A stretch of DNA of 64,000 nucleotides, taken from positions 416,001 to 480,000 of the forward strand of contig CBDCRW010000007.1 in assembly GCA_965221125.1 (NCBI GenBank), in the 5' to 3' direction. Source of the stretch: Alphaproteobacteria bacterium. GTDB taxonomy: Bacteria > Pseudomonadota > Alphaproteobacteria > UBA828. Below the pieces are notes generated by a model. That model saw only the letters and a list, made by a program, of their open reading frames with translations, had not been told where the DNA came from and ran no database searches. Both the position numbers and the translations under genes were made by a program. Below, one piece after another: positions 1-64,000 of the stretch; the first letter of the stretch is position 1; the number at the start of each line of letters is the position of its first letter.

Positions 1-441
1 GCCGGCTCTGACAAGAAGCTCGCGCGCGCCTGCCAATTGGGCGCAGACGAGGTCATCAACTATAACGATACCCCGGCGATCGGCGATGCCGTGCGCGACT
101 TGACCGATGGCCGCGGAGTCGATGTCTGTATCGAGATGGTGGGTGGATCGGTGCTGCAGCAGAGCCTCGATGCGCTGGCGCTCAACGGGCGGCTTGCCAC
201 TTGCGGCGCGCACGCCGGCGAGAAGGTCGAGATCGACATGATCGAGTTCTTTCGCAAGCAGATCACGATGACGAGCTGCCATTTCGCGCCGAAGTCCACC
301 AACCACGAGGTCCTGCGCCTGATGGAGCAGGGCAAGCTCAGGCCGGTGATCGGCGAGGTCCTGCCGTTGGCGGAGATGCGCACGGCGCACGAGCGTCTTG
401 CCGCGCGCGCGGTCTTCGGCAAGGTCGTGCTTGAGGTGTAG
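1..441 (+). CDS. Zn-binding/MDR family quinone oxidoreductase (5' truncated by window edge)
   Basis: LGADEVINY, GRGVDVCIEMVGG and C-terminal FGKVVL motifs of MDR oxidoreductases. Confidence 0.8.
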   Translation, partial: AGSDKKLARACQLGADEVINYNDTPAIGDAVRDLTDGRGVDVCIEMVGGSVLQQSLDALALNGRLATCGAHAGEKVEIDMIEFFRKQITMTSCHFAPKSTNHEVLRLMEQGKLRPVIGEVLPLAEMRTAHERLAARAVFGKVVLEV

Positions 442-460
442 CGAAGCAGGGTATCGGAGT

Positions 461-1444
461 ATGGCAGAGCTGGAGCTACGCAAGGTCGACCGCTGGCATC
501 ACCGGCGCATCGTTCTCGACGGTCTCAGCATGAAGGCGCCGTCGGGTCGCATCACGGCGCTCCTGGGCGACGAGGAGTCGGGCTGTGTTGAGGCGCTCAA
601 GGTCATCGCCGGGATCGAGAAGCTGCAGGGCGGCTCGATCCTGATCGACGGCGAGGACGTGGGCGGGGAGAAAGAGGGCGTGCGCGAGGCGGCGACGGTC
701 TTCCGCAGCGCCGCCCTGATGCCGCACAAGTCGGCGCTCGAGAACATCGCTTATCCGCTCAGGATCGCCCGCTTCGACCAGCAGACGATCGAGGAGCGCG
801 TGCTGGCCGTCGCCGAGCATTTCGGGCTCATGGACGTGCTGACGGAACGGCCGAAGAAGCTGACTGACGTTCAGTGCTACCAGATCGGCCTCGCCCGCGC
901 GCTCGTGCGCGACCCCGGCGTCTACCTCTTCGAGCTGCCGCCGGAGGAGGACACGACCATACGGGAGCTTGCGATCAGCGAGATGCGCCGGCTCAGGGAT
1001 GAGTTCGGCCGCACCGTGGTCTATGCGGCCGGCACCGTCGACTCCGTGCACGACCTTGCCGACTGGGTCGTCGTCCTCCACGAGGGGCGCAGGCTGCAGA
1101 TGGGCCGCCCGGAGCGACTTGCCCAATGGCCCGTCTCGCGTCAGGTCGCGAAGCTCTTCGGCGCCAGGCTCCGTGCCGCGCGAATCGAGGAAAGGGAGCG
1201 GGACTCGGTCACGGTCAGCCTCAAGGACGGCACCTTTCTCACGCTCCCCTGCGAATCCCAGGAGGCGGCCGCCGGCGAGCGCGCCACCCTCGCCATCTGG
1301 CCCGAGCACATCGGCCGCGAGGGCGAAACGGCGGTCTATCCGCCCGAACACTGCTACCTGTTCGACGCGCGCGGGCACCTGGCGCAGGGGCCGTTCGGAC
1401 TGCCGCCGAAGCCGAAGAAGAAGAAATCCTCCCGCCGGCGGTGA
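461..1444 (+). CDS. MalK/UgpC-like ABC ATP-binding protein with degenerate catalytic motifs (pseudo-ATPase)
   Basis: ATG 461 after GGAG. ABC scaffold (ALMPHKSALENIAYPLR, LARALVRDP) and TOBE-like tail are present, but Walker A, signature, Walker B and H-loop are all altered. Confidence 0.75.
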   Translation: MAELELRKVDRWHHRRIVLDGLSMKAPSGRITALLGDEESGCVEALKVIAGIEKLQGGSILIDGEDVGGEKEGVREAATVFRSAALMPHKSALENIAYPLRIARFDQQTIEERVLAVAEHFGLMDVLTERPKKLTDVQCYQIGLARALVRDPGVYLFELPPEEDTTIRELAISEMRRLRDEFGRTVVYAAGTVDSVHDLADWVVVLHEGRRLQMGRPERLAQWPVSRQVAKLFGARLRAARIEERERDSVTVSLKDGTFLTLPCESQEAAAGERATLAIWPEHIGREGETAVYPPEHCYLFDARGHLAQGPFGLPPKPKKKKSSRRR

Positions 1445-1715
1445 ATGCCGAGTCGACGCGCCGGCTTCATCGCGCGCTGCCGTGCTCTGTTACCGCTCAG
1501 TACTTCTTGCGGATGATTGTGCTATATGGAACAAAGTCATCAACATGTAGTAATGAGAGAGATGATTATACGACGACATATTGTAAGTATTGGTAGGTTT
1601 CGAGAATGATGCGTCGGGCCGAACACTGTATTGTGAGAGCGGCATCATTGCCATTATCGCGCCTCGTACACTAGAATGAACTAGCAACGTCTGCCTCCAA
1701 CGGGTTCCCCATACA

Positions 1716-2372
1716 ATGACCGACCACGCCGCCGCCCGCCGCAACATGGTCTCGGGCCAGATCAGGACCAACCGCGTCACCGACGAGCGGTTGATCGAGG
1801 CGATGGAGGAGATCCCGCGCGAGCGCTTCGTCCCACATGCCAAGCGGGGGGTCGCCTACGTGGACGAGGACGTGGAGATCGCGTCCGGCCGCTACCTGAT
1901 GGAGCCCATGGTGCTCGCGCGCATGGTGCAGGAGGCAGGCATAGCGGCGGACGACATGGTTCTCGATGTCGGCTGCGGCACGGGATACGCGACGGCGGTC
2001 ATGTCCCGCCTCGCCGGTACCGTGATCGCGCTGGATGTCGACGGATCGCTGGCCGCGGAGGCGGAGCGCGCGTTGAACGCGGTGGGCGCCGACAACGCGA
2101 TCGTGGTGACCGGCCCGCTCGCCGAGGGTTACGCCCGCCAGGCGCCCTATGACGTGATCCTGCTGGGCGGCGCGGTCGATCACCTGCCGCAGGCGCTGGC
2201 GGACCAGTTGGCCGAGGGGGGCAGGATCGTCGGCGTCCTGCGCGAGGCTGGCACGGTCGGGCAGGCGACCCTCTGGGCGCGGCACCGGGGCGCGCTGTCG
2301 AGCCGCAGCCTGTTCGAGGCATCGCTGCCGCCGCTTCCCGGCATCGCCCGCCCCGTGCAATTCGAGTTCTAG
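1716..2372 (+). CDS. pcm: Protein-L-isoaspartate O-methyltransferase
   Basis: IPRERFVP, VLDVGCGTGY, APYDVILLGG; upstream of tolC as usual in alphaproteobacteria. Confidence 0.9.
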   Translation: MTDHAAARRNMVSGQIRTNRVTDERLIEAMEEIPRERFVPHAKRGVAYVDEDVEIASGRYLMEPMVLARMVQEAGIAADDMVLDVGCGTGYATAVMSRLAGTVIALDVDGSLAAEAERALNAVGADNAIVVTGPLAEGYARQAPYDVILLGGAVDHLPQALADQLAEGGRIVGVLREAGTVGQATLWARHRGALSSRSLFEASLPPLPGIARPVQFEF

Positions 2373-2376
2373 CGCC

Positions 2377-2706
2377 ATGGACGGGGAGGTGCCGGCGCTT
2401 TCGGTCGGAGACTTCGCTGCGCTGCGCGCGCGCCAGGAGGACTACGCGCTCCTCGACGTGCGCGAGCCCTGGGAGGTGGCGGTCAGCGCGCTGCCGGAGG
2501 CAATGACCATCCCCATGAACGAGCTGCCCGATCGGCTCGAAACGCTGCCGGCGGACCGCCCCCTGGTCGTGCTGTGTCACCACGGCCAGCGAAGCGGCCA
2601 CGTCACGGCGTGGCTCAGGGGGCTCGGCTACGACAATGCGGTCAATCTGGAAGGCGGTATCGACGCGTGGGCGCGCACGGTCGATCCCGCCATGCCGACC
2701 TACTGA
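2377..2706 (+). CDS. Rhodanese-like sulfurtransferase
   Basis: LLDVREPWE, CHHGQRS, NLEGGIDAW. Confidence 0.9.
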   Translation: MDGEVPALSVGDFAALRARQEDYALLDVREPWEVAVSALPEAMTIPMNELPDRLETLPADRPLVVLCHHGQRSGHVTAWLRGLGYDNAVNLEGGIDAWARTVDPAMPTY

Positions 2707-2718
2707 AAGGAGCGGCCC

Positions 2719-4122
2719 ATGACTCGCGATCGAAGGCTCTCCACGATTGGAAGATGCGCGGCGTTTGCACTGCTGGCAGCGCTTCTCGTCGGCGCCTCGG
2801 CGCAGTTCGGCGGCGCTGCCGCGCAGACCCTGGAGGAGGCGCTCGTCCTCGCCTACCAGAACAATCCCGCCTTGCAGGCCGAGCGTGCACGCCTGAGGGC
2901 CGTGGACGAGGAGGTGCCGGAGGCGCTGGCCGGCTGGCGCCCCACGATCGAGGTCGCAGGCGATATCGGGGCGCTCTACAGCAATACGGACGGCATGGCT
3001 CCCAACAGCGGAAGCGAAACGGTTGCCCCCTACGGCGTGGGCCTCTCTGCGGTGACGCCCATCTACCAGGGCGGGCGCGTCGACGCTCAGATCGAGTCGG
3101 CCGAGAACCGTGTCAACGCGGGCCGCGCCCAGCTCCAGGCTGTCGAGCAATCGATCCTGCTCGACGCGGTGACCGCCTACATGGACGTGCTCCGTTACGG
3201 CGCCGAGATCGAGCTCAGCCGGAGCAGCGAGCGGGTGGTGCGGCGCCAGCTGCAGGCGGCGCAGGACCGGCTCGAGGTCGGCGAGGTGACGCGCACCGAT
3301 GTGGCTCAGGCCGAGGCCAGGCTCGCGCAGGCGGGCGCGGAACGGGTGATGGCGGAGGGCGGCATGATGTCCGCCCGTGCCTTCTTCCGGCAGGTGATCG
3401 GCGAACCGCCGGGTGCGCTCTCCCGGCCGCCGGTTCCCATGGGACTGCCGGAGACCGAGGAGGAGGCGCTCGCCGCTGCGGCCGCGGGCAACCCGTCAAT
3501 CGTCGCGTCATCGTTTATCGCGCAGGCGTCGGAGGCGGAAATCGACGTGGCCGCGGCCTCGCTCAGGCCGCAGGTCGCGATCGTGGGCGACGTTCGCCAG
3601 CGCTTCGATTCGTCCGACCTCATCGAGTCCAGGGCCGATGTCTCGCTGATGGCGACGGTGCGCGTGCCGATCTATCAGGGCGGCGCTGCGAATGCGCGTA
3701 TCCGCCAGTCGAAGCAGGTATCGGCGCAGCGGCGCCTCGAGCTCGACCAGACCCGGCGCACGGTGCAGGAGCAGGTAGCTCATGCCTGGCGGGCGCTCAC
3801 CTCGGCACGGGCGCAGATCGCCGCCTTCGAGTCCCAGGTGGCCGCGGCAGCGGTTGCGCTCGACGGCGTCGAGCAAGAGACGCGAGTGGGCCTGCGCACC
3901 ACGCTCGATGTGCTGGACGCCGAACAGGAGCATTTCAAGGCGCAGATCAACCTTGTCCGGGCGCAGCGGGAGGAGATCGTCGCCGCCTATCAGCTGAAGT
4001 CGGCGATCGGTGCTCTCACGGCGCGTCAGCTCGGGCTCCCTGTCGACCTGTACGATCCCGAGGAACACTATCTGCGCGTGCGCGAGAGCCCTGGCGTGTG
4101 GTTATGGTCGGAAGAAGAATGA
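2719..4122 (+). CDS. tolC: TolC family outer membrane protein
   Basis: Signal peptide, TLEEALVLAYQNNP, GEVTRTDVAQAEARL, GLRTTLDVLDAEQE. Confidence 0.9.
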   Translation: MTRDRRLSTIGRCAAFALLAALLVGASAQFGGAAAQTLEEALVLAYQNNPALQAERARLRAVDEEVPEALAGWRPTIEVAGDIGALYSNTDGMAPNSGSETVAPYGVGLSAVTPIYQGGRVDAQIESAENRVNAGRAQLQAVEQSILLDAVTAYMDVLRYGAEIELSRSSERVVRRQLQAAQDRLEVGEVTRTDVAQAEARLAQAGAERVMAEGGMMSARAFFRQVIGEPPGALSRPPVPMGLPETEEEALAAAAAGNPSIVASSFIAQASEAEIDVAAASLRPQVAIVGDVRQRFDSSDLIESRADVSLMATVRVPIYQGGAANARIRQSKQVSAQRRLELDQTRRTVQEQVAHAWRALTSARAQIAAFESQVAAAAVALDGVEQETRVGLRTTLDVLDAEQEHFKAQINLVRAQREEIVAAYQLKSAIGALTARQLGLPVDLYDPEEHYLRVRESPGVWLWSEEE

Positions 4123-4152
4123 TCGCGACCGACGCGGCGAAGGAGTGAGGAC

Positions 4153-4749
4153 ATGGAAAAGCCGGCGCTGGCCGAGCACCCGATCAACGACACGATGAAG
4201 CGGCGCTGGAGCCCGCGCGCCTTCGCCCCGCGCCCGATGCCGCGCGAGGACGTCCTGACGATACTGGAAGCCGCGCGCTGGGCGGCGTCGAGCTTCAACC
4301 AGCAGCCCTGGCATTTCCTGGTCGCGACCCGGGACGAGGAGGAGCGATTCGCTCGGTTGCTCGGCTGCCTGGTGCCCGGCAACCAAGTGTGGGCGAAGAA
4401 TGCGTCGTTGCTCATCCTCACGGTCACCAAGCAGACGTTCGATCACAACGATTCACCCAACAGTTGCTGCGTCCACGATGTCGGCCTCACCGCCTGCCAG
4501 CTCGTCCTGCAGGCGACGGAGATGGGCTACGTCACTCACCAGATGGCGGGGATCGAAGCGGACAAGATCCGCGAGACCTATGGCGTGCCGGAGGGCTACG
4601 ATCCGGTGACGGGCATCGCCGTCGGCTACGCCGGGGATCCGGATGCGCTGCCCGCCGACCTCCGCGAGATGGAGCTCGGGCCGCGCACGAGGCGCCCGTT
4701 CAGCGAGTTCGTGTTCGCCGACCGCTGGGGACAGTCCGCCGGCTACTAG
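4153..4749 (+). CDS. Nitroreductase family protein
   Basis: RRWSPRAF, AARWAASSFNQQPWHF. Confidence 0.9.
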   Translation: MEKPALAEHPINDTMKRRWSPRAFAPRPMPREDVLTILEAARWAASSFNQQPWHFLVATRDEEERFARLLGCLVPGNQVWAKNASLLILTVTKQTFDHNDSPNSCCVHDVGLTACQLVLQATEMGYVTHQMAGIEADKIRETYGVPEGYDPVTGIAVGYAGDPDALPADLREMELGPRTRRPFSEFVFADRWGQSAGY

Positions 4750-4810
4750 ACGACCCTCAGGGCTCCCTCGAGATCCAAGCGAACGCAGTCAGGCCGATCT
4801 GGGGCGAAGG

Positions 4811-5248
4811 ATGTCCGACTTCCACTTGAGCGTCGGCGAGCAGGTCACGTTTGCCAAGACCGTTGGCGAGAGTGACGTTTATCTGTTCGCGGGCATTACC
4901 GGCGACCTCAACGGCCTTCACGTGAACGAGCAGTTCATGTCCGGCACGGCCTACGGGCGGCGCATCGCTCACGGCGCCCTGCTGGTGGGTTTCATGTCCA
5001 CGACGTCGACCATGATGATCGCCCGCTGCGCCGAGGGGGAAAGCGACGAGACCCCCGTTTCGCTTGGCTACGAACGAATTCGCTTCATCGCGCCCGTCTA
5101 TATCAACGACACGGTGAGCGTCACCTACACGGTTGCGCGGATCGACGAGGAGCGCCGGCGCGCGCTGTCCGATATCGAGGTCGTCAACCAGCGGGGCGAG
5201 ACGGTGGCCGTGGCGCAACACATCATCAAGTGGGTACCGCAGGGGTAA
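4811..5248 (+). CDS. MaoC family dehydratase
   Basis: FAGITGDLNGLHVN...RIAHGAL hydratase-2 motif; ATG at 4811. Confidence 0.85.
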   Translation: MSDFHLSVGEQVTFAKTVGESDVYLFAGITGDLNGLHVNEQFMSGTAYGRRIAHGALLVGFMSTTSTMMIARCAEGESDETPVSLGYERIRFIAPVYINDTVSVTYTVARIDEERRRALSDIEVVNQRGETVAVAQHIIKWVPQG

Positions 5249-5277
5249 ACGGCCATCGTATCCAGGGAGGATGAATC

Positions 5278-5562
5278 ATGGCGCGCGCACTCTGGCAGGG
5301 GCAGGTCATCGCCGAGTCCGACAGTTACGAAAGCGTCGAGGGCAACGTCTACTTCCCGCCGGATACGGTGAACCGGGCGCTCCTCACCCCGAGTTCGACG
5401 ACCACCGTCTGCGGCTGGAAAGGCACGGCGCACTATTACTCCATCGAGGTCGGAGGCGAGCGCAATGCGGACGCCGCGTGGTATTACCCCGACCCGAAGC
5501 CTGCGGCCGAAAACATCCGGGACCATGTCGCATTCTGGCGAGGAGTCACCGTCGAGTCGTGA
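5278..5562 (+). CDS. DUF427 domain protein
   Basis: VIAESD...VEGNVYFPP...[10 protein letters not shown]...AAWYYPDP. Confidence 0.85.
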
Positions 5563-5632
5563 GCCGGGAGCGTCCCTCGGCGGCACGCGTGGTCTCGTAC
5601 CCGGAGGCGCGCAACGGAAGGCAGGAAACCCG

Positions 5633-6922
5633 ATGCCTCGATACCTGAAGACCGGCATCAGCGATGCCGAAGCGGCAGAGGCGGACTCGAAGGTCCGCCG
5701 CGTCGTGGAAGACGCGTTGAACGACATCGACAAGCGGGGCGATGCGGCCGTGCGGGAAATGTCGATCAAGTTCGACAAGTGGGAGCGCGACGATTTTCGC
5801 CTGAGCGAAGCGGAGATCGAGGCCTGCCTGGACCGGGTGCCGAGCCGGGACCGCGAGGACATCCTCTTTGCCCAGGAGCAGATCCGCAATTTCGCGCAGG
5901 CCCAGCGCGATGCGCTCCAGGACGTCGAGGTCGAGACCCTGCCGGGCGTGGTGCTCGGCCACAGGAACATCCCGGTGAATTCGGTCGGCTGCTACGTGCC
6001 GGGCGGCAAGTATCCGATGGTGGCGTCGGCCCACATGTCGGTGGTGACGGCGAAGGCTGCGGGGGTCGCGCGCATCGCGACCTGTGCGCCGCCCTTCAAG
6101 GGGAAGCCGGCGCCTGCGATCGTCGCCGCCCAGCATCTGGCGGGCGCCGACGAGATCTACGTGCTGGGCGGCATCCAGGCGGTTGGCGCCATGGCGCTCG
6201 GCACCGGCAGCATTGCCGCGGTCGACATGCTGGTCGGCCCCGGCAACGCCTTCGTGGCGGAGGCCAAGCGACAGCTCTTCGGCCGCGTCGGCATCGACCT
6301 CCTGGCGGGGCCCACCGAGACGCTGGTGATCGCGGACGACACGGTGGATGGCGAGCTTTGCGCCGCCGACCTGCTCGGCCAGGCCGAGCACGGGCCGACG
6401 TCTCCGGCGACGCTGCTGACCAACTCCGAAGCCCTCGCCCACCAGACGATTGCCGAGGTCGAGCGCCAGCTCACCATCCTGCCGACTGCCGGGATCGCGG
6501 GGCAGGCGTGGCGGGACTACGGGCAGGTGATCGTCTGCGACACGCTCGACGAGATGGTGTCGGTGGCGGACGAGATCGCCGCCGAGCACGTGCAGGTCAT
6601 GACCGAGGACCCCGACTGGTTCCTCGAGCGCATGACCAACTACGGCGCGCTCTTCCTCGGTCCCCGAACCAATGTCTCCTACGGCGACAAGGTGATCGGC
6701 ACCAACCACACGCTGCCGACGCGCCGGGCCGCGCGCTATACGGGCGGCCTCTGGGTCGGCAAGTTCCTCAAGACCTGCACCTATCAGAGAGTGCTGACCG
6801 ACGAGGCGTCTACCATGGTCGGCGAGTACTGCTCCAGGCTGTGCGCGCTGGAGGGCTTCGCCGGACACAAGGAGCAGGCCGACATCCGCGTGCGCCGCTA
6901 TGGCGGGAAGAACCTTGCCTGA
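5633..6922 (+). CDS. hpsN: Histidinol dehydrogenase homolog, probably sulfopropanediol (DHPS) 3-dehydrogenase
   Basis: [51 protein letters not shown] typical of the HpsN clade; adjacent SDR, no his genes. Confidence 0.75.
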
Positions 6923-7700
6923 GCTTCAGGGCGAGGGCACGCTGCCGAAGACGCCGTCCTTCCGGCTCGACGGCAAGCGGGCGCTCGTCACCGGGGCCAG
7001 CCGCGGCCTCGGCCGCGCCTGCGCCGCCGCGCTCGCCGAAGCCGGCGCCCGGGTCGTGCTCGCGGCGCGTGGCCACGATGACCTGGAGCGAGCAGCAAGT
7101 GAGATCGAGGCGGCGGGCGGCGTCACGGAGATCCTGCCGCTGGACATCGCCGACGTGGAGCAGGCAGCGGCGGTGCTCGCAGCACTCGGGCCGGTCGACA
7201 TCCTCGTCAACAACGCCGGCGGCAACCGCCCCGCCGCATTGCTCGACGTGACGGTGGAGGATTTCGACGCGGTCATGGGCATCAACGTGCGCGGCGCCTA
7301 CTTCTGCGCTCAGGCGGTCGCGCGGGAAATGGTCGCCGCGGAGCGGCACGGCGTCATCATCAACATGTCGTCCCAGATGGGCCACGTGGGCGGGCCAAGG
7401 CGCACGGTCTACTGCGCCACCAAGCACGCGATCGAAGGCATGACCAAGGCGATGGCGATGGACCTCGCCCCGTACAACATCCGGGTCAACGCCATCGGCC
7501 CGACCTTCATTTCCACACCGATGACCGTGCCGTTTCTCGAAGATCCCGCGTTCAAGGAGGACACGCTGAGCCGGATCGCGCTCGGGCGCCTCGGCGAGCT
7601 TCCCGACGTGATGGGCGCCGTCGTGTTTCTGGCAAGCGATGCCGCCAGCCTGATAACCGGCGCGAGCCTGTTGATCGACGGCGGTTGGACTGCGCAATAG
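6915..7700 (+). CDS. SDR family oxidoreductase (HpsO-like)
   Basis: [17 protein letters not shown]; overlaps the hpsN stop; start uncertain (6900 ATG or 6915 TTG). Confidence 0.8.
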
Positions 7701-7935
7701 CTGTACACAATCCGAGCAATTTGCGGAAGTACGGGGAAAATCTACCCCTGAATATCGGTGGAAAAGCACGACTAAATTTCTTCTATCAAGGCAGTTGAAC
7801 GACTTTTGTGTATACCCCCAAGATAGATTGGTATGCCTATACCGAATATCGCCACATATGCTGCTTTCAATCAATGGCATGTCTGCTATATGGCGGAAAG
7901 TTCGAGAATCGCTGGCATTCGACGGAGGTGAATTC

Positions 7936-8226
7936 ATGGCGAGACGGTCTGCGACCAGCTTCGACGAGAGCACATTGACCAAGGGTCAACGCCGCAAACT
8001 GGACACACTGCGAAATTCCGTGGGTGACGAGATCGGTGAGCGTGCGTTCGCTGCCTGGTATGCCAAGCAACCGAAGCCTGTCGAGCCTGAAGTGGACCAC
8101 GACGCCGCGTTGATCGTCGATACGCTCTGGCCGCTCGTCCGGGACGGTACGCTGGCAATTCCGCGGGGCGGGTATCTGCTTCGTCGCGGCCGTCACCGAC
8201 TCATTTGCGAGCCCGCAAGAAAATAG
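7936..8226 (+). CDS. Hypothetical 96-aa protein preceding the phage-like module
   Basis: GGAGGT RBS before ATG 7936; AT-rich upstream region; no recognised motif. Confidence 0.6.
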   Translation: MARRSATSFDESTLTKGQRRKLDTLRNSVGDEIGERAFAAWYAKQPKPVEPEVDHDAALIVDTLWPLVRDGTLAIPRGGYLLRRGRHRLICEPARK

Positions 8227-9218
8227 AAATGCGGAGCTTCAGCCACCCGGCATTCGGGAGGCGTTGAACGACCGGGACGAGAATGGGCCGAGCTTGTCTC
8301 GGCCTTGTTCTTGACGAAGTTTCGGCGGGTACGAACGCCAGTATGTCCTTGCACATAGCCGAATATCAATCTCTCCAATCCGTGCAAAGAGGCGTGATTA
8401 GAGACGAATAGGTAAGCCGCGGAGGTCCGCCAATACCCCGGACCATGGTGCGGTGCACAGGCGCTCCGGCGCGAGGCATTGTCCGCGCCATGAACGCTCT
8501 GAACGCTCCAACGCCCATCCACCACCCCGCCCGAGGCGCGGCGCACCGATGCCGCGCCCGTCGGGTTCCGGCTCACCATTTCCACACGTGCGGACGCGCA
8601 CCCATTCGATTCCACGCGCGTGGGGGCGCGCGATGAGCGCGCTCGACGGGTGGATCGACATCTGCCGTGCCGGCACCTGGCGCGACATGCAAGGCCACGA
8701 CGTGCGCCTCGACGAGGATCGGCTTGATCGCATCGTGGCGACGCACGCCGCCGCCGATCCGGCGCCGGTCGTGATCGGTCATCCCGAGACCGACGCGCCG
8801 GCCTTTGCCTGGATCGACGGGCTGCGCCGCGCCGGCGACCGGCTGCAGGCGAAGCTCCGCGACATCGCGCCGGCCTTCCGCGAGGCGGTGGAGGCGGGAC
8901 GCTACAGCGGCCGCTCGATCGCTCTCCAGGGCGACACGCTGCGCCACGTCGGATTCCTGGGCGGCCGCGCGCCGGCAGTGCCGGGGCTCGCGCCGACCCG
9001 CTTCGCGGCTGCGCCCGAGACGGTGGTCGCTTTCACCGACGACGGCGACGCGGACCGTTCAGACGACTCACCCGCAGACCACCCCGACTCTCTCCGCGCC
9101 CTGGAGCCGGGAGGAGACGAAGACGGCGACAGCCTCGTCTCGCTCCCCGCGCCTCAGGGGCGGGGAGAGGCCGAAGAGGACGACGGTGATGAGGACGGCA
9201 ACGAACGTGTCGCCCTAG

Positions 9219-10831
9219 CCCGAATTATTCATGGCAGGTCTGGTTTTGGGGTGGCGGACGTAGCGTAAGTCGTTGCCATCGGGTAGGAATTCGTTGCCGA
9301 GGCGTCTTCCTCTCCGAACAACGAAAATGCCACGCCCGCCATGACCGACGATAGTCTTCTTCCCTTCGATCTGCCAAGCGTCCAACGCAAGAAGGTGAGC
9401 GCCGCCTTCGACGGCGGCCTGATCTCGTCTGACGGCGGCCTCGTCCTGCTTCGTGAGGCGGAACGCAGCTTGCGCCTGGCCGAGACCCTGGCCGGCTGCA
9501 TCCGCGACCGGCGCAAGCAGGCGCAGGTGATCCACTCGCTCTCGGCCATGCTGCGCTTCCGCATGTTCGCCATTGCGTGTGGCTACGAAGATGCCGACGA
9601 CTGCGACGCGCTGCGCGCGGACCCTCTGTTCAAGCTGGCCTCAGGCAAGGCGCCGGAGAGCGGCCGCGCACTCTGCTCCCAGCCGACCATGAGCCGCCTG
9701 GAGAACGCGCCGTCTCGTATCGAGGTGGCGCGCATGACGGCGGCGCTGGTCGATCTCTTCTGCCGCAGCTTCCAAGCCCCTCCCGCCGCCATAACCCTTG
9801 ACATCGACGACACCTGCGATGCGGTGCACGGCCACCAGCAGCTCTCGCTCTTCAACGCTCATTACGACACGCGCTGCTTCCTGCCCGTCCACGTCTACCA
9901 TGTGGAAAGCGGCAAGCCGGTGGCGGTCCTCCTGCGCCCGGGCAAGACGCCGTCGGGCCCTGAGGTCCGCACCCTCATCAAGCATCTGGTCCGCCGCATC
10001 CGCCGCCACTGGCCGCACACCCGGATCGTCTTCCGCGGAGACAGCCACTACGGCCGCCCGGAAGCCATGGCCTGGTGCGAGGAGAACGGGGTCGACTACA
10101 TCTTCGGCCTCGCGGGCAACCGCGCGCTGCACGCGCTCGCATACGAGATGGCCGACGATCTCAAGGTGCGCCGCGCCAAGGCCGGCGCAGACAGGATGCG
10201 CAGCTTCACCGCCTTCGACTACGCCGCCCGCTCCTGGAGCTGCGAACGCCGGGTCGTCGCCCGGCTCGAGGCGAGCACCCGCGGCTTCGATGCCCGCTAT
10301 GTCGTCACCTCACTCAAGGGCGAGCCCCGCCATCTCTACGAAGACATCTACTGCGCCCGCGGCCAGGCCGAGAACCTGATCAAGATGCACAAGGGCCAGC
10401 TCGCCTCGGACCGCACCTCCTGCCAGAGCCCGCTCGCCAATCAGCTCAGGCTGGTCCTCCACACCGCAGCCTACTGGCTCATGCTCGCGCTGCGCGACGC
10501 CATTCCCCGCGCCGCGCCGCTCGCCCGTGCAGAGTTTGCAACCCTCAGGCTGCGCCTCCTCAAGATCGGTGCCCGCGTCATCGAGAAGGCCACCCGCATC
10601 CGCATCCACTTCGCCTCGGCCTGCCCCGACGCCGCCCTCTTCCGCCTGCTCGCAGGCCGCCTCGCCGCAGCAGGCCCATGAGCGACGGGGCGGCGTGCCC
10701 CAATCACCCAGGCTCCATAAACCATCAACCCGATAACGACCATCCTCAGTTCCCGACGCCAAACCGCGTCAGGCCCCGACGCGCCCAATCAACCGAGCAT
10801 CAAGTGCAAGGCAGTCCATGAATAGGTCGGG
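9219..10831 (+). mobile_element. IS1380 family insertion sequence, copy 1 (1613 bp)
   Basis: Imperfect IRs CCCGAATTATTCATGG / CCATGAATAGGTCGGG; CTAG duplicated at 9215-9218 and 10832-10835. Confidence 0.95.
9341..10681 (+). CDS. IS1380 family transposase
   Basis: FDGGLISSDGG, GYEDADD, TLDIDDT, FRGDS, YCARGQAENLIK. Confidence 0.95.
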   Translation: MTDDSLLPFDLPSVQRKKVSAAFDGGLISSDGGLVLLREAERSLRLAETLAGCIRDRRKQAQVIHSLSAMLRFRMFAIACGYEDADDCDALRADPLFKLASGKAPESGRALCSQPTMSRLENAPSRIEVARMTAALVDLFCRSFQAPPAAITLDIDDTCDAVHGHQQLSLFNAHYDTRCFLPVHVYHVESGKPVAVLLRPGKTPSGPEVRTLIKHLVRRIRRHWPHTRIVFRGDSHYGRPEAMAWCEENGVDYIFGLAGNRALHALAYEMADDLKVRRAKAGADRMRSFTAFDYAARSWSCERRVVARLEASTRGFDARYVVTSLKGEPRHLYEDIYCARGQAENLIKMHKGQLASDRTSCQSPLANQLRLVLHTAAYWLMLALRDAIPRAAPLARAEFATLRLRLLKIGARVIEKATRIRIHFASACPDAALFRLLAGRLAAAGP

Positions 10832-11358
10832 CTAGCCGAGCGGGAAGCCTCGCTCGCGGTGCGGGAGGAAGCGCTGCTGGCGCGGGAGGCAGCCGCCGCG
10901 GCAGACGACCGCCGCCGGGCGGCGGAGGCCGCGATTGCGCCGCATGTGGAAGCGGGGCGCATCCTGCCTGCGGAGCGGCCCGCGCTCGTCGCCCTGTTCA
11001 CCGCACTCGACGGCGAGGGGAGACGGGATGACGAGGGCGCCGACGATGGCTGCGTCACGGTCTCGTTCGCGTCCGCATCGGGCGACGAGGTGCAGATGCG
11101 GCCCGCCGCCATTCTCGAACGGTTCATCGAGGGCCTGCCCAGGCGTGTCGACTACCGCACGCTCGCGGGCGGCCCGGTGCCAGGCGCATCGGCCCTCACG
11201 GGCTCTCACGAAGGTACGGGCGAGGACAGCGAACGGATCGCTGCCGAGGCCCGCACGCTGATGGCGGCGGAGGCGGAGAGGGGCGTCACCCTCACGCCCG
11301 CCGAAGCCGTCGACCGGGCGCGCGCGAGGCGCGGACTCGGCATCCAAGGAGGAACGCA

Positions 11359-11715
11359 ATGAGTCATGTGTTGATGTGGCGAGCGGCGGACGCCGGCGGT
11401 GCCGTCGCCTCGCACCGGATCGTCAAGTACGGCGATGCGGACGGCAAGGTGGTGCAGTCCGCCGCTGCCGAGGACGCCCACGTCGGGGTCTCCGGTCGGG
11501 CGTCGGCCGCCTCAGGCGGGCGCGTCGAGATCGCCCGCGCCGGCATCGCCGACGTCCAGTACGGCGGCAACGTCGCGCGGGGCGCGCTGCTCACCGCCGA
11601 TGCCGACGGCAAGGCGGTGGCCGCCGCCGACGGCAATCGCGTCATTGGCATCGCCGAGGTTTCCGGCGCCGCCGGGGACATCGGCCAGGTGCTGCTGGCG
11701 CCCGGCCTCCACTGA
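11359..11715 (+). CDS. Capsid decoration/cement protein (DUF2190-like)
   Basis: Small Gly/Ala-rich protein (GGNVARGALLTADADGKAV, AAGDIGQVLL) between scaffold and capsid genes. Confidence 0.75.
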   Translation: MSHVLMWRAADAGGAVASHRIVKYGDADGKVVQSAAAEDAHVGVSGRASAASGGRVEIARAGIADVQYGGNVARGALLTADADGKAVAAADGNRVIGIAEVSGAAGDIGQVLLAPGLH

Positions 11716-11725
11716 GGGAATCACC

Positions 11726-12700
11726 ATGGATCACGAAACCGCTCAGCTCGCTTCCGGCCCCTACGAGGTCCAGACCCGGCTCACGCAGATCGCGCAGGCG
11801 GCGATGCCCTCCGGCCTGATCGCCGACGAGGTCTGCCCGCGCGTCCGCACCGGGTTCAAGTTCACCTACACGACGCTCACCGAAGAGGACCTGCTCACCA
11901 TCCCGGACGTCCGCGCCTCCCGCGCGGGCCACCTCAACCAGGTCGAGTTCGGCGCCACGGATACCACGGCAAGCGTCGTGGATTACGGCCTCGAAGACCC
12001 CGTCCCCTCACGCGACATCGAAGAGGCGCGCGCCCAGGAGGTCGCCTACGACCCCCTGGAGCAGGCGGCGATCTCGACCGCCGAGTTGGTGAAGCTCGCG
12101 CGCGAGCGGCGTGTCGCCGACCTGGTGACGACTGCGGCCAACTACGCGGCCGGCCATTCCACGACGCTCAACGGCAACGCGCGGTGGAGCCACGCCAGCT
12201 CGAATCCCCGCAAGGCGATCCTGGAGGCCCTCGACGTGCCGCTGGTGCGCCCCAACACGCTGGTGTTCGGCCAGAAGGTGTGGACCGCCCTGCGCCAGCA
12301 CCCGAAGATCGTGGAGGCTGTGGTCGCCACCGGCGCCGGCGACGAAGCCTCCGGCATCGTCATGAAGGAGGCGGTCGCCGAGCTCTTCGAGGTCGACCGC
12401 GTGCTGGTGGGCAAGGCCTGGTACCAGAGCGCCAAGCGCGGCCAGGCCGACTCCTTCGCGCGCCTCTGGGGCAAGCACGCGTGCGCCATCCACGTGCGCC
12501 ACGACATGGTGTCCGCCCGCGACCGCATGCCCAAGTTCTGCTGGACCGCCGATGCGCTGGGCGGGCTGCAGGTCGGCACCTATGAGGAGCCGGCGCGCGG
12601 CGTCAATCGGGGCTCCACGGTCGTCAAGGTCAGCGAATGCGTCAAGGAGCTGGTGGCCTATGGCCGTGCCGGCTACCTCTGGCGCGACGCGGTGGCCTGA
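11726..12700 (+). CDS. Major capsid protein (HK97-fold, capsid E-like)
   Basis: LIADEVCPRV, LARERRVADLV, RPNTLVFGQKVWTALRQHP, AGYLWRDAVA; position after protease and decoration genes. Confidence 0.85.
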   Translation: MDHETAQLASGPYEVQTRLTQIAQAAMPSGLIADEVCPRVRTGFKFTYTTLTEEDLLTIPDVRASRAGHLNQVEFGATDTTASVVDYGLEDPVPSRDIEEARAQEVAYDPLEQAAISTAELVKLARERRVADLVTTAANYAAGHSTTLNGNARWSHASSNPRKAILEALDVPLVRPNTLVFGQKVWTALRQHPKIVEAVVATGAGDEASGIVMKEAVAELFEVDRVLVGKAWYQSAKRGQADSFARLWGKHACAIHVRHDMVSARDRMPKFCWTADALGGLQVGTYEEPARGVNRGSTVVKVSECVKELVAYGRAGYLWRDAVA

Positions 12701-12703
12701 GCC

Positions 12704-13684
12704 ATGGCCGCATCCCCTCCTGATCCACTCTGCGGCCTCGGCTATTCGCCGGCAGACCCGCGCCAGTCGCCCGCCGAGGGCGCGGTCTGCCGGCACGCCG
12801 AGCGCCTGCTCAACATGGTCCACGCCTATTGCGAGATCCGGGACTCGTGGACCGGGTGGCTGCGCTCCGGTGCCATGAGCCGGACGCTGTTCGAGCGGAT
12901 CATCCCGGAGATGCGCGACCTCCAGGCCGCCGAGCGGCGCATCGTGGAGCGGCCGTCGGTAACGCTGCTGGCGGTGCTCGACTACGCCGCACGCGCGCGG
13001 CAGGCGGTGCGGGCGTACACGCCGCGCGAGGGCATCGACCATCCGCAGCCGGCGCTGCCGGACGGGGTGCGCGATGCCTGCGAGCGGATGGCGAGGGAGG
13101 CAGACCAGGCCGACCGTGCCGCCCGCCGCGCGGCCGCGCGCGAATACGCGGCGCGCATGGCCGACGCCATCGAGCGCGAGCGTGAGGAGGAAGCTCGCCG
13201 CCGGAAAGCGATGGTCGGGGCCGGCGTGACCGAGACGCCGGACGAGGCCAGGCGGGCGAGCGCCGCCGTGGAGGCTCGCATCGCGCTCTATGAGAGTGAA
13301 ATCCGGCGTGTCTACGCGAAAGCCGGTCTCGGCCCGGACGGCAAGGCCGAAGCCGCCGAAGCGCCGGCCGAGCCGCCGCCCGCTGCGACCGGAGTCGCCG
13401 TCCACTGGCACGTCCGCACGCGCCGGTGGGGCAGGACGATCCTGACACCCACGGCGGAAACCGCGCCCCGCTTCGCGGAGCGGCTGCTGCTGGTCGACCG
13501 GGGCAAGCGCGGCGGTGTGCTGCGCGCGTTCGGCGAGCCAGCGCTCGACGGTCTGCGCCAGACGATCAACGGCGTCGCCTTCCGCCTGAGCCACCGGCCG
13601 ACTGTCGCCGCGCGCCTTCGGCGCGACGCAGCTCGCTACGACGCGCGGCTCACGCCCGCGCAGGTCCGGGAGATGCGCACATGA
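12704..13684 (+). CDS. Hypothetical 326-aa protein within the head module
   Basis: Long ORF coupled to the next gene by an ATGA overlap; helical charged middle region; no recognised family. Confidence 0.65.
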   Translation: MAASPPDPLCGLGYSPADPRQSPAEGAVCRHAERLLNMVHAYCEIRDSWTGWLRSGAMSRTLFERIIPEMRDLQAAERRIVERPSVTLLAVLDYAARARQAVRAYTPREGIDHPQPALPDGVRDACERMAREADQADRAARRAAAREYAARMADAIEREREEEARRRKAMVGAGVTETPDEARRASAAVEARIALYESEIRRVYAKAGLGPDGKAEAAEAPAEPPPAATGVAVHWHVRTRRWGRTILTPTAETAPRFAERLLLVDRGKRGGVLRAFGEPALDGLRQTINGVAFRLSHRPTVAARLRRDAARYDARLTPAQVREMRT

Positions 13685-14082
13685 CCTACGCGACCCGCGC
13701 GGATCTCGATGCGCGCTTCGGCGCGGAAGAGGCGCTGGACCTCGCCGGGATGCAGGCCGGGCGGATCGAGTCCGCGCTCTCCGACGCGGCGGCCGAGATC
13801 GATGCGGCGCTCGCCGCTGCCTATCGCCTGCCGCTCGCGGGCGGCCCCTGGCCGCGGCTTATTGGCATCGCCTGCGACCTGGCCCGGCGTGCGCTCTACG
13901 ACGACGTCTCGTCAGCCGAAGTCGATGCGCGGGCCGAGCGGGCGCGTGCGGCGCTCGCCCGCCTCGCCGCCGGTGAGGAAGCGCTCCTCGACGACTCGGG
14001 CCGCCCGGCACCCCGACGCGACAGCGCCACGCGCGGCGGCTCGGCGCCCGCGCTCACGCCCGACAGCCTGGCGGGGTTGTGA
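13681..14082 (+). CDS. Mu gp36-like head-tail adaptor (DUF1320)
   Basis: MTYATRADLDARFG, ALSDAAAEID...YRLPL, IACDLARRALY. Confidence 0.85.
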   Translation: MTYATRADLDARFGAEEALDLAGMQAGRIESALSDAAAEIDAALAAAYRLPLAGGPWPRLIGIACDLARRALYDDVSSAEVDARAERARAALARLAAGEEALLDDSGRPAPRRDSATRGGSAPALTPDSLAGL

Positions 14083-14531
14083 TGGCAGGGCAGGGGAGCA
14101 GCGTCGTGGTGGAGATCGCCCCGCGCGACGGATCGCTCGCACGACTGGCAGAGGTGCTTTCGCACCCCGGCGACATCATGGACCGGATCGGCCACTACCT
14201 GGTCGCGTCAACGCACCGGCGCTTCGAGCGCGAGCGCGCACCGGACGGCACGCCCTGGCTCAAGAGCGCCCGCGCCATTGCCGAGGGCGGTCAGACTCTC
14301 ACGAATACAGGCCGCCTGCGCGGCTCGATCGTGCACACGCTCACCGACGGCGGACGAGGCGTCGAAGTAGGGACGAACGTCGTCTACGCCGCCATTCACC
14401 AGTTCAGCGGCCGTGCCGGGAGAGGGCGGAGGACGAAGATTCCCGCGCGCCCCTACCTCGGCGTCGACGAGCACGACCGCGACACGATCCTTCGCATCGT
14501 CGCCCAGGCCATCGAAAGGGCAGGGGCATGA
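14079..14531 (+). CDS. Phage virion morphogenesis protein (Mu gpG-like)
   Basis: RFERERAPDGTPW, LTNTGRLRGS, VGTNVVYAAIHQF, IPARPYLG. Confidence 0.9.
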   Translation: MMAGQGSSVVVEIAPRDGSLARLAEVLSHPGDIMDRIGHYLVASTHRRFERERAPDGTPWLKSARAIAEGGQTLTNTGRLRGSIVHTLTDGGRGVEVGTNVVYAAIHQFSGRAGRGRRTKIPARPYLGVDEHDRDTILRIVAQAIERAGA

Positions 14532-15004
14532 CTCTCGCGGCGCTGGAAATGCACCTCGCCGACGCAGTGGCGGAACGGCTCGCGGCGCTCAAGGCCGACG
14601 ACGACGCGCCGGTCTTTGCGGCCGTTCTCAGCGCGCTCGATACGGCGGCGCTCACGGCCTGGCCCAAGACGCCGGCCGCCCTGGTGCTGCCGATCTCAGA
14701 CGAAGCGGAGGGCAGCACGACGCGGCGCGTCGAGAACGCGCCGGTGCAGCACGTCGTGCGCGTCGGCGTCTCGATGATGGTCGCGGCGCCCAACGACCGC
14801 GGCGGCGTGCGCGGGCGCGAGCGACTCTCCGCCCTGCTCGCCCGCGCCCGGCAGGCGCTTGCGGGCTGGGCGCCGCCCGGCCAGCGCGAGGTCCTGTCCT
14901 TCCGCCGCGGGCGGCTGATCTCGCTGGAGGACGGGCGCCTTCAGTGGCTTGACGAGTACGAAATCCGCCGCGTCGCCCGTGCCGGCGTCGTGGAAGCTGA
15001 ATAG
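14528..15004 (+). CDS. Putative tail terminator/neck protein (Gp37-like)
   Basis: Position before tail tube; ARQALAGWAP motif; ATGA overlap. Confidence 0.6.
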   Translation: MTLAALEMHLADAVAERLAALKADDDAPVFAAVLSALDTAALTAWPKTPAALVLPISDEAEGSTTRRVENAPVQHVVRVGVSMMVAAPNDRGGVRGRERLSALLARARQALAGWAPPGQREVLSFRRGRLISLEDGRLQWLDEYEIRRVARAGVVEAE

Positions 15005-15016
15005 GGAGACACGCGA

Positions 15017-15907
15017 ATGACCGCGCGAAGCATCGACAAGCGCACCGACAACATCCTCATCGGCGCCGGCGAGGTCTATCTCGACATCCACGAGGGAGGC
15101 GCTGCCACGGGCGAGCGCTACCTCGGCGATGCCGTGGGCGCCGAGCTGGAGGTGGCGGCCGAGGAAACCACGGTCTTCTCGGGCTCGGGCCCCGTCGCGC
15201 GCGAGCTCACGCGCATCGCCCGCAGCGTGACGCGGACGGCGCGGCTCACGCTCCACGACATCAGCCTGGAGAACCTGGCGCTCTTCACGGTAGGCGACGT
15301 GAAGCGGCTCGGCGCCGCCGGCGCTGTCTCGGGCGAGGCGGCCATCCTGCGGCCCGGCCGCTGGTACCAGCTGGGAGGGGCCGACCGGCCCGCCGGCGTG
15401 CTCAGGCTCGCGACGCCAGCCAGCAAGGCCGCGGCCATCGCCGCCGTGACCGTCGCCTCCACAGCGCAGACGCCGGTGACGGCGACGCAAGCGATCGAGG
15501 CCAACCGCTTCGCCACGGGCAACGCCGAGGCCGAGCAGAAGGGCCAGTACATCGTGGACTATGCCCGCGCCCGGATATTCTGGTTGCCCGCCGACCACGC
15601 GCTCTACGAGGCCAAGGCCGGTGTCGAGGCGGATACCGCTCTCGCCATCGACTACACGCCCGACGATGCGGCGCGGGACCAGGTGCAGGGCGCGTTCCGG
15701 CAATTGATCGGCGCCTTCCGCTATATCGAGGACGCCGCCGAGGGCCAGGGGCGGAACATCTATGCGCCGCGCTGTTCGATCCAGCCGGCCGGCGGGCTGA
15801 CCCTGCTCGACGGGCGCTCGTCCGAGCAGCAGATCCGCCTCGCCGTCTCGATGCTGGAGCCAGGCGGCGGCCGGCCTGCGCTCTATATCGACGGGCAGGC
15901 CGCATGA
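15017..15907 (+). CDS. Major tail tube protein (non-contractile)
   Basis: ILIGAGEVYLD, ERYLGDA, LHDISLENLALF, PALYIDG; no sheath gene present. Confidence 0.75.
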   Translation: MTARSIDKRTDNILIGAGEVYLDIHEGGAATGERYLGDAVGAELEVAAEETTVFSGSGPVARELTRIARSVTRTARLTLHDISLENLALFTVGDVKRLGAAGAVSGEAAILRPGRWYQLGGADRPAGVLRLATPASKAAAIAAVTVASTAQTPVTATQAIEANRFATGNAEAEQKGQYIVDYARARIFWLPADHALYEAKAGVEADTALAIDYTPDDAARDQVQGAFRQLIGAFRYIEDAAEGQGRNIYAPRCSIQPAGGLTLLDGRSSEQQIRLAVSMLEPGGGRPALYIDGQAA

Positions 15908-16447
15908 AGGCCGTGCACGAGCTGGCGGTGCTGTTCCCGGACCGCGACGTAGCGGTGCGGGATCCCGACACCGGCGCCGAGGTCTCGCTCACGGTGCGGG
16001 AGTTCCGCTTCCGCGAAGGGCTGCGACGGCGCTGGGGCGGCCCTTGATCGCGGCCCTGGCGGCGCTGGTGCCGGAGACGGGCAGCAGCGCGAACGACCAG
16101 GAGGATGAACCGGACGCGCTTACGATCGAGAGCGCGCTCGCCGCCCATGCGGCGCTCTGGCTGGAACTCACCGCCCGCGCCTGCGGCCGGGATGCGGACT
16201 GGCTCGCGCGCCTCGGCGATGCGGACGGCCGCGCGCTCTCGGAGGCGATGTGGGCGGCGAACGGAGGATTTTTTTTGCGCCGCGTCGTGGCCCAGGTGGC
16301 GAGCCGGGCGCGGGGAGCGAACCCGTTGCGCTCTCCCGCGTGCTCGACACCCTCGTCCGCGCCGGCCACGGGCGCGGCCACCTCGACCTCGGCGAGCGCC
16401 TGACGTGGCGGCAGATCGTCCTCTTCTACCGAACGGCGACGGAATGA
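15904..16447 (+). CDS. Tail assembly chaperone G/GT pair (DUF6631-like), with programmed -1 site and an extra frameshift near 16020
   Basis: MKAVHELAVLFPDR...TVREFRFREGL continues in another frame to MWAANGGFFLRRV. T8 run at 16269-16276 leads to a -1 frame reading LVRAGH...LTWRQIVLFY. Confidence 0.7.
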
Positions 16448-16471
16448 CCGGCTGGCGGTCGAAGGAGATGG

Positions 16472-16581
16472 TGCATCGGGAGCGCCGGGCCGTAGGCCCG
16501 GACGGCGCGGACGCGCCGCGCGCCGCACGGCGCGAGAGCCAAGCGAGCGGAGCGAGCGCCCGGCGACTGAGGGAACCAAAA
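16472..16581 (+). repeat. ~105-bp GC-rich palindromic repeat, copy 1
   Basis: Core CAAGCGAGCGGAGCGAGCGCCCGGCGACTGAGGGAA shared with 17369-17474 and 17847-17952. Confidence 0.85.
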
Positions 16582-16582
16582 T

Positions 16583-17362
16583 ATGCCAAGTGATCTCGAT
16601 CTCGCGGTGCGCGTTCGTGCCGACATGCGCGAGGCGCTGCAGGGAATCGGCGCGCTCAACCGCTCCCTCGGGGATACCGCGCGGCGGAGCGGCGAGGCGG
16701 ACGCGGCGCTTGCGGGCGCAACCGGCGCGGCGCGGGAACTCTCGGCGACGTTCGGGCGGGCGCCGGGTCCCGAGGCGGACGCAGCCTGGATCGACGCGAT
16801 GCAGACATCGCTGAGCGCTCTCGGCCGCGAGAGCGAGCGCACGCTTGATGGAACCCGATCTGCGGCGGAGACCGCCTTCGACGCCATGGAGGGGGCGCTC
16901 ACCCGGTTCGTGACCACGGGCAGGCTCGATTTTTCCGGCTTCGTCGATTCCGTGATCGCCGATCTCGCCCGCCTGGCGACACGCCGCTTCTTCGCCCAGC
17001 CCCTGAGCGACCTGCTGTTCGGCGTGCTCGGCGGCGGCGCGGCGGCTGCCTCTGCCCCGATCTTCCACGCCGGCGGCACGATCGGCGCGCTGGGCGGCGT
17101 CAGGCGGGACGCCGGGCTCCGCGCCGATGAGGTGCCGGTGATCGCGCAACGCGGCGAGACGATCCTGCCGCGCGGCGCGCGGATCGCTCCGCCTTCCGTG
17201 CACGTCAACTTCGAGAACCGCGGCACGCCGCAGCGCGAGGTGAGCCGCGAGGTGCGCTTCGATGCCCGCGGCGTCGTTGTCTCAATCGTTACCGACGATC
17301 TCCGGCGGGGCGGCCCCATTCGTCAGACCATGCAGCGCGAACTCGGCGGAGGCACGCGATGA
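16583..17362 (+). CDS. Very short tape measure protein (259 aa) with lambda-type C-terminal region
   Basis: DLDLAVRVRAD N-terminus, AFDAMEGALTRFVTTGRLDFSGFVDSVIADLAR, FHAGG...DEVPVIAQRGE. Confidence 0.85.
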   Translation: MPSDLDLAVRVRADMREALQGIGALNRSLGDTARRSGEADAALAGATGAARELSATFGRAPGPEADAAWIDAMQTSLSALGRESERTLDGTRSAAETAFDAMEGALTRFVTTGRLDFSGFVDSVIADLARLATRRFFAQPLSDLLFGVLGGGAAAASAPIFHAGGTIGALGGVRRDAGLRADEVPVIAQRGETILPRGARIAPPSVHVNFENRGTPQREVSREVRFDARGVVVSIVTDDLRRGGPIRQTMQRELGGGTR

Positions 17363-17368
17363 TCCGGG

Positions 17369-17474
17369 TGAAGGGCCGGGGCGCGAAGCGGCCCGGAGCG
17401 CGCGACCGCGCGCCGCGCGAAGCGCGTAGGCAAGCGAGCGGAGCGAGCGCCCGCCGATTGAGGGAAACGAACAA
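17369..17474 (+). repeat. ~105-bp palindromic repeat, copy 2
   Basis: CAAGCGAGCGGAGCGAGCGCCCGCCGATTGAGGGAA core. Confidence 0.85.
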
Positions 17475-17843
17475 GTGACGGGCCTCGTCTGGCCCGACTA
17501 CGCGGCGGTCGAGGCGGACGGCTACGCCGTCAGCGACGACACCAACGTGGAACGCACGCCCTTCGACGACGGCTTGATCCGCCAGGTGCGGCGCCATGCA
17601 AGCGCGCTGACGGCGCTCTCGATCACCGCCTTGCTCGCGAACGACGCCGACTATCGGCGCTTTCGCGCCTGGGCGGCGGAGAACGCGCATCGCTGGTTCG
17701 CATGGGCGGCACCGGAGTCCGGCACCGTGCATCAGGTGCGCGTGCGCGGCGGCGCCGGCGGAATCGAATACACGGCGCGCATCGGCCCGGACGGCCGGCG
17801 CTCGTGGGAGGCGATCCTCGATCTCGAGGGCGTCGGACTTTGA
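17475..17843 (+). CDS. Distal tail (Dit)-like protein
   Basis: WPD...VERTPFDDGLIRQVRR, FRAW...WFAW; directly after the tape measure gene. Confidence 0.65.
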   Translation: MTGLVWPDYAAVEADGYAVSDDTNVERTPFDDGLIRQVRRHASALTALSITALLANDADYRRFRAWAAENAHRWFAWAAPESGTVHQVRVRGGAGGIEYTARIGPDGRRSWEAILDLEGVGL

Positions 17844-20800
17844 GCCTTTTGTATTTCCCTCAATCGCCGGGCGCTCGCTCCGCTCGCTTGGCTACGCGCT
17901 GCGCGCGCGGCGCGGTCGCGCCGTCCGGGCCTGCCGGCCCGGCCCTCATGCAGCAAAGCGGTAGGGCGACTCAAATCTCTACCGATATCTGGCCGCATCC
18001 GCTCACTGCGCACGGCCGCCAGGCCCGCGCGCTCGCGGTGCTGCCGGAGACCGCCCTCGCGGATGTGATCGCGGAGGCGCTGCCCGGCGCCGGCGATTCC
18101 GATCTGATCGCGTCCGCGCTACCGCTGCGCTGCTTGAGCGCGGACGCGCCCTTCACCGCCGCCATCGATGGCCGGCCCGTGCCGCCGGCCGTCTGGGCAA
18201 CAACGCAACTCCGCGCCGGCCAGATCGTCACCTTGCGCGCGGCGCTGGCCGACGGCAGCGGGGGCAAGAATCCCCTCGCCGCAATCCTCCAGATCGCCAC
18301 CCTCGTCGCCGCCATTGTGGTGCCGCCCCTGCTCTTCGCCTCATCCTGGGCGCAAGCGATCACCGGCGCCGCCATCACCATCGCCGGCGGGCTGATCGTG
18401 AATGCGCTCGCCCCGCCCCGCGCGCCGGATGCCCTGCCCGAGCCGGGCGCCGCGCCCGCGCCCGTCTACAGCCTCCGCGCCGGCTCCAATCGCGCGCGCC
18501 CCTACGAGCCCCTGCTGCTCGTCATGGGCGCGCATCGCGTGTTCCCCGATCTCAGCGCCGCCGAGTACACCGAGATCGTCGACGGCGAGCAGTACCTCCA
18601 TCAGATTTTCAACTTCGGCCTCGGCAATCTCGCCATCGACGATTTCCGCATCGGCGAGACGGCGCTGCGCTCCTACGAGGAGGTGAGCCTCCAGCGCGAC
18701 GATGCGGCCGGCGCGCTTACCCTCGTCGCCGGCAACGTGGACAGCGAGGCCGGCGGCGTGCTGGCCGATCCCGCCTTTATCGAAAGGGCCACCGGCCCGA
18801 ACACGGGGCGCATCGGCATCGATCTCGCCGGGCGCATCTTCGAGGTGAACGAGCAGGGCGATATCGTCGCGAACAGCGTGGAGATCGAGGTCCAGTGGGA
18901 GCCGGCCGCCGGCGGCGGCCCGGTGGAAAGCCGCACGGTCACGCTCACCAACGATAGCCAAGCGCCCTATCGCCGCACGCTGGGCTACGATCTCGGCACG
19001 CCCGGCGCCTGGATCGTGCGCGTGCGCCGCGCCGCCCCGCCGGCCGATTCGGATCGCGTCTATGACGATCTCTCCTGGGCCGCGCTCCGCGCCTATCAGC
19101 TCGATACGGCCGATTACCAGGGGCAGACGCGCTACGCCCTGCGCATCCGCGCATCCGGCCAGCTTTCCGGCCGCCTCAATCGCGTCTCCGCGATGGTGCG
19201 CCAGCGCGTGCCTACATGGGACGGCACTCAATGGACGGCCTCGATGCCGACGGACAACCCGGCATGGCTGTTCCGCTGGTATGCGCGGGGCATCCGCGTG
19301 GACGGCCGCCTCGTGGCCGGCCTCGGCCTCTCCAGCCGGCGCATCGATGAGGAGGCGCTGAAAGCATGGGGCGCCTGGTGCGCCGCGCAAGGGCTCGGCT
19401 GCAACCTTGTGCTGGACCGCGCCATCACGCATGGCGATGTGCTGGCGCTCATCGCCCAATGCGGGCGCGCGAGCGTGAGCTGGCAGAGCGGCAGGCTCGG
19501 CGTGGTCTGGGAGGAAGCCGGGCGCCCGGCAACGGCCCTGATAACGCCCGGCAACATCGTCGCCGGCTCCTTCGCCGTGGAATACGCCAATGGCCGCGGG
19601 GCGGACGAGATCGCGGTGCGCTACATCGATCCCGCGCTCGATTGGCAATACAACACGCTCCGCCGCCTGGCGCCCGGCGTCACGACTCCGCCCGCGAGCA
19701 CGGCCACGATCACGCTGCACGGCGTCACCTCAAGCATGCAGGCGGCGGCGGAATGCAATCTGCAGGCCGCGCGCCAGCTCTACCATCGCCGCCGCTTCTC
19801 ATGGGAGATGGCGGCGGAGGGGCTTTCGCTCGCGCGGGGCGACGTGGTCCATCTCACCCATTCCCTGATCGATGGCGGGCGCGCCGGGCGCCTCGCCGGC
19901 GGCGATGCCGCGCGCCCGGTGCTCGATAGGCCGGTGAACGTCGACGGCGGTGGCGAGATGCTGTTCCGCCTGGCGGACGGCCGCGTGCATCGGAGCGCCG
20001 TCTCCGCCCCGCCGGGCGTGGCCGGGGAGACCGCCGCAATCGCGCTCGCCACGCCCTTGCCGCAGGCCCCGGATGCGGATGGCGCCAGCCCGCGCGATTC
20101 GCTCTGGCGCCTCTACGATGCCGCCCTGCCGCCGGTGCGCGCCCGCATCGTCGCGGTAGAGCCCGCAACGGACCGGCGGGTGCGCTTTACCGCCATCGAC
20201 GAGCTCGCGCTCTACTACGATGCCGCCACGCTCGATCTCTCCGCACCGCTGCCGCCGCTGCGCTCGCGCGCGCCCCGCATCCTCGATGTCACGCTGGCCG
20301 AAACGCTGGTGCGCGTGGGCGCCGGCTTCGCCGTGGAGATCGAGGCCGCGCTGACCGTGGCCGGCGATTGGCGGGGCGGCGTGATCCGCGCCGGCATCGA
20401 TGGCGAGACGCCGCGCACCGTGGCGCGCATGATCGATGGCGAGACCACCGCGCGATGGCTGGCGCCGCCCGCCGGCACGCTCACCGTGACCGTCACGCCC
20501 GGCACGGAGGCCGCGCCCTCCGGCGCGCCGTTCACTACCATCTACGAGATCGTCGGCCCCCTGGCGCCGCCGCTGCCGCCCTCCAATTTCCTGATCGATG
20601 TGCTGGGCGACGGCACGCGGCGCCTGCGCTGGACCCCGCCGCTGGACGTCGATCTCGCCGGCGTGCTGATCCGCTTCGGCGCCCAGGCCCGCCCGCCGCT
20701 GGATTGGGAGCAGCTCATGCCGCTGCATCGGGGCCATCTCACCGCCTCGCCGCTGGAGACAATCGAGCCGCCCGCCGGCGTCTGGGTCTTTTCGGCCCGC

Positions 20801-21565
20801 GCCATCGATACCGGCGGGCGCCTCTCCGAAGAGGAGGTGCGGATCGTGGCCGAGCTCGGGCCGCAGCGCCAGGGCGATGCCATCGTTTGGGTCTGCCCCT
20901 CCGCTACCGGCTGGCCCGGCACGCTGTTCGATACCATCGAACGCTCCGATGATGGCCGCGATGCGCTGGAGAACATCGGCGATTACACCTGGGACGATCT
21001 CACCACCTGGGACGCCTGGGAGTCGTGGACAACCGGGAACGGCATGCAGGCGACCACGGAGATCCTGTTTCGGAGCACGGTCGAAGATTTGGGCGCCGTG
21101 TTCGATGCCGAGTTGCGCTGGACGGCGGATGTGGTGGGCGAGGCCGAATTCGAATACCGCGCCGCGGAGGCGCGGGAGGATATCGCGGGCGCGGCCTGGA
21201 CGCCCTATGTGCCGGCGACAACGGTGCATGGGCGCTTCCTGCAAATGCGCTGGCGCGTCACCGGCGACGGCACGCGGGTTATCGGCCTCGATCACCTCTG
21301 CTGGTCAATCCACGCCCCCGGCGCCATCCGCAAGCTGCTTGATCGCAACACGGCCGATTGGCCGGGCACGGCGGCGGATGGGCGCGAGGTGCCGAACGAT
21401 CTCCGCCTCGTCACCGATCTCGACGTCACCCTGCAATCCGTAAGCGCCGGCTGGAGCTGGACGCTGCTCAGAAAGAACGATCCCACGCTGATCAGGATTT
21501 ACGATGGCGACGGCAATCCGGCCGATGCCATCGTGGACGTGATCGTGCGCGGCGTCGCCGCATAG
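17840..21565 (+). CDS. Tail tip/host-specificity protein (gpI-gpJ-like fusion with FN3-like region)
   Basis: GGKNPL, NRARPYEPLLLVMG, LRIRASGQLSG, TDNPAW, ITPGNIVAGSF; start at TTG 17840 (TTGA overlap) or ATG 17948. Confidence 0.85.
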   Translation: MSLLYFPQSPGARSARLATRCARGAVAPSGPAGPALMQQSGRATQISTDIWPHPLTAHGRQARALAVLPETALADVIAEALPGAGDSDLIASALPLRCLSADAPFTAAIDGRPVPPAVWATTQLRAGQIVTLRAALADGSGGKNPLAAILQIATLVAAIVVPPLLFASSWAQAITGAAITIAGGLIVNALAPPRAPDALPEPGAAPAPVYSLRAGSNRARPYEPLLLVMGAHRVFPDLSAAEYTEIVDGEQYLHQIFNFGLGNLAIDDFRIGETALRSYEEVSLQRDDAAGALTLVAGNVDSEAGGVLADPAFIERATGPNTGRIGIDLAGRIFEVNEQGDIVANSVEIEVQWEPAAGGGPVESRTVTLTNDSQAPYRRTLGYDLGTPGAWIVRVRRAAPPADSDRVYDDLSWAALRAYQLDTADYQGQTRYALRIRASGQLSGRLNRVSAMVRQRVPTWDGTQWTASMPTDNPAWLFRWYARGIRVDGRLVAGLGLSSRRIDEEALKAWGAWCAAQGLGCNLVLDRAITHGDVLALIAQCGRASVSWQSGRLGVVWEEAGRPATALITPGNIVAGSFAVEYANGRGADEIAVRYIDPALDWQYNTLRRLAPGVTTPPASTATITLHGVTSSMQAAAECNLQAARQLYHRRRFSWEMAAEGLSLARGDVVHLTHSLIDGGRAGRLAGGDAARPVLDRPVNVDGGGEMLFRLADGRVHRSAVSAPPGVAGETAAIALATPLPQAPDADGASPRDSLWRLYDAALPPVRARIVAVEPATDRRVRFTAIDELALYYDAATLDLSAPLPPLRSRAPRILDVTLAETLVRVGAGFAVEIEAALTVAGDWRGGVIRAGIDGETPRTVARMIDGETTARWLAPPAGTLTVTVTPGTEAAPSGAPFTTIYEIVGPLAPPLPPSNFLIDVLGDGTRRLRWTPPLDVDLAGVLIRFGAQARPPLDWEQLMPLHRGHLTASPLETIEPPAGVWVFSARAIDTGGRLSEEEVRIVAELGPQRQGDAIVWVCPSATGWPGTLFDTIERSDDGRDALENIGDYTWDDLTTWDAWESWTTGNGMQATTEILFRSTVEDLGAVFDAELRWTADVVGEAEFEYRAAEAREDIAGAAWTPYVPATTVHGRFLQMRWRVTGDGTRVIGLDHLCWSIHAPGAIRKLLDRNTADWPGTAADGREVPNDLRLVTDLDVTLQSVSAGWSWTLLRKNDPTLIRIYDGDGNPADAIVDVIVRGVAA
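17847..17952 (-). repeat. ~105-bp palindromic repeat, copy 3 (inverted)
   Basis: TTCCCTCAATCGCCGGGCGCTCGCTCCGCTCGCTTG is the reverse complement of the core. Confidence 0.85.
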
Positions 21566-21576
21566 GAGAGGAACAC

Positions 21577-22287
21577 ATGCCCTGGCCGCGAGACGATCTT
21601 GTGACGGACGATCTGGACTCCGGCGCGGATCGCCCGCCGCGCGCGGAATTCTTCAAGCTGTTCGAGCGCGTGAAGGCGATCATCGGCTCGCGCGGCGAGA
21701 TCAACGGCGTTCCGATCCTGGACAGCCGGGGCCGCATTCCGGCGGCGCAGATAGGGCGCGGCGTGGCCGGCGGCGTGGCCTCGCTCGGCCCCGCCGGCAC
21801 CGTGCCGCTGGCCCAGCTCCCGACTCTGTCTGCGCCGGAAAGCGAGGTGCCGCCCGGCGCGATTGCGATGTGGGCCGGCGGCAACGCGGCGCCGCAGGGC
21901 TGGCACAATTGCTATGGCGCCGCCGTGAGCCGCGCCACCTACGCCGCGCTGTTCGCCGCGATTGGCACCACTTACGGCGCGGGCGATGGCGTGAGCACGT
22001 TCAATCTGCCGCATCTGGGCGCGCGCTTCCCGCTGGGCCGCGGCTCCGGCCGCGCCCTCGGCGCCACCGGCGGGGCGGTCACGCATACGCTCACCGAGGC
22101 GGAGATGCCGCGCCACTTTCACACCATCGCGGAATCGGAGGAGGACGATAACCCGGACCCCGGCAACCGGGTGATCACGAACACGCGGGCGCAGCTAGGC
22201 ACGATCAACACGGGCCACGCCGGCGGCAACGCGGCGCACAACAACATGCCGCCCTATCTCGTCGTGAACTTCATCATCAAATGGTGA
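21577..22287 (+). CDS. Tail collar domain protein / short fiber
   Basis: PPGAIAMWAG...VSRATYAALFAAIGTTYGAGDGVSTFNLP, HNNMPPYLVVNFIIK. Confidence 0.9.
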   Translation: MPWPRDDLVTDDLDSGADRPPRAEFFKLFERVKAIIGSRGEINGVPILDSRGRIPAAQIGRGVAGGVASLGPAGTVPLAQLPTLSAPESEVPPGAIAMWAGGNAAPQGWHNCYGAAVSRATYAALFAAIGTTYGAGDGVSTFNLPHLGARFPLGRGSGRALGATGGAVTHTLTEAEMPRHFHTIAESEEDDNPDPGNRVITNTRAQLGTINTGHAGGNAAHNNMPPYLVVNFIIKW

Positions 22288-22329
22288 GACGGGCCGCAAG
22301 CGCGCGGGCGGCGGCGGGGGCGGTGCGAG

Positions 22330-22986
22330 TCAATCCGATGCGCGCTTTTGCGCCCAGCCCCAATTGCCGTCGTCGATCCTGCAATTGCCGAAGCCGGGGT
22401 GCTGCTCCACCAGGAGCGAGAACACCTTTCCGACCTGCGCCGTCGTGGCTTCTTCATCGCTGAGCCGGGCGGCGCGCTGGCGAACGGTCGGGGTGGGGCT
22501 GTTGGCCATCGTCCAGCGCAGATCGTCGAACAGCAGCCAGCCTCCCGGTCTCAGCAGTTTCTCGACCAGGAAGAAGCCGAATCCGGTCACGTCCCACGTG
22601 TGTCCCGCGTCCAGGTAGCAGAAGTCGAAGCGGGGCCGGCAGCAGCCGTCCACGGTCGCCGCCTCGATGACCTTCATCAGCTCCCAGGTGAACGAGCGCT
22701 TGGCAAAGACCGGCCGGACCCACGCGCCCAGTCCCGTGCGTTCGAGCAGCGTTTCGATGTTGGGCGTGCGGTTGCGGGCGCCTTCCAGGTCCATAGTCAG
22801 GACCGAGCCGGAGCCAAGCTCCCGGACAGCGGCGCCGAGGTAGCAGCTCGACTTTCCGTGCGCGAAGCCGAGCTCCAGGATGTCGCGGCACTCGTTCTCG
22901 ATGACGAAGTCGTAGAGCGAGCGCGCCCGGCGAGAGGAGATGAAGGGCAGTCCGTCGAGCTGACTGTCGATCCGGTCGAAACCCAT
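22330..22986 (-). CDS. Class I SAM-dependent methyltransferase (Methyltransf_24-like)
   Basis: ILELGFAHGKS, FDFCYLDAGH, LRPGGWLLFDD. Confidence 0.85.
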   Translation of the reverse strand: MGFDRIDSQLDGLPFISSRRARSLYDFVIENECRDILELGFAHGKSSCYLGAAVRELGSGSVLTMDLEGARNRTPNIETLLERTGLGAWVRPVFAKRSFTWELMKVIEAATVDGCCRPRFDFCYLDAGHTWDVTGFGFFLVEKLLRPGGWLLFDDLRWTMANSPTPTVRQRAARLSDEEATTAQVGKVFSLLVEQHPGFGNCRIDDGNWGWAQKRASD

Positions 22987-23009
22987 TCCCGGTTCGCTTC
23001 GGCTCACGT

Positions 23010-23396
23010 TCAGGCGACAGCGACGGCGTCGATCTCCACCTTCCATTCGGGGCGGACGAGGCCGGCCACCACGATGGTCGTCGATGCGGCCTTGTGGTCG
23101 GCGCCCAGGTGCTGCCGCCGGGCGGCTGCGAGCAGGGGAACGTAGTCGGCGTCCAGCATGTAGGTGATGGTGCGTACGATGTTGGCGGGCGTCATGCCGG
23201 CGTCGGCGAGGACGGCCTCGATGTTGCCCCAGACGCATTCGATCTGCGCCGCCACGTCCTCGGGCACGGTGCCGTCGGGGGCCGTGCCGACCTGCCCCGA
23301 TACGTGCAGCAGGCGCGAGACGTCGACGGCCTCGACGCCGTGGTCGTAGTGGCCGAACGGCCCGGCGATGCCGGCCGGGTTGTATGTCTTGAGCAT
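23010..23396 (-). CDS. RidA/YjgF family protein
   Basis: LHVSGQVG, ASTTIVVAGL, WKVEIDAVA. Confidence 0.9.
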   Translation of the reverse strand: MLKTYNPAGIAGPFGHYDHGVEAVDVSRLLHVSGQVGTAPDGTVPEDVAAQIECVWGNIEAVLADAGMTPANIVRTITYMLDADYVPLLAAARRQHLGADHKAASTTIVVAGLVRPEWKVEIDAVAVA

Positions 23397-23434
23397 GGTG
23401 GCCTCCTGACTCTCTCGCGTGGACCGGCAGGTGG

Positions 23435-24016
23435 CTAGGCTGCGGCGCGGGGGCCCACCGGGCAGTGCGCCTCGCGCTCCACCAGGTCGTAGACGAAGAG
23501 GAACTTCGCGATTCCGGTGAGCACCGCCGCCACCATACCGAGCTCGAAGATCTCGCCGTCGTCGAAGTGGGCGGAGAGATCGGCGTAGAGGGCGGGCGTG
23601 AGCTGGCCTTCCATGTTGGGGAGCACCATCTCGGCACCGAGGCGCAGCACGGCGCGCTCGCGCTCGTCGAAGACGTCGCTCGCCTCGTTCATGATGGCGT
23701 CGAGCTGGGCATCGGTGACGCCGGCGCGGCGCGCGGCCTCGACGTTGCCCTTGTTGCAGAAGGCGCAGCCGTGGGTCATCGAGAGCCGGTAGCGCAGCAG
23801 CTCCTTGATCCTGACCTCGACGCGCCCGCCATAGAAGACGCCCTCGTAGAAGCTCTTGAAGTACCACTCGAGCATGTGGGGGGCGTTGGCGCCGATCTCG
23901 TAGAAGGTCGCATCGCCGCCCTTGCTCTCCTGCAGCGTGCGGCTCTCCTGGTAGGCATCGCGCAGCCAGCCGTCCATGGCGTCCGGCGCGATCCGTTGCA
24001 GCAAGGGGTTGGGCAC
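23435..24016 (-). CDS. Carboxymuconolactone decarboxylase/AhpD family protein
   Basis: IKELLRYRLSMTHGCAFC, FDERERAVL. Confidence 0.85.
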   Translation of the reverse strand: MPNPLLQRIAPDAMDGWLRDAYQESRTLQESKGGDATFYEIGANAPHMLEWYFKSFYEGVFYGGRVEVRIKELLRYRLSMTHGCAFCNKGNVEAARRAGVTDAQLDAIMNEASDVFDERERAVLRLGAEMVLPNMEGQLTPALYADLSAHFDDGEIFELGMVAAVLTGIAKFLFVYDLVEREAHCPVGPRAAA

Positions 24017-24026
24017 GCTCTCCTCC

Positions 24027-24166
24027 TTTATCGCTCACGGCAGCCGGCCGTCGCGCGATTCCGCGCGCCTACCGGCGCGACGGCCGGCGCCTCCGCGAGG
24101 GCGCCGCATACGCGGCGGGCCGCTGTCGCGGCCTGTCGCACGTCCGTCAAAGTCGGACGCGCTCTA
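24027..24166. repeat. 140-bp MITE/RIME-like intergenic repeat, copy A
   Basis: Near-identical to 47049-47188; nested hairpins. Confidence 0.9.
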
Positions 24167-24205
24167 TGCGCTCAGCAAGACCATGACACGGGCGAGACGT
24201 GCCGC

Positions 24206-24856
24206 CTAGTCGTCTGCCTCCTTGAGCGCGGCGATGATCTCGTCGGGCTCGAGCCGTTGGGTGTAGTCCGCGTCGACGAAGGCCTTGAGCACCGTGCCGC
24301 CCTTGCCGATGACGAAGGTGGCCGGGACGGGCAGGGTCTGGCTCCCCTCGCCGTTGGAGGCCTCCAGGTCGATGCCGAAGCCCTTGTAGATGTCGTTGAC
24401 CGCATCGGGCAGGCGGAAGGTGAGGCCGAAGGCGCTCGCCACCCGGTTGCCGTCGTCGCTCAGCACGTCGAAGCCGATCTCGTTCTTCTCCTGCGTGGTG
24501 AGCGCGTTGTCCGGCGTTTCCGGCGTGATCGCGACCAGGCGCGCGCCCAGCGCCTCGATCTCCGGCAGCCGGTCCTGCAGCGCCTTCAGCTCGATGTTGC
24601 AGTAGGGGCACCAGCCGCCGCGGTAGAAGGAGACCACGGCCGGGCCGTCGCTCCACAGCGCCTCGGAGGCGACCGGCTCGCCGTGCGCGTTGGGGAGCGA
24701 GAAATCCGGGGCGGCGCTGCCTTCGCCCGCGCTCTGCTCGGCGATGCCGGAAGCGATGAGGTCTTTCGTGGCTCCCTGCATCACGGCGAGGGTCTCCGGC
24801 GGGAATTTCTGCGCGGAAGCGGCCCGCAGCCTGGCCAGTTCGTCCTCCAGGGGCAT
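24206..24856 (-). CDS. Peroxiredoxin-like AhpC/TSA protein
   Basis: FYRGGWCPYCN, LPVPATFVI. Confidence 0.9.
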   Translation of the reverse strand: MPLEDELARLRAASAQKFPPETLAVMQGATKDLIASGIAEQSAGEGSAAPDFSLPNAHGEPVASEALWSDGPAVVSFYRGGWCPYCNIELKALQDRLPEIEALGARLVAITPETPDNALTTQEKNEIGFDVLSDDGNRVASAFGLTFRLPDAVNDIYKGFGIDLEASNGEGSQTLPVPATFVIGKGGTVLKAFVDADYTQRLEPDEIIAALKEADD

Positions 24857-25130
24857 TCGGTCGTACTCCTCGGTTGGTCCGCCGGGCGCATCGCTCCGGC
24901 AGCCCTCCTTTCAAGCAGCAAATCTGCGCCGGAGTCCAGGCTTTCGGGGCCGGTGCGACGGGTTGGGGGCGGGCCCAGTCCGGGGCCGCTCCTGCGGTTG
25001 CGCGGGCCGGGTGAGTGTGCTACCCATCCGACGCCTTGTCCGGGACGGGCGCCCGCGAGGCTTTTTTTGCGGCCGCGATGCGGGAATTCCGCGTCCACGG
25101 GCGCATCCGAAGCAGACCTGGGGAGTGGCG

Positions 25131-25688
25131 GTGGCTGGGCAATCGGTCGGCGGAGCCGGTCTCGCAGATCGTTACGCGACCGCGCTCTTCGAGCTTGCTC
25201 TGGAGCGGGACGCGGTCGAGCAAATCGAGCGCGACCTCGAAGCCATCCGCGCGCTCGTGGACGGCAGCGACGACCTGAAGCGCGTCGTCCGCAGCCTGAC
25301 GCTCAGCCGCAGCGAGCAGGGCAAGGCCCTCGACGCGGTGCTGGAGCGGCTGGGATCGAGCCAGTACGTCAGGAATTTCGTGGCCCTGCTTGCCCGCAAC
25401 CGGCGGGTCTTCCTGCTGACGGACATGATCGCCGCGTTCCAGGCGAAGCTCGCCGAGCATCGCGGCGAGGTCTCGGCGGAAGTGACGTCGGCCGTGCCGC
25501 TCAAGTCCAACCATCTGGATGCCGTGAGGGAAGCGCTGCGCAACATCGTCGGCCGCGATGTGGCGCTGGAGATCCGCGTCGATCCCGCGCTGATCGGCGG
25601 GCTCACGGTGCGCGTCGGCTCGCGCATGCTCGACAACTCGCTCAGGACGAAGTTGCAGAATCTCGAATTGGCGATGAAGGGGATCTGA
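25131..25688 (+). CDS. atpH: ATP synthase F1 delta
   Basis: [33 protein letters not shown]. Confidence 0.92.
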
Positions 25689-25689
25689 C

Positions 25690-27219
<1,530 letters not shown>

Positions 27220-27252
27220 GCTTTGGCATCGTTGAGAAAATAGGCGACTGCC

Positions 27253-29608
<2,356 letters not shown>

Positions 29609-29635
29609 GGAAGCGCAGGAGCCTGAGGAACGGCC

Positions 29636-30037
29636 ATGGCCGACACCCTGCAGTTCGAGCTTGTCGCGCCGGAGCGGCTGATCTTCTCCGGCGACGTCGA
29701 GATGGTGGTGGTGCCGGGCGCCGAGGGCGACTTCGGCGTGCTGCCGGGCCACACGCTGCTGCTGTCGACGCTGCGGCCGGGGGTGATCGAGATCTACGAG
29801 AACGAGAAGCCCAAGGACCGCTACGTGGTGGCCGAAGGCTTCGCCGAGGTCACGGGCGAGCGCTGCACGGTGCTGTCCACCGAGGCGTTCGAGGCCGGCG
29901 CCATCGACCGCGCCCAGGCGGACGCGCGACTGGAGCAGGCGCAACTGCGGCTGCGGGACGCCGAGGGCGAGGAGGAGCGCGCGAAGTACGAGCGCGAGGT
30001 CGAGCTGGCCGAGCTTCTGGCCGCCAACGCCGGCTGA
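29636..30037 (+). CDS. atpC: ATP synthase F1 epsilon
   Basis: FELVAPER, PGAEGDFGVLPGH. Confidence 0.95.
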   Translation: MADTLQFELVAPERLIFSGDVEMVVVPGAEGDFGVLPGHTLLLSTLRPGVIEIYENEKPKDRYVVAEGFAEVTGERCTVLSTEAFEAGAIDRAQADARLEQAQLRLRDAEGEEERAKYEREVELAELLAANAG

Positions 30038-30180
30038 GCCGCGCGCGGGCGGGGCGGCGGTCGGCGCCAAGGAGAGTTTTTGCAAAACGAAGCCAATTTC
30101 GCGTAAGGCGTTGTTTTGTTTGTAAAATAAGGGAATTTCAACCCCGGCGCCGGGGCGTCACGTCGTCAGGAGAGTGAGCC

Positions 30181-31083
30181 ATGCCGAGGACCGTCTCCAT
30201 CGCGGCGTGCCAGTTCGTGGTCAGGCCGGCCGGCAGCTTCGACGAGTTCGCCGCGCACGCCCGCGGGCTGCTGGACCGGGCAGAAGGCGCGGACCTCGTG
30301 CTGTTCCCCGAGCTCTTCACCATCGAGCTGTTCACGACCTTTCCGGACTGGATGGACCTGCCGGTCTCCGAACTGACCCGCATTCACCAGTACGGCAACA
30401 CCAGCTACACCGAAGACTACCGCCGCCTCTTCGAGAGCGAGGCCAAGGAGCGGGGGCAGCACATCGTCGCCGGCTCGCACCTGGAGAGGAAGGGCGGCAG
30501 GTATCTCAACGTCGCCTACCTCTACGGCCCCGACGGGCTCGTTCACACCCACGACAAGACGCATATCTTCCCGGCCGAGGCGCAGTGGTCGACCGAGGAA
30601 GGCGATACCATCGAGATGGTCGAGCTCCCCTTCGCCAGGGTCGGGTTCAACGTGTGCTACGAGGCCGAGATACCGGAGTGCGCGGCGAGCCTTGCGGAGC
30701 AGGGCGCCGAGATCATCCTGTGCCCGTCGCTCACCTTCACGGAAGAGGGTTTCTGGCGCGTCCGCCACTGCGCCCAGGCGCGCGCGATCGAGAACCAGGT
30801 GTACGTCGTCCACTGCGGGGGCAGCGCCGTGCTCCCGCCCGGCGGGCCGCTGCCGTCGCCCTGGGGGCGCAGCGCGATCCTGAGCCCGTGCGATGCCCCG
30901 TGGGACGCGCCGAACGGCGTCGTCGCCGAATCGCCGGCGCCCAACATCGAGACCGTGGTGCGGGGCGTGGTCGACCTCGACAGGCTCCATGAGAACCGGG
31001 AGAACGGCGCCGCACCCACCTTCCGGGACCGCCGCCGCCGCGCGGACCTCTACGGGGCGTGGCCCGGCCACTTCAACGCGTGA
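30181..31083 (+). CDS. Carbon-nitrogen hydrolase (nitrilase superfamily)
   Basis: Catalytic E (FPELF), K (DKTH), C (VCYE); ARAIENQ. Confidence 0.9.
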   Translation: MPRTVSIAACQFVVRPAGSFDEFAAHARGLLDRAEGADLVLFPELFTIELFTTFPDWMDLPVSELTRIHQYGNTSYTEDYRRLFESEAKERGQHIVAGSHLERKGGRYLNVAYLYGPDGLVHTHDKTHIFPAEAQWSTEEGDTIEMVELPFARVGFNVCYEAEIPECAASLAEQGAEIILCPSLTFTEEGFWRVRHCAQARAIENQVYVVHCGGSAVLPPGGPLPSPWGRSAILSPCDAPWDAPNGVVAESPAPNIETVVRGVVDLDRLHENRENGAAPTFRDRRRRADLYGAWPGHFNA

Positions 31084-31157
31084 GCGCGCGCGCAACCGGC
31101 CCCGCCTGTGCTATAGTGCCGGCCGCCGTCGACTCGTCGCAATCCAGGAAGCGGAGC

Positions 31158-32015
31158 ATGGGTACCTGGACCCTTGATGACATCCCGTGGGACCAGTTCG
31201 ACCGATCGAAGGTCGACCCGGAGATGGTCAAGATCGCCAAGGCGGCGTGCATGGTGGAGCACCACAGCGCCGACTACGGCAAGTATCTCTGCGGCGTCTT
31301 CCACGACGATCCCGACTTCTGCGCCGACGCGCTCGCGTGGGCGGAGGAGGAGGTGCAGCACGGCGCGGTGCTCAGGCGCTACGCCGAGTTGGCGGACCCG
31401 TCATTCGACTTCGATGCGACCTTCGCGCGCTTCGTCGCCGGCCACCCCATCGACACCGAGGCGAGCGATTCGATCCGGGGCTCGCGCTGCGGCGAGATGG
31501 TGGCGCGCTGCATCGTCGAGGTCGGCACGTCGGCCTACTACAGCGCGCTGCGCGATGCTGCCGAGGAGCCCGTGTTCAAGGCGATCTGCAAGCGGATCGC
31601 GGGCGACGAGTTCCGCCACTACAAGCTCTTCTACAGCACCATGAAGCGCTACCGGGACATCGAGGGCATGGGACGCCTCAGCCGGGCCAGGGTGGCGTTA
31701 GGCCGCCTCTGCGAGGCGAGCGACGACGAGCTCTCCTACGCCTACCATTGCGGCGCCGGCGAGCCCGATCCCTACGTTCGCCGCCGCGCGACCCTAGCCT
31801 ATGCGGCGCGCACGCTGCCGCTCTACCGGCGCGACCACGTGCAGCGCGGCGTGGGCATGACGCTGAAGTCCATCGGCATCAAGCCGCAGTCGCGGCTGGG
31901 CAGGGTCATCGGCGCGGTGACCTGGTACGTGCTCAGGCTCTACGTGCGCCGTCTGGCGCTGGTGAGAGAAGCGGGCGAAACTCCGCGATCACCGCTTCGT
32001 AGAGCGCCCGCTTGA
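31158..32015 (+). CDS. Ferritin-like di-iron domain protein
   Basis: [26 protein letters not shown] (ExxH pairs). Confidence 0.85.
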
Positions 32016-32439
32016 ACGGAACCACGTTCCGGGTGAGCTGATCGACGGGCGACCAGCGCCAGTCGCTGAACTCAGGGTGCGCGGTCCAGATGTCGATGTC
32101 GGCATCGGTGCCGAGGAAGCGCGCGGCGAACCATTTCTGCTCCTGCCCCCGGTAGCGCCCGCGCCAGACCCGGCGCACCAGGTGCGGCGGCAGGTCGTAG
32201 CGCAGCCACTCCCGCGTCTCGGCCAGGATCTCCACCTTGTCGGGCCTGACTCCGGTCTCTTCCTCGAGTTCCCGCAGCGCCGTGTCGCGCGGGTCCTCGC
32301 CCCGGTCGATCCCGCCCTGCGGCATCTGCCAGGCTTCCTGCACCATGTCGATGCGTTTGCCGACGAAAACCTGCCGCTCCGCATTGAAGAGCAGCACGCC
32401 GACGCAGGGGCGGTAGGGGAGGGCCTTTCGGCTGCTCAT
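31933..32439 (-). CDS. rppH: RNA pyrophosphohydrolase
   Basis: [15 protein letters not shown]...[10 protein letters not shown] Nudix box, RGQEQKWF. Confidence 0.92.
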
Positions 32440-32484
32440 GTGGGCAGCAAGGCCGGCTGACGGCGTCGACCGGCTGGAGCGAGC

Positions 32485-33792
32485 TCAGTTGACGGCCGAT
32501 TTCCCGGAGAGGATGCGGGCGCCGCGTATCTGTTCGATCGCGCGGGCAAGCTGGTAGTCGCCCTCCGTCGGATCGTCCTCGGCTTCCTCCTGGGCTTCGT
32601 CCGCGGCGGCGTCCGTCTCCTGGTCCTCGTCGACCTCGACGTCGACCCCGCCGTTGTCGAGGTGCCCCTGCAAATCCTCCTCCCGGTCCTCGGTCGCCGC
32701 CTCCGGCTCGGGCCTGATCTGCTCCACGACGATATCCGGATCGATCCCCTGCTCCTGGATCGAGCGGCCTGACGGCGTGTAGTAGCGTGCCGTGGTGAGA
32801 CGCAGCGCGCCGCGACCGCCGAGGGGAATCAGCGTCTGCACCGAGCCCTTGCCGAACGAGCGCGTGCCGAGGATGAGCGCCCGTCCGTGATCCTGCAGCG
32901 CGCCCGCCACGATTTCCGATGCCGACGCCGAGCCGTTGTTGATCAGCACGACCAGCGGCAGGCCGTCGATGATGTCGCCCTCACGCGCGTTGAAGCGCAA
33001 CGCGCTGTCCGCTTCGCGCCCGCGGGTCGATACGATCTCGCCTTGATCCAGGAACGCGTCCGAGACCGCGACCGCCTGATCGAGAAGGCCGCCCGGGTTG
33101 TTGCGCAGGTCGAGCACGGCGCCCACCAGCTTCTCGCCCTGCTCCTCCCACAGGTCGTCCACGGCCTCGTCGAGATCGTCGGACGTGTGCTCGGAGAATG
33201 CGGATATCCGCGCGACGATGATCTCGTCGTCCACCACCCGCGCGCGCACCGAACGGATCTTGATGATGGCGCGGGTAATCGGAAATATCAGGTCTTCCTC
33301 CACGCCGTCGCGGCGGACCGTCAGCGTGATCTCGGAGTTGGCGGGGCCGCGCATCTTGTCGACCGCCTGCTGCAGCGTGAGCCCGAAGACCGGCTCGTCG
33401 TCGAGATGGGTGACCAGGTCGCCGGGCTCGATGCCTGCGCGCTCGGCCGGTGTGTCGTCGATGGGGGCGATCACCTTGACGAGGCCCCGCTCCATCGTGA
33501 CCTCGATGCCGAGGCCGCCGAACTCGCCCCGCGCCTGGACTTGCACTTCCTTGTAGCTCTTGGGGTTGTGGTACTTCGAATGCGGGTCGAGCGAGGCGAT
33601 CATGCCCTCGATGGCGGCCTCGATCAGCTCCGTCGTGCTCACGTCCTCGACGTAGCCGTCGCGGATACTCTCGAGGATGTCGCCGAACAGATCGAGTTGG
33701 TCGTAGGCTTCCCTGTCTTCCTGGGCGATCACGACTGCCGGATGGGTGATCGCCATCAAGCCGACAAAGGCGGCTACCAGAACTCTTCGCAT
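32485..33792 (-). CDS. ctpA: S41 carboxyl-terminal processing protease
   Basis: LDPHS, PDZ GLGIEV, DLRNNPGG, SASASEIVAGALQD, SFGKGSVQ. Confidence 0.92.
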   Translation of the reverse strand: MRRVLVAAFVGLMAITHPAVVIAQEDREAYDQLDLFGDILESIRDGYVEDVSTTELIEAAIEGMIASLDPHSKYHNPKSYKEVQVQARGEFGGLGIEVTMERGLVKVIAPIDDTPAERAGIEPGDLVTHLDDEPVFGLTLQQAVDKMRGPANSEITLTVRRDGVEEDLIFPITRAIIKIRSVRARVVDDEIIVARISAFSEHTSDDLDEAVDDLWEEQGEKLVGAVLDLRNNPGGLLDQAVAVSDAFLDQGEIVSTRGREADSALRFNAREGDIIDGLPLVVLINNGSASASEIVAGALQDHGRALILGTRSFGKGSVQTLIPLGGRGALRLTTARYYTPSGRSIQEQGIDPDIVVEQIRPEPEAATEDREEDLQGHLDNGGVDVEVDEDQETDAAADEAQEEAEDDPTEGDYQLARAIEQIRGARILSGKSAVN

Positions 33793-33987
33793 TCCATCCC
33801 TCGACCGTGGCGCCGGGTGCCCAGCATCGGGCCGGCGCGTCTTTGGGGCCCTCGCCGGGGCAGCCACCGCCGCCGCTGGTCGGCGAGCGCTGGTAAAGCG
33901 CTGTCCCGACGGGCCGCACTGCGAGGCAGCCCATGATATCTCCCGCCAATCGATACGATCAACATGCGCGTCGCCGGATCTCCCCGC

Positions 33988-34521
33988 TCACGCGTCGGGC
34001 GGCGTGGGGGAGAGGGGCTCCACGCGTTGCTCCGCCGCCACGGCAGCAAGCAGCGACTCCGCGGTGGCGCCGGTCACGGGGTGACGCCAGTCCGGCGCGA
34101 CCTCGATGAGCGGGGCCAGCACGAATGCCCGCTGCGTGAGCCGCGGGTGGGGGAGGACGAGGGCCGGCCCGGCCCGGCCCCCGGCGCGGTCGACGATGCG
34201 GCCGTCATAGTCCAGGAGGTCGAGGTCGAGCGGGCGGGACGCGCCCGCAACGCCCCGCCTGCGCCCGAAGGCTGCTTCGATGGCAAGCAGGCGTTCCATG
34301 AGGGGCACGGGCGAGAGTGCCGTCTCGACCCGGACCACGCCGTTCACGAACCAGGGGCCCGAGGCCGGGGGCAGCGGCGCGCTGCGATACCAGCGCGAGC
34401 GCGCGACTGGCTGAATTTCGCAGTCCGCAAGCGCAGAGAGCGCGGCCTCCAGGCCCTCGGCCGGCGCGCCGTGGCGCGCGGTCGGCAGGTTTGCGCCGAG
34501 CGCAACCAGGATCATTGCCAC
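33988..34521 (-). CDS. folK: 6-hydroxymethyl-7,8-dihydropterin pyrophosphokinase
   Basis: VALGANL, RPLDLDLLD, LPHPRLTQRAFVL. Confidence 0.9.
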   Translation of the reverse strand: MAMILVALGANLPTARHGAPAEGLEAALSALADCEIQPVARSRWYRSAPLPPASGPWFVNGVVRVETALSPVPLMERLLAIEAAFGRRRGVAGASRPLDLDLLDYDGRIVDRAGGRAGPALVLPHPRLTQRAFVLAPLIEVAPDWRHPVTGATAESLLAAVAAEQRVEPLSPTPPDA

Positions 34522-34679
34522 AATCCGCGTGCTGGCACTTGTCCCTCTCTCCGGAAATCCCTAGTTATGACGTGCCTACCGCACGGACCGTGACCGTGCA
34601 GCCGATTGGGCGGCACACCGGCAGGCGATAGCGTGTTCCCCGGCATTCTGCCTCACTTGACCGAGAAGGATAGACGTTG

Positions 34680-35324
34680 ATGGAATTCAACCCGCAAGAG
34701 CGTGTCGGCCTCTTCATCGATGGCGCGAACCTGTACGCTGCGGCCCGTTCGCTCGGATTCGACATTGACTACAAGCGCCTGCGCGAGGAGTTCGCCGGCA
34801 AGGGCCGGCTCATCCGCGCGCTCTATTACACGGCGCTCGTCGAGGACCAGGAATACTCGCCCATCCGCCCGCTGGTCGATTGGCTCGACTACAACGGCTA
34901 CACCCTGGTCACGAAGCCGACCAAGGAATTCACCGACGCCATGGGCCGGCGCAAGGTCAAGGGCGACATGGATATCGAGATCGCGGTCGACATGATGGAG
35001 CTGTCGGGCGCGCTCGACCATATCGTGCTGTTCTCCGGCGACGGCGATTTTCGGCGCGTGATCGAGGCGGTGCAGCGCAAGGGCGTGCTGGTGACGGTCG
35101 TCAGCACCATCCGCTCGCAGCCGCCCATGATCGCCGACGAGCTGCGCCGCCAGGCGGACAACTTCATCGAACTGCAGGAGCTCGAGACCCTGATCGCGCG
35201 CGAGCCCAAGTGGCGGAACGAACGCGCCCGTGCCCTGCGCGAGCCGATGGAGGACGAGTACGGCGGCTACGACGACGAGGGCGACGAGGACGACATGGCC
35301 GACGAGATCGCGCACACGGTGTGA
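34680..35324 (+). CDS. NYN domain (LabA/DUF88) protein
   Basis: FIDGANL, KGDMDIEIAVD, LFSGDGDF; acidic tail. Confidence 0.9.
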   Translation: MEFNPQERVGLFIDGANLYAAARSLGFDIDYKRLREEFAGKGRLIRALYYTALVEDQEYSPIRPLVDWLDYNGYTLVTKPTKEFTDAMGRRKVKGDMDIEIAVDMMELSGALDHIVLFSGDGDFRRVIEAVQRKGVLVTVVSTIRSQPPMIADELRRQADNFIELQELETLIAREPKWRNERARALREPMEDEYGGYDDEGDEDDMADEIAHTV

Positions 35325-35983
35325 GCGCGCCGCTGCAGGTTCCGCCCGCGCCGGGGCGGGACTGCGACCGATGCCCGCGGCTCGCCGCCTTTCGCGAGGA
35401 GCACCGGGCAAAGGAGCCGCACTGGCACAACGCCCCGGTGCCGAGCTTCGGCGGCCTTGACGCCCGGCTCCTGATCGTCGGCCTCGCGCCCGGCCTGCGC
35501 GGGGCCAACCGCACGGGCCGGCCATTCACCGGCGACTTCGCCGGCGACCTGCTCTACGCGACCCTCGGCGAATTCGGCTTCGCGGCCGGTGCCTACGGCG
35601 CCACGCCGGGCGACGGCCTCGCGCTGCGCGATTGCCGCATCACCAATGCCGTCCGCTGCGTGCCGCCGCAAAACAAGCCCAATGCGGCCGAGATCGCGGC
35701 CTGTCGCGGCTTCCTCGAGGCGGAAATCGAAGCGATGACCGGCCTTCGCGCCATTCTCGCGCTGGGGCAGGTGGCGCACGGCGCCGTGCTGAAGACGCTG
35801 GGTCTGCGCGCCGGCGCTCACGGCTTCGCCCACGGGGCGGTGCATTGCCTGGGGGACGGCCGGCGGCTCTTCGACAGCTATCACTGCTCGCGCCTCAACA
35901 CGAACACGGGGCGGCTCACGCCTGCGATGTTCGCCGACGTGTTCGCCGCCATTCGCCGCGCAATCGACGAGACGGGCTCGTAG
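35321..35983 (+). CDS. Uracil-DNA glycosylase (Fe-S, family 4/5)
   Basis: CDRCPRL, GLAPGLRGANRTGRPFTGD, SYHCSRLNTNTG. Confidence 0.9.
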   Translation: MSAPLQVPPAPGRDCDRCPRLAAFREEHRAKEPHWHNAPVPSFGGLDARLLIVGLAPGLRGANRTGRPFTGDFAGDLLYATLGEFGFAAGAYGATPGDGLALRDCRITNAVRCVPPQNKPNAAEIAACRGFLEAEIEAMTGLRAILALGQVAHGAVLKTLGLRAGAHGFAHGAVHCLGDGRRLFDSYHCSRLNTNTGRLTPAMFADVFAAIRRAIDETGS

Positions 35984-35994
35984 GGCAGGCGGGA

Positions 35995-36468
35995 CTACCC
36001 CCGGTCGCGGACCAGCCGCTCCTTCTGGCGCTTCCAGTCGCGCTCCTTCTCGGCGGCACGCTTGTCGTACTTGCGCTTGCCGGAGGCCAAGGCGAGCGCG
36101 ACCTTGGCGACGCCGCGGTCGTTGAAATAGAGGGTGAGCGGTACGAGGGTCACGCCGCCGCGCCTGAGCGCGCCCACGAGCTTGCGGATCTCGCGCTTGT
36201 GCAGGAGCAGCTTGCGCGGCCGCATGGGGTCGTGATTGAAGGTGCCGGCGCCCTCGTACTGGGAGATGTGGGCGTTTATCAGGAAGACCTCGCCGCCGCG
36301 CTCGGCGGCGTAGGCATCGTTGATGTTGGCGCGGCCCGCCCGGAGCGACTTGACCTCGGTGCCGGTGAGCTGAATGCCGACCTCGAAGGGCCGCTCGAGG
36401 TGGTAGTCCCGGCGAGCCTTGCGATTCTGCGCGATTCGCTTGCCGCCGGGGGCGGCATTGCCGCTCAC
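35995..36468 (-). CDS. smpB: SsrA-binding protein
   Basis: NRKARRDY, LTGTEVKSLR, RKLLLHKREI, YDKR. Confidence 0.95.
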   Translation of the reverse strand: MSGNAAPGGKRIAQNRKARRDYHLERPFEVGIQLTGTEVKSLRAGRANINDAYAAERGGEVFLINAHISQYEGAGTFNHDPMRPRKLLLHKREIRKLVGALRRGGVTLVPLTLYFNDRGVAKVALALASGKRKYDKRAAEKERDWKRQKERLVRDRG

Positions 36469-36508
36469 GGCGCGGGCCTCTCTGCGGGATGCGGCCTGAG
36501 CGCTGCGC

Positions 36509-37384
36509 TCAGTTGAGGACGCCGACCTGGCGCATCGCCGATTCGATCCGCTCGCGATTGGCCTCGCTGGGCGAGGTCAGCGGCAGCCGCACCTCCGGCT
36601 CGCACTTGCCGAGCAGCGAGGCGGCGTACTTGACCGGAATCGGGTTGCTCTCGACGAACAGCGTGTCGTGCAGCGGCATGAGCTGCGTGTGGCGGTCGAG
36701 CGCCTCGCCGGCATCGCCCCGCTCCCACGCGGCGAAGAAGCCCGCGCACTGGCGCGGCGCCACGTTGGCCGTGACCGAGATGCAGCCGTCGCCGCCCTGC
36801 GCGAGGAAGCCGATGATCGTGCCGTCCTCGCCCGAGAGCTGGCAGAACTCCTCGCCGATCGCGTTCCTGGTGCGGGTGGGCCGGGCCAGGTCGGCGGTCG
36901 CGTCCTTCACGCCCACGACGTTGGGGAGTTCGGCGAGCCGCGCCATCGTCTCGACCGACATGTCCACGACGCTCCGCCCCGGGATGTTGTAAATGATCTG
37001 CGGGATGTCCACGGCGTCGTTGACGGCCTTGTAGTGGGCGTACATGCCCTCTTGCGCCGGCTTGTTGTAATAGGGCATGACCAGCAGCGCGCCATCTGCG
37101 CCGGCGTCCTTGGCGTGGCGGGTGAGGCTGATCGCTTCCTCGGTCGAGTTGGACCCCGTGCCGGCCACGACCGGAACCCGCCCTGCCGCGACCTCGATGC
37201 AGATCTCGGTCACGCGGCGGTGTTCCTCGTGGCTGAGGGTCGGCGATTCACCCGTGGTTCCGCAGGGCACGAGCCCGGCGGCGCCCTCATCGATCTGCCA
37301 GGCGACGAAATCACGATAGGCGTCTTCGTCCACCTCGCCATTGCGGAACGGCGTGATCAGGGCCGTCAGGTATCCCTGGAACAT
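36509..37384 (-). CDS. dapA: 4-hydroxy-tetrahydrodipicolinate synthase
   Basis: GTTGES, YYNKP, YNIPGRS, GVKDAT. Confidence 0.95.
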
Positions 37385-37439
37385 GCCACGCTCCCATGGT
37401 CGTAAGTTGGCGTTCCGGCGAGAATAGGTTGACAGCATT

Positions 37440-39650
37440 ATGGGAACAAGGCCGCGTCCAAAGCCCACCCTCCTGAGCCACTTGCGCGAGGCCGTGAGAT
37501 GGGCCCGGCGGATGCTCCTCGTCCCGGCGCTCGTGCTCCTGCCGGCGGTCTCCGGCGCGCCTCTGCCGGCGGAGGCGGATACGCCCATGCCGCCGGCCAT
37601 AGGCCGGGCGGATATCGCCCTCTACGTCGATGCGTTCAGGGCCGCGGCGCGCGACAACTGGCGCCACGCCCATCGTCTGGCCCGGAGGGCCGACGACCCG
37701 CTGGGCGCCACGATCCTGCAATGGTGGGACTACAGCCGGCCGGGCAGCACGGCCTCGTTCGACGAGATTGCGCGGTTCATGGACGAGCGCCCGGACTGGC
37801 CGGACCAGAGGCTGCTCCAGGTGAATGCGGAAGCGGCGATGGCAGACGGCGTCTCCGATGCCGAGGTCATCGCCTGGTATCACTGGCGGGATCCCGTCAG
37901 CGCCCCCGGCCGGCTCCGCTATGCCGATGCCCTGCTGGCGAGAGGCGAGGACGAGCGCGCGGCCGCGCTGGTTCGCACGGCATGGGTCGAAGGTTCCTTC
38001 AGCGCGCAGGAGCTGCGCGAGACCTATCGCCGCTACCGCTCGCTGCTGCGGCGGGAGGATCACATCGCGCGCCTCGACCGCCTGGTGTGGGCGAATTACG
38101 GCCGCGCGGCGCGGCGCATGTACCGCTACGTCGACGAGGGGTATCAGCTGCTGGCGGAGGCGCGGCTCACGCTCCGCGCGCGCCAGGGCGGGGTGGACCG
38201 CGCCATCCAGCGGGTGCCGCGCGAGCTTCGCGACCATCCGGGGCTGGTCTACGAGCGCCTGCGCTGGCGCCGCGCCAAGGGCCGCGACGACGATGCCTAC
38301 GCCCTCTTGCGCTCGCCGCCGCGTGAGCTCGGACCCCGACCCAAGCTCTGGTGGCGGGAACGCGCCATTCTGTTGCGCCGTGCGCTCGAGGACGGTCAGA
38401 CCCGGCGGGCCTATGCGCTCGCCGCGGGGCACAGCCAGACCGCCGCCTCGACCTACTCGGAGGCGGAGTGGCTTGCCGGCTGGATCGCGCTTCGCTTCCT
38501 CGACGACGCGCGCCTGGCGTTCCCCCATTTCGTGAACATGCATGGTGCGGTGACCATGCCGATCAGCCGCACGCGCGGCGCCTACTGGGCGGGCCGGGCC
38601 GCGGACGCATTCGGCGACCGGGACGGCGCGCACCTCTGGTACGAGAGGGCGGCGGCCTATCCTTGCGCCTTCTACGGCCAGCTCGCCCTGGCGCAGATCG
38701 CCGCACGAGATGCGCCACTGTTCGGCACCGCCGCTCCCGCTACGGAAGCCGCGCCGACACTCAACGGGCATCCGCTGGTCGCTGCCGTGCGCTTCCTGAC
38801 ATTCCTCGGCCGCGACTATCTCGCCGAGCCCTTCTACGACCGCCTGAGCCGGCTCGCGCGCAACGAAGCGGATCACGCAGAGATCGCGGCGCTCGCGCAC
38901 TCCGTGGGCAAGCCCGATCAGGCGATCCGGGCCGCCCAGCAGGCCGCGCGGGACGGCTACGTCTCCATCGACCGCCTGTTCCCGCTGGTCGACGTGCCGT
39001 TTGCCAGGAACAACGGCGACCTCGAACATGCGCTGGTGCTGGCGCTGATCCGCCAGGAGAGCCGCTTCGACAAGCAGGCGCGGAGCAGCGCAGGCGCGCT
39101 CGGCCTGATGCAGCTCATGCCGCGGACCGCGCGAAGCGTCGCCCGCAGCATGGGACTCAGCGAGTCCAGCAGGCGCCTCACATCCAGCGCCACCCACAAC
39201 ATCGCCCTCGGCAGCCGCTACCTCGACGACCTGATCGAGCGCTATGACGGATCGTACCTGCTGGCCGTCGCCGCCTATAATGGGGGCCCGCGCAACGTCG
39301 CCCGCTGGATCGCGGCCAACGGCGACCCCCGGCACGACGCGGACGTGGACATCATCGACTGGATCGAAATGATCCCGATCCCGGAGACGCGAAACTACGT
39401 TCAGCGGGTGCTGGAAGGGACGCAGGTCTACCGTCGGCAGCTCGGCCGGCGGCCGACCGCATCGAGCCTGGAGCGGGATCTCACGCGCGGCGGCTCCCGG
39501 CGCACGGTGGTGCTCACGTGCAGGCCAGGCGACGACGGTGCCTTGCCTGAGCGCTGCCGGACTGCGACCGATGACGTCGTGCTGCCCGTCGACCGCCCGG
39601 ATCGTCGCGGGAACGATCGCTCAGGGTTGCGGTGGCGGAGACTCTCATGA
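37440..39650 (+). CDS. Soluble lytic murein transglycosylase (Slt70-like)
   Basis: [32 protein letters not shown]; start may be 37512. Confidence 0.9.
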
Positions 39651-40663
39651 GCGATACGGGAGAGCCGCTGCCGACTCCTGCCGATGTGCATGCGGCTGCG
39701 GACCGCCTCGCCGGGCACACGGTCGAGACGCCGCTGCTGCGCTCCGACGCCCTCGATGAGCGGATCGGCGGGCTGCTGCTGCTCAAGGCGGAGCCGCTGC
39801 AGCGCACCGGCTCGTTCAAGTTCCGGGGCGCCTGCAACCGGCTGCTGCAGTTGGCTGCGGATGCCGGGGCCGGCGGCGTGGTGGCCTATTCCTCGGGCAA
39901 CCATGCGCAGGCGGTCGCGGCTGCCGCAAATCTCGTCGGCGTGCCGGCGGTCATCGTCATGCCGAGGGATGCGCCGGCGGTGAAGATCGCGGGCACGCGC
40001 CGTCACGGGGCGGAGGTCGTGCTCTACGATCGGGCCAGCGAGGCGCGCGAGGCGCTGGGCAAGCGCATCGCGGTGGAGCGGGGGGCGACACTGGTCAAGC
40101 CCTACGACGATTTCCATGTCATCGCCGGGCAGGGGACCGTGGGGCACGAGATCGTGCGCCAGTGCGGCGCCATCGGCTGCCGGCCCGATGCCGTGGTCGT
40201 GCCCGCAGGCGGCGGCGGGCTGATGGCCGGCACGTCGCTCGCCATCGCCGATGCCTGGCCGGAGGCGCACCTGCACACCGCCGAGCCGGAAGGCTACGAC
40301 GACCACGCCATGTCGTTCGAGCGTGGCGAGCGCGTCGGCCTCTCCGGCTCCGGGCCCGCCAGTCTCTGCGACGCGCTCTTCGCGCCGAAGCCCGGCGCGC
40401 TCACCTTCCCGATCAACGTGGAGCGGGTGCGGAGCGGCGTGGTCGTCAGCGACGACGAGGTCGGCGCGGCCATGCGGGCGGCGTTCCTGCACCTCAAGCT
40501 CGTGGTCGAGCCGGGAGGCGCGGCGGCGCTCGCGGCAGTGCTAGCAGGCAAGGTCCCCACCGCCGGGCGCACGGTGGTGGCGGTGCTCTCCGGCGGCAAC
40601 GTCGATCCCGCCGTCTTTCGCGCCGTGCTGGATCAGGGCGATGACCCTGCCGCCGCGACCTAG
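39647..40663 (+). CDS. Threonine/serine dehydratase (PLP fold II)
   Basis: GSFKFRGA, SSGNHAQ, GGGGL, SGGNVD. Confidence 0.9.
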   Translation: MSDTGEPLPTPADVHAAADRLAGHTVETPLLRSDALDERIGGLLLLKAEPLQRTGSFKFRGACNRLLQLAADAGAGGVVAYSSGNHAQAVAAAANLVGVPAVIVMPRDAPAVKIAGTRRHGAEVVLYDRASEAREALGKRIAVERGATLVKPYDDFHVIAGQGTVGHEIVRQCGAIGCRPDAVVVPAGGGGLMAGTSLAIADAWPEAHLHTAEPEGYDDHAMSFERGERVGLSGSGPASLCDALFAPKPGALTFPINVERVRSGVVVSDDEVGAAMRAAFLHLKLVVEPGGAAALAAVLAGKVPTAGRTVVAVLSGGNVDPAVFRAVLDQGDDPAAAT

Positions 40664-40667
40664 CCGG

Positions 40668-41507
40668 ATGAAACGGCGGGTCCTCGCGAGTCGAGTTGCG
40701 ACGGCCGTGATCGCGCTGCTCTTGACCCTCCCCGCCGTGCAGGGCTGTGCGGTCCTGGAACGCCTCACGGATGAGGAGATAACCTCCCTCGAAGATATTC
40801 CGCCGGTGGAGAGCCGGGGCGCCGACTGGCCGGTCCTGCCGCGCGAGGGCGGGGAGGACGGCTACGACGATCCCCTGGAGGACGTGAACCAAGTCTTTTT
40901 CTACATGAACGGTGCGCTCGACTTCCTCCTTCTGGAGCCGATCGCGCAGTTCTACCGCGGCATGATGCCGACGGACGCGCGCCACGCGATTAGCCGGGCC
41001 TTCACCAATCTGGCTGAGCCGATCGTCGTTGCGAATCACCTGCTGCAGCTCGAAGGGCGCCGCGCGGGCACCAGTCTCGGCCGCTTCGTCGTTAACAGTA
41101 CCGCAGGCGTGGCGGGCCTCTTCGACGTGGCGACCGATGTGGGGCTTGCCGCCGACGACGCGGACTTCGGCCAGACGCTCCACCACTACGGGATCAGCAG
41201 CGGCCCCTATATCGTGCTGCCCATCTTCGGCCCGACCACGGTGCGGGACGCCATAGGCTTCGGCGTGGACGGCCTGCTCGATCCCCGCACCTACGTGCTC
41301 GCGCCGACGCAGCTCCTGGCGGCCACCGTGAGCGAAGGCGTCGTCCGCCGGGAGGAGGTGATCGACCCGGTCAACTTCCTGAGGGTGCACGCCGCCGATC
41401 CCTACGACGCCGTGCGCGCCTGGAACTACCAGGAGCGCCAGCGCGAGCTTACCGGCGGCTGCACCGAGCCGAAGTACGTGATCTGCCCCGGCTATTCGCC
41501 GGAGTAG
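40668..41507 (+). CDS. mlaA: VacJ/MlaA family lipoprotein
   Basis: Lipobox VQGC, DPLE..N, RFVVNST, DFGQTL, GPYIVLPIFGPTTVRD. Confidence 0.88.
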   Translation: MKRRVLASRVATAVIALLLTLPAVQGCAVLERLTDEEITSLEDIPPVESRGADWPVLPREGGEDGYDDPLEDVNQVFFYMNGALDFLLLEPIAQFYRGMMPTDARHAISRAFTNLAEPIVVANHLLQLEGRRAGTSLGRFVVNSTAGVAGLFDVATDVGLAADDADFGQTLHHYGISSGPYIVLPIFGPTTVRDAIGFGVDGLLDPRTYVLAPTQLLAATVSEGVVRREEVIDPVNFLRVHAADPYDAVRAWNYQERQRELTGGCTEPKYVICPGYSPE

Positions 41508-41534
41508 GGTCGTTGCCCCGAGGGATCGATCCGC

Positions 41535-42203
41535 TCAGAGCGGGCCGTCGCCGCCGGGATAGCAGAACGAGGCGCGTGGCGCGTAGAAGCCGAAGGTGAC
41601 CTCCAGCGGCGTCGCCGGGCGGAGCGCATGGCACGAGTGGTCCGGCGCCAGGAACTCGAGCGAGAGAAGCTCGAAGCCGTCCGCAAGCTCGCCCACGTAG
41701 GCGTAGTTGCCGCTCATCAGCCGGCCGTCCACGGCGGTGATGTAGCGCAGGTGACCGCGCGCGGTCTCGCCGATGCCGCCGCCGACGCGCGCCCGGCTGC
41801 GGATGATCGCCCGGTCGTCGCCGTCGTAGGTGGTGGCGGTCGCCTCGTCGCCGTCGAGTTCGAGGGTCGTGCGGCCCGGCACCGCCGGCACGCCTCGCTT
41901 CGCCGCGTAGTCCCGCATCACGGCGTTCGAGTTGAGATAGTGGCTCCACCAGCGGCCGGGCGTGCCGTCCTCCAGGTCGAGGCCGGCGAGATCGAGGCCG
42001 GCGTAGGTGAGCGAGTAGGCGCCGAAGCGCGAGGTCTGCTCGTCCCTGTCCACGACATACTGGTTGATGAAGATCGCCTGGTTCTCGGCCGGCGTGAGGC
42101 CGTCCGGCAGCAGGGCGGCCGCCGCCGCCGGGTCTTCCGGCACCCAGCAGAAGTAGAGCATCCGGGAATTGACGATCAGTTGCGGTGCGAGCGGTAGTGC
42201 CAC
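41535..42203 (-). CDS. Acetoacetate decarboxylase-like fold protein (putative)
   Basis: DPAAAAALLPDGL N-terminal pattern; otherwise weak. Confidence 0.45.
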   Translation of the reverse strand: MALPLAPQLIVNSRMLYFCWVPEDPAAAAALLPDGLTPAENQAIFINQYVVDRDEQTSRFGAYSLTYAGLDLAGLDLEDGTPGRWWSHYLNSNAVMRDYAAKRGVPAVPGRTTLELDGDEATATTYDGDDRAIIRSRARVGGGIGETARGHLRYITAVDGRLMSGNYAYVGELADGFELLSLEFLAPDHSCHALRPATPLEVTFGFYAPRASFCYPGGDGPL

Positions 42204-42206
42204 GAC

Positions 42207-42479
42207 CTAATCCCCCTTCCAATTGCGTATGCGTTCTGCAAGTTCGGCCCCACTTCTGATGATGTGCGGATTCTCCTTTAGGCGTGGGTGTTTCTGCTTG
42301 GGAGCGTATCCTGTGGGTTCTCCCGTCTTGACGCTGACCACCCACGAGGCTCTTGCGCATTTGTCCCCAAGTTGTTGCCCGACGGATTGTGGTGGGGCAT
42401 CGATGACCTCGCCAACTGCCTTATAGGTGCAGCGGACGCGGGCGGCGTTAAGGAAGCTCAGGATGTCCTCTATCGACAT
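42207..42479 (-). CDS. Small hypothetical protein, possibly Ogt/Atl-like wHTH
   Basis: TYKAVGEVI...SVGQQL...SWVV resembles the alkyltransferase DNA-binding motif; AT-richer codons. Confidence 0.45.
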   Translation of the reverse strand: MSIEDILSFLNAARVRCTYKAVGEVIDAPPQSVGQQLGDKCARASWVVSVKTGEPTGYAPKQKHPRLKENPHIIRSGAELAERIRNWKGD

Positions 42480-42548
42480 AGGACCGTCCCAAGCCTCCTT
42501 GCGCCCTTCACCAATGCCCTAGCTGGTACTAAGCCGTCCCGCAGCAGT

Positions 42549-43952
42549 TCAGCCGGCCCACATGTTCTCGCGGACGAGGTCGTTCTGGGTGGCGATGATG
42601 CTCTCCCGCAGGGTCTCGACCAGCGTGTCGATCTGATCGCGGGTAAGCGTGAGCGGCGGCGAGAGCACGTTCATGTGGCCCAGCGGACGCACCAGCAGGC
42701 CGCGCTGCTGGCAGTGGCGGGTGATGCGGGCGCCGATCTTGGCGTCGGGCTCGAAGATCTCCCTGGTCTCCTTGTCCTTCACCGCCTCGACGCACATCAT
42801 GAACTTGTTGCCCCGCACGTCGCCGATCAGCGGCAGGGTCAGGAGCTCGTTCAGCCGCTCCTCGAAGTAGGGGCCGACCTCGCGCACGTGGCCGCACAGG
42901 TCCTCGCGCTCCATGATCTCGATGTTCTTGAGCGCGGCCGCGCAGGAGACTGGGTGCCCGGCGTAGGTGAAGCCGTGGGTGAAGAGCGCGCCGTCGGACT
43001 GCGGCACGCTGATGACCTCGTAGATCTCGTCGGAGAAGAGCGTCGCCGAGTGCGGGATGTAGCCCGAGGTCAGCCCCTTGGCCGAGGTGATGATGTCCGG
43101 CGTGATTCCGAACACGGGCTCGGAGGCGAAGAAGTGCCCGAGCCGGCCGAAGCCGGTCACCACCTCGTCCGATATGTAGAGCACCCCGTACTTCTCGCAC
43201 ACCGCCTTGGTGCGGGCGTGGTAGCCGGGCGGGGGCACGATCACCCCGCCGCCGCCCATGATCGGCTCGGCGATGAAGCAGGCCACGTTCTCCGGCCCCA
43301 GCTCCAGGATCTTGTTCTCGAGGTCGGCCACCTTCTCGTCGCAGAAGTCGTCCACGCTCATGCCGTCCGGGCGGCGATAGGTGTGGGGCGCCGGGACGTA
43401 GTGCACCAGGTCGGGCGCGAGATCGAAGCCGTCGTGGTCGAACTTCACCCCGGTCATGGTCATCGCGAGGTAGGTCGAGCCGTGGTAGGCGTCGACGCGC
43501 GAGATGATCTTCTTCTTCGTCCGCTTGCCGAGCCGGTTGAAATAGAAGTGGATGACGCGGATGGCGGTGTCGTTCGCCATCGAGCCGCCGGTGCCGTAGA
43601 AGACGTGGTTGATGGAGGCGGGCGCAAGCGCGGCGAGCTTCGCAGCAAGCTCCGCCGCCGGCGGCGTGGTCAGGTGCGTGAACGTCGAGTAGTAGGGGAT
43701 GCGGCGCACCTGGTCGGCCATCGCCTGCGCCATCTCGTCCCGGCCGTAGCCGATGTTGACGCACCAGAGCCCGCCGATGCCGTCCATGTAGCGCTCGCCT
43801 TCGGCGTTGTAGACGTAGACGCCCTCGGCCTCGGCCATGACCTCGGAGCCTTCCTGCTTGAAGGTCGAGAAGTCGGTCCAGGGATGGATGTTGTGGTCGC
43901 GGTCCTTCTGGCGAAGGTCCTCGTTGTCGTACTGGGTGAAATTGGCCCTCAT
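42549..43952 (-). CDS. Class III aminotransferase
   Basis: DGIGGLWCVNIGYG, FIAEPIMGGGG, DEVVTGFGRLG, AKGLTSGY, HGFTYAGHP. Confidence 0.92.
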   Translation of the reverse strand: MRANFTQYDNEDLRQKDRDHNIHPWTDFSTFKQEGSEVMAEAEGVYVYNAEGERYMDGIGGLWCVNIGYGRDEMAQAMADQVRRIPYYSTFTHLTTPPAAELAAKLAALAPASINHVFYGTGGSMANDTAIRVIHFYFNRLGKRTKKKIISRVDAYHGSTYLAMTMTGVKFDHDGFDLAPDLVHYVPAPHTYRRPDGMSVDDFCDEKVADLENKILELGPENVACFIAEPIMGGGGVIVPPPGYHARTKAVCEKYGVLYISDEVVTGFGRLGHFFASEPVFGITPDIITSAKGLTSGYIPHSATLFSDEIYEVISVPQSDGALFTHGFTYAGHPVSCAAALKNIEIMEREDLCGHVREVGPYFEERLNELLTLPLIGDVRGNKFMMCVEAVKDKETREIFEPDAKIGARITRHCQQRGLLVRPLGHMNVLSPPLTLTRDQIDTLVETLRESIIATQNDLVRENMWAG

Positions 43953-44133
43953 CGCGCCCTCCTCTTGCTCCACGCCGCACCGGGAATTGGCTGGGCGAGA
44001 GCCTATCGCGAGCGGCGCGCCACGTCGAACCGAGATTGCGACAACCGAGGTTGCGGGGAGCGCGACCGTGGCCCGGCCGCGCGCCATTCGGCATACTGCG
44101 GGCCTCGCAGGGCAAGGGCTGGGGAGGCCGGAC

Positions 44134-44757
44134 ATGCTGGTCGTTTGGGGCCGCAAGAACTCGATCAACGTGCAGAAGGTGATGTGGTGCGTGGGCGAAC
44201 TCGGCCTCGCGCACGAGCGGAAGGACGTGGGCGGCCCCTTCGGCGGGCTGGATACGGAGGAGTACGGCGCGCTCAACCCGAACCGGCGCATCCCCACAAT
44301 CGTCGATGGCGACGGCACCACCGTCTGGGAATCGCACAGCTGCGTGCGCTACATCGCGGCGCGCTATGGTGCAGGCCACCTCTGGCCCGAAGACCCCTCG
44401 GCCCGCGCCCGCGCGGACCTCTGGCTCGACTGGATGCAGACGACGCTGCTGCCCAATCTCGCGCCGGTCTTCATCGGCCTCATCCGCACGCCCGAGGCGG
44501 AGCGCGACACGGCGAAGATCGAGCGCAGCGTCCGCGCCATGGGGGAGAGCTGGCGCATTCTCGACGCGCACATGGAGGGGCGGCGCTTCGTCGCGGCCGA
44601 CGATCTCACCATGGGCGACATCGCGGCCGGCGCCGCCTGCTACCGCTACCACGCGCTGGGCATCGAGCGTCCCGCGCTCCCCAACATCGCGGTCTGGTAC
44701 GAGCGGCTGCAGGAGCGCGCGCCCTTCCGCACCCACGTGATGATCCCGCTGAGTTAG
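44134..44757 (+). CDS. Glutathione S-transferase family protein
   Basis: WGRKNSINVQKV, LNPNRRIP, WES. Confidence 0.9.
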   Translation: MLVVWGRKNSINVQKVMWCVGELGLAHERKDVGGPFGGLDTEEYGALNPNRRIPTIVDGDGTTVWESHSCVRYIAARYGAGHLWPEDPSARARADLWLDWMQTTLLPNLAPVFIGLIRTPEAERDTAKIERSVRAMGESWRILDAHMEGRRFVAADDLTMGDIAAGAACYRYHALGIERPALPNIAVWYERLQERAPFRTHVMIPLS

Positions 44758-44852
44758 CCGGCCGGCACCATTCGTCACCGGCATGCAAGTCGGCCGCGAC
44801 AAGGCATTGACCAGCCCGGCCCGAGTGTGTTTCCATCCGGGCACAGGACGCG

Positions 44853-44960
44853 CTCATCCAGAGCGGTGGAGGGACAGGCCCTTTGAAGCCGCGGCAACCG
44901 CCGAGAGCGGTGCCAATGCCTGATCGATGAGTCAGCCGAAGGCGGAACTCCGCTTCTCGG
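44853..44960 (+). ncRNA. SAM riboswitch, SAM-I/IV variant type
   Basis: CTCATCCAGAGCGGTGGAGGGACAGGCCCTTTGAAGCCGCGGCAACC...GGTGCCAAT...GATGAG SAM-I core. No P4; 3' hairpin followed by TCTCG complementary to P3 loop CGAGA. Confidence 0.85.
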
Positions 44961-45000
44961 CGCTCGTAGAGCGCGTAGGAGACGAGAGGAGTAACGCCGG

Positions 45001-45066
45001 ATGACGACTCTGTGCGCCCGACCAATCGCCCCTCCGGGGGCCGCGTCCCGATTCTGCTGTACCTAG
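45001..45066 (+). CDS. Putative 21-aa Cys-rich leader peptide MTTLCARPIAPPGAASRFCCT
   Basis: AGGAG at 44987-44991, ATG 45001, TAG 45064-45066. Confidence 0.35.
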   Translation: MTTLCARPIAPPGAASRFCCT

Positions 45067-45193
45067 GCTACCCGTCGTAGCCGTTCCCACCGGGTGAGAG
45101 CGATGGAGACCCTGCGGTCCTCCACGCGTCTGGCTCCGCCAGCGAGAGCGGCGGTGTTGGCGCCCGACAACCATGTCCAAGAGGAGAAGTTCA

Positions 45194-45757
45194 ATGTCCG
45201 ATTCAGACACAGCCGCCAGCCTTAACGGCGTCAACGTCGAGCACCTGCTGGGTGCCCGCAATGCCCTGGGCGAGACGCCCGAAGCCGGCCAGTTCAAGTG
45301 GCGCGTCACCAACGAGTGGCTCCACGGCACGCACAGCAAGACCCACGTGGAGGGCTACTTCGGGCTCGGCGGCGAGCACGACCACAAGGCGGACTACACG
45401 TTCGAATCCGATCATCCCCTGGTGTTCGCGGCCGAGGACAACGCCGCCACGCCGGTGGAAATCGTGCTCACGGGTCTCGCGAGCTGCCTGACCGCAGGCG
45501 TCGCGGCGGTCGCGCAGGTGCGGGAGATCCAGCTCCGTTCGGTCAAGGCCACGGTCGAGGCCGACATGGATATCGCCGGCATCCTGGGCGCCGATCCCGA
45601 GGTGCGGAACGGCTTCAGCAACGTCCGCGTCACCTATGATATCGACGCCGACGGCACGCCCGACGATATCAAGGCGCTGGTCGCCCAGTCGCAGAAGCGT
45701 TCGGCGGTCTACGACATCCTGACCAACCCGACGAACGTGACCGTCGACGTGACCTAG
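45194..45757 (+). CDS. OsmC/Ohr family protein (single Cys)
   Basis: SDHP, TPVEIVLTGLASCLTAG, VRNGFSNVRV; second Cys position reads SQKRS. Confidence 0.85.
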   Translation: MSDSDTAASLNGVNVEHLLGARNALGETPEAGQFKWRVTNEWLHGTHSKTHVEGYFGLGGEHDHKADYTFESDHPLVFAAEDNAATPVEIVLTGLASCLTAGVAAVAQVREIQLRSVKATVEADMDIAGILGADPEVRNGFSNVRVTYDIDADGTPDDIKALVAQSQKRSAVYDILTNPTNVTVDVT

Positions 45758-45765
45758 CCTTCGCC

Positions 45766-46998
45766 GTGCGTACCACGGCCGTCGTAGTGGGCGCCGGGCA
45801 TGCCGGCCTCGCCGTGAGCCATTGCCTCGCCGCGCGCGGCATCGATCACGTGGTGATCGAGCGCGGCGAGGTGGCGCACACGTGGCGGACGGAACGCTGG
45901 GATTCCCTGCGCCTGCTCACGCCCAACTGGCAGACCAGGGTGCCCGGCCTCGCCTACGACGGTGACGACCCCGACGGCTTCATGACCATGGCCGAGGTGG
46001 TGGCGTTCATCGAACGCTACGCCCGGCTCGTCGCGCCCCCGCTGGAAACCGGCACCACGGTCGAATCGCTCACGCGCAACGGCGACGGCTACGAGGTAGC
46101 GACGGATCGGGGCACGTGGCTATGCCGGGCGGTGGTGATCGCCTCCGGCGGGTTCAACCGGCCCAAGCTGCCGCCTGTCGCGGCGGCGCTCCCCGGCGGG
46201 ATCGAGTCCGTGACGCCGATGGACTACAGGCAGCCCTCGGCGCTGCCCGACGGCGGTGCGCTGGTGGTGGGCGCGTCGGCCACGGGCGTGCAGATCGCGG
46301 ACGAGGTCCACCGCTCCGGGCGGCCGGTGACGCTCGCGGTGGGCGAGCACGTGCGCATGCCGCGCATCTACCGGGGCAAGGACATCCTCTGGTGGATGGA
46401 CCGCACCGGGCTGCACGACGAGCGCTACGACGAGGTCGACGACATCCTGCGCGCGCGGCGGGTGCCGTCGCCGCAACTTGTGGGCACGCCCGAGCGGGCG
46501 ACGCTCAATCTCAACACGCTCACCGATCAGGGCGTGCGCCTCGTGGGCTCGCTCGCCGGATTCTCGGACGGCAAGGCGCAGTTCTCGGGCTCGCTCCTCA
46601 ACAAGTGCACGCTCGCCGACCTGAAGCAGGTCCGGCTGCTCAACACCATCGACGAGTGGGTCGACGAGAACGGACACGGCGACGGCGTGGAGCCGCCGCA
46701 CCGCTTCGAGGCGACGCGGGTGGAGGAATCGCCGCCGCTCACCCTCGACCTCGCGCAGGAGGGGATCCGCACGGTGATCTGGGCGACCGGGTACGAGCCC
46801 GATCACTCCTGGATCGACCTCCCCGTCTTCGACCACAAGGGGCGGCTGCGCCACGACGGCGGCGTGGTGAAGGGGGCGCCCGGCGTCTACCGCATCGGCC
46901 TCAATTTCCTGCGGCGGCGCAAGTCGAGCTTCATCCACGGCACCGGGGACGACGCCCGCGACCTGACGGAGCACCTGGCCGGACACGTCGGGGCCTGA
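45766..46998 (+). CDS. FAD/NAD(P)-dependent oxidoreductase (flavin monooxygenase-like)
   Basis: VVGAGHAGL, WRTERWDSLRLLTP, VVGASATGVQIA, IWATGY. Confidence 0.85.
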   Translation: MRTTAVVVGAGHAGLAVSHCLAARGIDHVVIERGEVAHTWRTERWDSLRLLTPNWQTRVPGLAYDGDDPDGFMTMAEVVAFIERYARLVAPPLETGTTVESLTRNGDGYEVATDRGTWLCRAVVIASGGFNRPKLPPVAAALPGGIESVTPMDYRQPSALPDGGALVVGASATGVQIADEVHRSGRPVTLAVGEHVRMPRIYRGKDILWWMDRTGLHDERYDEVDDILRARRVPSPQLVGTPERATLNLNTLTDQGVRLVGSLAGFSDGKAQFSGSLLNKCTLADLKQVRLLNTIDEWVDENGHGDGVEPPHRFEATRVEESPPLTLDLAQEGIRTVIWATGYEPDHSWIDLPVFDHKGRLRHDGGVVKGAPGVYRIGLNFLRRRKSSFIHGTGDDARDLTEHLAGHVGA

Positions 46999-47012
46999 CG
47001 CGCCGCTGGAAC

Positions 47013-47188
47013 CAGAGCGTTTCCGTTTACACGGAAGCGCTCTGACTATTTATCGCTCACGGCGGCCGGCCGTCGCGCGATTCCGCGCGCCTACCGGCGC
47101 GACGGCCGGCGCCTCCGCGAGGGCGCCGCATTCGCGGCGGGCCGCGGTCGCGGCCTGTCGCGCATCCGTCAAAGACGGACGCGCTCTA
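47013..47188. repeat. MITE/RIME-like repeat, copy B (with extra 5' hairpin)
   Basis: Hairpin CAGAGCGTTTCCGT-TTAC-ACGGAAGCGCTCTG, then 140 bp matching 24027-24166; ends CGCTCTA. Confidence 0.88.
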
Positions 47189-47650
47189 AGCCTCCGCCCA
47201 GCCGTCCTTGTGGGCGCAAAAAGTCTTCACATCGAACACCGTGTGGGCGAAGAGCCAGTGGCCGTCCCGCTTCACGAGCCGGTCGTCGTAGGTCGCGAAG
47301 ATCCAGCGGGCCTCGTCCTTGCCCTCGTCGTTCAGCGCCGTGCACGGCATCAGCAGCCACCACTGGCCGCGCGCGGTGTCCCCGTCCACGTCGATGATCT
47401 CGTTCAGCGACAGATGGGCGGCGAAGCTGATCTGCTTGCCGACCTCGCGCACCATGTTGCCGAAGGCCTCGGCGCCCTCCTGCCGGCCGAATGCCTCGCC
47501 GCCGTCCCAGACCGCGTCGGGCGTCATCAGCGTCACGATGCCGTCCGCGTCGTAGCCGGCATCGGCATAGGCCATGTAGCGGTGCTTGAGGCGGCGGATG
47601 GCCTCGATGTCCTCGAGCCGCTGGATGCGCTCCTCCAGGGCGGCGCTCAT
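47186..47650 (-). CDS. NTF2/SnoaL-like protein, paralog 2
   Basis: LEDIEAIRRLKHRY, DAVWDGG, IDVDGDTARGQW. Confidence 0.85.
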   Translation of the reverse strand: MSAALEERIQRLEDIEAIRRLKHRYMAYADAGYDADGIVTLMTPDAVWDGGEAFGRQEGAEAFGNMVREVGKQISFAAHLSLNEIIDVDGDTARGQWWLLMPCTALNDEGKDEARWIFATYDDRLVKRDGHWLFAHTVFDVKTFCAHKDGWAEA

Positions 47651-48117
47651 GCGTCGGCCTCCACCCAGCCGTCCTTGTGCGGCTTCACGAAGTGGATGGT
47701 CGCGTTCAGCCTCTCGAACATCCACTCGCCGTCGCGGCGGACGTAGCGGTCGTCGTACTCGCCGAGCAGCCAGATGGCCGTCTTGACGCCGTCGATCATC
47801 ATGGTGGCCGGCATGATGATCCACCACTGGCCGTGCGCGCCATCGCCGTCCACGTCGATCCGCTCGTTCATCACGAGGTGGCCGGCGAAGACGATCTGCG
47901 ACGAGACGCCGGCGAAGAAGGTGCGGATCGCCTCGCGCCCTTCGTAGCGCCCGAAATCGTCGCCGCCATCCCAGACGCCGTCCTCGACGAACTGGGAGGC
48001 GATGCCGTCCGGGTCGTAGCCCGCGTCGCAGTAGGCGCAGTACTGGTGCTTGAGCCGCTTGATCGCCTCGATGGATTCGAGCGTGTCGACGCGGCGTTCG
48101 AGGTCGCTCACCGCCAT
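47647..48117 (-). CDS. NTF2/SnoaL-like protein, paralog 1
   Basis: LESIEAIKRLKHQYC, GRYEGREAI, YDDRYVRRDGEW. Confidence 0.85.
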   Translation of the reverse strand: MAVSDLERRVDTLESIEAIKRLKHQYCAYCDAGYDPDGIASQFVEDGVWDGGDDFGRYEGREAIRTFFAGVSSQIVFAGHLVMNERIDVDGDGAHGQWWIIMPATMMIDGVKTAIWLLGEYDDRYVRRDGEWMFERLNATIHFVKPHKDGWVEADA

Positions 48118-48216
48118 GTCGGTCTCCCTTCAGTCTTGCGGTGCATGGTCGGCGGCACCCGAGGGTGCCGCGCGAAGGACTGGGGCCGGCAGATATGCCC
48201 GCCGGCCCCATGGGCG

Positions 48217-49404
48217 CTAGTTCTTGAGAATGACGTCTTTCGGAATCGGGCCTGCGGTGACGTAGCCCTCCATCCGGGTCTTGCCGTCGTCGGTGCAGAC
48301 GATGGCGTAGCGCGCCTTGTCCTGGATGTGGAGCCGGTCGGAGAAGCTGCGCGGGCCCATCAGCGTGGGCTCGTCCGTGAACTTCTCCATCTCGGCCGTG
48401 ACCGCCGCCGAATCCACCGTGCCCGCACGCTCGACCGCCTTGGCCCAGAGGTCCATCAGCACGTAGCCCGCGATGGGGAGCGAGGTGGCGGTCGGCCCGC
48501 CTTCCTTGGCCTCCAGCTTCTTGAAGAACGCATCGACTTCTTCGCCGACGCCGCCGTATAGCGAGCTGAACGCGGCCGCGCAGAAGTTACTGAGGTTCGG
48601 CACGGCGTCGAGCCAGTAGTGGCCGTCCATCGCGACGCCCGAGACGATCAGCGTCTCGATTCCTGAGGCCCGCATCTGCTTGATGGCGGATGCCGCGCCC
48701 GGCACGTAGGAGCACACCGCGATCACGTCCGGCACGGTATCCAGCGCCTTGATGCGGTCGATCTGACCCTGGATCGAGGGGTCGTTGTTCTGGAACACGT
48801 CGAGGCCCAGCATCGTGGTGCCTTCCAGGCGCGGCCAGGCCCACTCGAAGCCGGCGCAGACCGACTTGTTGTACTCGATGGTGTCGTCGCGCAGCAGGTA
48901 GGCCGTGCGCGCGCCCCGGTTCTCGTAGGCGAAGGTGGCGATGGAGGCGCCGTCGAGATGCGCCGCCTGGCCGCCGGTGAACGCGAAGGGGCCGATGCCC
49001 TCGATGCCCGCCTTGGCGTCGCCCGCGCAGAGGAAGAGCGAGATGAGGCCCGCGTTCTGCGCCACGTTGGCGGCCGGCGCGCCCATGTCGAAGTCGCAGT
49101 CGACGAAGACCACGTTCGCGCCGTCGTCGACGACGATCTGGCCCGCCTTGACGCCTTCCTCGCGCTCGGACTTGGAGTCCGCCTGCGCGATCACGAGCTG
49201 CTTGCCGAGCAGGCCGCCGGCAGCGTTGATCTCCTCGAGCCTGATCTGGGCCGCGAGCGTCGCGGGGCCGGTATAGGCCGCCTGCCACCCGCTGGTCGAG
49301 ACGGCGAAGCCCACCACGATCTCGTGGTCGTCAGCCTGTGCAACGGCGGCCCCGCCGGCGACGAGTGCGCCGGCCATGACGGCGCCCACCATTCGTTTCA
49401 ACAT
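48217..49404 (-). CDS. Branched-chain amino acid-type ABC substrate-binding protein
   Basis: Signal peptide, EEINAAGGLLGKQL, AVERAGTVD. Confidence 0.85.
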   Translation of the reverse strand: MLKRMVGAVMAGALVAGGAAVAQADDHEIVVGFAVSTSGWQAAYTGPATLAAQIRLEEINAAGGLLGKQLVIAQADSKSEREEGVKAGQIVVDDGANVVFVDCDFDMGAPAANVAQNAGLISLFLCAGDAKAGIEGIGPFAFTGGQAAHLDGASIATFAYENRGARTAYLLRDDTIEYNKSVCAGFEWAWPRLEGTTMLGLDVFQNNDPSIQGQIDRIKALDTVPDVIAVCSYVPGAASAIKQMRASGIETLIVSGVAMDGHYWLDAVPNLSNFCAAAFSSLYGGVGEEVDAFFKKLEAKEGGPTATSLPIAGYVLMDLWAKAVERAGTVDSAAVTAEMEKFTDEPTLMGPRSFSDRLHIQDKARYAIVCTDDGKTRMEGYVTAGPIPKDVILKN

Positions 49405-49527
49405 CGACGATCTCCCTCCGGTTCCCCTGGCAGTTGCGTTGCGGCGGGCTCCACGCGCCGCCGCGCCGGACGCACATAGCGTCCGGCGCCTCAAGGTAGC
49501 GGGCGCCGGCAGGGTGCGGCAACCGTG

Positions 49528-50654
49528 TGTCCTAGTTCAGGGCTTATGAGACGGCTGGGTTTCGTTGGCTGTGATCTGAGCAAGGTATTCGGCTGGTGTT
49601 TGTCCGCCAAGGGCGTGGTGTGGCCTGAAGCTGTTGAACTCGTCGGCGAAGGCGTCGATCCATCGGTTGATGTCCTTGAGGCTGTCGCTGGGCAGCTCCC
49701 AGGTAGCGTAGAACTCGTAGCGCCAGGCGCCGTTGTTGCGCTCGACATGGCCGTTGAGTTCGGGCGTGCGGGGCGGCAGCTCGTAGAGGGCGATGCCGCG
49801 CCGCGCGCATTCGGCCTCGAAGTCGGCCTTGAACTCCGATCCGCCATCGACCTGGATGGCCTGGATGGGGAAGGGCATGTCGGCCTGGAGCTTGTCGAGG
49901 AAGTTCTTGGCGTTGTGCGCGCTGGCGCGTCGGAAGGCTTGGGCGCAGGTCCACTTGGCGAGCGGATCGCAGGCGGTGAACTGCTTGAGTGTGCGCCGCT
50001 CTGCGCCGAGAGAGACGCTGAGCGTGTCGAGCTGGACGATCTCGCCGGGCCGGCTCGGCCTCAGGCCCTTGGGCAGGCGCCTGGCGTGGGGCCGCTTGCG
50101 GCGGACGCCATGGCGGCGGCGGCGCAGGGTGGGCACGGGCACGACCCGGCCTCGGGCGACCAGCATCGCCAGGATGCGGCCTACGGTGCTCTCCGAGACG
50201 ACCCAGCCCTCGCGGCGCAACAGGACGACCAGCTTGGCCTTGCCCCACATCGGATAGTCGCGGCGCATGGCCTCGACCGCCTCCACCAGCGCCGGCGACC
50301 AGGTCGGCCGGCGCAGCCGGTGGGGCCGGCGCGAGCCGGGCTCCGGGCGCTTCGCCCAGCGATAGAGGGTGGCGCGCGGCACGCCGACCGCCTCTGCGGC
50401 ATCGGCGGCACTCAGTCCCCGCGCTCGGGCCTGCTGCCAACGCATAAGCGCATCGCGCCTGATCGCCGCTGCGCTGTCGGGGGGCTCCGCGCCGATCAGG
50501 CGCGACCCGACCATCGCGTTTCGGATAACATGGCGGGGCAGGCTTCTGACCTGCATGGGGGCCTCCTTCAGGCTGCTTCGGTTCGCACCAACAGCCTCGG
50601 AGACCCCCACCCCCACTTCAAGGGGCCCGTCTCATATCTCTCTGAACTCGGTCA
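49528..50654 (-). mobile_element. IS481 family insertion sequence
   Basis: IRs TGTCCTAGTTCAG...TATGAGAC / GTCTCATA...CTGAACTCGGTCA; CCGTG duplicated at 49523-49527 and 50655-50659. Confidence 0.85.
49537..50556 (-). CDS. IS481 family transposase (rve integrase core)
   Basis: HTH VPRATLYRW, VQLDT, IQVDGGSEF, NGHVERNN, RPHHALGGQTP. Confidence 0.9.
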   Translation of the reverse strand: MQVRSLPRHVIRNAMVGSRLIGAEPPDSAAAIRRDALMRWQQARARGLSAADAAEAVGVPRATLYRWAKRPEPGSRRPHRLRRPTWSPALVEAVEAMRRDYPMWGKAKLVVLLRREGWVVSESTVGRILAMLVARGRVVPVPTLRRRRHGVRRKRPHARRLPKGLRPSRPGEIVQLDTLSVSLGAERRTLKQFTACDPLAKWTCAQAFRRASAHNAKNFLDKLQADMPFPIQAIQVDGGSEFKADFEAECARRGIALYELPPRTPELNGHVERNNGAWRYEFYATWELPSDSLKDINRWIDAFADEFNSFRPHHALGGQTPAEYLAQITANETQPSHKP

Positions 50655-50716
50655 CCGTGCGCCTGAGCGCTCGTCGATCTCGGCTATTGGATGGTGCCGG
50701 GGAGGGGCCCCGCGCG

Positions 50717-52545
50717 TCACTGGTCGAGGGCTTCGGCCTTGCCCGGCTCTTCCCACCAGGCATCGAGAACGGCGCCGTACACCGGGGTGTATTCGGGCCG
50801 GCCGTACTTGTCCCAGTAGGCGAAGCGGTCGTCGTTCAGGTGGTAGAGGGGGATCATGTAGTGGCCCCACATCAGCACGCGGTCCATGGCGCGGACCACG
50901 TCGACGAAGTCGCTGCGCGCGCGCGCTTCCGTCATCTGCGCGATGAGCGCGTCGACGACCGGGTCCTCGATCCCCGGATAGTTGCGGGTGCCTTCCTGCC
51001 CCGCGGCCTCGACGCCCCAGTAGAACGCCTGCTCGTTGCCGGGCGAGAGCGACATGCCCCAGCGGTAGATGATCATGTCGAAGTCGTAGACGTTACGGCG
51101 GTACTGGTACTGCGCCGTGTCCACGGTGCGGACCTTTGCCTCGACGCCGAGGCGCTCGAGATTGCGCGTGAGGTTGAGTGCGATCTTCTCGTTGCCCGGG
51201 TTCACCAGCAGTATCTCGAAGGCCATGGGCAGGCCGTCGGAGGCTCGCCGGAGCGCACCGTCGTCGACGCGCCAGCCGGCCTTGGCCAGCAGGCGGCGGG
51301 CCTGGGCAAGGTTCTTGCGCAGGCCGCCTTCAACTTGAGGTGCGTGGTAGGGGGTATCGAACAGCTCGGGCGGGAGGCTGCCCCGATGGGGCTCCAGCAG
51401 GGCAAGCTCGCCGCCTTCCGGCAGGCCGCGCGAGCCGAGCTCCGAGTTGTCGAAGATGCTGTCGGTGCGCACGTAGGCGCCCTGCAGCAGGTTCCTGTTG
51501 ATCCACTCGAAATCGAAGGCGAGCGAGAGTGCGTAGCGGACCGCGCGATCGGCGAACATCGCGCGCCGCGTGTTGAAGACCAGGGCGAACATGCCGGACG
51601 GCCTGCCGTGCGGCAGCAGCTCAAGCTTGACGCGGCCGTCTTCTGAGGCGGGGAAGTCGTAGCCCGTGGCCCAGCGCGTCGCCGAGCGCTCCTGACGCAG
51701 GTCGTACTCGCCCGCGCGGAAGGCCTCCATCATCACTTCGTCGTCGCGGTAGTAGTCGTAGCTGATGCGGTCGAAATTGCTCAGCCCGCGGTTGATCGGC
51801 AGGTGCCGGCCCCAGTAGTCGGGATCGCGGCGGTAGACGATGCCGCGGCCCGCATCGACGCTCTCGATCTTGTAGGGGCCGCTGCCCATGGGCGGCGTGA
51901 GCGTCGTCTCCTCGAAGGTCACCGAGGCGTAGTAGTCCTTCGAGATGATCGGCATGAGCCCGAGGATCAGCGGCAGCTCGCGGTCCGGCGTCTCGGTATC
52001 GAAGAGGAAGCGCACCGTGCGCGCGTCGGGCCGCTCGATCTTTCGCACCTTGTTGTAGTAGAGCCGGTGGTTGGGGCGGCCCTGCTCCTTCAGCGTCTCC
52101 CACGAGAAGATCACGTCGTCCACGGTGATCGGGCTGCCATCGTGGAAGCGGGCCTCCGGCCGCAAAGTGAAGGCGACGGACGAGCGGTCGTCCGGCACGT
52201 CGACCGTCTCGGCGATCAGCCCGTAGAGCGAGAACGGCTCGTCCCAGGTGCGCTTGAGCAGGCTCTCGAAGACGTGGTGCCGCCCCTGCGCCACCACGCC
52301 CTTGATGATGAACGGGTTGAGATTGTCGAAGGTGCCGGTCACGGCGCGCCGGAGCGCGCCGCCCTTGGGCGCGTCGGGATTGACGTAGTCGAGGTGCTGG
52401 AAGTCCGGGGCGTACTTCGGCGCCCCGTGCATGGCGATGCCGTGGGCGGGCTCCGCCGCCGCCGGGACGCTCCCCAGCGCCAGCGCCGCGAGCAGGACCG
52501 CGGCGGTGAGCGCGCCTGCTGTTCGCCGGCTGTGTCGCGCCCTCA

Positions 52546-52546
<1 letters not shown>
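50717..52546 (-). CDS. Family 5 extracellular solute-binding protein (YejA-like)
   Basis: HGIAMHGAPKY, YVNPDAPKGG, FDNLNPFI, SPGNEQ. Confidence 0.9.
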
Positions 52547-53655
<1,109 letters not shown>

Positions 53656-53834
53656 CGCACCCTCCTCGTCGGTGGCGTCAGTTGCGAATCGATCTCACAT
53701 TACTGTCACACCGGGCGCGGGTGCAGTAAAGGTTCCGCGTCGTTCGGCGGTTCGGCTGACCTGCTGCACTAGACATGGGAAATCGAACAACTCACCATGA
53801 CTACGTGGATGGATACCGGATTCCAAGCCTCGTG

Positions 53835-55447
53835 CCCGAATTATTCATGGCAGGTCTGGTTTTGGGGTGGCGGACGTAGCGTAAGTCGTTGCCATCGGGT
53901 AGGAATTCGTTGCCGAGGCGTCTTCCTCTCCGAACAACGAAAATGCCACGCCCGCCATGACCGACGATAGTCTTCTTCCCTTCGATCTGCCAAGCGTCCA
54001 ACGCAAGAAGGTGAGCGCCGCCTTCGACGGCGGCCTGATCTCGTCTGACGGCGGCCTCGTCCTGCTTCGTGAGGCGGAACGCAGCTTGCGCCTGGCCGAG
54101 ACCCTGGCCGGCTGCATCCGCGACCGGCGCAAGCAGGCGCAGGTGATCCACTCGCTCTCGGCCATGCTGCGCTTCCGCATGTTCGCCATTGCGTGTGGCT
54201 ACGAAGATGCCGACGACTGCGACGCGCTGCGCGCGGACCCTCTGTTCAAGCTGGCCTCAGGCAAGGCGCCGGAGAGCGGCCGCGCACTCTGCTCCCAGCC
54301 GACCATGAGCCGCCTGGAGAACGCGCCGTCTCGTATCGAGGTGGCGCGCATGACGGCGGCGCTGGTCGATCTCTTCTGCCGCAGCTTCCAAGCCCCTCCC
54401 GCCGCCATAACCCTTGACATCGACGACACCTGCGATGCGGTGCACGGCCACCAGCAGCTCTCGCTCTTCAACGCTCATTACGACACGCGCTGCTTCCTGC
54501 CCGTCCACGTCTACCATGTGGAAAGCGGCAAGCCGGTGGCGGTCCTCCTGCGCCCGGGCAAGACGCCGTCGGGCCCTGAGGTCCGCACCCTCATCAAGCA
54601 TCTGGTCCGCCGCATCCGCCGCCACTGGCCGCACACCCGGATCGTCTTCCGCGGAGACAGCCACTACGGCCGCCCGGAAGCCATGGCCTGGTGCGAGGAG
54701 AACGGGGTCGACTACATCTTCGGCCTCGCGGGCAACCGCGCGCTGCACGCGCTCGCATACGAGATGGCCGACGATCTCAAGGTGCGCCGCGCCAAGGCCG
54801 GCGCAGACAGGATGCGCAGCTTCACCGCCTTCGACTACGCCGCCCGCTCCTGGAGCTGCGAACGCCGGGTCGTCGCCCGGCTCGAGGCGAGCACCCGCGG
54901 CTTCGATGCCCGCTATGTCGTCACCTCACTCAAGGGCGAGCCCCGCCATCTCTACGAAGACATCTACTGCGCCCGCGGCCAGGCCGAGAACCTGATCAAG
55001 ATGCACAAGGGCCAGCTCGCCTCGGACCGCACCTCCTGCCAGAGCCCGCTCGCCAATCAGCTCAGGCTGGTCCTCCACACCGCAGCCTACTGGCTCATGC
55101 TCGCGCTGCGCGACGCCATTCCCCGCGCCGCGCCGCTCGCCCGTGCAGAGTTTGCAACCCTCAGGCTGCGCCTCCTCAAGATCGGTGCCCGCGTCATCGA
55201 GAAGGCCACCCGCATCCGCATCCACTTCGCCTCGGCCTGCCCCGACGCCGCCCTCTTCCGCCTGCTCGCAGGCCGCCTCGCCGCAGCAGGCCCATGAGCG
55301 ACGGGGCGGCGTGCCCCAATCACCCAGGCTCCATAAACCATCAACCCGATAACGACCATCCTCAGTTCCCGACGCCAAACCGCGTCAGGCCCCGACGCGC
55401 CCAATCAACCGAGCATCAAGTGCAAGGCAGTCCATGAATAGGTCGGG
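53835..55447 (+). mobile_element. IS1380 family insertion sequence, copy 2
   Basis: Same IRs and length as copy 1; CGTG duplicated at 53831-53834 and 55448-55451. Confidence 0.95.
53957..55297 (+). CDS. IS1380 family transposase
   Basis: Translation identical to 9341-10681. Confidence 0.95.
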   Translation: MTDDSLLPFDLPSVQRKKVSAAFDGGLISSDGGLVLLREAERSLRLAETLAGCIRDRRKQAQVIHSLSAMLRFRMFAIACGYEDADDCDALRADPLFKLASGKAPESGRALCSQPTMSRLENAPSRIEVARMTAALVDLFCRSFQAPPAAITLDIDDTCDAVHGHQQLSLFNAHYDTRCFLPVHVYHVESGKPVAVLLRPGKTPSGPEVRTLIKHLVRRIRRHWPHTRIVFRGDSHYGRPEAMAWCEENGVDYIFGLAGNRALHALAYEMADDLKVRRAKAGADRMRSFTAFDYAARSWSCERRVVARLEASTRGFDARYVVTSLKGEPRHLYEDIYCARGQAENLIKMHKGQLASDRTSCQSPLANQLRLVLHTAAYWLMLALRDAIPRAAPLARAEFATLRLRLLKIGARVIEKATRIRIHFASACPDAALFRLLAGRLAAAGP

Positions 55448-56039
55448 CGTGGCCCTCGCGTCGGGAGTCGTCACAGCTCTTGTCAGCGGTGTCGCGGAGT
55501 ACATTATGAGCGGAGGAGCGTCGACGTGGATACCCCTCTTGGCAGGTCTCGTGGGCGCGTTCGGCGGTTGGACGGTGTCTTATTTTGCCTTCAGCTCCGA
55601 ACGGGAGGGTCAGCCAAGGAGAACTGCGCCAGAATTGATTGATATGATCAGAGAAGATCTAACATCAATTGAAGCGAATAATTTGATCAAGCCGCATATC
55701 GGCTCCAAAATAAAAGCTCACGGGACAGTAATAGATGTAAAAGAATCCATGAGCATGTATCCTTTCTTGTCAAATTTTTCTGTATTTTTTAGAATAGACG
55801 ACGACCACACTGCATTTGCACATTTTAGCCCACTCTATACTTCTAAAATGCGGCGTTTACGAAAAGGCGATTGTGTGTCAGTGATTGGAAGAGTCCAGGG
55901 AGTTGAGACGAGGTACATAACGCTTGGCTCGGCGCGTCTACTCGATTCAGGCCGGGTTGTTCAATAACGAGCGGTCCATTTTCTCGACCAGGAGTCTAGC
56001 TCCGCATCTCGTGACAGGGAGTTCTGGTCGCTCGTTCCC

Positions 56040-57710
56040 CTATCGCTGTTGGTTCTCCCAGTCGGGGTGAATCCAGGGCACGTCGTTGGCCGGCGGCAAC
56101 GGGTCGCGGCCGAGGATGTGATCGGCGGCCTTCTCGCCCACCATGATGCTGGGCCCGTTGAGGTTGCCGTTGGTGATGTGCGGGAAGATCGAGCTGTCGG
56201 CCACCCTGAGCCTGTCGACCCCGATGACGCGGCAGGCCGGATCCACGACCGCGAGCCCGTCGTCGGCCGCGCCCATGCGGCAGGTACCGCAGGGATGGTA
56301 GGCGCTCTCCACGGCGTCCTTCACGAAGTCGTCGAGCGCGTCGTCGCTCTGGATGTCGGCGCCGGGTGCGATCTCGTCCCCCGTGTAGTCCGCGAGCGCC
56401 GGCTGGGACAGGATCTCCCGCGTGAGCCGGATGCAGGCCCGGAAGTTCCGCCAGTCGTCCTCGTGGGACATGTAGTTGAAGAGGATCGAGGGCGCCGCGC
56501 CGGGCTCGGGCGAGGTCAGCCGCACGCGGCCGCGCGATTTCGAGCGCATCGGCCCGACGTGGGTCTGGAAGCCGTGGCCCTCGGCGGCGGCCTTACCGTC
56601 GTAGCGCACGGCGAAGGGCAGGAAGTGGTACTGGATGTCCGGGTACTTCACGCCGGCACGGGAGCGGATGAAGCCGCAGGATTCGAAGTGGTTGGTGGCG
56701 CCGAGGCCGTCCCGGAAGAGGAGCCAGCGGGCGCCGATCAGGCCCTTGGAGACGAGGTTCCAGTGGCGATAGAGCGTGATCGGCTGGCGGCACTTCACCT
56801 GGAGGTAGATCTCGAGATGGTCCTGCAGGTTGGCGCCGACGCCGGGCCGGTCGGCGATCACATCGACGCCGTGCTCCTGCAGGTGCTCGCCAGGGCCGAT
56901 GCCGGAGAGCATGAGTATCTTCGGCGAGTTGATGGAGGACGCCGCGAGGATGACCTCGCCCCTGGCGCCGACGCGACGGACCGCGCCGCCGGTCTCGTAC
57001 TCGACGCCGGTGGCGCGCCCGCCTTCGACGATCACGCGGCGAACGTGGGCGTGGGCCTTCAGCCTGAGGTTGCGGCGTTGCAGCGCCGGCTTGAGATAGG
57101 CGTTGGCGGCTGACCAGCGGCGGCCCCGCCACACGGTCATCTCCATCGCGCCGAATCCTTCCTGGCGCTCGCCGTTGTAATCCTCGGTCGCGGCGTAGCC
57201 GGCTTCCTCGCCTGCCTCGATGAAACGCCTGTAGAGCGGGTTCTGCATGCGCCCGCGCATGACGTGGAGCGGGCCGTCCGCGCCCCGCCATCCGGCCTGC
57301 CCGCCGTGGGCGCTCTCCATGCGCCGGTAATAGGGCAGCACGTGGCGGTAGCCCCAGCCCGCCGCGCCCAGCTCCTCCCAGGTGTCGAAGTCGCAGGCGT
57401 GGCCGCGCACGTAGACCATGCCGTTGACCGAAGACGAGCCGCCCACCACCTTGCCGCGCGGCGTGGCGAGGCGGCGCCCGCCGAGGTGGGGTTCGGGCTC
57501 AGTCACGAAGCCCCAGTCGTAGCGCGGCATGTTCATGGGGTAGGAGAGGGCGGCCGGCATCTGGATGAGGGGGCCCGCGTCGGTCCCGCCATGCTCCAGC
57601 ACCAGGACGCGGTTCTTGGGATCCTCCGAGAGCCGCGCGGCGAGCACGGAGCCGGCGGAGCCCGAGCCTACGATCACGTAGTCGAACTCGTCGTCGTAAC
57701 TCCCGTTCAT
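56040..57710 (-). CDS. betA: Choline dehydrogenase
   Basis: [41 protein letters not shown]; next to betI. Confidence 0.93.
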
Positions 57711-57734
57711 CAAGGTGATTCGCCCCTCCGCAAC

Positions 57735-58316
57735 TCAGCGCGGCGCGAGCTGGCTGTCGATATGCGCTTCCATGATCGCCACCGAGCTCACGCCGCAGGG
57801 CTCCGTGTCGCCGAGCACGCGGCGCAGCCACAGGCCGTCGATCATGGCGGCGGTGGATTCGGCGGCGACCTCCGCCGACTCGCGCGTCGGCAGCTGCCGG
57901 TACTCGTGGCGCAGGTTGCTGATCAGCCGGCGCTGGTAGATGAGAAGAAGCCGGCGGACTTCAGGCTCCGTGAGCGCCTGGACGTAGAACGTGAGCCAGG
58001 CGGAGATCACCTCGGGCTGGAGCTGCTCGTCGCAGAAGCTGCCGTCCACGATCGCGGACAGCCGCTCGCGCGGAGTCCCGGCTTCGCGCAGCCGCTCGCG
58101 CACGCCCGCGCCGAACTCGATGAGGAGGTGGCGCATGGTGGCGATGAAGAGGGCGCTCTTGGAGCCGAAGTAGTGGTGGACGAGCCCCTGGGACAGGCCG
58201 GCCTCGCGCGCGACGTCGCCGGTCGTCAGGTCGACGAACCCGCGGTCGTGGATGCTCCGTATGGCGGCTTCGACGAAGGCGCGCCGGCGCTTGGGCGCCA
58301 CTCCGGTCTTTGGCAT
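57735..58316 (-). CDS. betI: Transcriptional repressor BetI (TetR family)
   Basis: MPKTG...RR, GLVHHYFGSK, RLISNL, AAMIDGLWLR. Confidence 0.9.
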   Translation of the reverse strand: MPKTGVAPKRRRAFVEAAIRSIHDRGFVDLTTGDVAREAGLSQGLVHHYFGSKSALFIATMRHLLIEFGAGVRERLREAGTPRERLSAIVDGSFCDEQLQPEVISAWLTFYVQALTEPEVRRLLLIYQRRLISNLRHEYRQLPTRESAEVAAESTAAMIDGLWLRRVLGDTEPCGVSSVAIMEAHIDSQLAPR

Positions 58317-58346
58317 CGGTTGCTCCTGTGCCCTCAATGATTATAT

Positions 58347-58366
58347 TTGGTTGGTTGACCAATCAA
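58347..58366. promoter_or_regulatory. Probable BetI operator
   Basis: Imperfect palindrome TTGGTTGG-TTGA-CCAATCAA between divergent betI and choX. Confidence 0.6.
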
Positions 58367-58416
58367 GAAAAAGTTGCGAGAGTCCGCCGAACCTATCGAG
58401 CTTGAGGGAGGGTGCA

Positions 58417-59367
58417 ATGCACATTCGGATGACATCCGCAATCGCCGCCATCGCCATGGGCGCCGCGGCCTTCGCGGGCAATGCCTACGCCGACGATGCC
58501 GCCACCTGCAGCGAGGTGGAATTCTCGGACGTCGGCTGGAGCTGCATCACGGCGACCACCGCCGTGGCGACCACCGTCCTGGAGGGTCTCGGCTACGAGC
58601 CGAAGGCGACGGTGCTTTCGGTGCCGGTGACCTTCGCCAGCCTTTCCAACGGCGACATCGACGCCTTCCTCGGCCTCTGGCTGCCGACCCAGCAGAGCAT
58701 GATCGACCCCTATTTCAACGACGGCACCGTGGAGAACGTGGGCGTGAACCTCGAGGGCGCCAAGTACACCCTCGCCGTGCCCACCTACGTCCACGAGGCC
58801 GGGGTCAAGACCTTCGCCGACATCGCGGCGCATGCCGACAAGTTCGACAGCAAGTTCTACGGCATCGAGCCGGGCAACGACGGCAACATGATCATCCAGG
58901 GCATGATCGACGACAACGCCTTTGGCCTCAGCGGCTTCGAGGTCGTGGAATCGAGCGAGCAGGGCATGCTCAGCCAGGTCGAGGCCGCGGTGAGGAGCAA
59001 CGAGTGGATCGTCTTCCTCGGCTGGGAGCCGCATCCCATGAACCGCCGCTTCGACATGAGCTACCTCGATGGCGGCGACGACTACTTCGGCGCCAACTTC
59101 GGCGGCGCCACGGTCTACACGCTGGCCCATGCCGGCTACACCGAGGCCTGCCCCAACGTCGGCGCCCTGCTGAAGAACTTAAAGTTCAGCTTGGCGCTTG
59201 AGAACGAGATGATGGGCTATATGCTCGACGACGGGATGGACCCGCAGGCGGCCGCCCGGAAGCTCGTCGAGATGCACCCGGAGCTGGTCGACGAATGGCT
59301 CACGGGCGTGACCACGCTGGACGGTCAGGATGGCGCGGCTGCCGTGAAGGCCCATCTCGCCATGTAG
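58417..59367 (+). CDS. choX: Choline ABC transporter substrate-binding protein
   Basis: FSDVGWS, NLEGAKYTLAVP, YGIEPGNDGN, FLGWEPHPMN. Confidence 0.9.
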   Translation: MHIRMTSAIAAIAMGAAAFAGNAYADDAATCSEVEFSDVGWSCITATTAVATTVLEGLGYEPKATVLSVPVTFASLSNGDIDAFLGLWLPTQQSMIDPYFNDGTVENVGVNLEGAKYTLAVPTYVHEAGVKTFADIAAHADKFDSKFYGIEPGNDGNMIIQGMIDDNAFGLSGFEVVESSEQGMLSQVEAAVRSNEWIVFLGWEPHPMNRRFDMSYLDGGDDYFGANFGGATVYTLAHAGYTEACPNVGALLKNLKFSLALENEMMGYMLDDGMDPQAAARKLVEMHPELVDEWLTGVTTLDGQDGAAAVKAHLAM

Positions 59368-59463
59368 CGATCGATCACGCGGGCGGCCCGGCGGGCCGAA
59401 TTCGCGGGCGGTCGGCGCTGAGAGGCGCCGGCCGCCTGTCCCGTCCGGTCGGGGAGGGGCGTC

Positions 59464-60339
59464 ATGGGCACCGACGATCTCGGAGTGCTCACCGAGAAAG
59501 TTCCGATCGGCAAGTGGGTCGCCAACGCCGTCGAGTTCATCAAGGATAACTTCTTCGAGGAACTTCGGGCTTTCTCCGGTGCCGGCAAGTGGGTGCTGGA
59601 AGGCTGTGTCGACCTTCTCCTCCTGATTCCGCCGCTCGTCCTCGTTGCCCTCGTCGCCGGGCTGGCCTACTGGCTGCACCGCAGCATCCTGCTCGTGGTC
59701 GGCGTCGTGGTCGGCCTGCTGCTGATCCTCAACATCGGCTACTGGGAGGAGATGCTGTTCACGGTGGTGCTGGTCATGGCCTCCACCGTGGTGTGCATGC
59801 TGGTGGGCGTGCCCATCGGCATCGCGGCGGCGCACCGGCCCTGGCTCTACCGGGCGCTGCGGCCGATCCTCGACCTGATGCAGACCGTCCCACCCTTCGT
59901 CTACCTGATCCCGACGCTCTCCTTCTTCGGACTGGGGCTGGTTCCGGGCCTTATCTCCACCGTGATCTTCGTCATTCCGGCGCCGATCCGGCTCACCCAT
60001 CTCGGCATCTCCAGCGCGCCGCGGCCGCTGCTCGAGGCGGGCCGCGCCTTCGGCGCCAGCGACCTGCAGCTCCTGCTCAAGGTGGAGTTGCCCCACGCGA
60101 TGCCGAACATCATGCAGGGGATCACGCAAAGCATCATGCTCTCGCTGTCCATGGTGGTGATCGCCGCGCTGGTGGGCGCCCCCGGCTTCGGCGTTCCCGT
60201 GGTGCGGGCGCTGGCCACGGCCAATGTCGCGCAGGGCTTCGAGGCAGGGCTCGCGATCGTGATCGTCGCCATCGTGCTCGACCGCATCGTGAAGCAGGTC
60301 GAGCGGCGCAAGGGGCGGAGCGGTAGCGCGGCGCGCTGA
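59464..60339 (+). CDS. choW: Choline ABC transporter permease
   Basis: PILDLMQTVPPFVYLIP, PIRLTHLG, LSLSMVVIAALVG. Confidence 0.88.
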   Translation: MGTDDLGVLTEKVPIGKWVANAVEFIKDNFFEELRAFSGAGKWVLEGCVDLLLLIPPLVLVALVAGLAYWLHRSILLVVGVVVGLLLILNIGYWEEMLFTVVLVMASTVVCMLVGVPIGIAAAHRPWLYRALRPILDLMQTVPPFVYLIPTLSFFGLGLVPGLISTVIFVIPAPIRLTHLGISSAPRPLLEAGRAFGASDLQLLLKVELPHAMPNIMQGITQSIMLSLSMVVIAALVGAPGFGVPVVRALATANVAQGFEAGLAIVIVAIVLDRIVKQVERRKGRSGSAAR

Positions 60340-61589
60340 TGGCGGTCATCACCTTCGATCGCGTCGACGTCGTCTTCGGCCGGCGGGTCAAGGATGCGCT
60401 GGCGCTGCTCGACGCCGGCGCGGACAAGGACCGCATCTTCGAGGAGACCGGCCAGGTGGTGGGCGTGCAGGACGCCTCGCTCCAGGTCGAGGCCGGAGAG
60501 ATCTTCGTGCTCATGGGGCTCTCCGGCTCGGGCAAGTCGACGCTGCTCCGCTGCGTCAACGGCCTCAACCGGGCGACGCGCGGCCGGGTCCTGATCGACG
60601 ACGGCGGCACGCAAGTCGACGTCACCGACTGCGATCCCAACCTGATGCGCAGGCTCCGCATGAACCGCGTCTCCATGGTCTTCCAGCAGTTCGCGCTGAT
60701 GCCGTGGCGGACCATCGGCGCCAACGTCGCCTTCGGGCTCGAGGTGCGCGGCGTGCCCAAGGCCGAGCGGCGTGCGCGCGTGGCGGAGGTGCTGGAGCAG
60801 GTGAGTCTGGGGTCGTGGCTCGACCACTATCCGCACGAGCTTTCCGGCGGAATGCAGCAGCGCGTGGGGCTCGCGCGCGCCATGGCGACCGATGCCGAGA
60901 TCCTGCTGATGGACGAGCCGTTCTCGGCCCTCGATCCGCTTATCCGCGAGCGCCTGCAGGACGAGCTGCTGGCGCTGCAGAAGACGCTGCGGCGCACCAT
61001 CCTGTTCGTGAGCCACGACCTCGACGAGGCGCTCAAGATCGGCTCGCGGATCGCCATCATGGAGGGCGGGCGCATCATCCAGGTGGGCCCGCCCGAAAAA
61101 ATCGTCACCGAGCCGGCGACCGAGTACGTGCGCCAGTTCGTCGCCAACGTGAACCCGCTCAACGTGCTGCGCGGCGTCTCGCTGATGCGGCCGCTGGCTT
61201 CGCTCCAGAGCGAGGACGGCATCCACCTGCTCGACGACGCATCGGCCATGTTCTGCCGGCTGGACGCGGAGGGGCGACCGGAGGCACTCAGCCTGGAAGG
61301 CACGCGGGCCGTGCTCGTGCCCTACCGTGACGGCCTCGATCTTGCCGCGCTCGGCAACGGTACGATCGTCGCCGGCAGCCCCGAGACGACCATGCGCACC
61401 GCCCTGGAGGTGCGCCACGAGACCGGGCGGGCGATGCCGCTGGTCGACGACGAGGGCCGGCTCATCGGCGTGATCGGCGCCGCCGAGCTGCTGGCGGCGC
61501 TGGTGCACCGGGGGGCTGGTCCCGCACCGGACGACGGAGAGGCAGACACAGACGCGGGCGTTCCGCCACCGCCCGACGGGCTGGGATGA
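60339..61589 (+). CDS. choV: Choline ABC transporter ATP-binding protein
   Basis: GLSGSGKST, LSGGMQQRVG, MDEPFSALDP. Confidence 0.88.
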   Translation: MAVITFDRVDVVFGRRVKDALALLDAGADKDRIFEETGQVVGVQDASLQVEAGEIFVLMGLSGSGKSTLLRCVNGLNRATRGRVLIDDGGTQVDVTDCDPNLMRRLRMNRVSMVFQQFALMPWRTIGANVAFGLEVRGVPKAERRARVAEVLEQVSLGSWLDHYPHELSGGMQQRVGLARAMATDAEILLMDEPFSALDPLIRERLQDELLALQKTLRRTILFVSHDLDEALKIGSRIAIMEGGRIIQVGPPEKIVTEPATEYVRQFVANVNPLNVLRGVSLMRPLASLQSEDGIHLLDDASAMFCRLDAEGRPEALSLEGTRAVLVPYRDGLDLAALGNGTIVAGSPETTMRTALEVRHETGRAMPLVDDEGRLIGVIGAAELLAALVHRGAGPAPDDGEADTDAGVPPPPDGLG

Positions 61590-61600
61590 GGGAGAGACTC

Positions 61601-62413
61601 ATGGCACGCAGGTTCCGCACGCTCGCTCTGGTCCTGCTCGCGCTCGTCGCGGCCCCGGTTGCGGCCTCGGCGCACTACGTCGACCTGAACCAGGCGCTGC
61701 ACAGCAGGAACACGCTGACCGTCGGCGTCGCGCTCACCGGCCAGCCCTTCGCCTACAAGAGGGACGGCGTGGTGCGCGGCTTCGAAGTGGAGATGGCGGA
61801 AGCCGTCGCCGAGGCCCACGGGCTCGCGCTGGAGGTCGTCCGCCTGCCGCGCGCGAAGCTGGCGGCCGCGCTCGCTGCGGGGGAGGTCGACATCGCCAAC
61901 ACGCTCGCCTTGGAGGCGGAGCCGGCGGACGTGAAGACCGTGCCCTATCTCGTGATCGGCGACCACCTGATGGTGCTGCGAGGCAATCCGTTCCGCATCC
62001 GCGCGGCGGGCGACCTGAGCGGCCGTGTCGCCTCGGTCACCTCTGGCTCGACCGGCGAAGAATTCGCCCACGCGCTCAACCGGGCGTTCGAGGAGTCGGG
62101 CCGCGCGCCCATGCACGTCCACTCCTTCCCCCATCACCGCTGGACCCACTTCCCCGTCTCCATGGGGCACGCGCAGGGCTACTTCATCCAGACAGTAAGC
62201 GCGGTCGCGATCAGCGCCGACCCGGAATCCCGCACCCACATGCTCGACGGGGTGTTTCAGCCCGTGCGCGAGGTGGGCTTCGCCGTGCGCGCGGACAACG
62301 ACAAGCTGCACCACGCGGTGGAGCATGCCGTGGCCGCCATGGTCGCCACCGGCAAGTACCGGCGCCTGCGCGAGTCCTACGGCCTGCCGGTCGAGCTGTC
62401 GCCCTACCGTTAG
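61601..62413 (+). CDS. Amino-acid type (family 3) substrate-binding protein
   Basis: Signal peptide, PFAY...GFEVEMAEAVA, GFAVR. Confidence 0.75.
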   Translation: MARRFRTLALVLLALVAAPVAASAHYVDLNQALHSRNTLTVGVALTGQPFAYKRDGVVRGFEVEMAEAVAEAHGLALEVVRLPRAKLAAALAAGEVDIANTLALEAEPADVKTVPYLVIGDHLMVLRGNPFRIRAAGDLSGRVASVTSGSTGEEFAHALNRAFEESGRAPMHVHSFPHHRWTHFPVSMGHAQGYFIQTVSAVAISADPESRTHMLDGVFQPVREVGFAVRADNDKLHHAVEHAVAAMVATGKYRRLRESYGLPVELSPYR

Positions 62414-62416
62414 CCG

Positions 62417-63346
62417 CTACGCGCCCCTGAGGCGCGGATCGAGGGCGTCGCGGAGGCCGTCGCCGATGTAGTTCACGCTCAGCACCGTGAGCGAGATGGC
62501 GAGGCCCGGCCAGAGCACGCGCGCCGGTGTGACGGAAATGAAGTTGGCGCCGTCGAAGAGCAGCCGCCCCCAGGTCGGGAAGTCGGGCGGGAAGCCCAGG
62601 CCCAGGAACGAGAGCGCGGACTCGGTGATGATGGCGTTGGCGATGCCCAATGTCGCCGAAACCATGATCGGGCTCAGCACGTTGGGCAGGATGTGGCGGG
62701 TGATGATGCGCCGCCTGCGCGTGCCGATGCTGCGGGCTGCAGTCACGAACTCGCGCTCGCGGAGGGCCAGCACGTCGCCGCGCACGATGCGCGCGGTCTG
62801 CATCCAGCTCGTGATGCCGATGATGAAGACCACGAGCAGGAAGATCCCCGTCTCCGGGCCGAAGGCTGCGCGCAGGCTTTCCCGGAACAGCATGATGACG
62901 ACCAGCAGCAGCGGCAGCAGCGGCAGCGCCAGGAACATGTCGGTGAGCCGCATCAGCAGGCCGTCGAGCCCCCGGAAGAAGCCGGCCAGCACGCCCACGA
63001 GCGTGCCGAGCACCAGCGCGATCATCATCGCGGTGAAGCCGACGGCGAGCGAGATGCGCCCGCCCGCCAGCACCTGTGCCAGCGTGTCGCGGCCGAGGTT
63101 GTCCGTCCCCATCGGGTGCTTGAGGGAGGGGCCCTGGTTCTTCGCCAGGATGTCGAGGTAGTGGGGGTCGATGGTGTGGATCAGCGGGCCGACGGCGACC
63201 GCGAGCGCGATGGCGATGAAGACTCCCGCGCCCGCCAGCGCGCCGGTGTGGTTGCGGAAGGCGAGCCACACGTCCATCCAGAGCGAGCGGTGGCGCCCGG
63301 TCGCGCGCGCGGGGACGGTGAGGCTGTCCGTAGGTGTCGCCGGCAT
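62417..63346 (-). CDS. Oligopeptide ABC permease (OppC/DppC-like)
   Basis: HPMGTDNLGRD, EFVTAARSIG, ESALSFLGLG. Confidence 0.9.
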   Translation of the reverse strand: MPATPTDSLTVPARATGRHRSLWMDVWLAFRNHTGALAGAGVFIAIALAVAVGPLIHTIDPHYLDILAKNQGPSLKHPMGTDNLGRDTLAQVLAGGRISLAVGFTAMMIALVLGTLVGVLAGFFRGLDGLLMRLTDMFLALPLLPLLLVVIMLFRESLRAAFGPETGIFLLVVFIIGITSWMQTARIVRGDVLALREREFVTAARSIGTRRRRIITRHILPNVLSPIMVSATLGIANAIITESALSFLGLGFPPDFPTWGRLLFDGANFISVTPARVLWPGLAISLTVLSVNYIGDGLRDALDPRLRGA

Positions 63347-63349
63347 CGC

Positions 63350-64000
63350 TCAGCCGTAGCGGATGCGCGGATCGAGGATGCCGTAGAGCACGTCCGCGAT
63401 CAGGTTGAAGAGCACGATCAGCACCGCGAAGAGGAAGGAGAGCGTCTGCACCAGGGGAATGTCGGCGCCCTGGATGGCGGTGATGAGAAGCTCGCCGATG
63501 CCGTTCACCCGAAAGATCTTTTCCGTGATGATGGCGCCGCCGAAGACGGTGGGGATGCCGAGCGCGATCAGGGTCACCACCGGGATCAGGCTGTTGCGCA
63601 GCACGTGGATGAAGAGCACCACGCGCTCGCGCAGCCCCTTGGCGCGGGCGGTCCGCACGTAGTCCTGCGTCAGGTTGTCGAGCACGGCGGCGCGCATGAA
63701 GCGGCTGATCTGGGCCGCGTTGAAGAGTGCCAGCACCATCACCGGCATCGCCATCTGCTTGATCTGCACCCAGAAGCTCGAGAGGTCGGTGACCCGGTGC
63801 GTGGTGTCGTAGATCGACGGCAGCCATTGCAGCGAGACGCTGAAGACGATGATTGCGAGCAGTCCGGTGAAGAAGGTCGGAACCGAGAAGCCGATCATCG
63901 AGACGAAGGTGCCGAGCTGGTCGAACCAGGAATACTGCCGGTAGGCGGAGACGATGCCGATGGGCACCGCAATGAGGATGCCGATCAGGTAGGAGAGGCC
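63350..64000 (-). CDS. Oligopeptide ABC permease (OppB/DppB-like), 5' truncated
   Basis: DYVRTARAKGL, HVLRNSLIP, LDPRIRY. Confidence 0.9.
   Translation of the reverse strand, partial: GLSYLIGILIAVPIGIVSAYRQYSWFDQLGTFVSMIGFSVPTFFTGLLAIIVFSVSLQWLPSIYDTTHRVTDLSSFWVQIKQMAMPVMVLALFNAAQISRFMRAAVLDNLTQDYVRTARAKGLRERVVLFIHVLRNSLIPVVTLIALGIPTVFGGAIITEKIFRVNGIGELLITAIQGADIPLVQTLSFLFAVLIVLFNLIADVLYGILDPRIRYG

Follow-up and report, generated by a model that had tools for sequence, protein, structure and literature searches.

Results

A decaying phage-derived tail module with three copies of one repeat

Within the 64-kb window (the whole stretch of DNA that was analysed), an 11.5-kb phage-derived cluster holds the tail genes listed in Table 1, with a repeat copy at each of three gene junctions. 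An orthologous locus, L023, carries a tail module 80-88% identical to that of the window. The tape measure protein, 30% identical to Rhodobacter phage tape measure proteins, is not truncated, since its stop-to-stop length is equal in L023. The dN/dS values against L023 (about 0.22 for the T frame, 0.13 for the tape measure gene and 0.31 for the 122-aa gene) place the tail genes under purifying selection; the T frame ends about 8 codons shorter than in L023. The 122-aa gene had been labelled Dit in a preliminary description of this DNA, a name that agrees with its position in the gene order but finds no support in its sequence, which has no Pfam match and no PDB sequence match below E=0.2. The tail tip gene has lost its first 7 codons and native start, as the window from 17939 aligns to L023 residue 8 (tblastn). 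At this scar, with 7-8 nt of microhomology, CCCG(G)CCC, at its ends, about 2.7 kb of L023 is missing, comprising Gp80-like, DUF1833 and NlpC/P60-like genes and a fourth repeat copy. Together with an IS insertion and a 4-nt frameshift, the deletion makes three inactivating lesions, and the cluster is an old, decaying prophage.

Table 1 Features of the tail module, in window coordinates
Feature	Position	Strand	Details
T frame of G/T tail assembly chaperone	16250-16447	+	-1 frame relative to G at 16044-16403
Junction 1	16444-16447		T-frame stop ATGA; tape measure ATG at 16583
Mini-ORF 1, 49 aa	16444-16593	+	ATG overlaps T-frame stop (ATGA)
Repeat copy 1	16484-16584	+	nhmmer E=8.9e-19; exact 23-mer core; hairpins 1-4 and tail GACTGAGGGAACCAAAAT; 101 of the 135 nt between T-frame stop and tape-measure ATG
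GAGGGAA, copy 1 tail	16569-16575	+	7 nt before tape-measure ATG 16583
Tape measure protein, 259 aa	16583-17362	+	Pfam Tape_meas_lam_C 2.4e-18; PHROG tape measure families
Junction 2	17359-17362		Tape-measure stop ATGA; GTG of 122-aa gene at 17475
Mini-ORF 2, 39 aa	17359-17478	+	ATG overlaps tape-measure stop (ATGA)
Repeat copy 2	17377-17475	+	nhmmer E=2e-20; subtype helix-2 'GCGC' / core-stem 'GC'
GAGGGAA, copy 2 tail	17460-17466	+	8 nt before GTG 17475
122-aa tail gene, 'Dit-like'	17475-17843	+	phrog_384 'virion structural protein' 3.2e-14
Junction 3	17840-17843		122-aa gene stop TTGA; I/J-like gene
Open in-frame leader	17840-17947	+	TTG 17840 through inverted copy 3 to ATG 17948 of I/J-like gene
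Repeat copy 3, inverted	17847-17943	-	nhmmer E=9.2e-23
Deletion scar	17939-17946	+	~2.7 kb of L023 missing in window
Tail tip gene	17948-21565	+	I-like N-terminus fused to J-like body; Pfam FNIII-A_GpJ, Phage-tail_3; phrog_31 1.3e-109

The three copies share the exact 23-mer CAAGCGAGCGGAGCGAGCGCCCG at 16540-16562(+), 17431-17453(+) and 17868-17890(-), for which 100 shuffles give an expectation of 0 matches even with 3 mismatches allowed. With a profile of 38 family members, these three places and no others are found in the 64 kb at E<=10, so the earlier statement that the window holds no other copies is correct; its three diverged copies likewise stand, with their length revised from ~105 bp to ~97-101 nt. 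The layout of three coupled junctions also holds, except that the third, at the edge of the 2.7-kb deletion, is not an intact native junction. The tape-measure stop and the GTG of the 122-aa gene lie 112 nt apart, a gap largely taken up by copy 2, whose final tail base is the G of that GTG; copy 3 adjoins the stop of the 122-aa gene with its tail end and the deletion scar with its opposite end. The window copies are 72-87% identical to each other, and their closest relatives are copies in other genomes (91% for copy 1 to L065, 84% and 95% for the others). In helix 2 and the core stem, compensated changes set copy 2 apart from copies 1 and 3. From these identities, the three copies would appear to be independent in origin.

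A structured repeat family dispersed between ordinary genes

In a scan of species-representative genomes the exact 21-nt core was found in at least 68 loci; among the matches listed these are mostly from Alphaproteobacteria/Rhodospirillales MAGs, with several loci per genome (at least 7 in OY763937.1 and at least 6 in OZ253557.1). A profile search of the listed loci gave at least 85 matches at E<=1e-3, and 43 full-length copies outside the window at E<1e-10. The sites are tandem, convergent and divergent intergenic regions beside housekeeping genes. Pfam matches at 1e-12 were obtained for 53 of 65 flanking proteins, nearly all housekeeping or metabolic (among them GlyQ, DapB, DnaJ, RecJ, GlpX, HU, cytochrome c' and propionyl-CoA carboxylase); seven with Pfam matches are transposase-associated or phage proteins. 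No RAYT transposase occurs among the 65, and the family is linked to no transposase there. With the window included, 45 of 46 full copies lie outside any ORF with a coding-like signature on both sides; the gene caller used was crude and missed two real genes of the window. The preliminary description had proposed a palindrome tolerated only where translational coupling is preserved, and had set against this the prospect of hundreds of copies scattered through ordinary intergenic regions with no bias to start codons or reading frame. Among the loci listed, such scatter is essentially what we find, and the coupling rule fails across the family: among the 43 full copies outside the window in the listed loci, the tail points toward a gene start in 18 and toward a gene 3' end in 25.

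Each unit of ~95-100 nt has four hairpins and, after them, a 25-nt unpaired tail, and its consensus includes ...GCGCCCG[G/C]CG(A/C). The folding and covariation analysis that had been suggested earlier supports all four helices (26 pairs; the core hairpin has two internal loops): 99.1% of the pairing cells pair, compared with 93.9% in shuffles, and 39 cells are changed on both sides, compared with 11.0 (0/500 shuffles reach either value), while slid controls pair at only 21-52%. In 29/38 copies the core hairpin is immediately preceded on its 5' side by GTAG, and the exact 21-mer core recurs with differing flanking modules in Magnetospirillaceae, Roseococcus, Rubritepida, Niveispirillum and other MAGs. 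The tail carries a stop (TGA), a Shine-Dalgarno-like GAGGGA and often an ATG; beside ordinary genes (L064, L039, L067, L016, L020), a separate Shine-Dalgarno sequence stands after the tail and before the gene. Searches of Rfam returned nothing for the repeat at the gathering threshold or at E<=5. Terminal inverted repeats were not found in the family (9.1/25 matches, 10.0 in shuffles), nor was any sigma-70-like promoter (0 found).

Empty and occupied sites in related loci

L023, the one orthologue covering sites 1 and 2, is empty at both. At site 1, 3 nt separate the T stop from the tape-measure ATG and GGAGG lies upstream; at site 2 the tape-measure stop overlaps the next start as GTGA. Site 3 is occupied (L023 7257-7377) by a copy in the same orientation as copy 3, which shares its tail variant GAGGGAAATA and differs in helix-2 type. 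Since copies 1 and 2 are absent from L023, they are recent insertions and not a conserved tail device. The repeat is thus mobile-looking and palindromic, in keeping with one of the two earlier proposals; the other, a co-opted device tuning tail protein stoichiometry, is contradicted by an orthologue that lacks copies 1 and 2 and whose tail genes are under purifying selection.

In L023, a peptidase ORF (4589-4987) begins inside an element (4981-5078), and in L058 the peptidase from 165 likewise begins inside an element (107-172). L022 holds one copy in frame inside a 385-aa scaffold/protease-like ORF, where it includes the residue block QASGASARRLRE and forms 34 extra residues in a linker of the protein.

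Reading frames and putative initiation signals

Mini-ORFs 1 and 2 have the translations first reported for them and read the core in the same frame, both carrying QASGASARRLRE. GAGGGAA, placed before the next gene in both cases as described earlier, is the only Shine-Dalgarno-like sequence before the tape-measure gene (within 20 nt of ATG 16583) and the Dit-like gene, and would serve as their ribosome-binding site; an ancestral AAGGAG is left stranded at 16463-16468, upstream of copy 1. The frame said to run from TTG 17840, which overlaps the stop TGA 17841-17843, through inverted copy 3 is indeed open. This is expected anyway, because, among 41 family copies, the three reverse-orientation frames lack stops in 35, 38 and 37, respectively.

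The Arg-rich mini-ORFs had also been thought to yield basic peptides. Beyond their composition, the recurrence of QASGASARRLRE in both and within the longer ORF of L022 would speak for functional small products, but forward frame 0 is open in only 29 of the 41 copies, and, with loops of varying length, the copies do not agree in residue register upstream of the core. Moreover, residues change freely with compensatory stem changes, both orientations occur among the copies, none of the predicted proteins of 26-86 aa has three 5-residue words in common with the copy-1 mini-ORF, and 0/338 longer candidates match it at E<=0.01. We consider encoded peptides highly implausible.

Mini-ORFs might instead function as translated spacers, a narrower form of the earlier coupling proposal that we regard as unlikely. 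Under this proposal, the element would be kept in stop-on-start operons only if one open frame is phased with the displaced upstream start codon; ribosomes translating the mini-ORF would melt the hairpins and, having terminated at or beside the next start, would re-initiate. The layout of three copies fits: mini-ORF 1, which reads copy 1 in 'frame 0', starts in the ATGA of the T stop and ends with a TGA 8 nt beyond the tape-measure ATG, mini-ORF 2 starts in the ATGA of the tape-measure stop and ends with a TGA overlapping the next start (GTGA), and the fourth copy, preserved in L023, is arranged alike (TGATG ... ATGA). Because the 41 copies usually have just one of their three forward frames open, correct phasing in 3/3 is unlikely by chance, roughly 1/27 by our estimate if frames were random, and the purifying selection on the tail genes (dN/dS 0.13-0.31) points the same way. 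However, the ATG or GTG found at the upstream stop once started the downstream gene, and the mini-ORF thus has its start for free; the first three codons of mini-ORF 2 look like such a displaced original start. Coupling is not needed either, as the tail itself brings a Shine-Dalgarno sequence; in L058, the upstream stop beside the orthologous copy lacks a start codon, and frame 0 is closed in 12/41 copies. Furthermore, with three inactivating lesions already present in the cluster, copies 1 and 2 may have arrived when selection on expression was relaxed.

The inverted pair around the 122-aa gene

Copies 2 and 3 have inverted arms of 78 nt, 91% complementary and 386 nt apart, and both the minimum-energy and centroid folds of 17355-17955 pair them end to end (z = -12.3 against shuffles). 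A long mRNA duplex around the 122-aa cistron could mask the Shine-Dalgarno sequence and GTG, form an RNase III target and lower the 122-aa protein relative to its neighbours; the transcribed tail complement UUUCCCUCA is complementary to GAGGGAAA, the putative ribosome-binding site, and in Correia elements RNase III has been documented to cleave paired repeat arms (PMC10969869). Against such regulation, any two inverted copies of a 100-nt repeat fold in this way in silico, and transcription-coupled translation would oppose the pairing. Copy 2 is absent from L023, where the 122-aa gene is conserved under purifying selection; the inverted arrangement is therefore new and not required. We judge a regulatory duplex improbable.

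The same arms, and the deletion scar adjoining the end of copy 3, raise the idea that recombination inverts 17476-17846 and that the repeats drive rearrangements of the tail module, the 2.7-kb deletion included. The deletion endpoints have only the short microhomology in common, and the lost partner (L023 copy 4) has the orientation opposite to that of copy 3, so that homologous recombination between them would invert rather than delete. The orientation of the 122-aa gene is, moreover, identical in the window and L023, and we give repeat-driven rearrangement very little credence.

Discussion

RIMEs (Rhizobium-specific intergenic mosaic elements) are alphaproteobacterial repeats of ~100 nt with palindromic modules. 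Likened by description and not by sequence, the present family resembles them in size, modular palindromes, intergenic position and alphaproteobacterial hosts, and differs in its host group, which is Rhodospirillales-type MAGs rather than rhizobia. With REP/BIME elements, as described in PMC3733652, it shares short GC-rich stem-loops in many dispersed, mostly extragenic copies in either orientation, with mosaics. The REP super-families named there include GTAG- and CGTC-tagged ones, the former recalling the GTAG before our core hairpin, and occasional intragenic copies are also reported there; sub-families, as in REPs, are marked here by compensated stem changes. Unlike a REP, a single palindrome of 20-40 nt, the unit combines four different hairpins in a fixed array with an unpaired tail bearing stop, Shine-Dalgarno and ATG motifs, has internal loops in a core hairpin whose 21-mer is invariant across several bacterial families, and lacks a RAYT transposase among the flanking proteins scanned. 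Correia (CREE) and ERIC elements, as reviewed in PMC10969869, are likewise small non-autonomous repeats beside genes that give expression signals and RNase-sensitive RNA structures; they have terminal inverted repeats and promoter or IHF sites, whereas the present family has neither terminal inverted repeats nor a sigma-70-like promoter and would instead donate a Shine-Dalgarno sequence and start codon. The analogy with Rickettsia palindromic elements (RPEs), drawn in the preliminary description, keeps one echo, the unbroken in-frame copy of L022, since RPEs are also small alphaproteobacterial palindromes able to sit in frame in genes. It otherwise falls away, on description and not sequence, as nearly half of the RPEs of R. 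conorii are inserted in ORFs, each coding a conserved peptide (PMC10969869), whereas one of 46 copies is intragenic here and the peptide register is not conserved.

Several observations sit badly with neutral scatter. The three window copies lie within 1.5 kb of the cluster, and the remaining ~52 kb, with ~45 intergenic regions, has none; by length alone the chance of such clustering is ~(11.5/64)^3 = 0.006, a post hoc figure. Five insertion sites across three lineages are found in the phage-derived cluster, a density that neutral scatter leaves unexplained. Of these sites, four coincide exactly with gene junctions and one lies in frame, and this precise placement needs either selection or target preference. 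The bridging mini-ORFs of copies 1 and 2 and of L023 copy 4, which begin on the upstream stop and finish on or beside the downstream start, would fit a selected relay function in this cluster; none of seven other co-directional contexts has both features, L015 having the first alone. To our knowledge, a core spread over several families is broader than usual for REPs, and its exact conservation may point to a conserved recognition function.

Because the repeats are scattered between ordinary genes in many related bacteria, no special phage device is called for, and we consider it likely, with a probability of about 0.8, that the three are members of a dispersed non-coding host-chromosome family of the REP/BIME kind that landed in the phage-derived cluster. 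We propose the following course: (i) Spread and insertion. The family, oriented either way relative to genes, has spread among ordinary intergenic regions of many Rhodospirillales-type genomes, and copies would have landed in this lineage in a vertically inherited head-tail cluster. Copy 3, or a predecessor at the same site, probably predates the split from the L023 lineage, and copies 1 and 2 came later, in separate insertions from different source subtypes. (ii) Survival at junctions. Since the tail genes are packed stop-on-start, surviving insertions would be limited to junctions, where each separates a downstream start from its own ribosome-binding site. (iii) Adoption of the tail. Carrying TGA, GAGGGA and often ATG, the tail would thereby have become the translation-initiation region of adjoining genes, namely, in the window, the tape-measure and 122-aa genes and, in L023 and L058, the NlpC/P60-like gene. 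The mini-ORFs would then be by-products, the usually stop-free forward frame begun at a start codon left at the old stop/start overlap, whose translation may incidentally help ribosomes to reach the next start.

A dispersed repeat family at three tail-gene junctions

The preliminary description of this DNA had placed three diverged copies of one palindromic repeat at consecutive junctions between tail genes, and this observation was right. The repeats fill the spacers after the T frame, the tape-measure gene and the 122-aa gene (sites 1, 2 and 3), an exact 23-mer of their core occurs three times in the window where none is expected, and a family profile search of the 64 kb finds these three copies only. 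An exact scan for 21 nt of the core, in one genome per species, returned at least 68 loci (denoted here by L and a number). Besides five probable chance matches in unrelated phyla outside Alphaproteobacteria (L002, L003, L024, L032 and L053), the listed loci are all alphaproteobacterial, and most come from MAGs named as Alphaproteobacteria, Rhodospirillales or Magnetospirillaceae, individual genomes contributing several loci. Carriers of the family with complete genomes include OY763937.1, OZ253557.1 and OZ243972.1. The complete layout of the window copies recurs in 35 of the 79 matches listed, as kept by a relaxed filter after a first version had proved too strict (8/79); these 35 and the three window copies form an alignment (A2) over about 100 nt. 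The 44 matches left out comprise truncated copies, copies with other flanking modules (Magnetospirillaceae and similar), tandem duplicates and the five chance matches. The family appears to be undescribed, having no Rfam model and a core sequence that is absent from the literature text searched. Rfam 15 gave no match on the repeats, either across the whole window at the gathering threshold or within 16300-18100 at E<=5, and BLASTN of copy 2 found no match in plasmid and phage collections. A naRNA4 match (E=1) inside the 122-aa gene was dismissed as chance. Another dispersed GC-rich repeat, about 110 nt long and unrelated to the family, has two copies in ordinary intergenic parts of the window and one in another genome (L042, 4750-4930).

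Structure and relationship to known repeat classes

The consensus runs from hairpin 1 (CCGGGCC..GGCCCGG) through hairpins 2 and 3 to a core hairpin around the invariant 21-mer, followed by an unpaired 3' tail containing GAGGGAA. Because single-copy RNA folds were no stabler than shuffles (z from -1.5 to +0.5), structure was judged by covariation. The four helices comprise 26 pairs, with standard pairs in 99.1% of 986 pair cells and compensated changes, both sides altered, at five pairs; the covariation score was 0.129 against 0.043 in shuffles, was reached by none of 500 shuffles and also exceeded all slid controls. Because the exact-match scan selected for the core, little variation is possible in helix 4, and the invariance of the core is uninformative.

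Stem-loop palindromes whose stems are kept by compensated changes, occurring as many dispersed and mainly extragenic copies per genome, are the marks of REP/BIME repeats, and the family shares them. It has several loci per genome among the matches listed, and 45 of 46 full copies do not lie within an ORF with a coding-like signature on both sides. REP stems are accompanied by a conserved GTAG or CGTC tag. As candidate tags in this family, GTAG precedes the core hairpin in 29 of 38 copies, and 23 of the 38 have GACG, which is CGTC on the other strand, after hairpin 1. No Y1 transposase domain, the sign of a RAYT association, was found by Pfam among 65 flanking proteins. Other genomes combine this core with different upstream modules and in some cases carry the tail module in tandem, matching the mosaic habit of BIME-like repeats. 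The family behaves like REP/BIME-type repeats (PMC3733652), and single features recall RPEs and Correia elements (PMC10969869). It differs from MITEs in its ends, which lack terminal inverted repeats (end-to-end complementarity averages 9.1 of 25, against 10.0 when shuffled). Where the empty junction 2 carries a single GTGA, the filled one is bordered by ATGA to the left and GTGA to the right; junction 1 has no evident target-site duplication. As regards the built-in promoter or terminator of Correia/ERIC-like regulatory repeats, no promoter-like site was found in 15800-18300, and terminator-like sites there are at background (one, with 0.9 expected).

The invariant 21-nt core is common to several bacterial families under different flanking modules. 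In other lineages it occurs in different repeat architectures, in L013, L026, L033, L045 and other JAWLGJ01 loci, and in L005, L007, L021 and L035, and one Magnetospirillaceae MAG has tandem 62-nt units with the same core; the core hairpin thus seems to be the conserved module of several mosaic families. In L004, L011, L018, L019, L025 and L050, copies are nested between the arms of another palindrome (GGGAGGAGAGGG... / ...CCCCTCC), which is purine/pyrimidine-rich; repeats of one family thus insert into those of another.

Genomic contexts of the family

A first, GC3-based classification of flanks left most unassigned and mis-called that of copy 1, and was replaced by a codon-model gene caller, which itself misses some genes (e.g. 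13709-15004 and 17475-17843). With this caller, the 43 full copies outside the window, among the matches listed, lie in all kinds of intergenic regions, the tail pointing toward a gene start in 18 and toward a gene end in 25. Pfam matches at 1e-12, obtained for 53 of 65 flanking proteins, are mostly to ordinary chromosomal genes, including glyQ, dapB, dnaJ, recJ, glpX, HU and cytochrome c', with seven of the 53 transposase-associated or phage. Ordinary downstream genes keep a native Shine-Dalgarno sequence, positioned after the tail of the repeat. The proposal that the element is a mobile palindrome stands in outline; its restriction to sites that preserve translational coupling is not supported. 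The preliminary description had set against itself hundreds of copies scattered through ordinary intergenic regions with no bias to start codons or reading frame; such scatter is what we find, at a count of at least 68 loci.

A decaying, apparently long-lived phage-derived cluster

Features of the window (positions in the window; strand in brackets)
Feature	Position	Remark
IS	9219-10835	
CTAG duplication at IS ends	9215-9218 and 10832-10835	
DDE_Tnp_1_4 transposase	9287-10681	Within the IS
Phage-derived head-tail cluster	10.8-22.3 kb	Domain and phage-family matches
Scaffold/protease-like gene		Interrupted by the IS
Major capsid gene	11375-12700	
Gene with tail-terminator domain	13709-15004	
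Major tail gene	15017-15907	
G/T chaperone	15904-16447	
Chaperone G	15904-16403	Split into two frames at about 16023
Eight-T run	16270-16277	Within the G/T overlap
Mini-ORF 1	16444-16593 (+)	Reads through copy 1
Repeat copy 1	16484-16584 (+)	
Tape measure	16583-17362	259 aa
Mini-ORF 2	17359-17478 (+)	Reads through copy 2
Repeat copy 2	17377-17475 (+)	
122-aa gene	17475-17843	
Repeat copy 3	17847-17943 (-)	
Mini-palindromes	17945-17967 (+), 18116-18138 (-)	23 nt
I/J-like tip gene	ends 21565	
Fibre gene with collar domain	21358-22287	
Second GC-rich repeat	24060-24170, 47085-47190	
SAM riboswitch RF00162	44851-44933 (+)	69.4 bits; chromosomal part

The window has a G+C content of 68.7%, and the repeats lie within a phage-derived head-tail cluster. 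No portal or terminase gene stands beside the cluster (window 7700-23100, with L022, L023 and L058 compared). Its left neighbours, an SDR gene and then a small ORF, are the same in the window and L022; on the right, the window, L023 and L058 share as neighbour a convergent gene with its end at about 23010. Rather than a recently arrived prophage, the cluster looks like a phage-like element of long standing that is inherited vertically. L023 is a Rhodospirillales MAG locus whose tail module is 80-88% identical. Against it, the chaperone, tape-measure, 122-aa and I/J genes have dN/dS values of 0.13-0.32; the major tail gene gives 0.18 and the fibre gene 0.47. The tape measure spans 259 codons from stop to stop in both; from these values and the equal length, the cluster was functional for a long time. 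That the short tape measure is a truncation remnant was rejected on the same equal length and a dN/dS of about 0.13. A PDB sequence search with the 122-aa protein gave no match below E=0.2. The eight-T run is a likely -1 slippery site for the G-T fusion.

Three lesions are present in the cluster of the window. The IS interrupts the scaffold/protease-like gene, with CTAG duplicated at its ends and the gene pieces in phase across it; chaperone G carries a 4-nt deletion relative to L023, either a frameshift or an assembly error; and a 2.7-kb deletion has removed three L023 genes that follow site 3 (tblastn). The order there is a Gp80-like gene, a 556-aa DUF1833 gene, a fourth repeat copy, an NlpC/P60-like gene and the I/J gene, and the window I/J gene aligns to that of L023 only from residue 8, directly after copy 3 (tblastn). 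The deletion breakpoints have CCCG(G)CCC in common. A 23-nt mini-palindrome, CTCAAGCAGCG(A/C)AGCGATAG(G/C)GC, recurs in the tail-tip region of the window and of L023 (6806-6825, 4537-4556 and 4378-4397) and is absent from the other 67 loci listed; two copies are read in frame in the I-like N-terminal part of the I/J gene, the orientation of the second being opposite between the window and L023 (ALPLRCLSA vs ALKQRSDSA).

Separate insertions and a proposed capture of the initiation region

The L023 module preserves two of the junctions without a repeat: between T and tape measure it reads TGA, 3 nt, ATG with GGAGG upstream, and between tape measure and 122-aa gene it has a GTGA overlap, and a profile search confirms that sites 1 and 2 are empty. 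Site 3 is occupied in L023 by a copy that agrees with window copy 3 in orientation and tail variant, differs in helix-2 type and has 29 extra nt, so that this site either was hit twice or holds a single old insertion that conversion later altered. Local duplication of one copy into three was considered and rejected, because each window copy is closer to copies in other genomes than to its neighbours, which makes the three separate arrivals. Pairing of copy 2 with copy 3 is predicted to give a duplex of about 90 bp that encloses the 122-aa cistron, an arrangement new to the window lineage.

At junction 1 the tape-measure ATG has the GAGGGAA of the tail 7 nt before it, and an old AAGGAG has been left some 110 nt upstream; at junction 2 the same motif lies 8 nt before the GTG, and the last base of the tail is the G of that codon. 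The repeat tail itself contains the ATG of the peptidase gene in both L023 and L058. We infer from these sequences that the tail now serves as the initiation region of the next gene.

Mini-ORFs and an in-frame copy

The translations first given for the two Arg-rich mini-ORFs and for the open leader through copy 3 are accurate as quoted. In forward orientation two frames of the element are closed, by TAG (in GTAGCC) and TGA (in CTGAGGG), and the third, frame 0, yields QASGASARRLRE; 29 of 41 copies leave this frame open, the other 12 having a stop. The reverse frames are mostly free of stops, all three being open in 35-38 of 41 copies each, so the leader through copy 3 is unremarkable. Only a 12-residue core block is constant, upstream residues being read in differing registers; a conserved encoded peptide, as expected of RPEs, was not found among these copies. 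No predicted 26-86 aa protein shares three common 5-residue words with the copy-1 mini-ORF, and among longer proteins none of 338 candidates matched it at E<=0.01, which is weak evidence.

The mini-ORF start codons lie at the position of the old stop/start overlap, and at junction 2 the first mini-ORF codons resemble the old N-terminus of the downstream gene. We read the mini-ORFs as by-products. Alternatively, they may relay translation to the next start: all three sense-oriented junction copies in the cluster carry an ORF running from start-on-stop to stop-on-start, and both features occur in none of seven other co-directional contexts (L015 has only a start overlapping the upstream stop). 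The earlier suggestion of a co-opted device that tunes tail-protein stoichiometry or yields basic peptides is not supported.

One copy has been taken up by a protein. A 385-aa ORF of L022 contains the repeat in frame 0, as 34 residues added to a low-complexity linker, and the two halves of this ORF match the two scaffold-gene pieces of the window at 72% and 80% identity. This is the sole copy of 46 with a coding signature on both sides; with in-frame insertion so infrequent (1/46) and no peptide conservation, the family differs from RPEs on both counts.

Discussion

Within a decaying phage-derived cluster, the repeats show where recent insertions and a deletion scar lie. Five insertion sites fall in one 12-kb cluster across three lineages, three of the copies lying within 1.5 kb in the window, and this density exceeds what scatter predicts. 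The clustering possibly reflects tolerance of a dispensable region, to which the IS in the scaffold gene also points, a target preference for stop/ribosome-binding-site sequences, or both. We can also conceive, as an improbable scheme, that the tail (TGA, GAGGGA, ATG, TGA/TAA) and the single open forward frame would form a portable 'stop, ribosome-binding site, start' cassette, letting a REP-like element colonise zero-length coupled junctions and, in one frame, gene interiors; the displaced start codon would give a relay mini-ORF sustaining downstream translation, and the invariant 21-nt core would be the recognition site of a conserved putative protein, a transposase or host factor.

General knowledge of how such repeats behave is unchanged by this case. 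For annotation, neither the Arg-rich mini-ORFs nor the 36-codon tail-tip leader should be called genes. The family could serve as a strain-typing and dating marker for uncultured Rhodospirillales-type lineages. The case illustrates how a small repeat of the host can insert at stop-on-start junctions and probably become the source of the ribosome-binding site for the next gene; in relatives even the start codon of that gene is supplied by the repeat. It also illustrates how a protein linker can take up the same repeat in frame.
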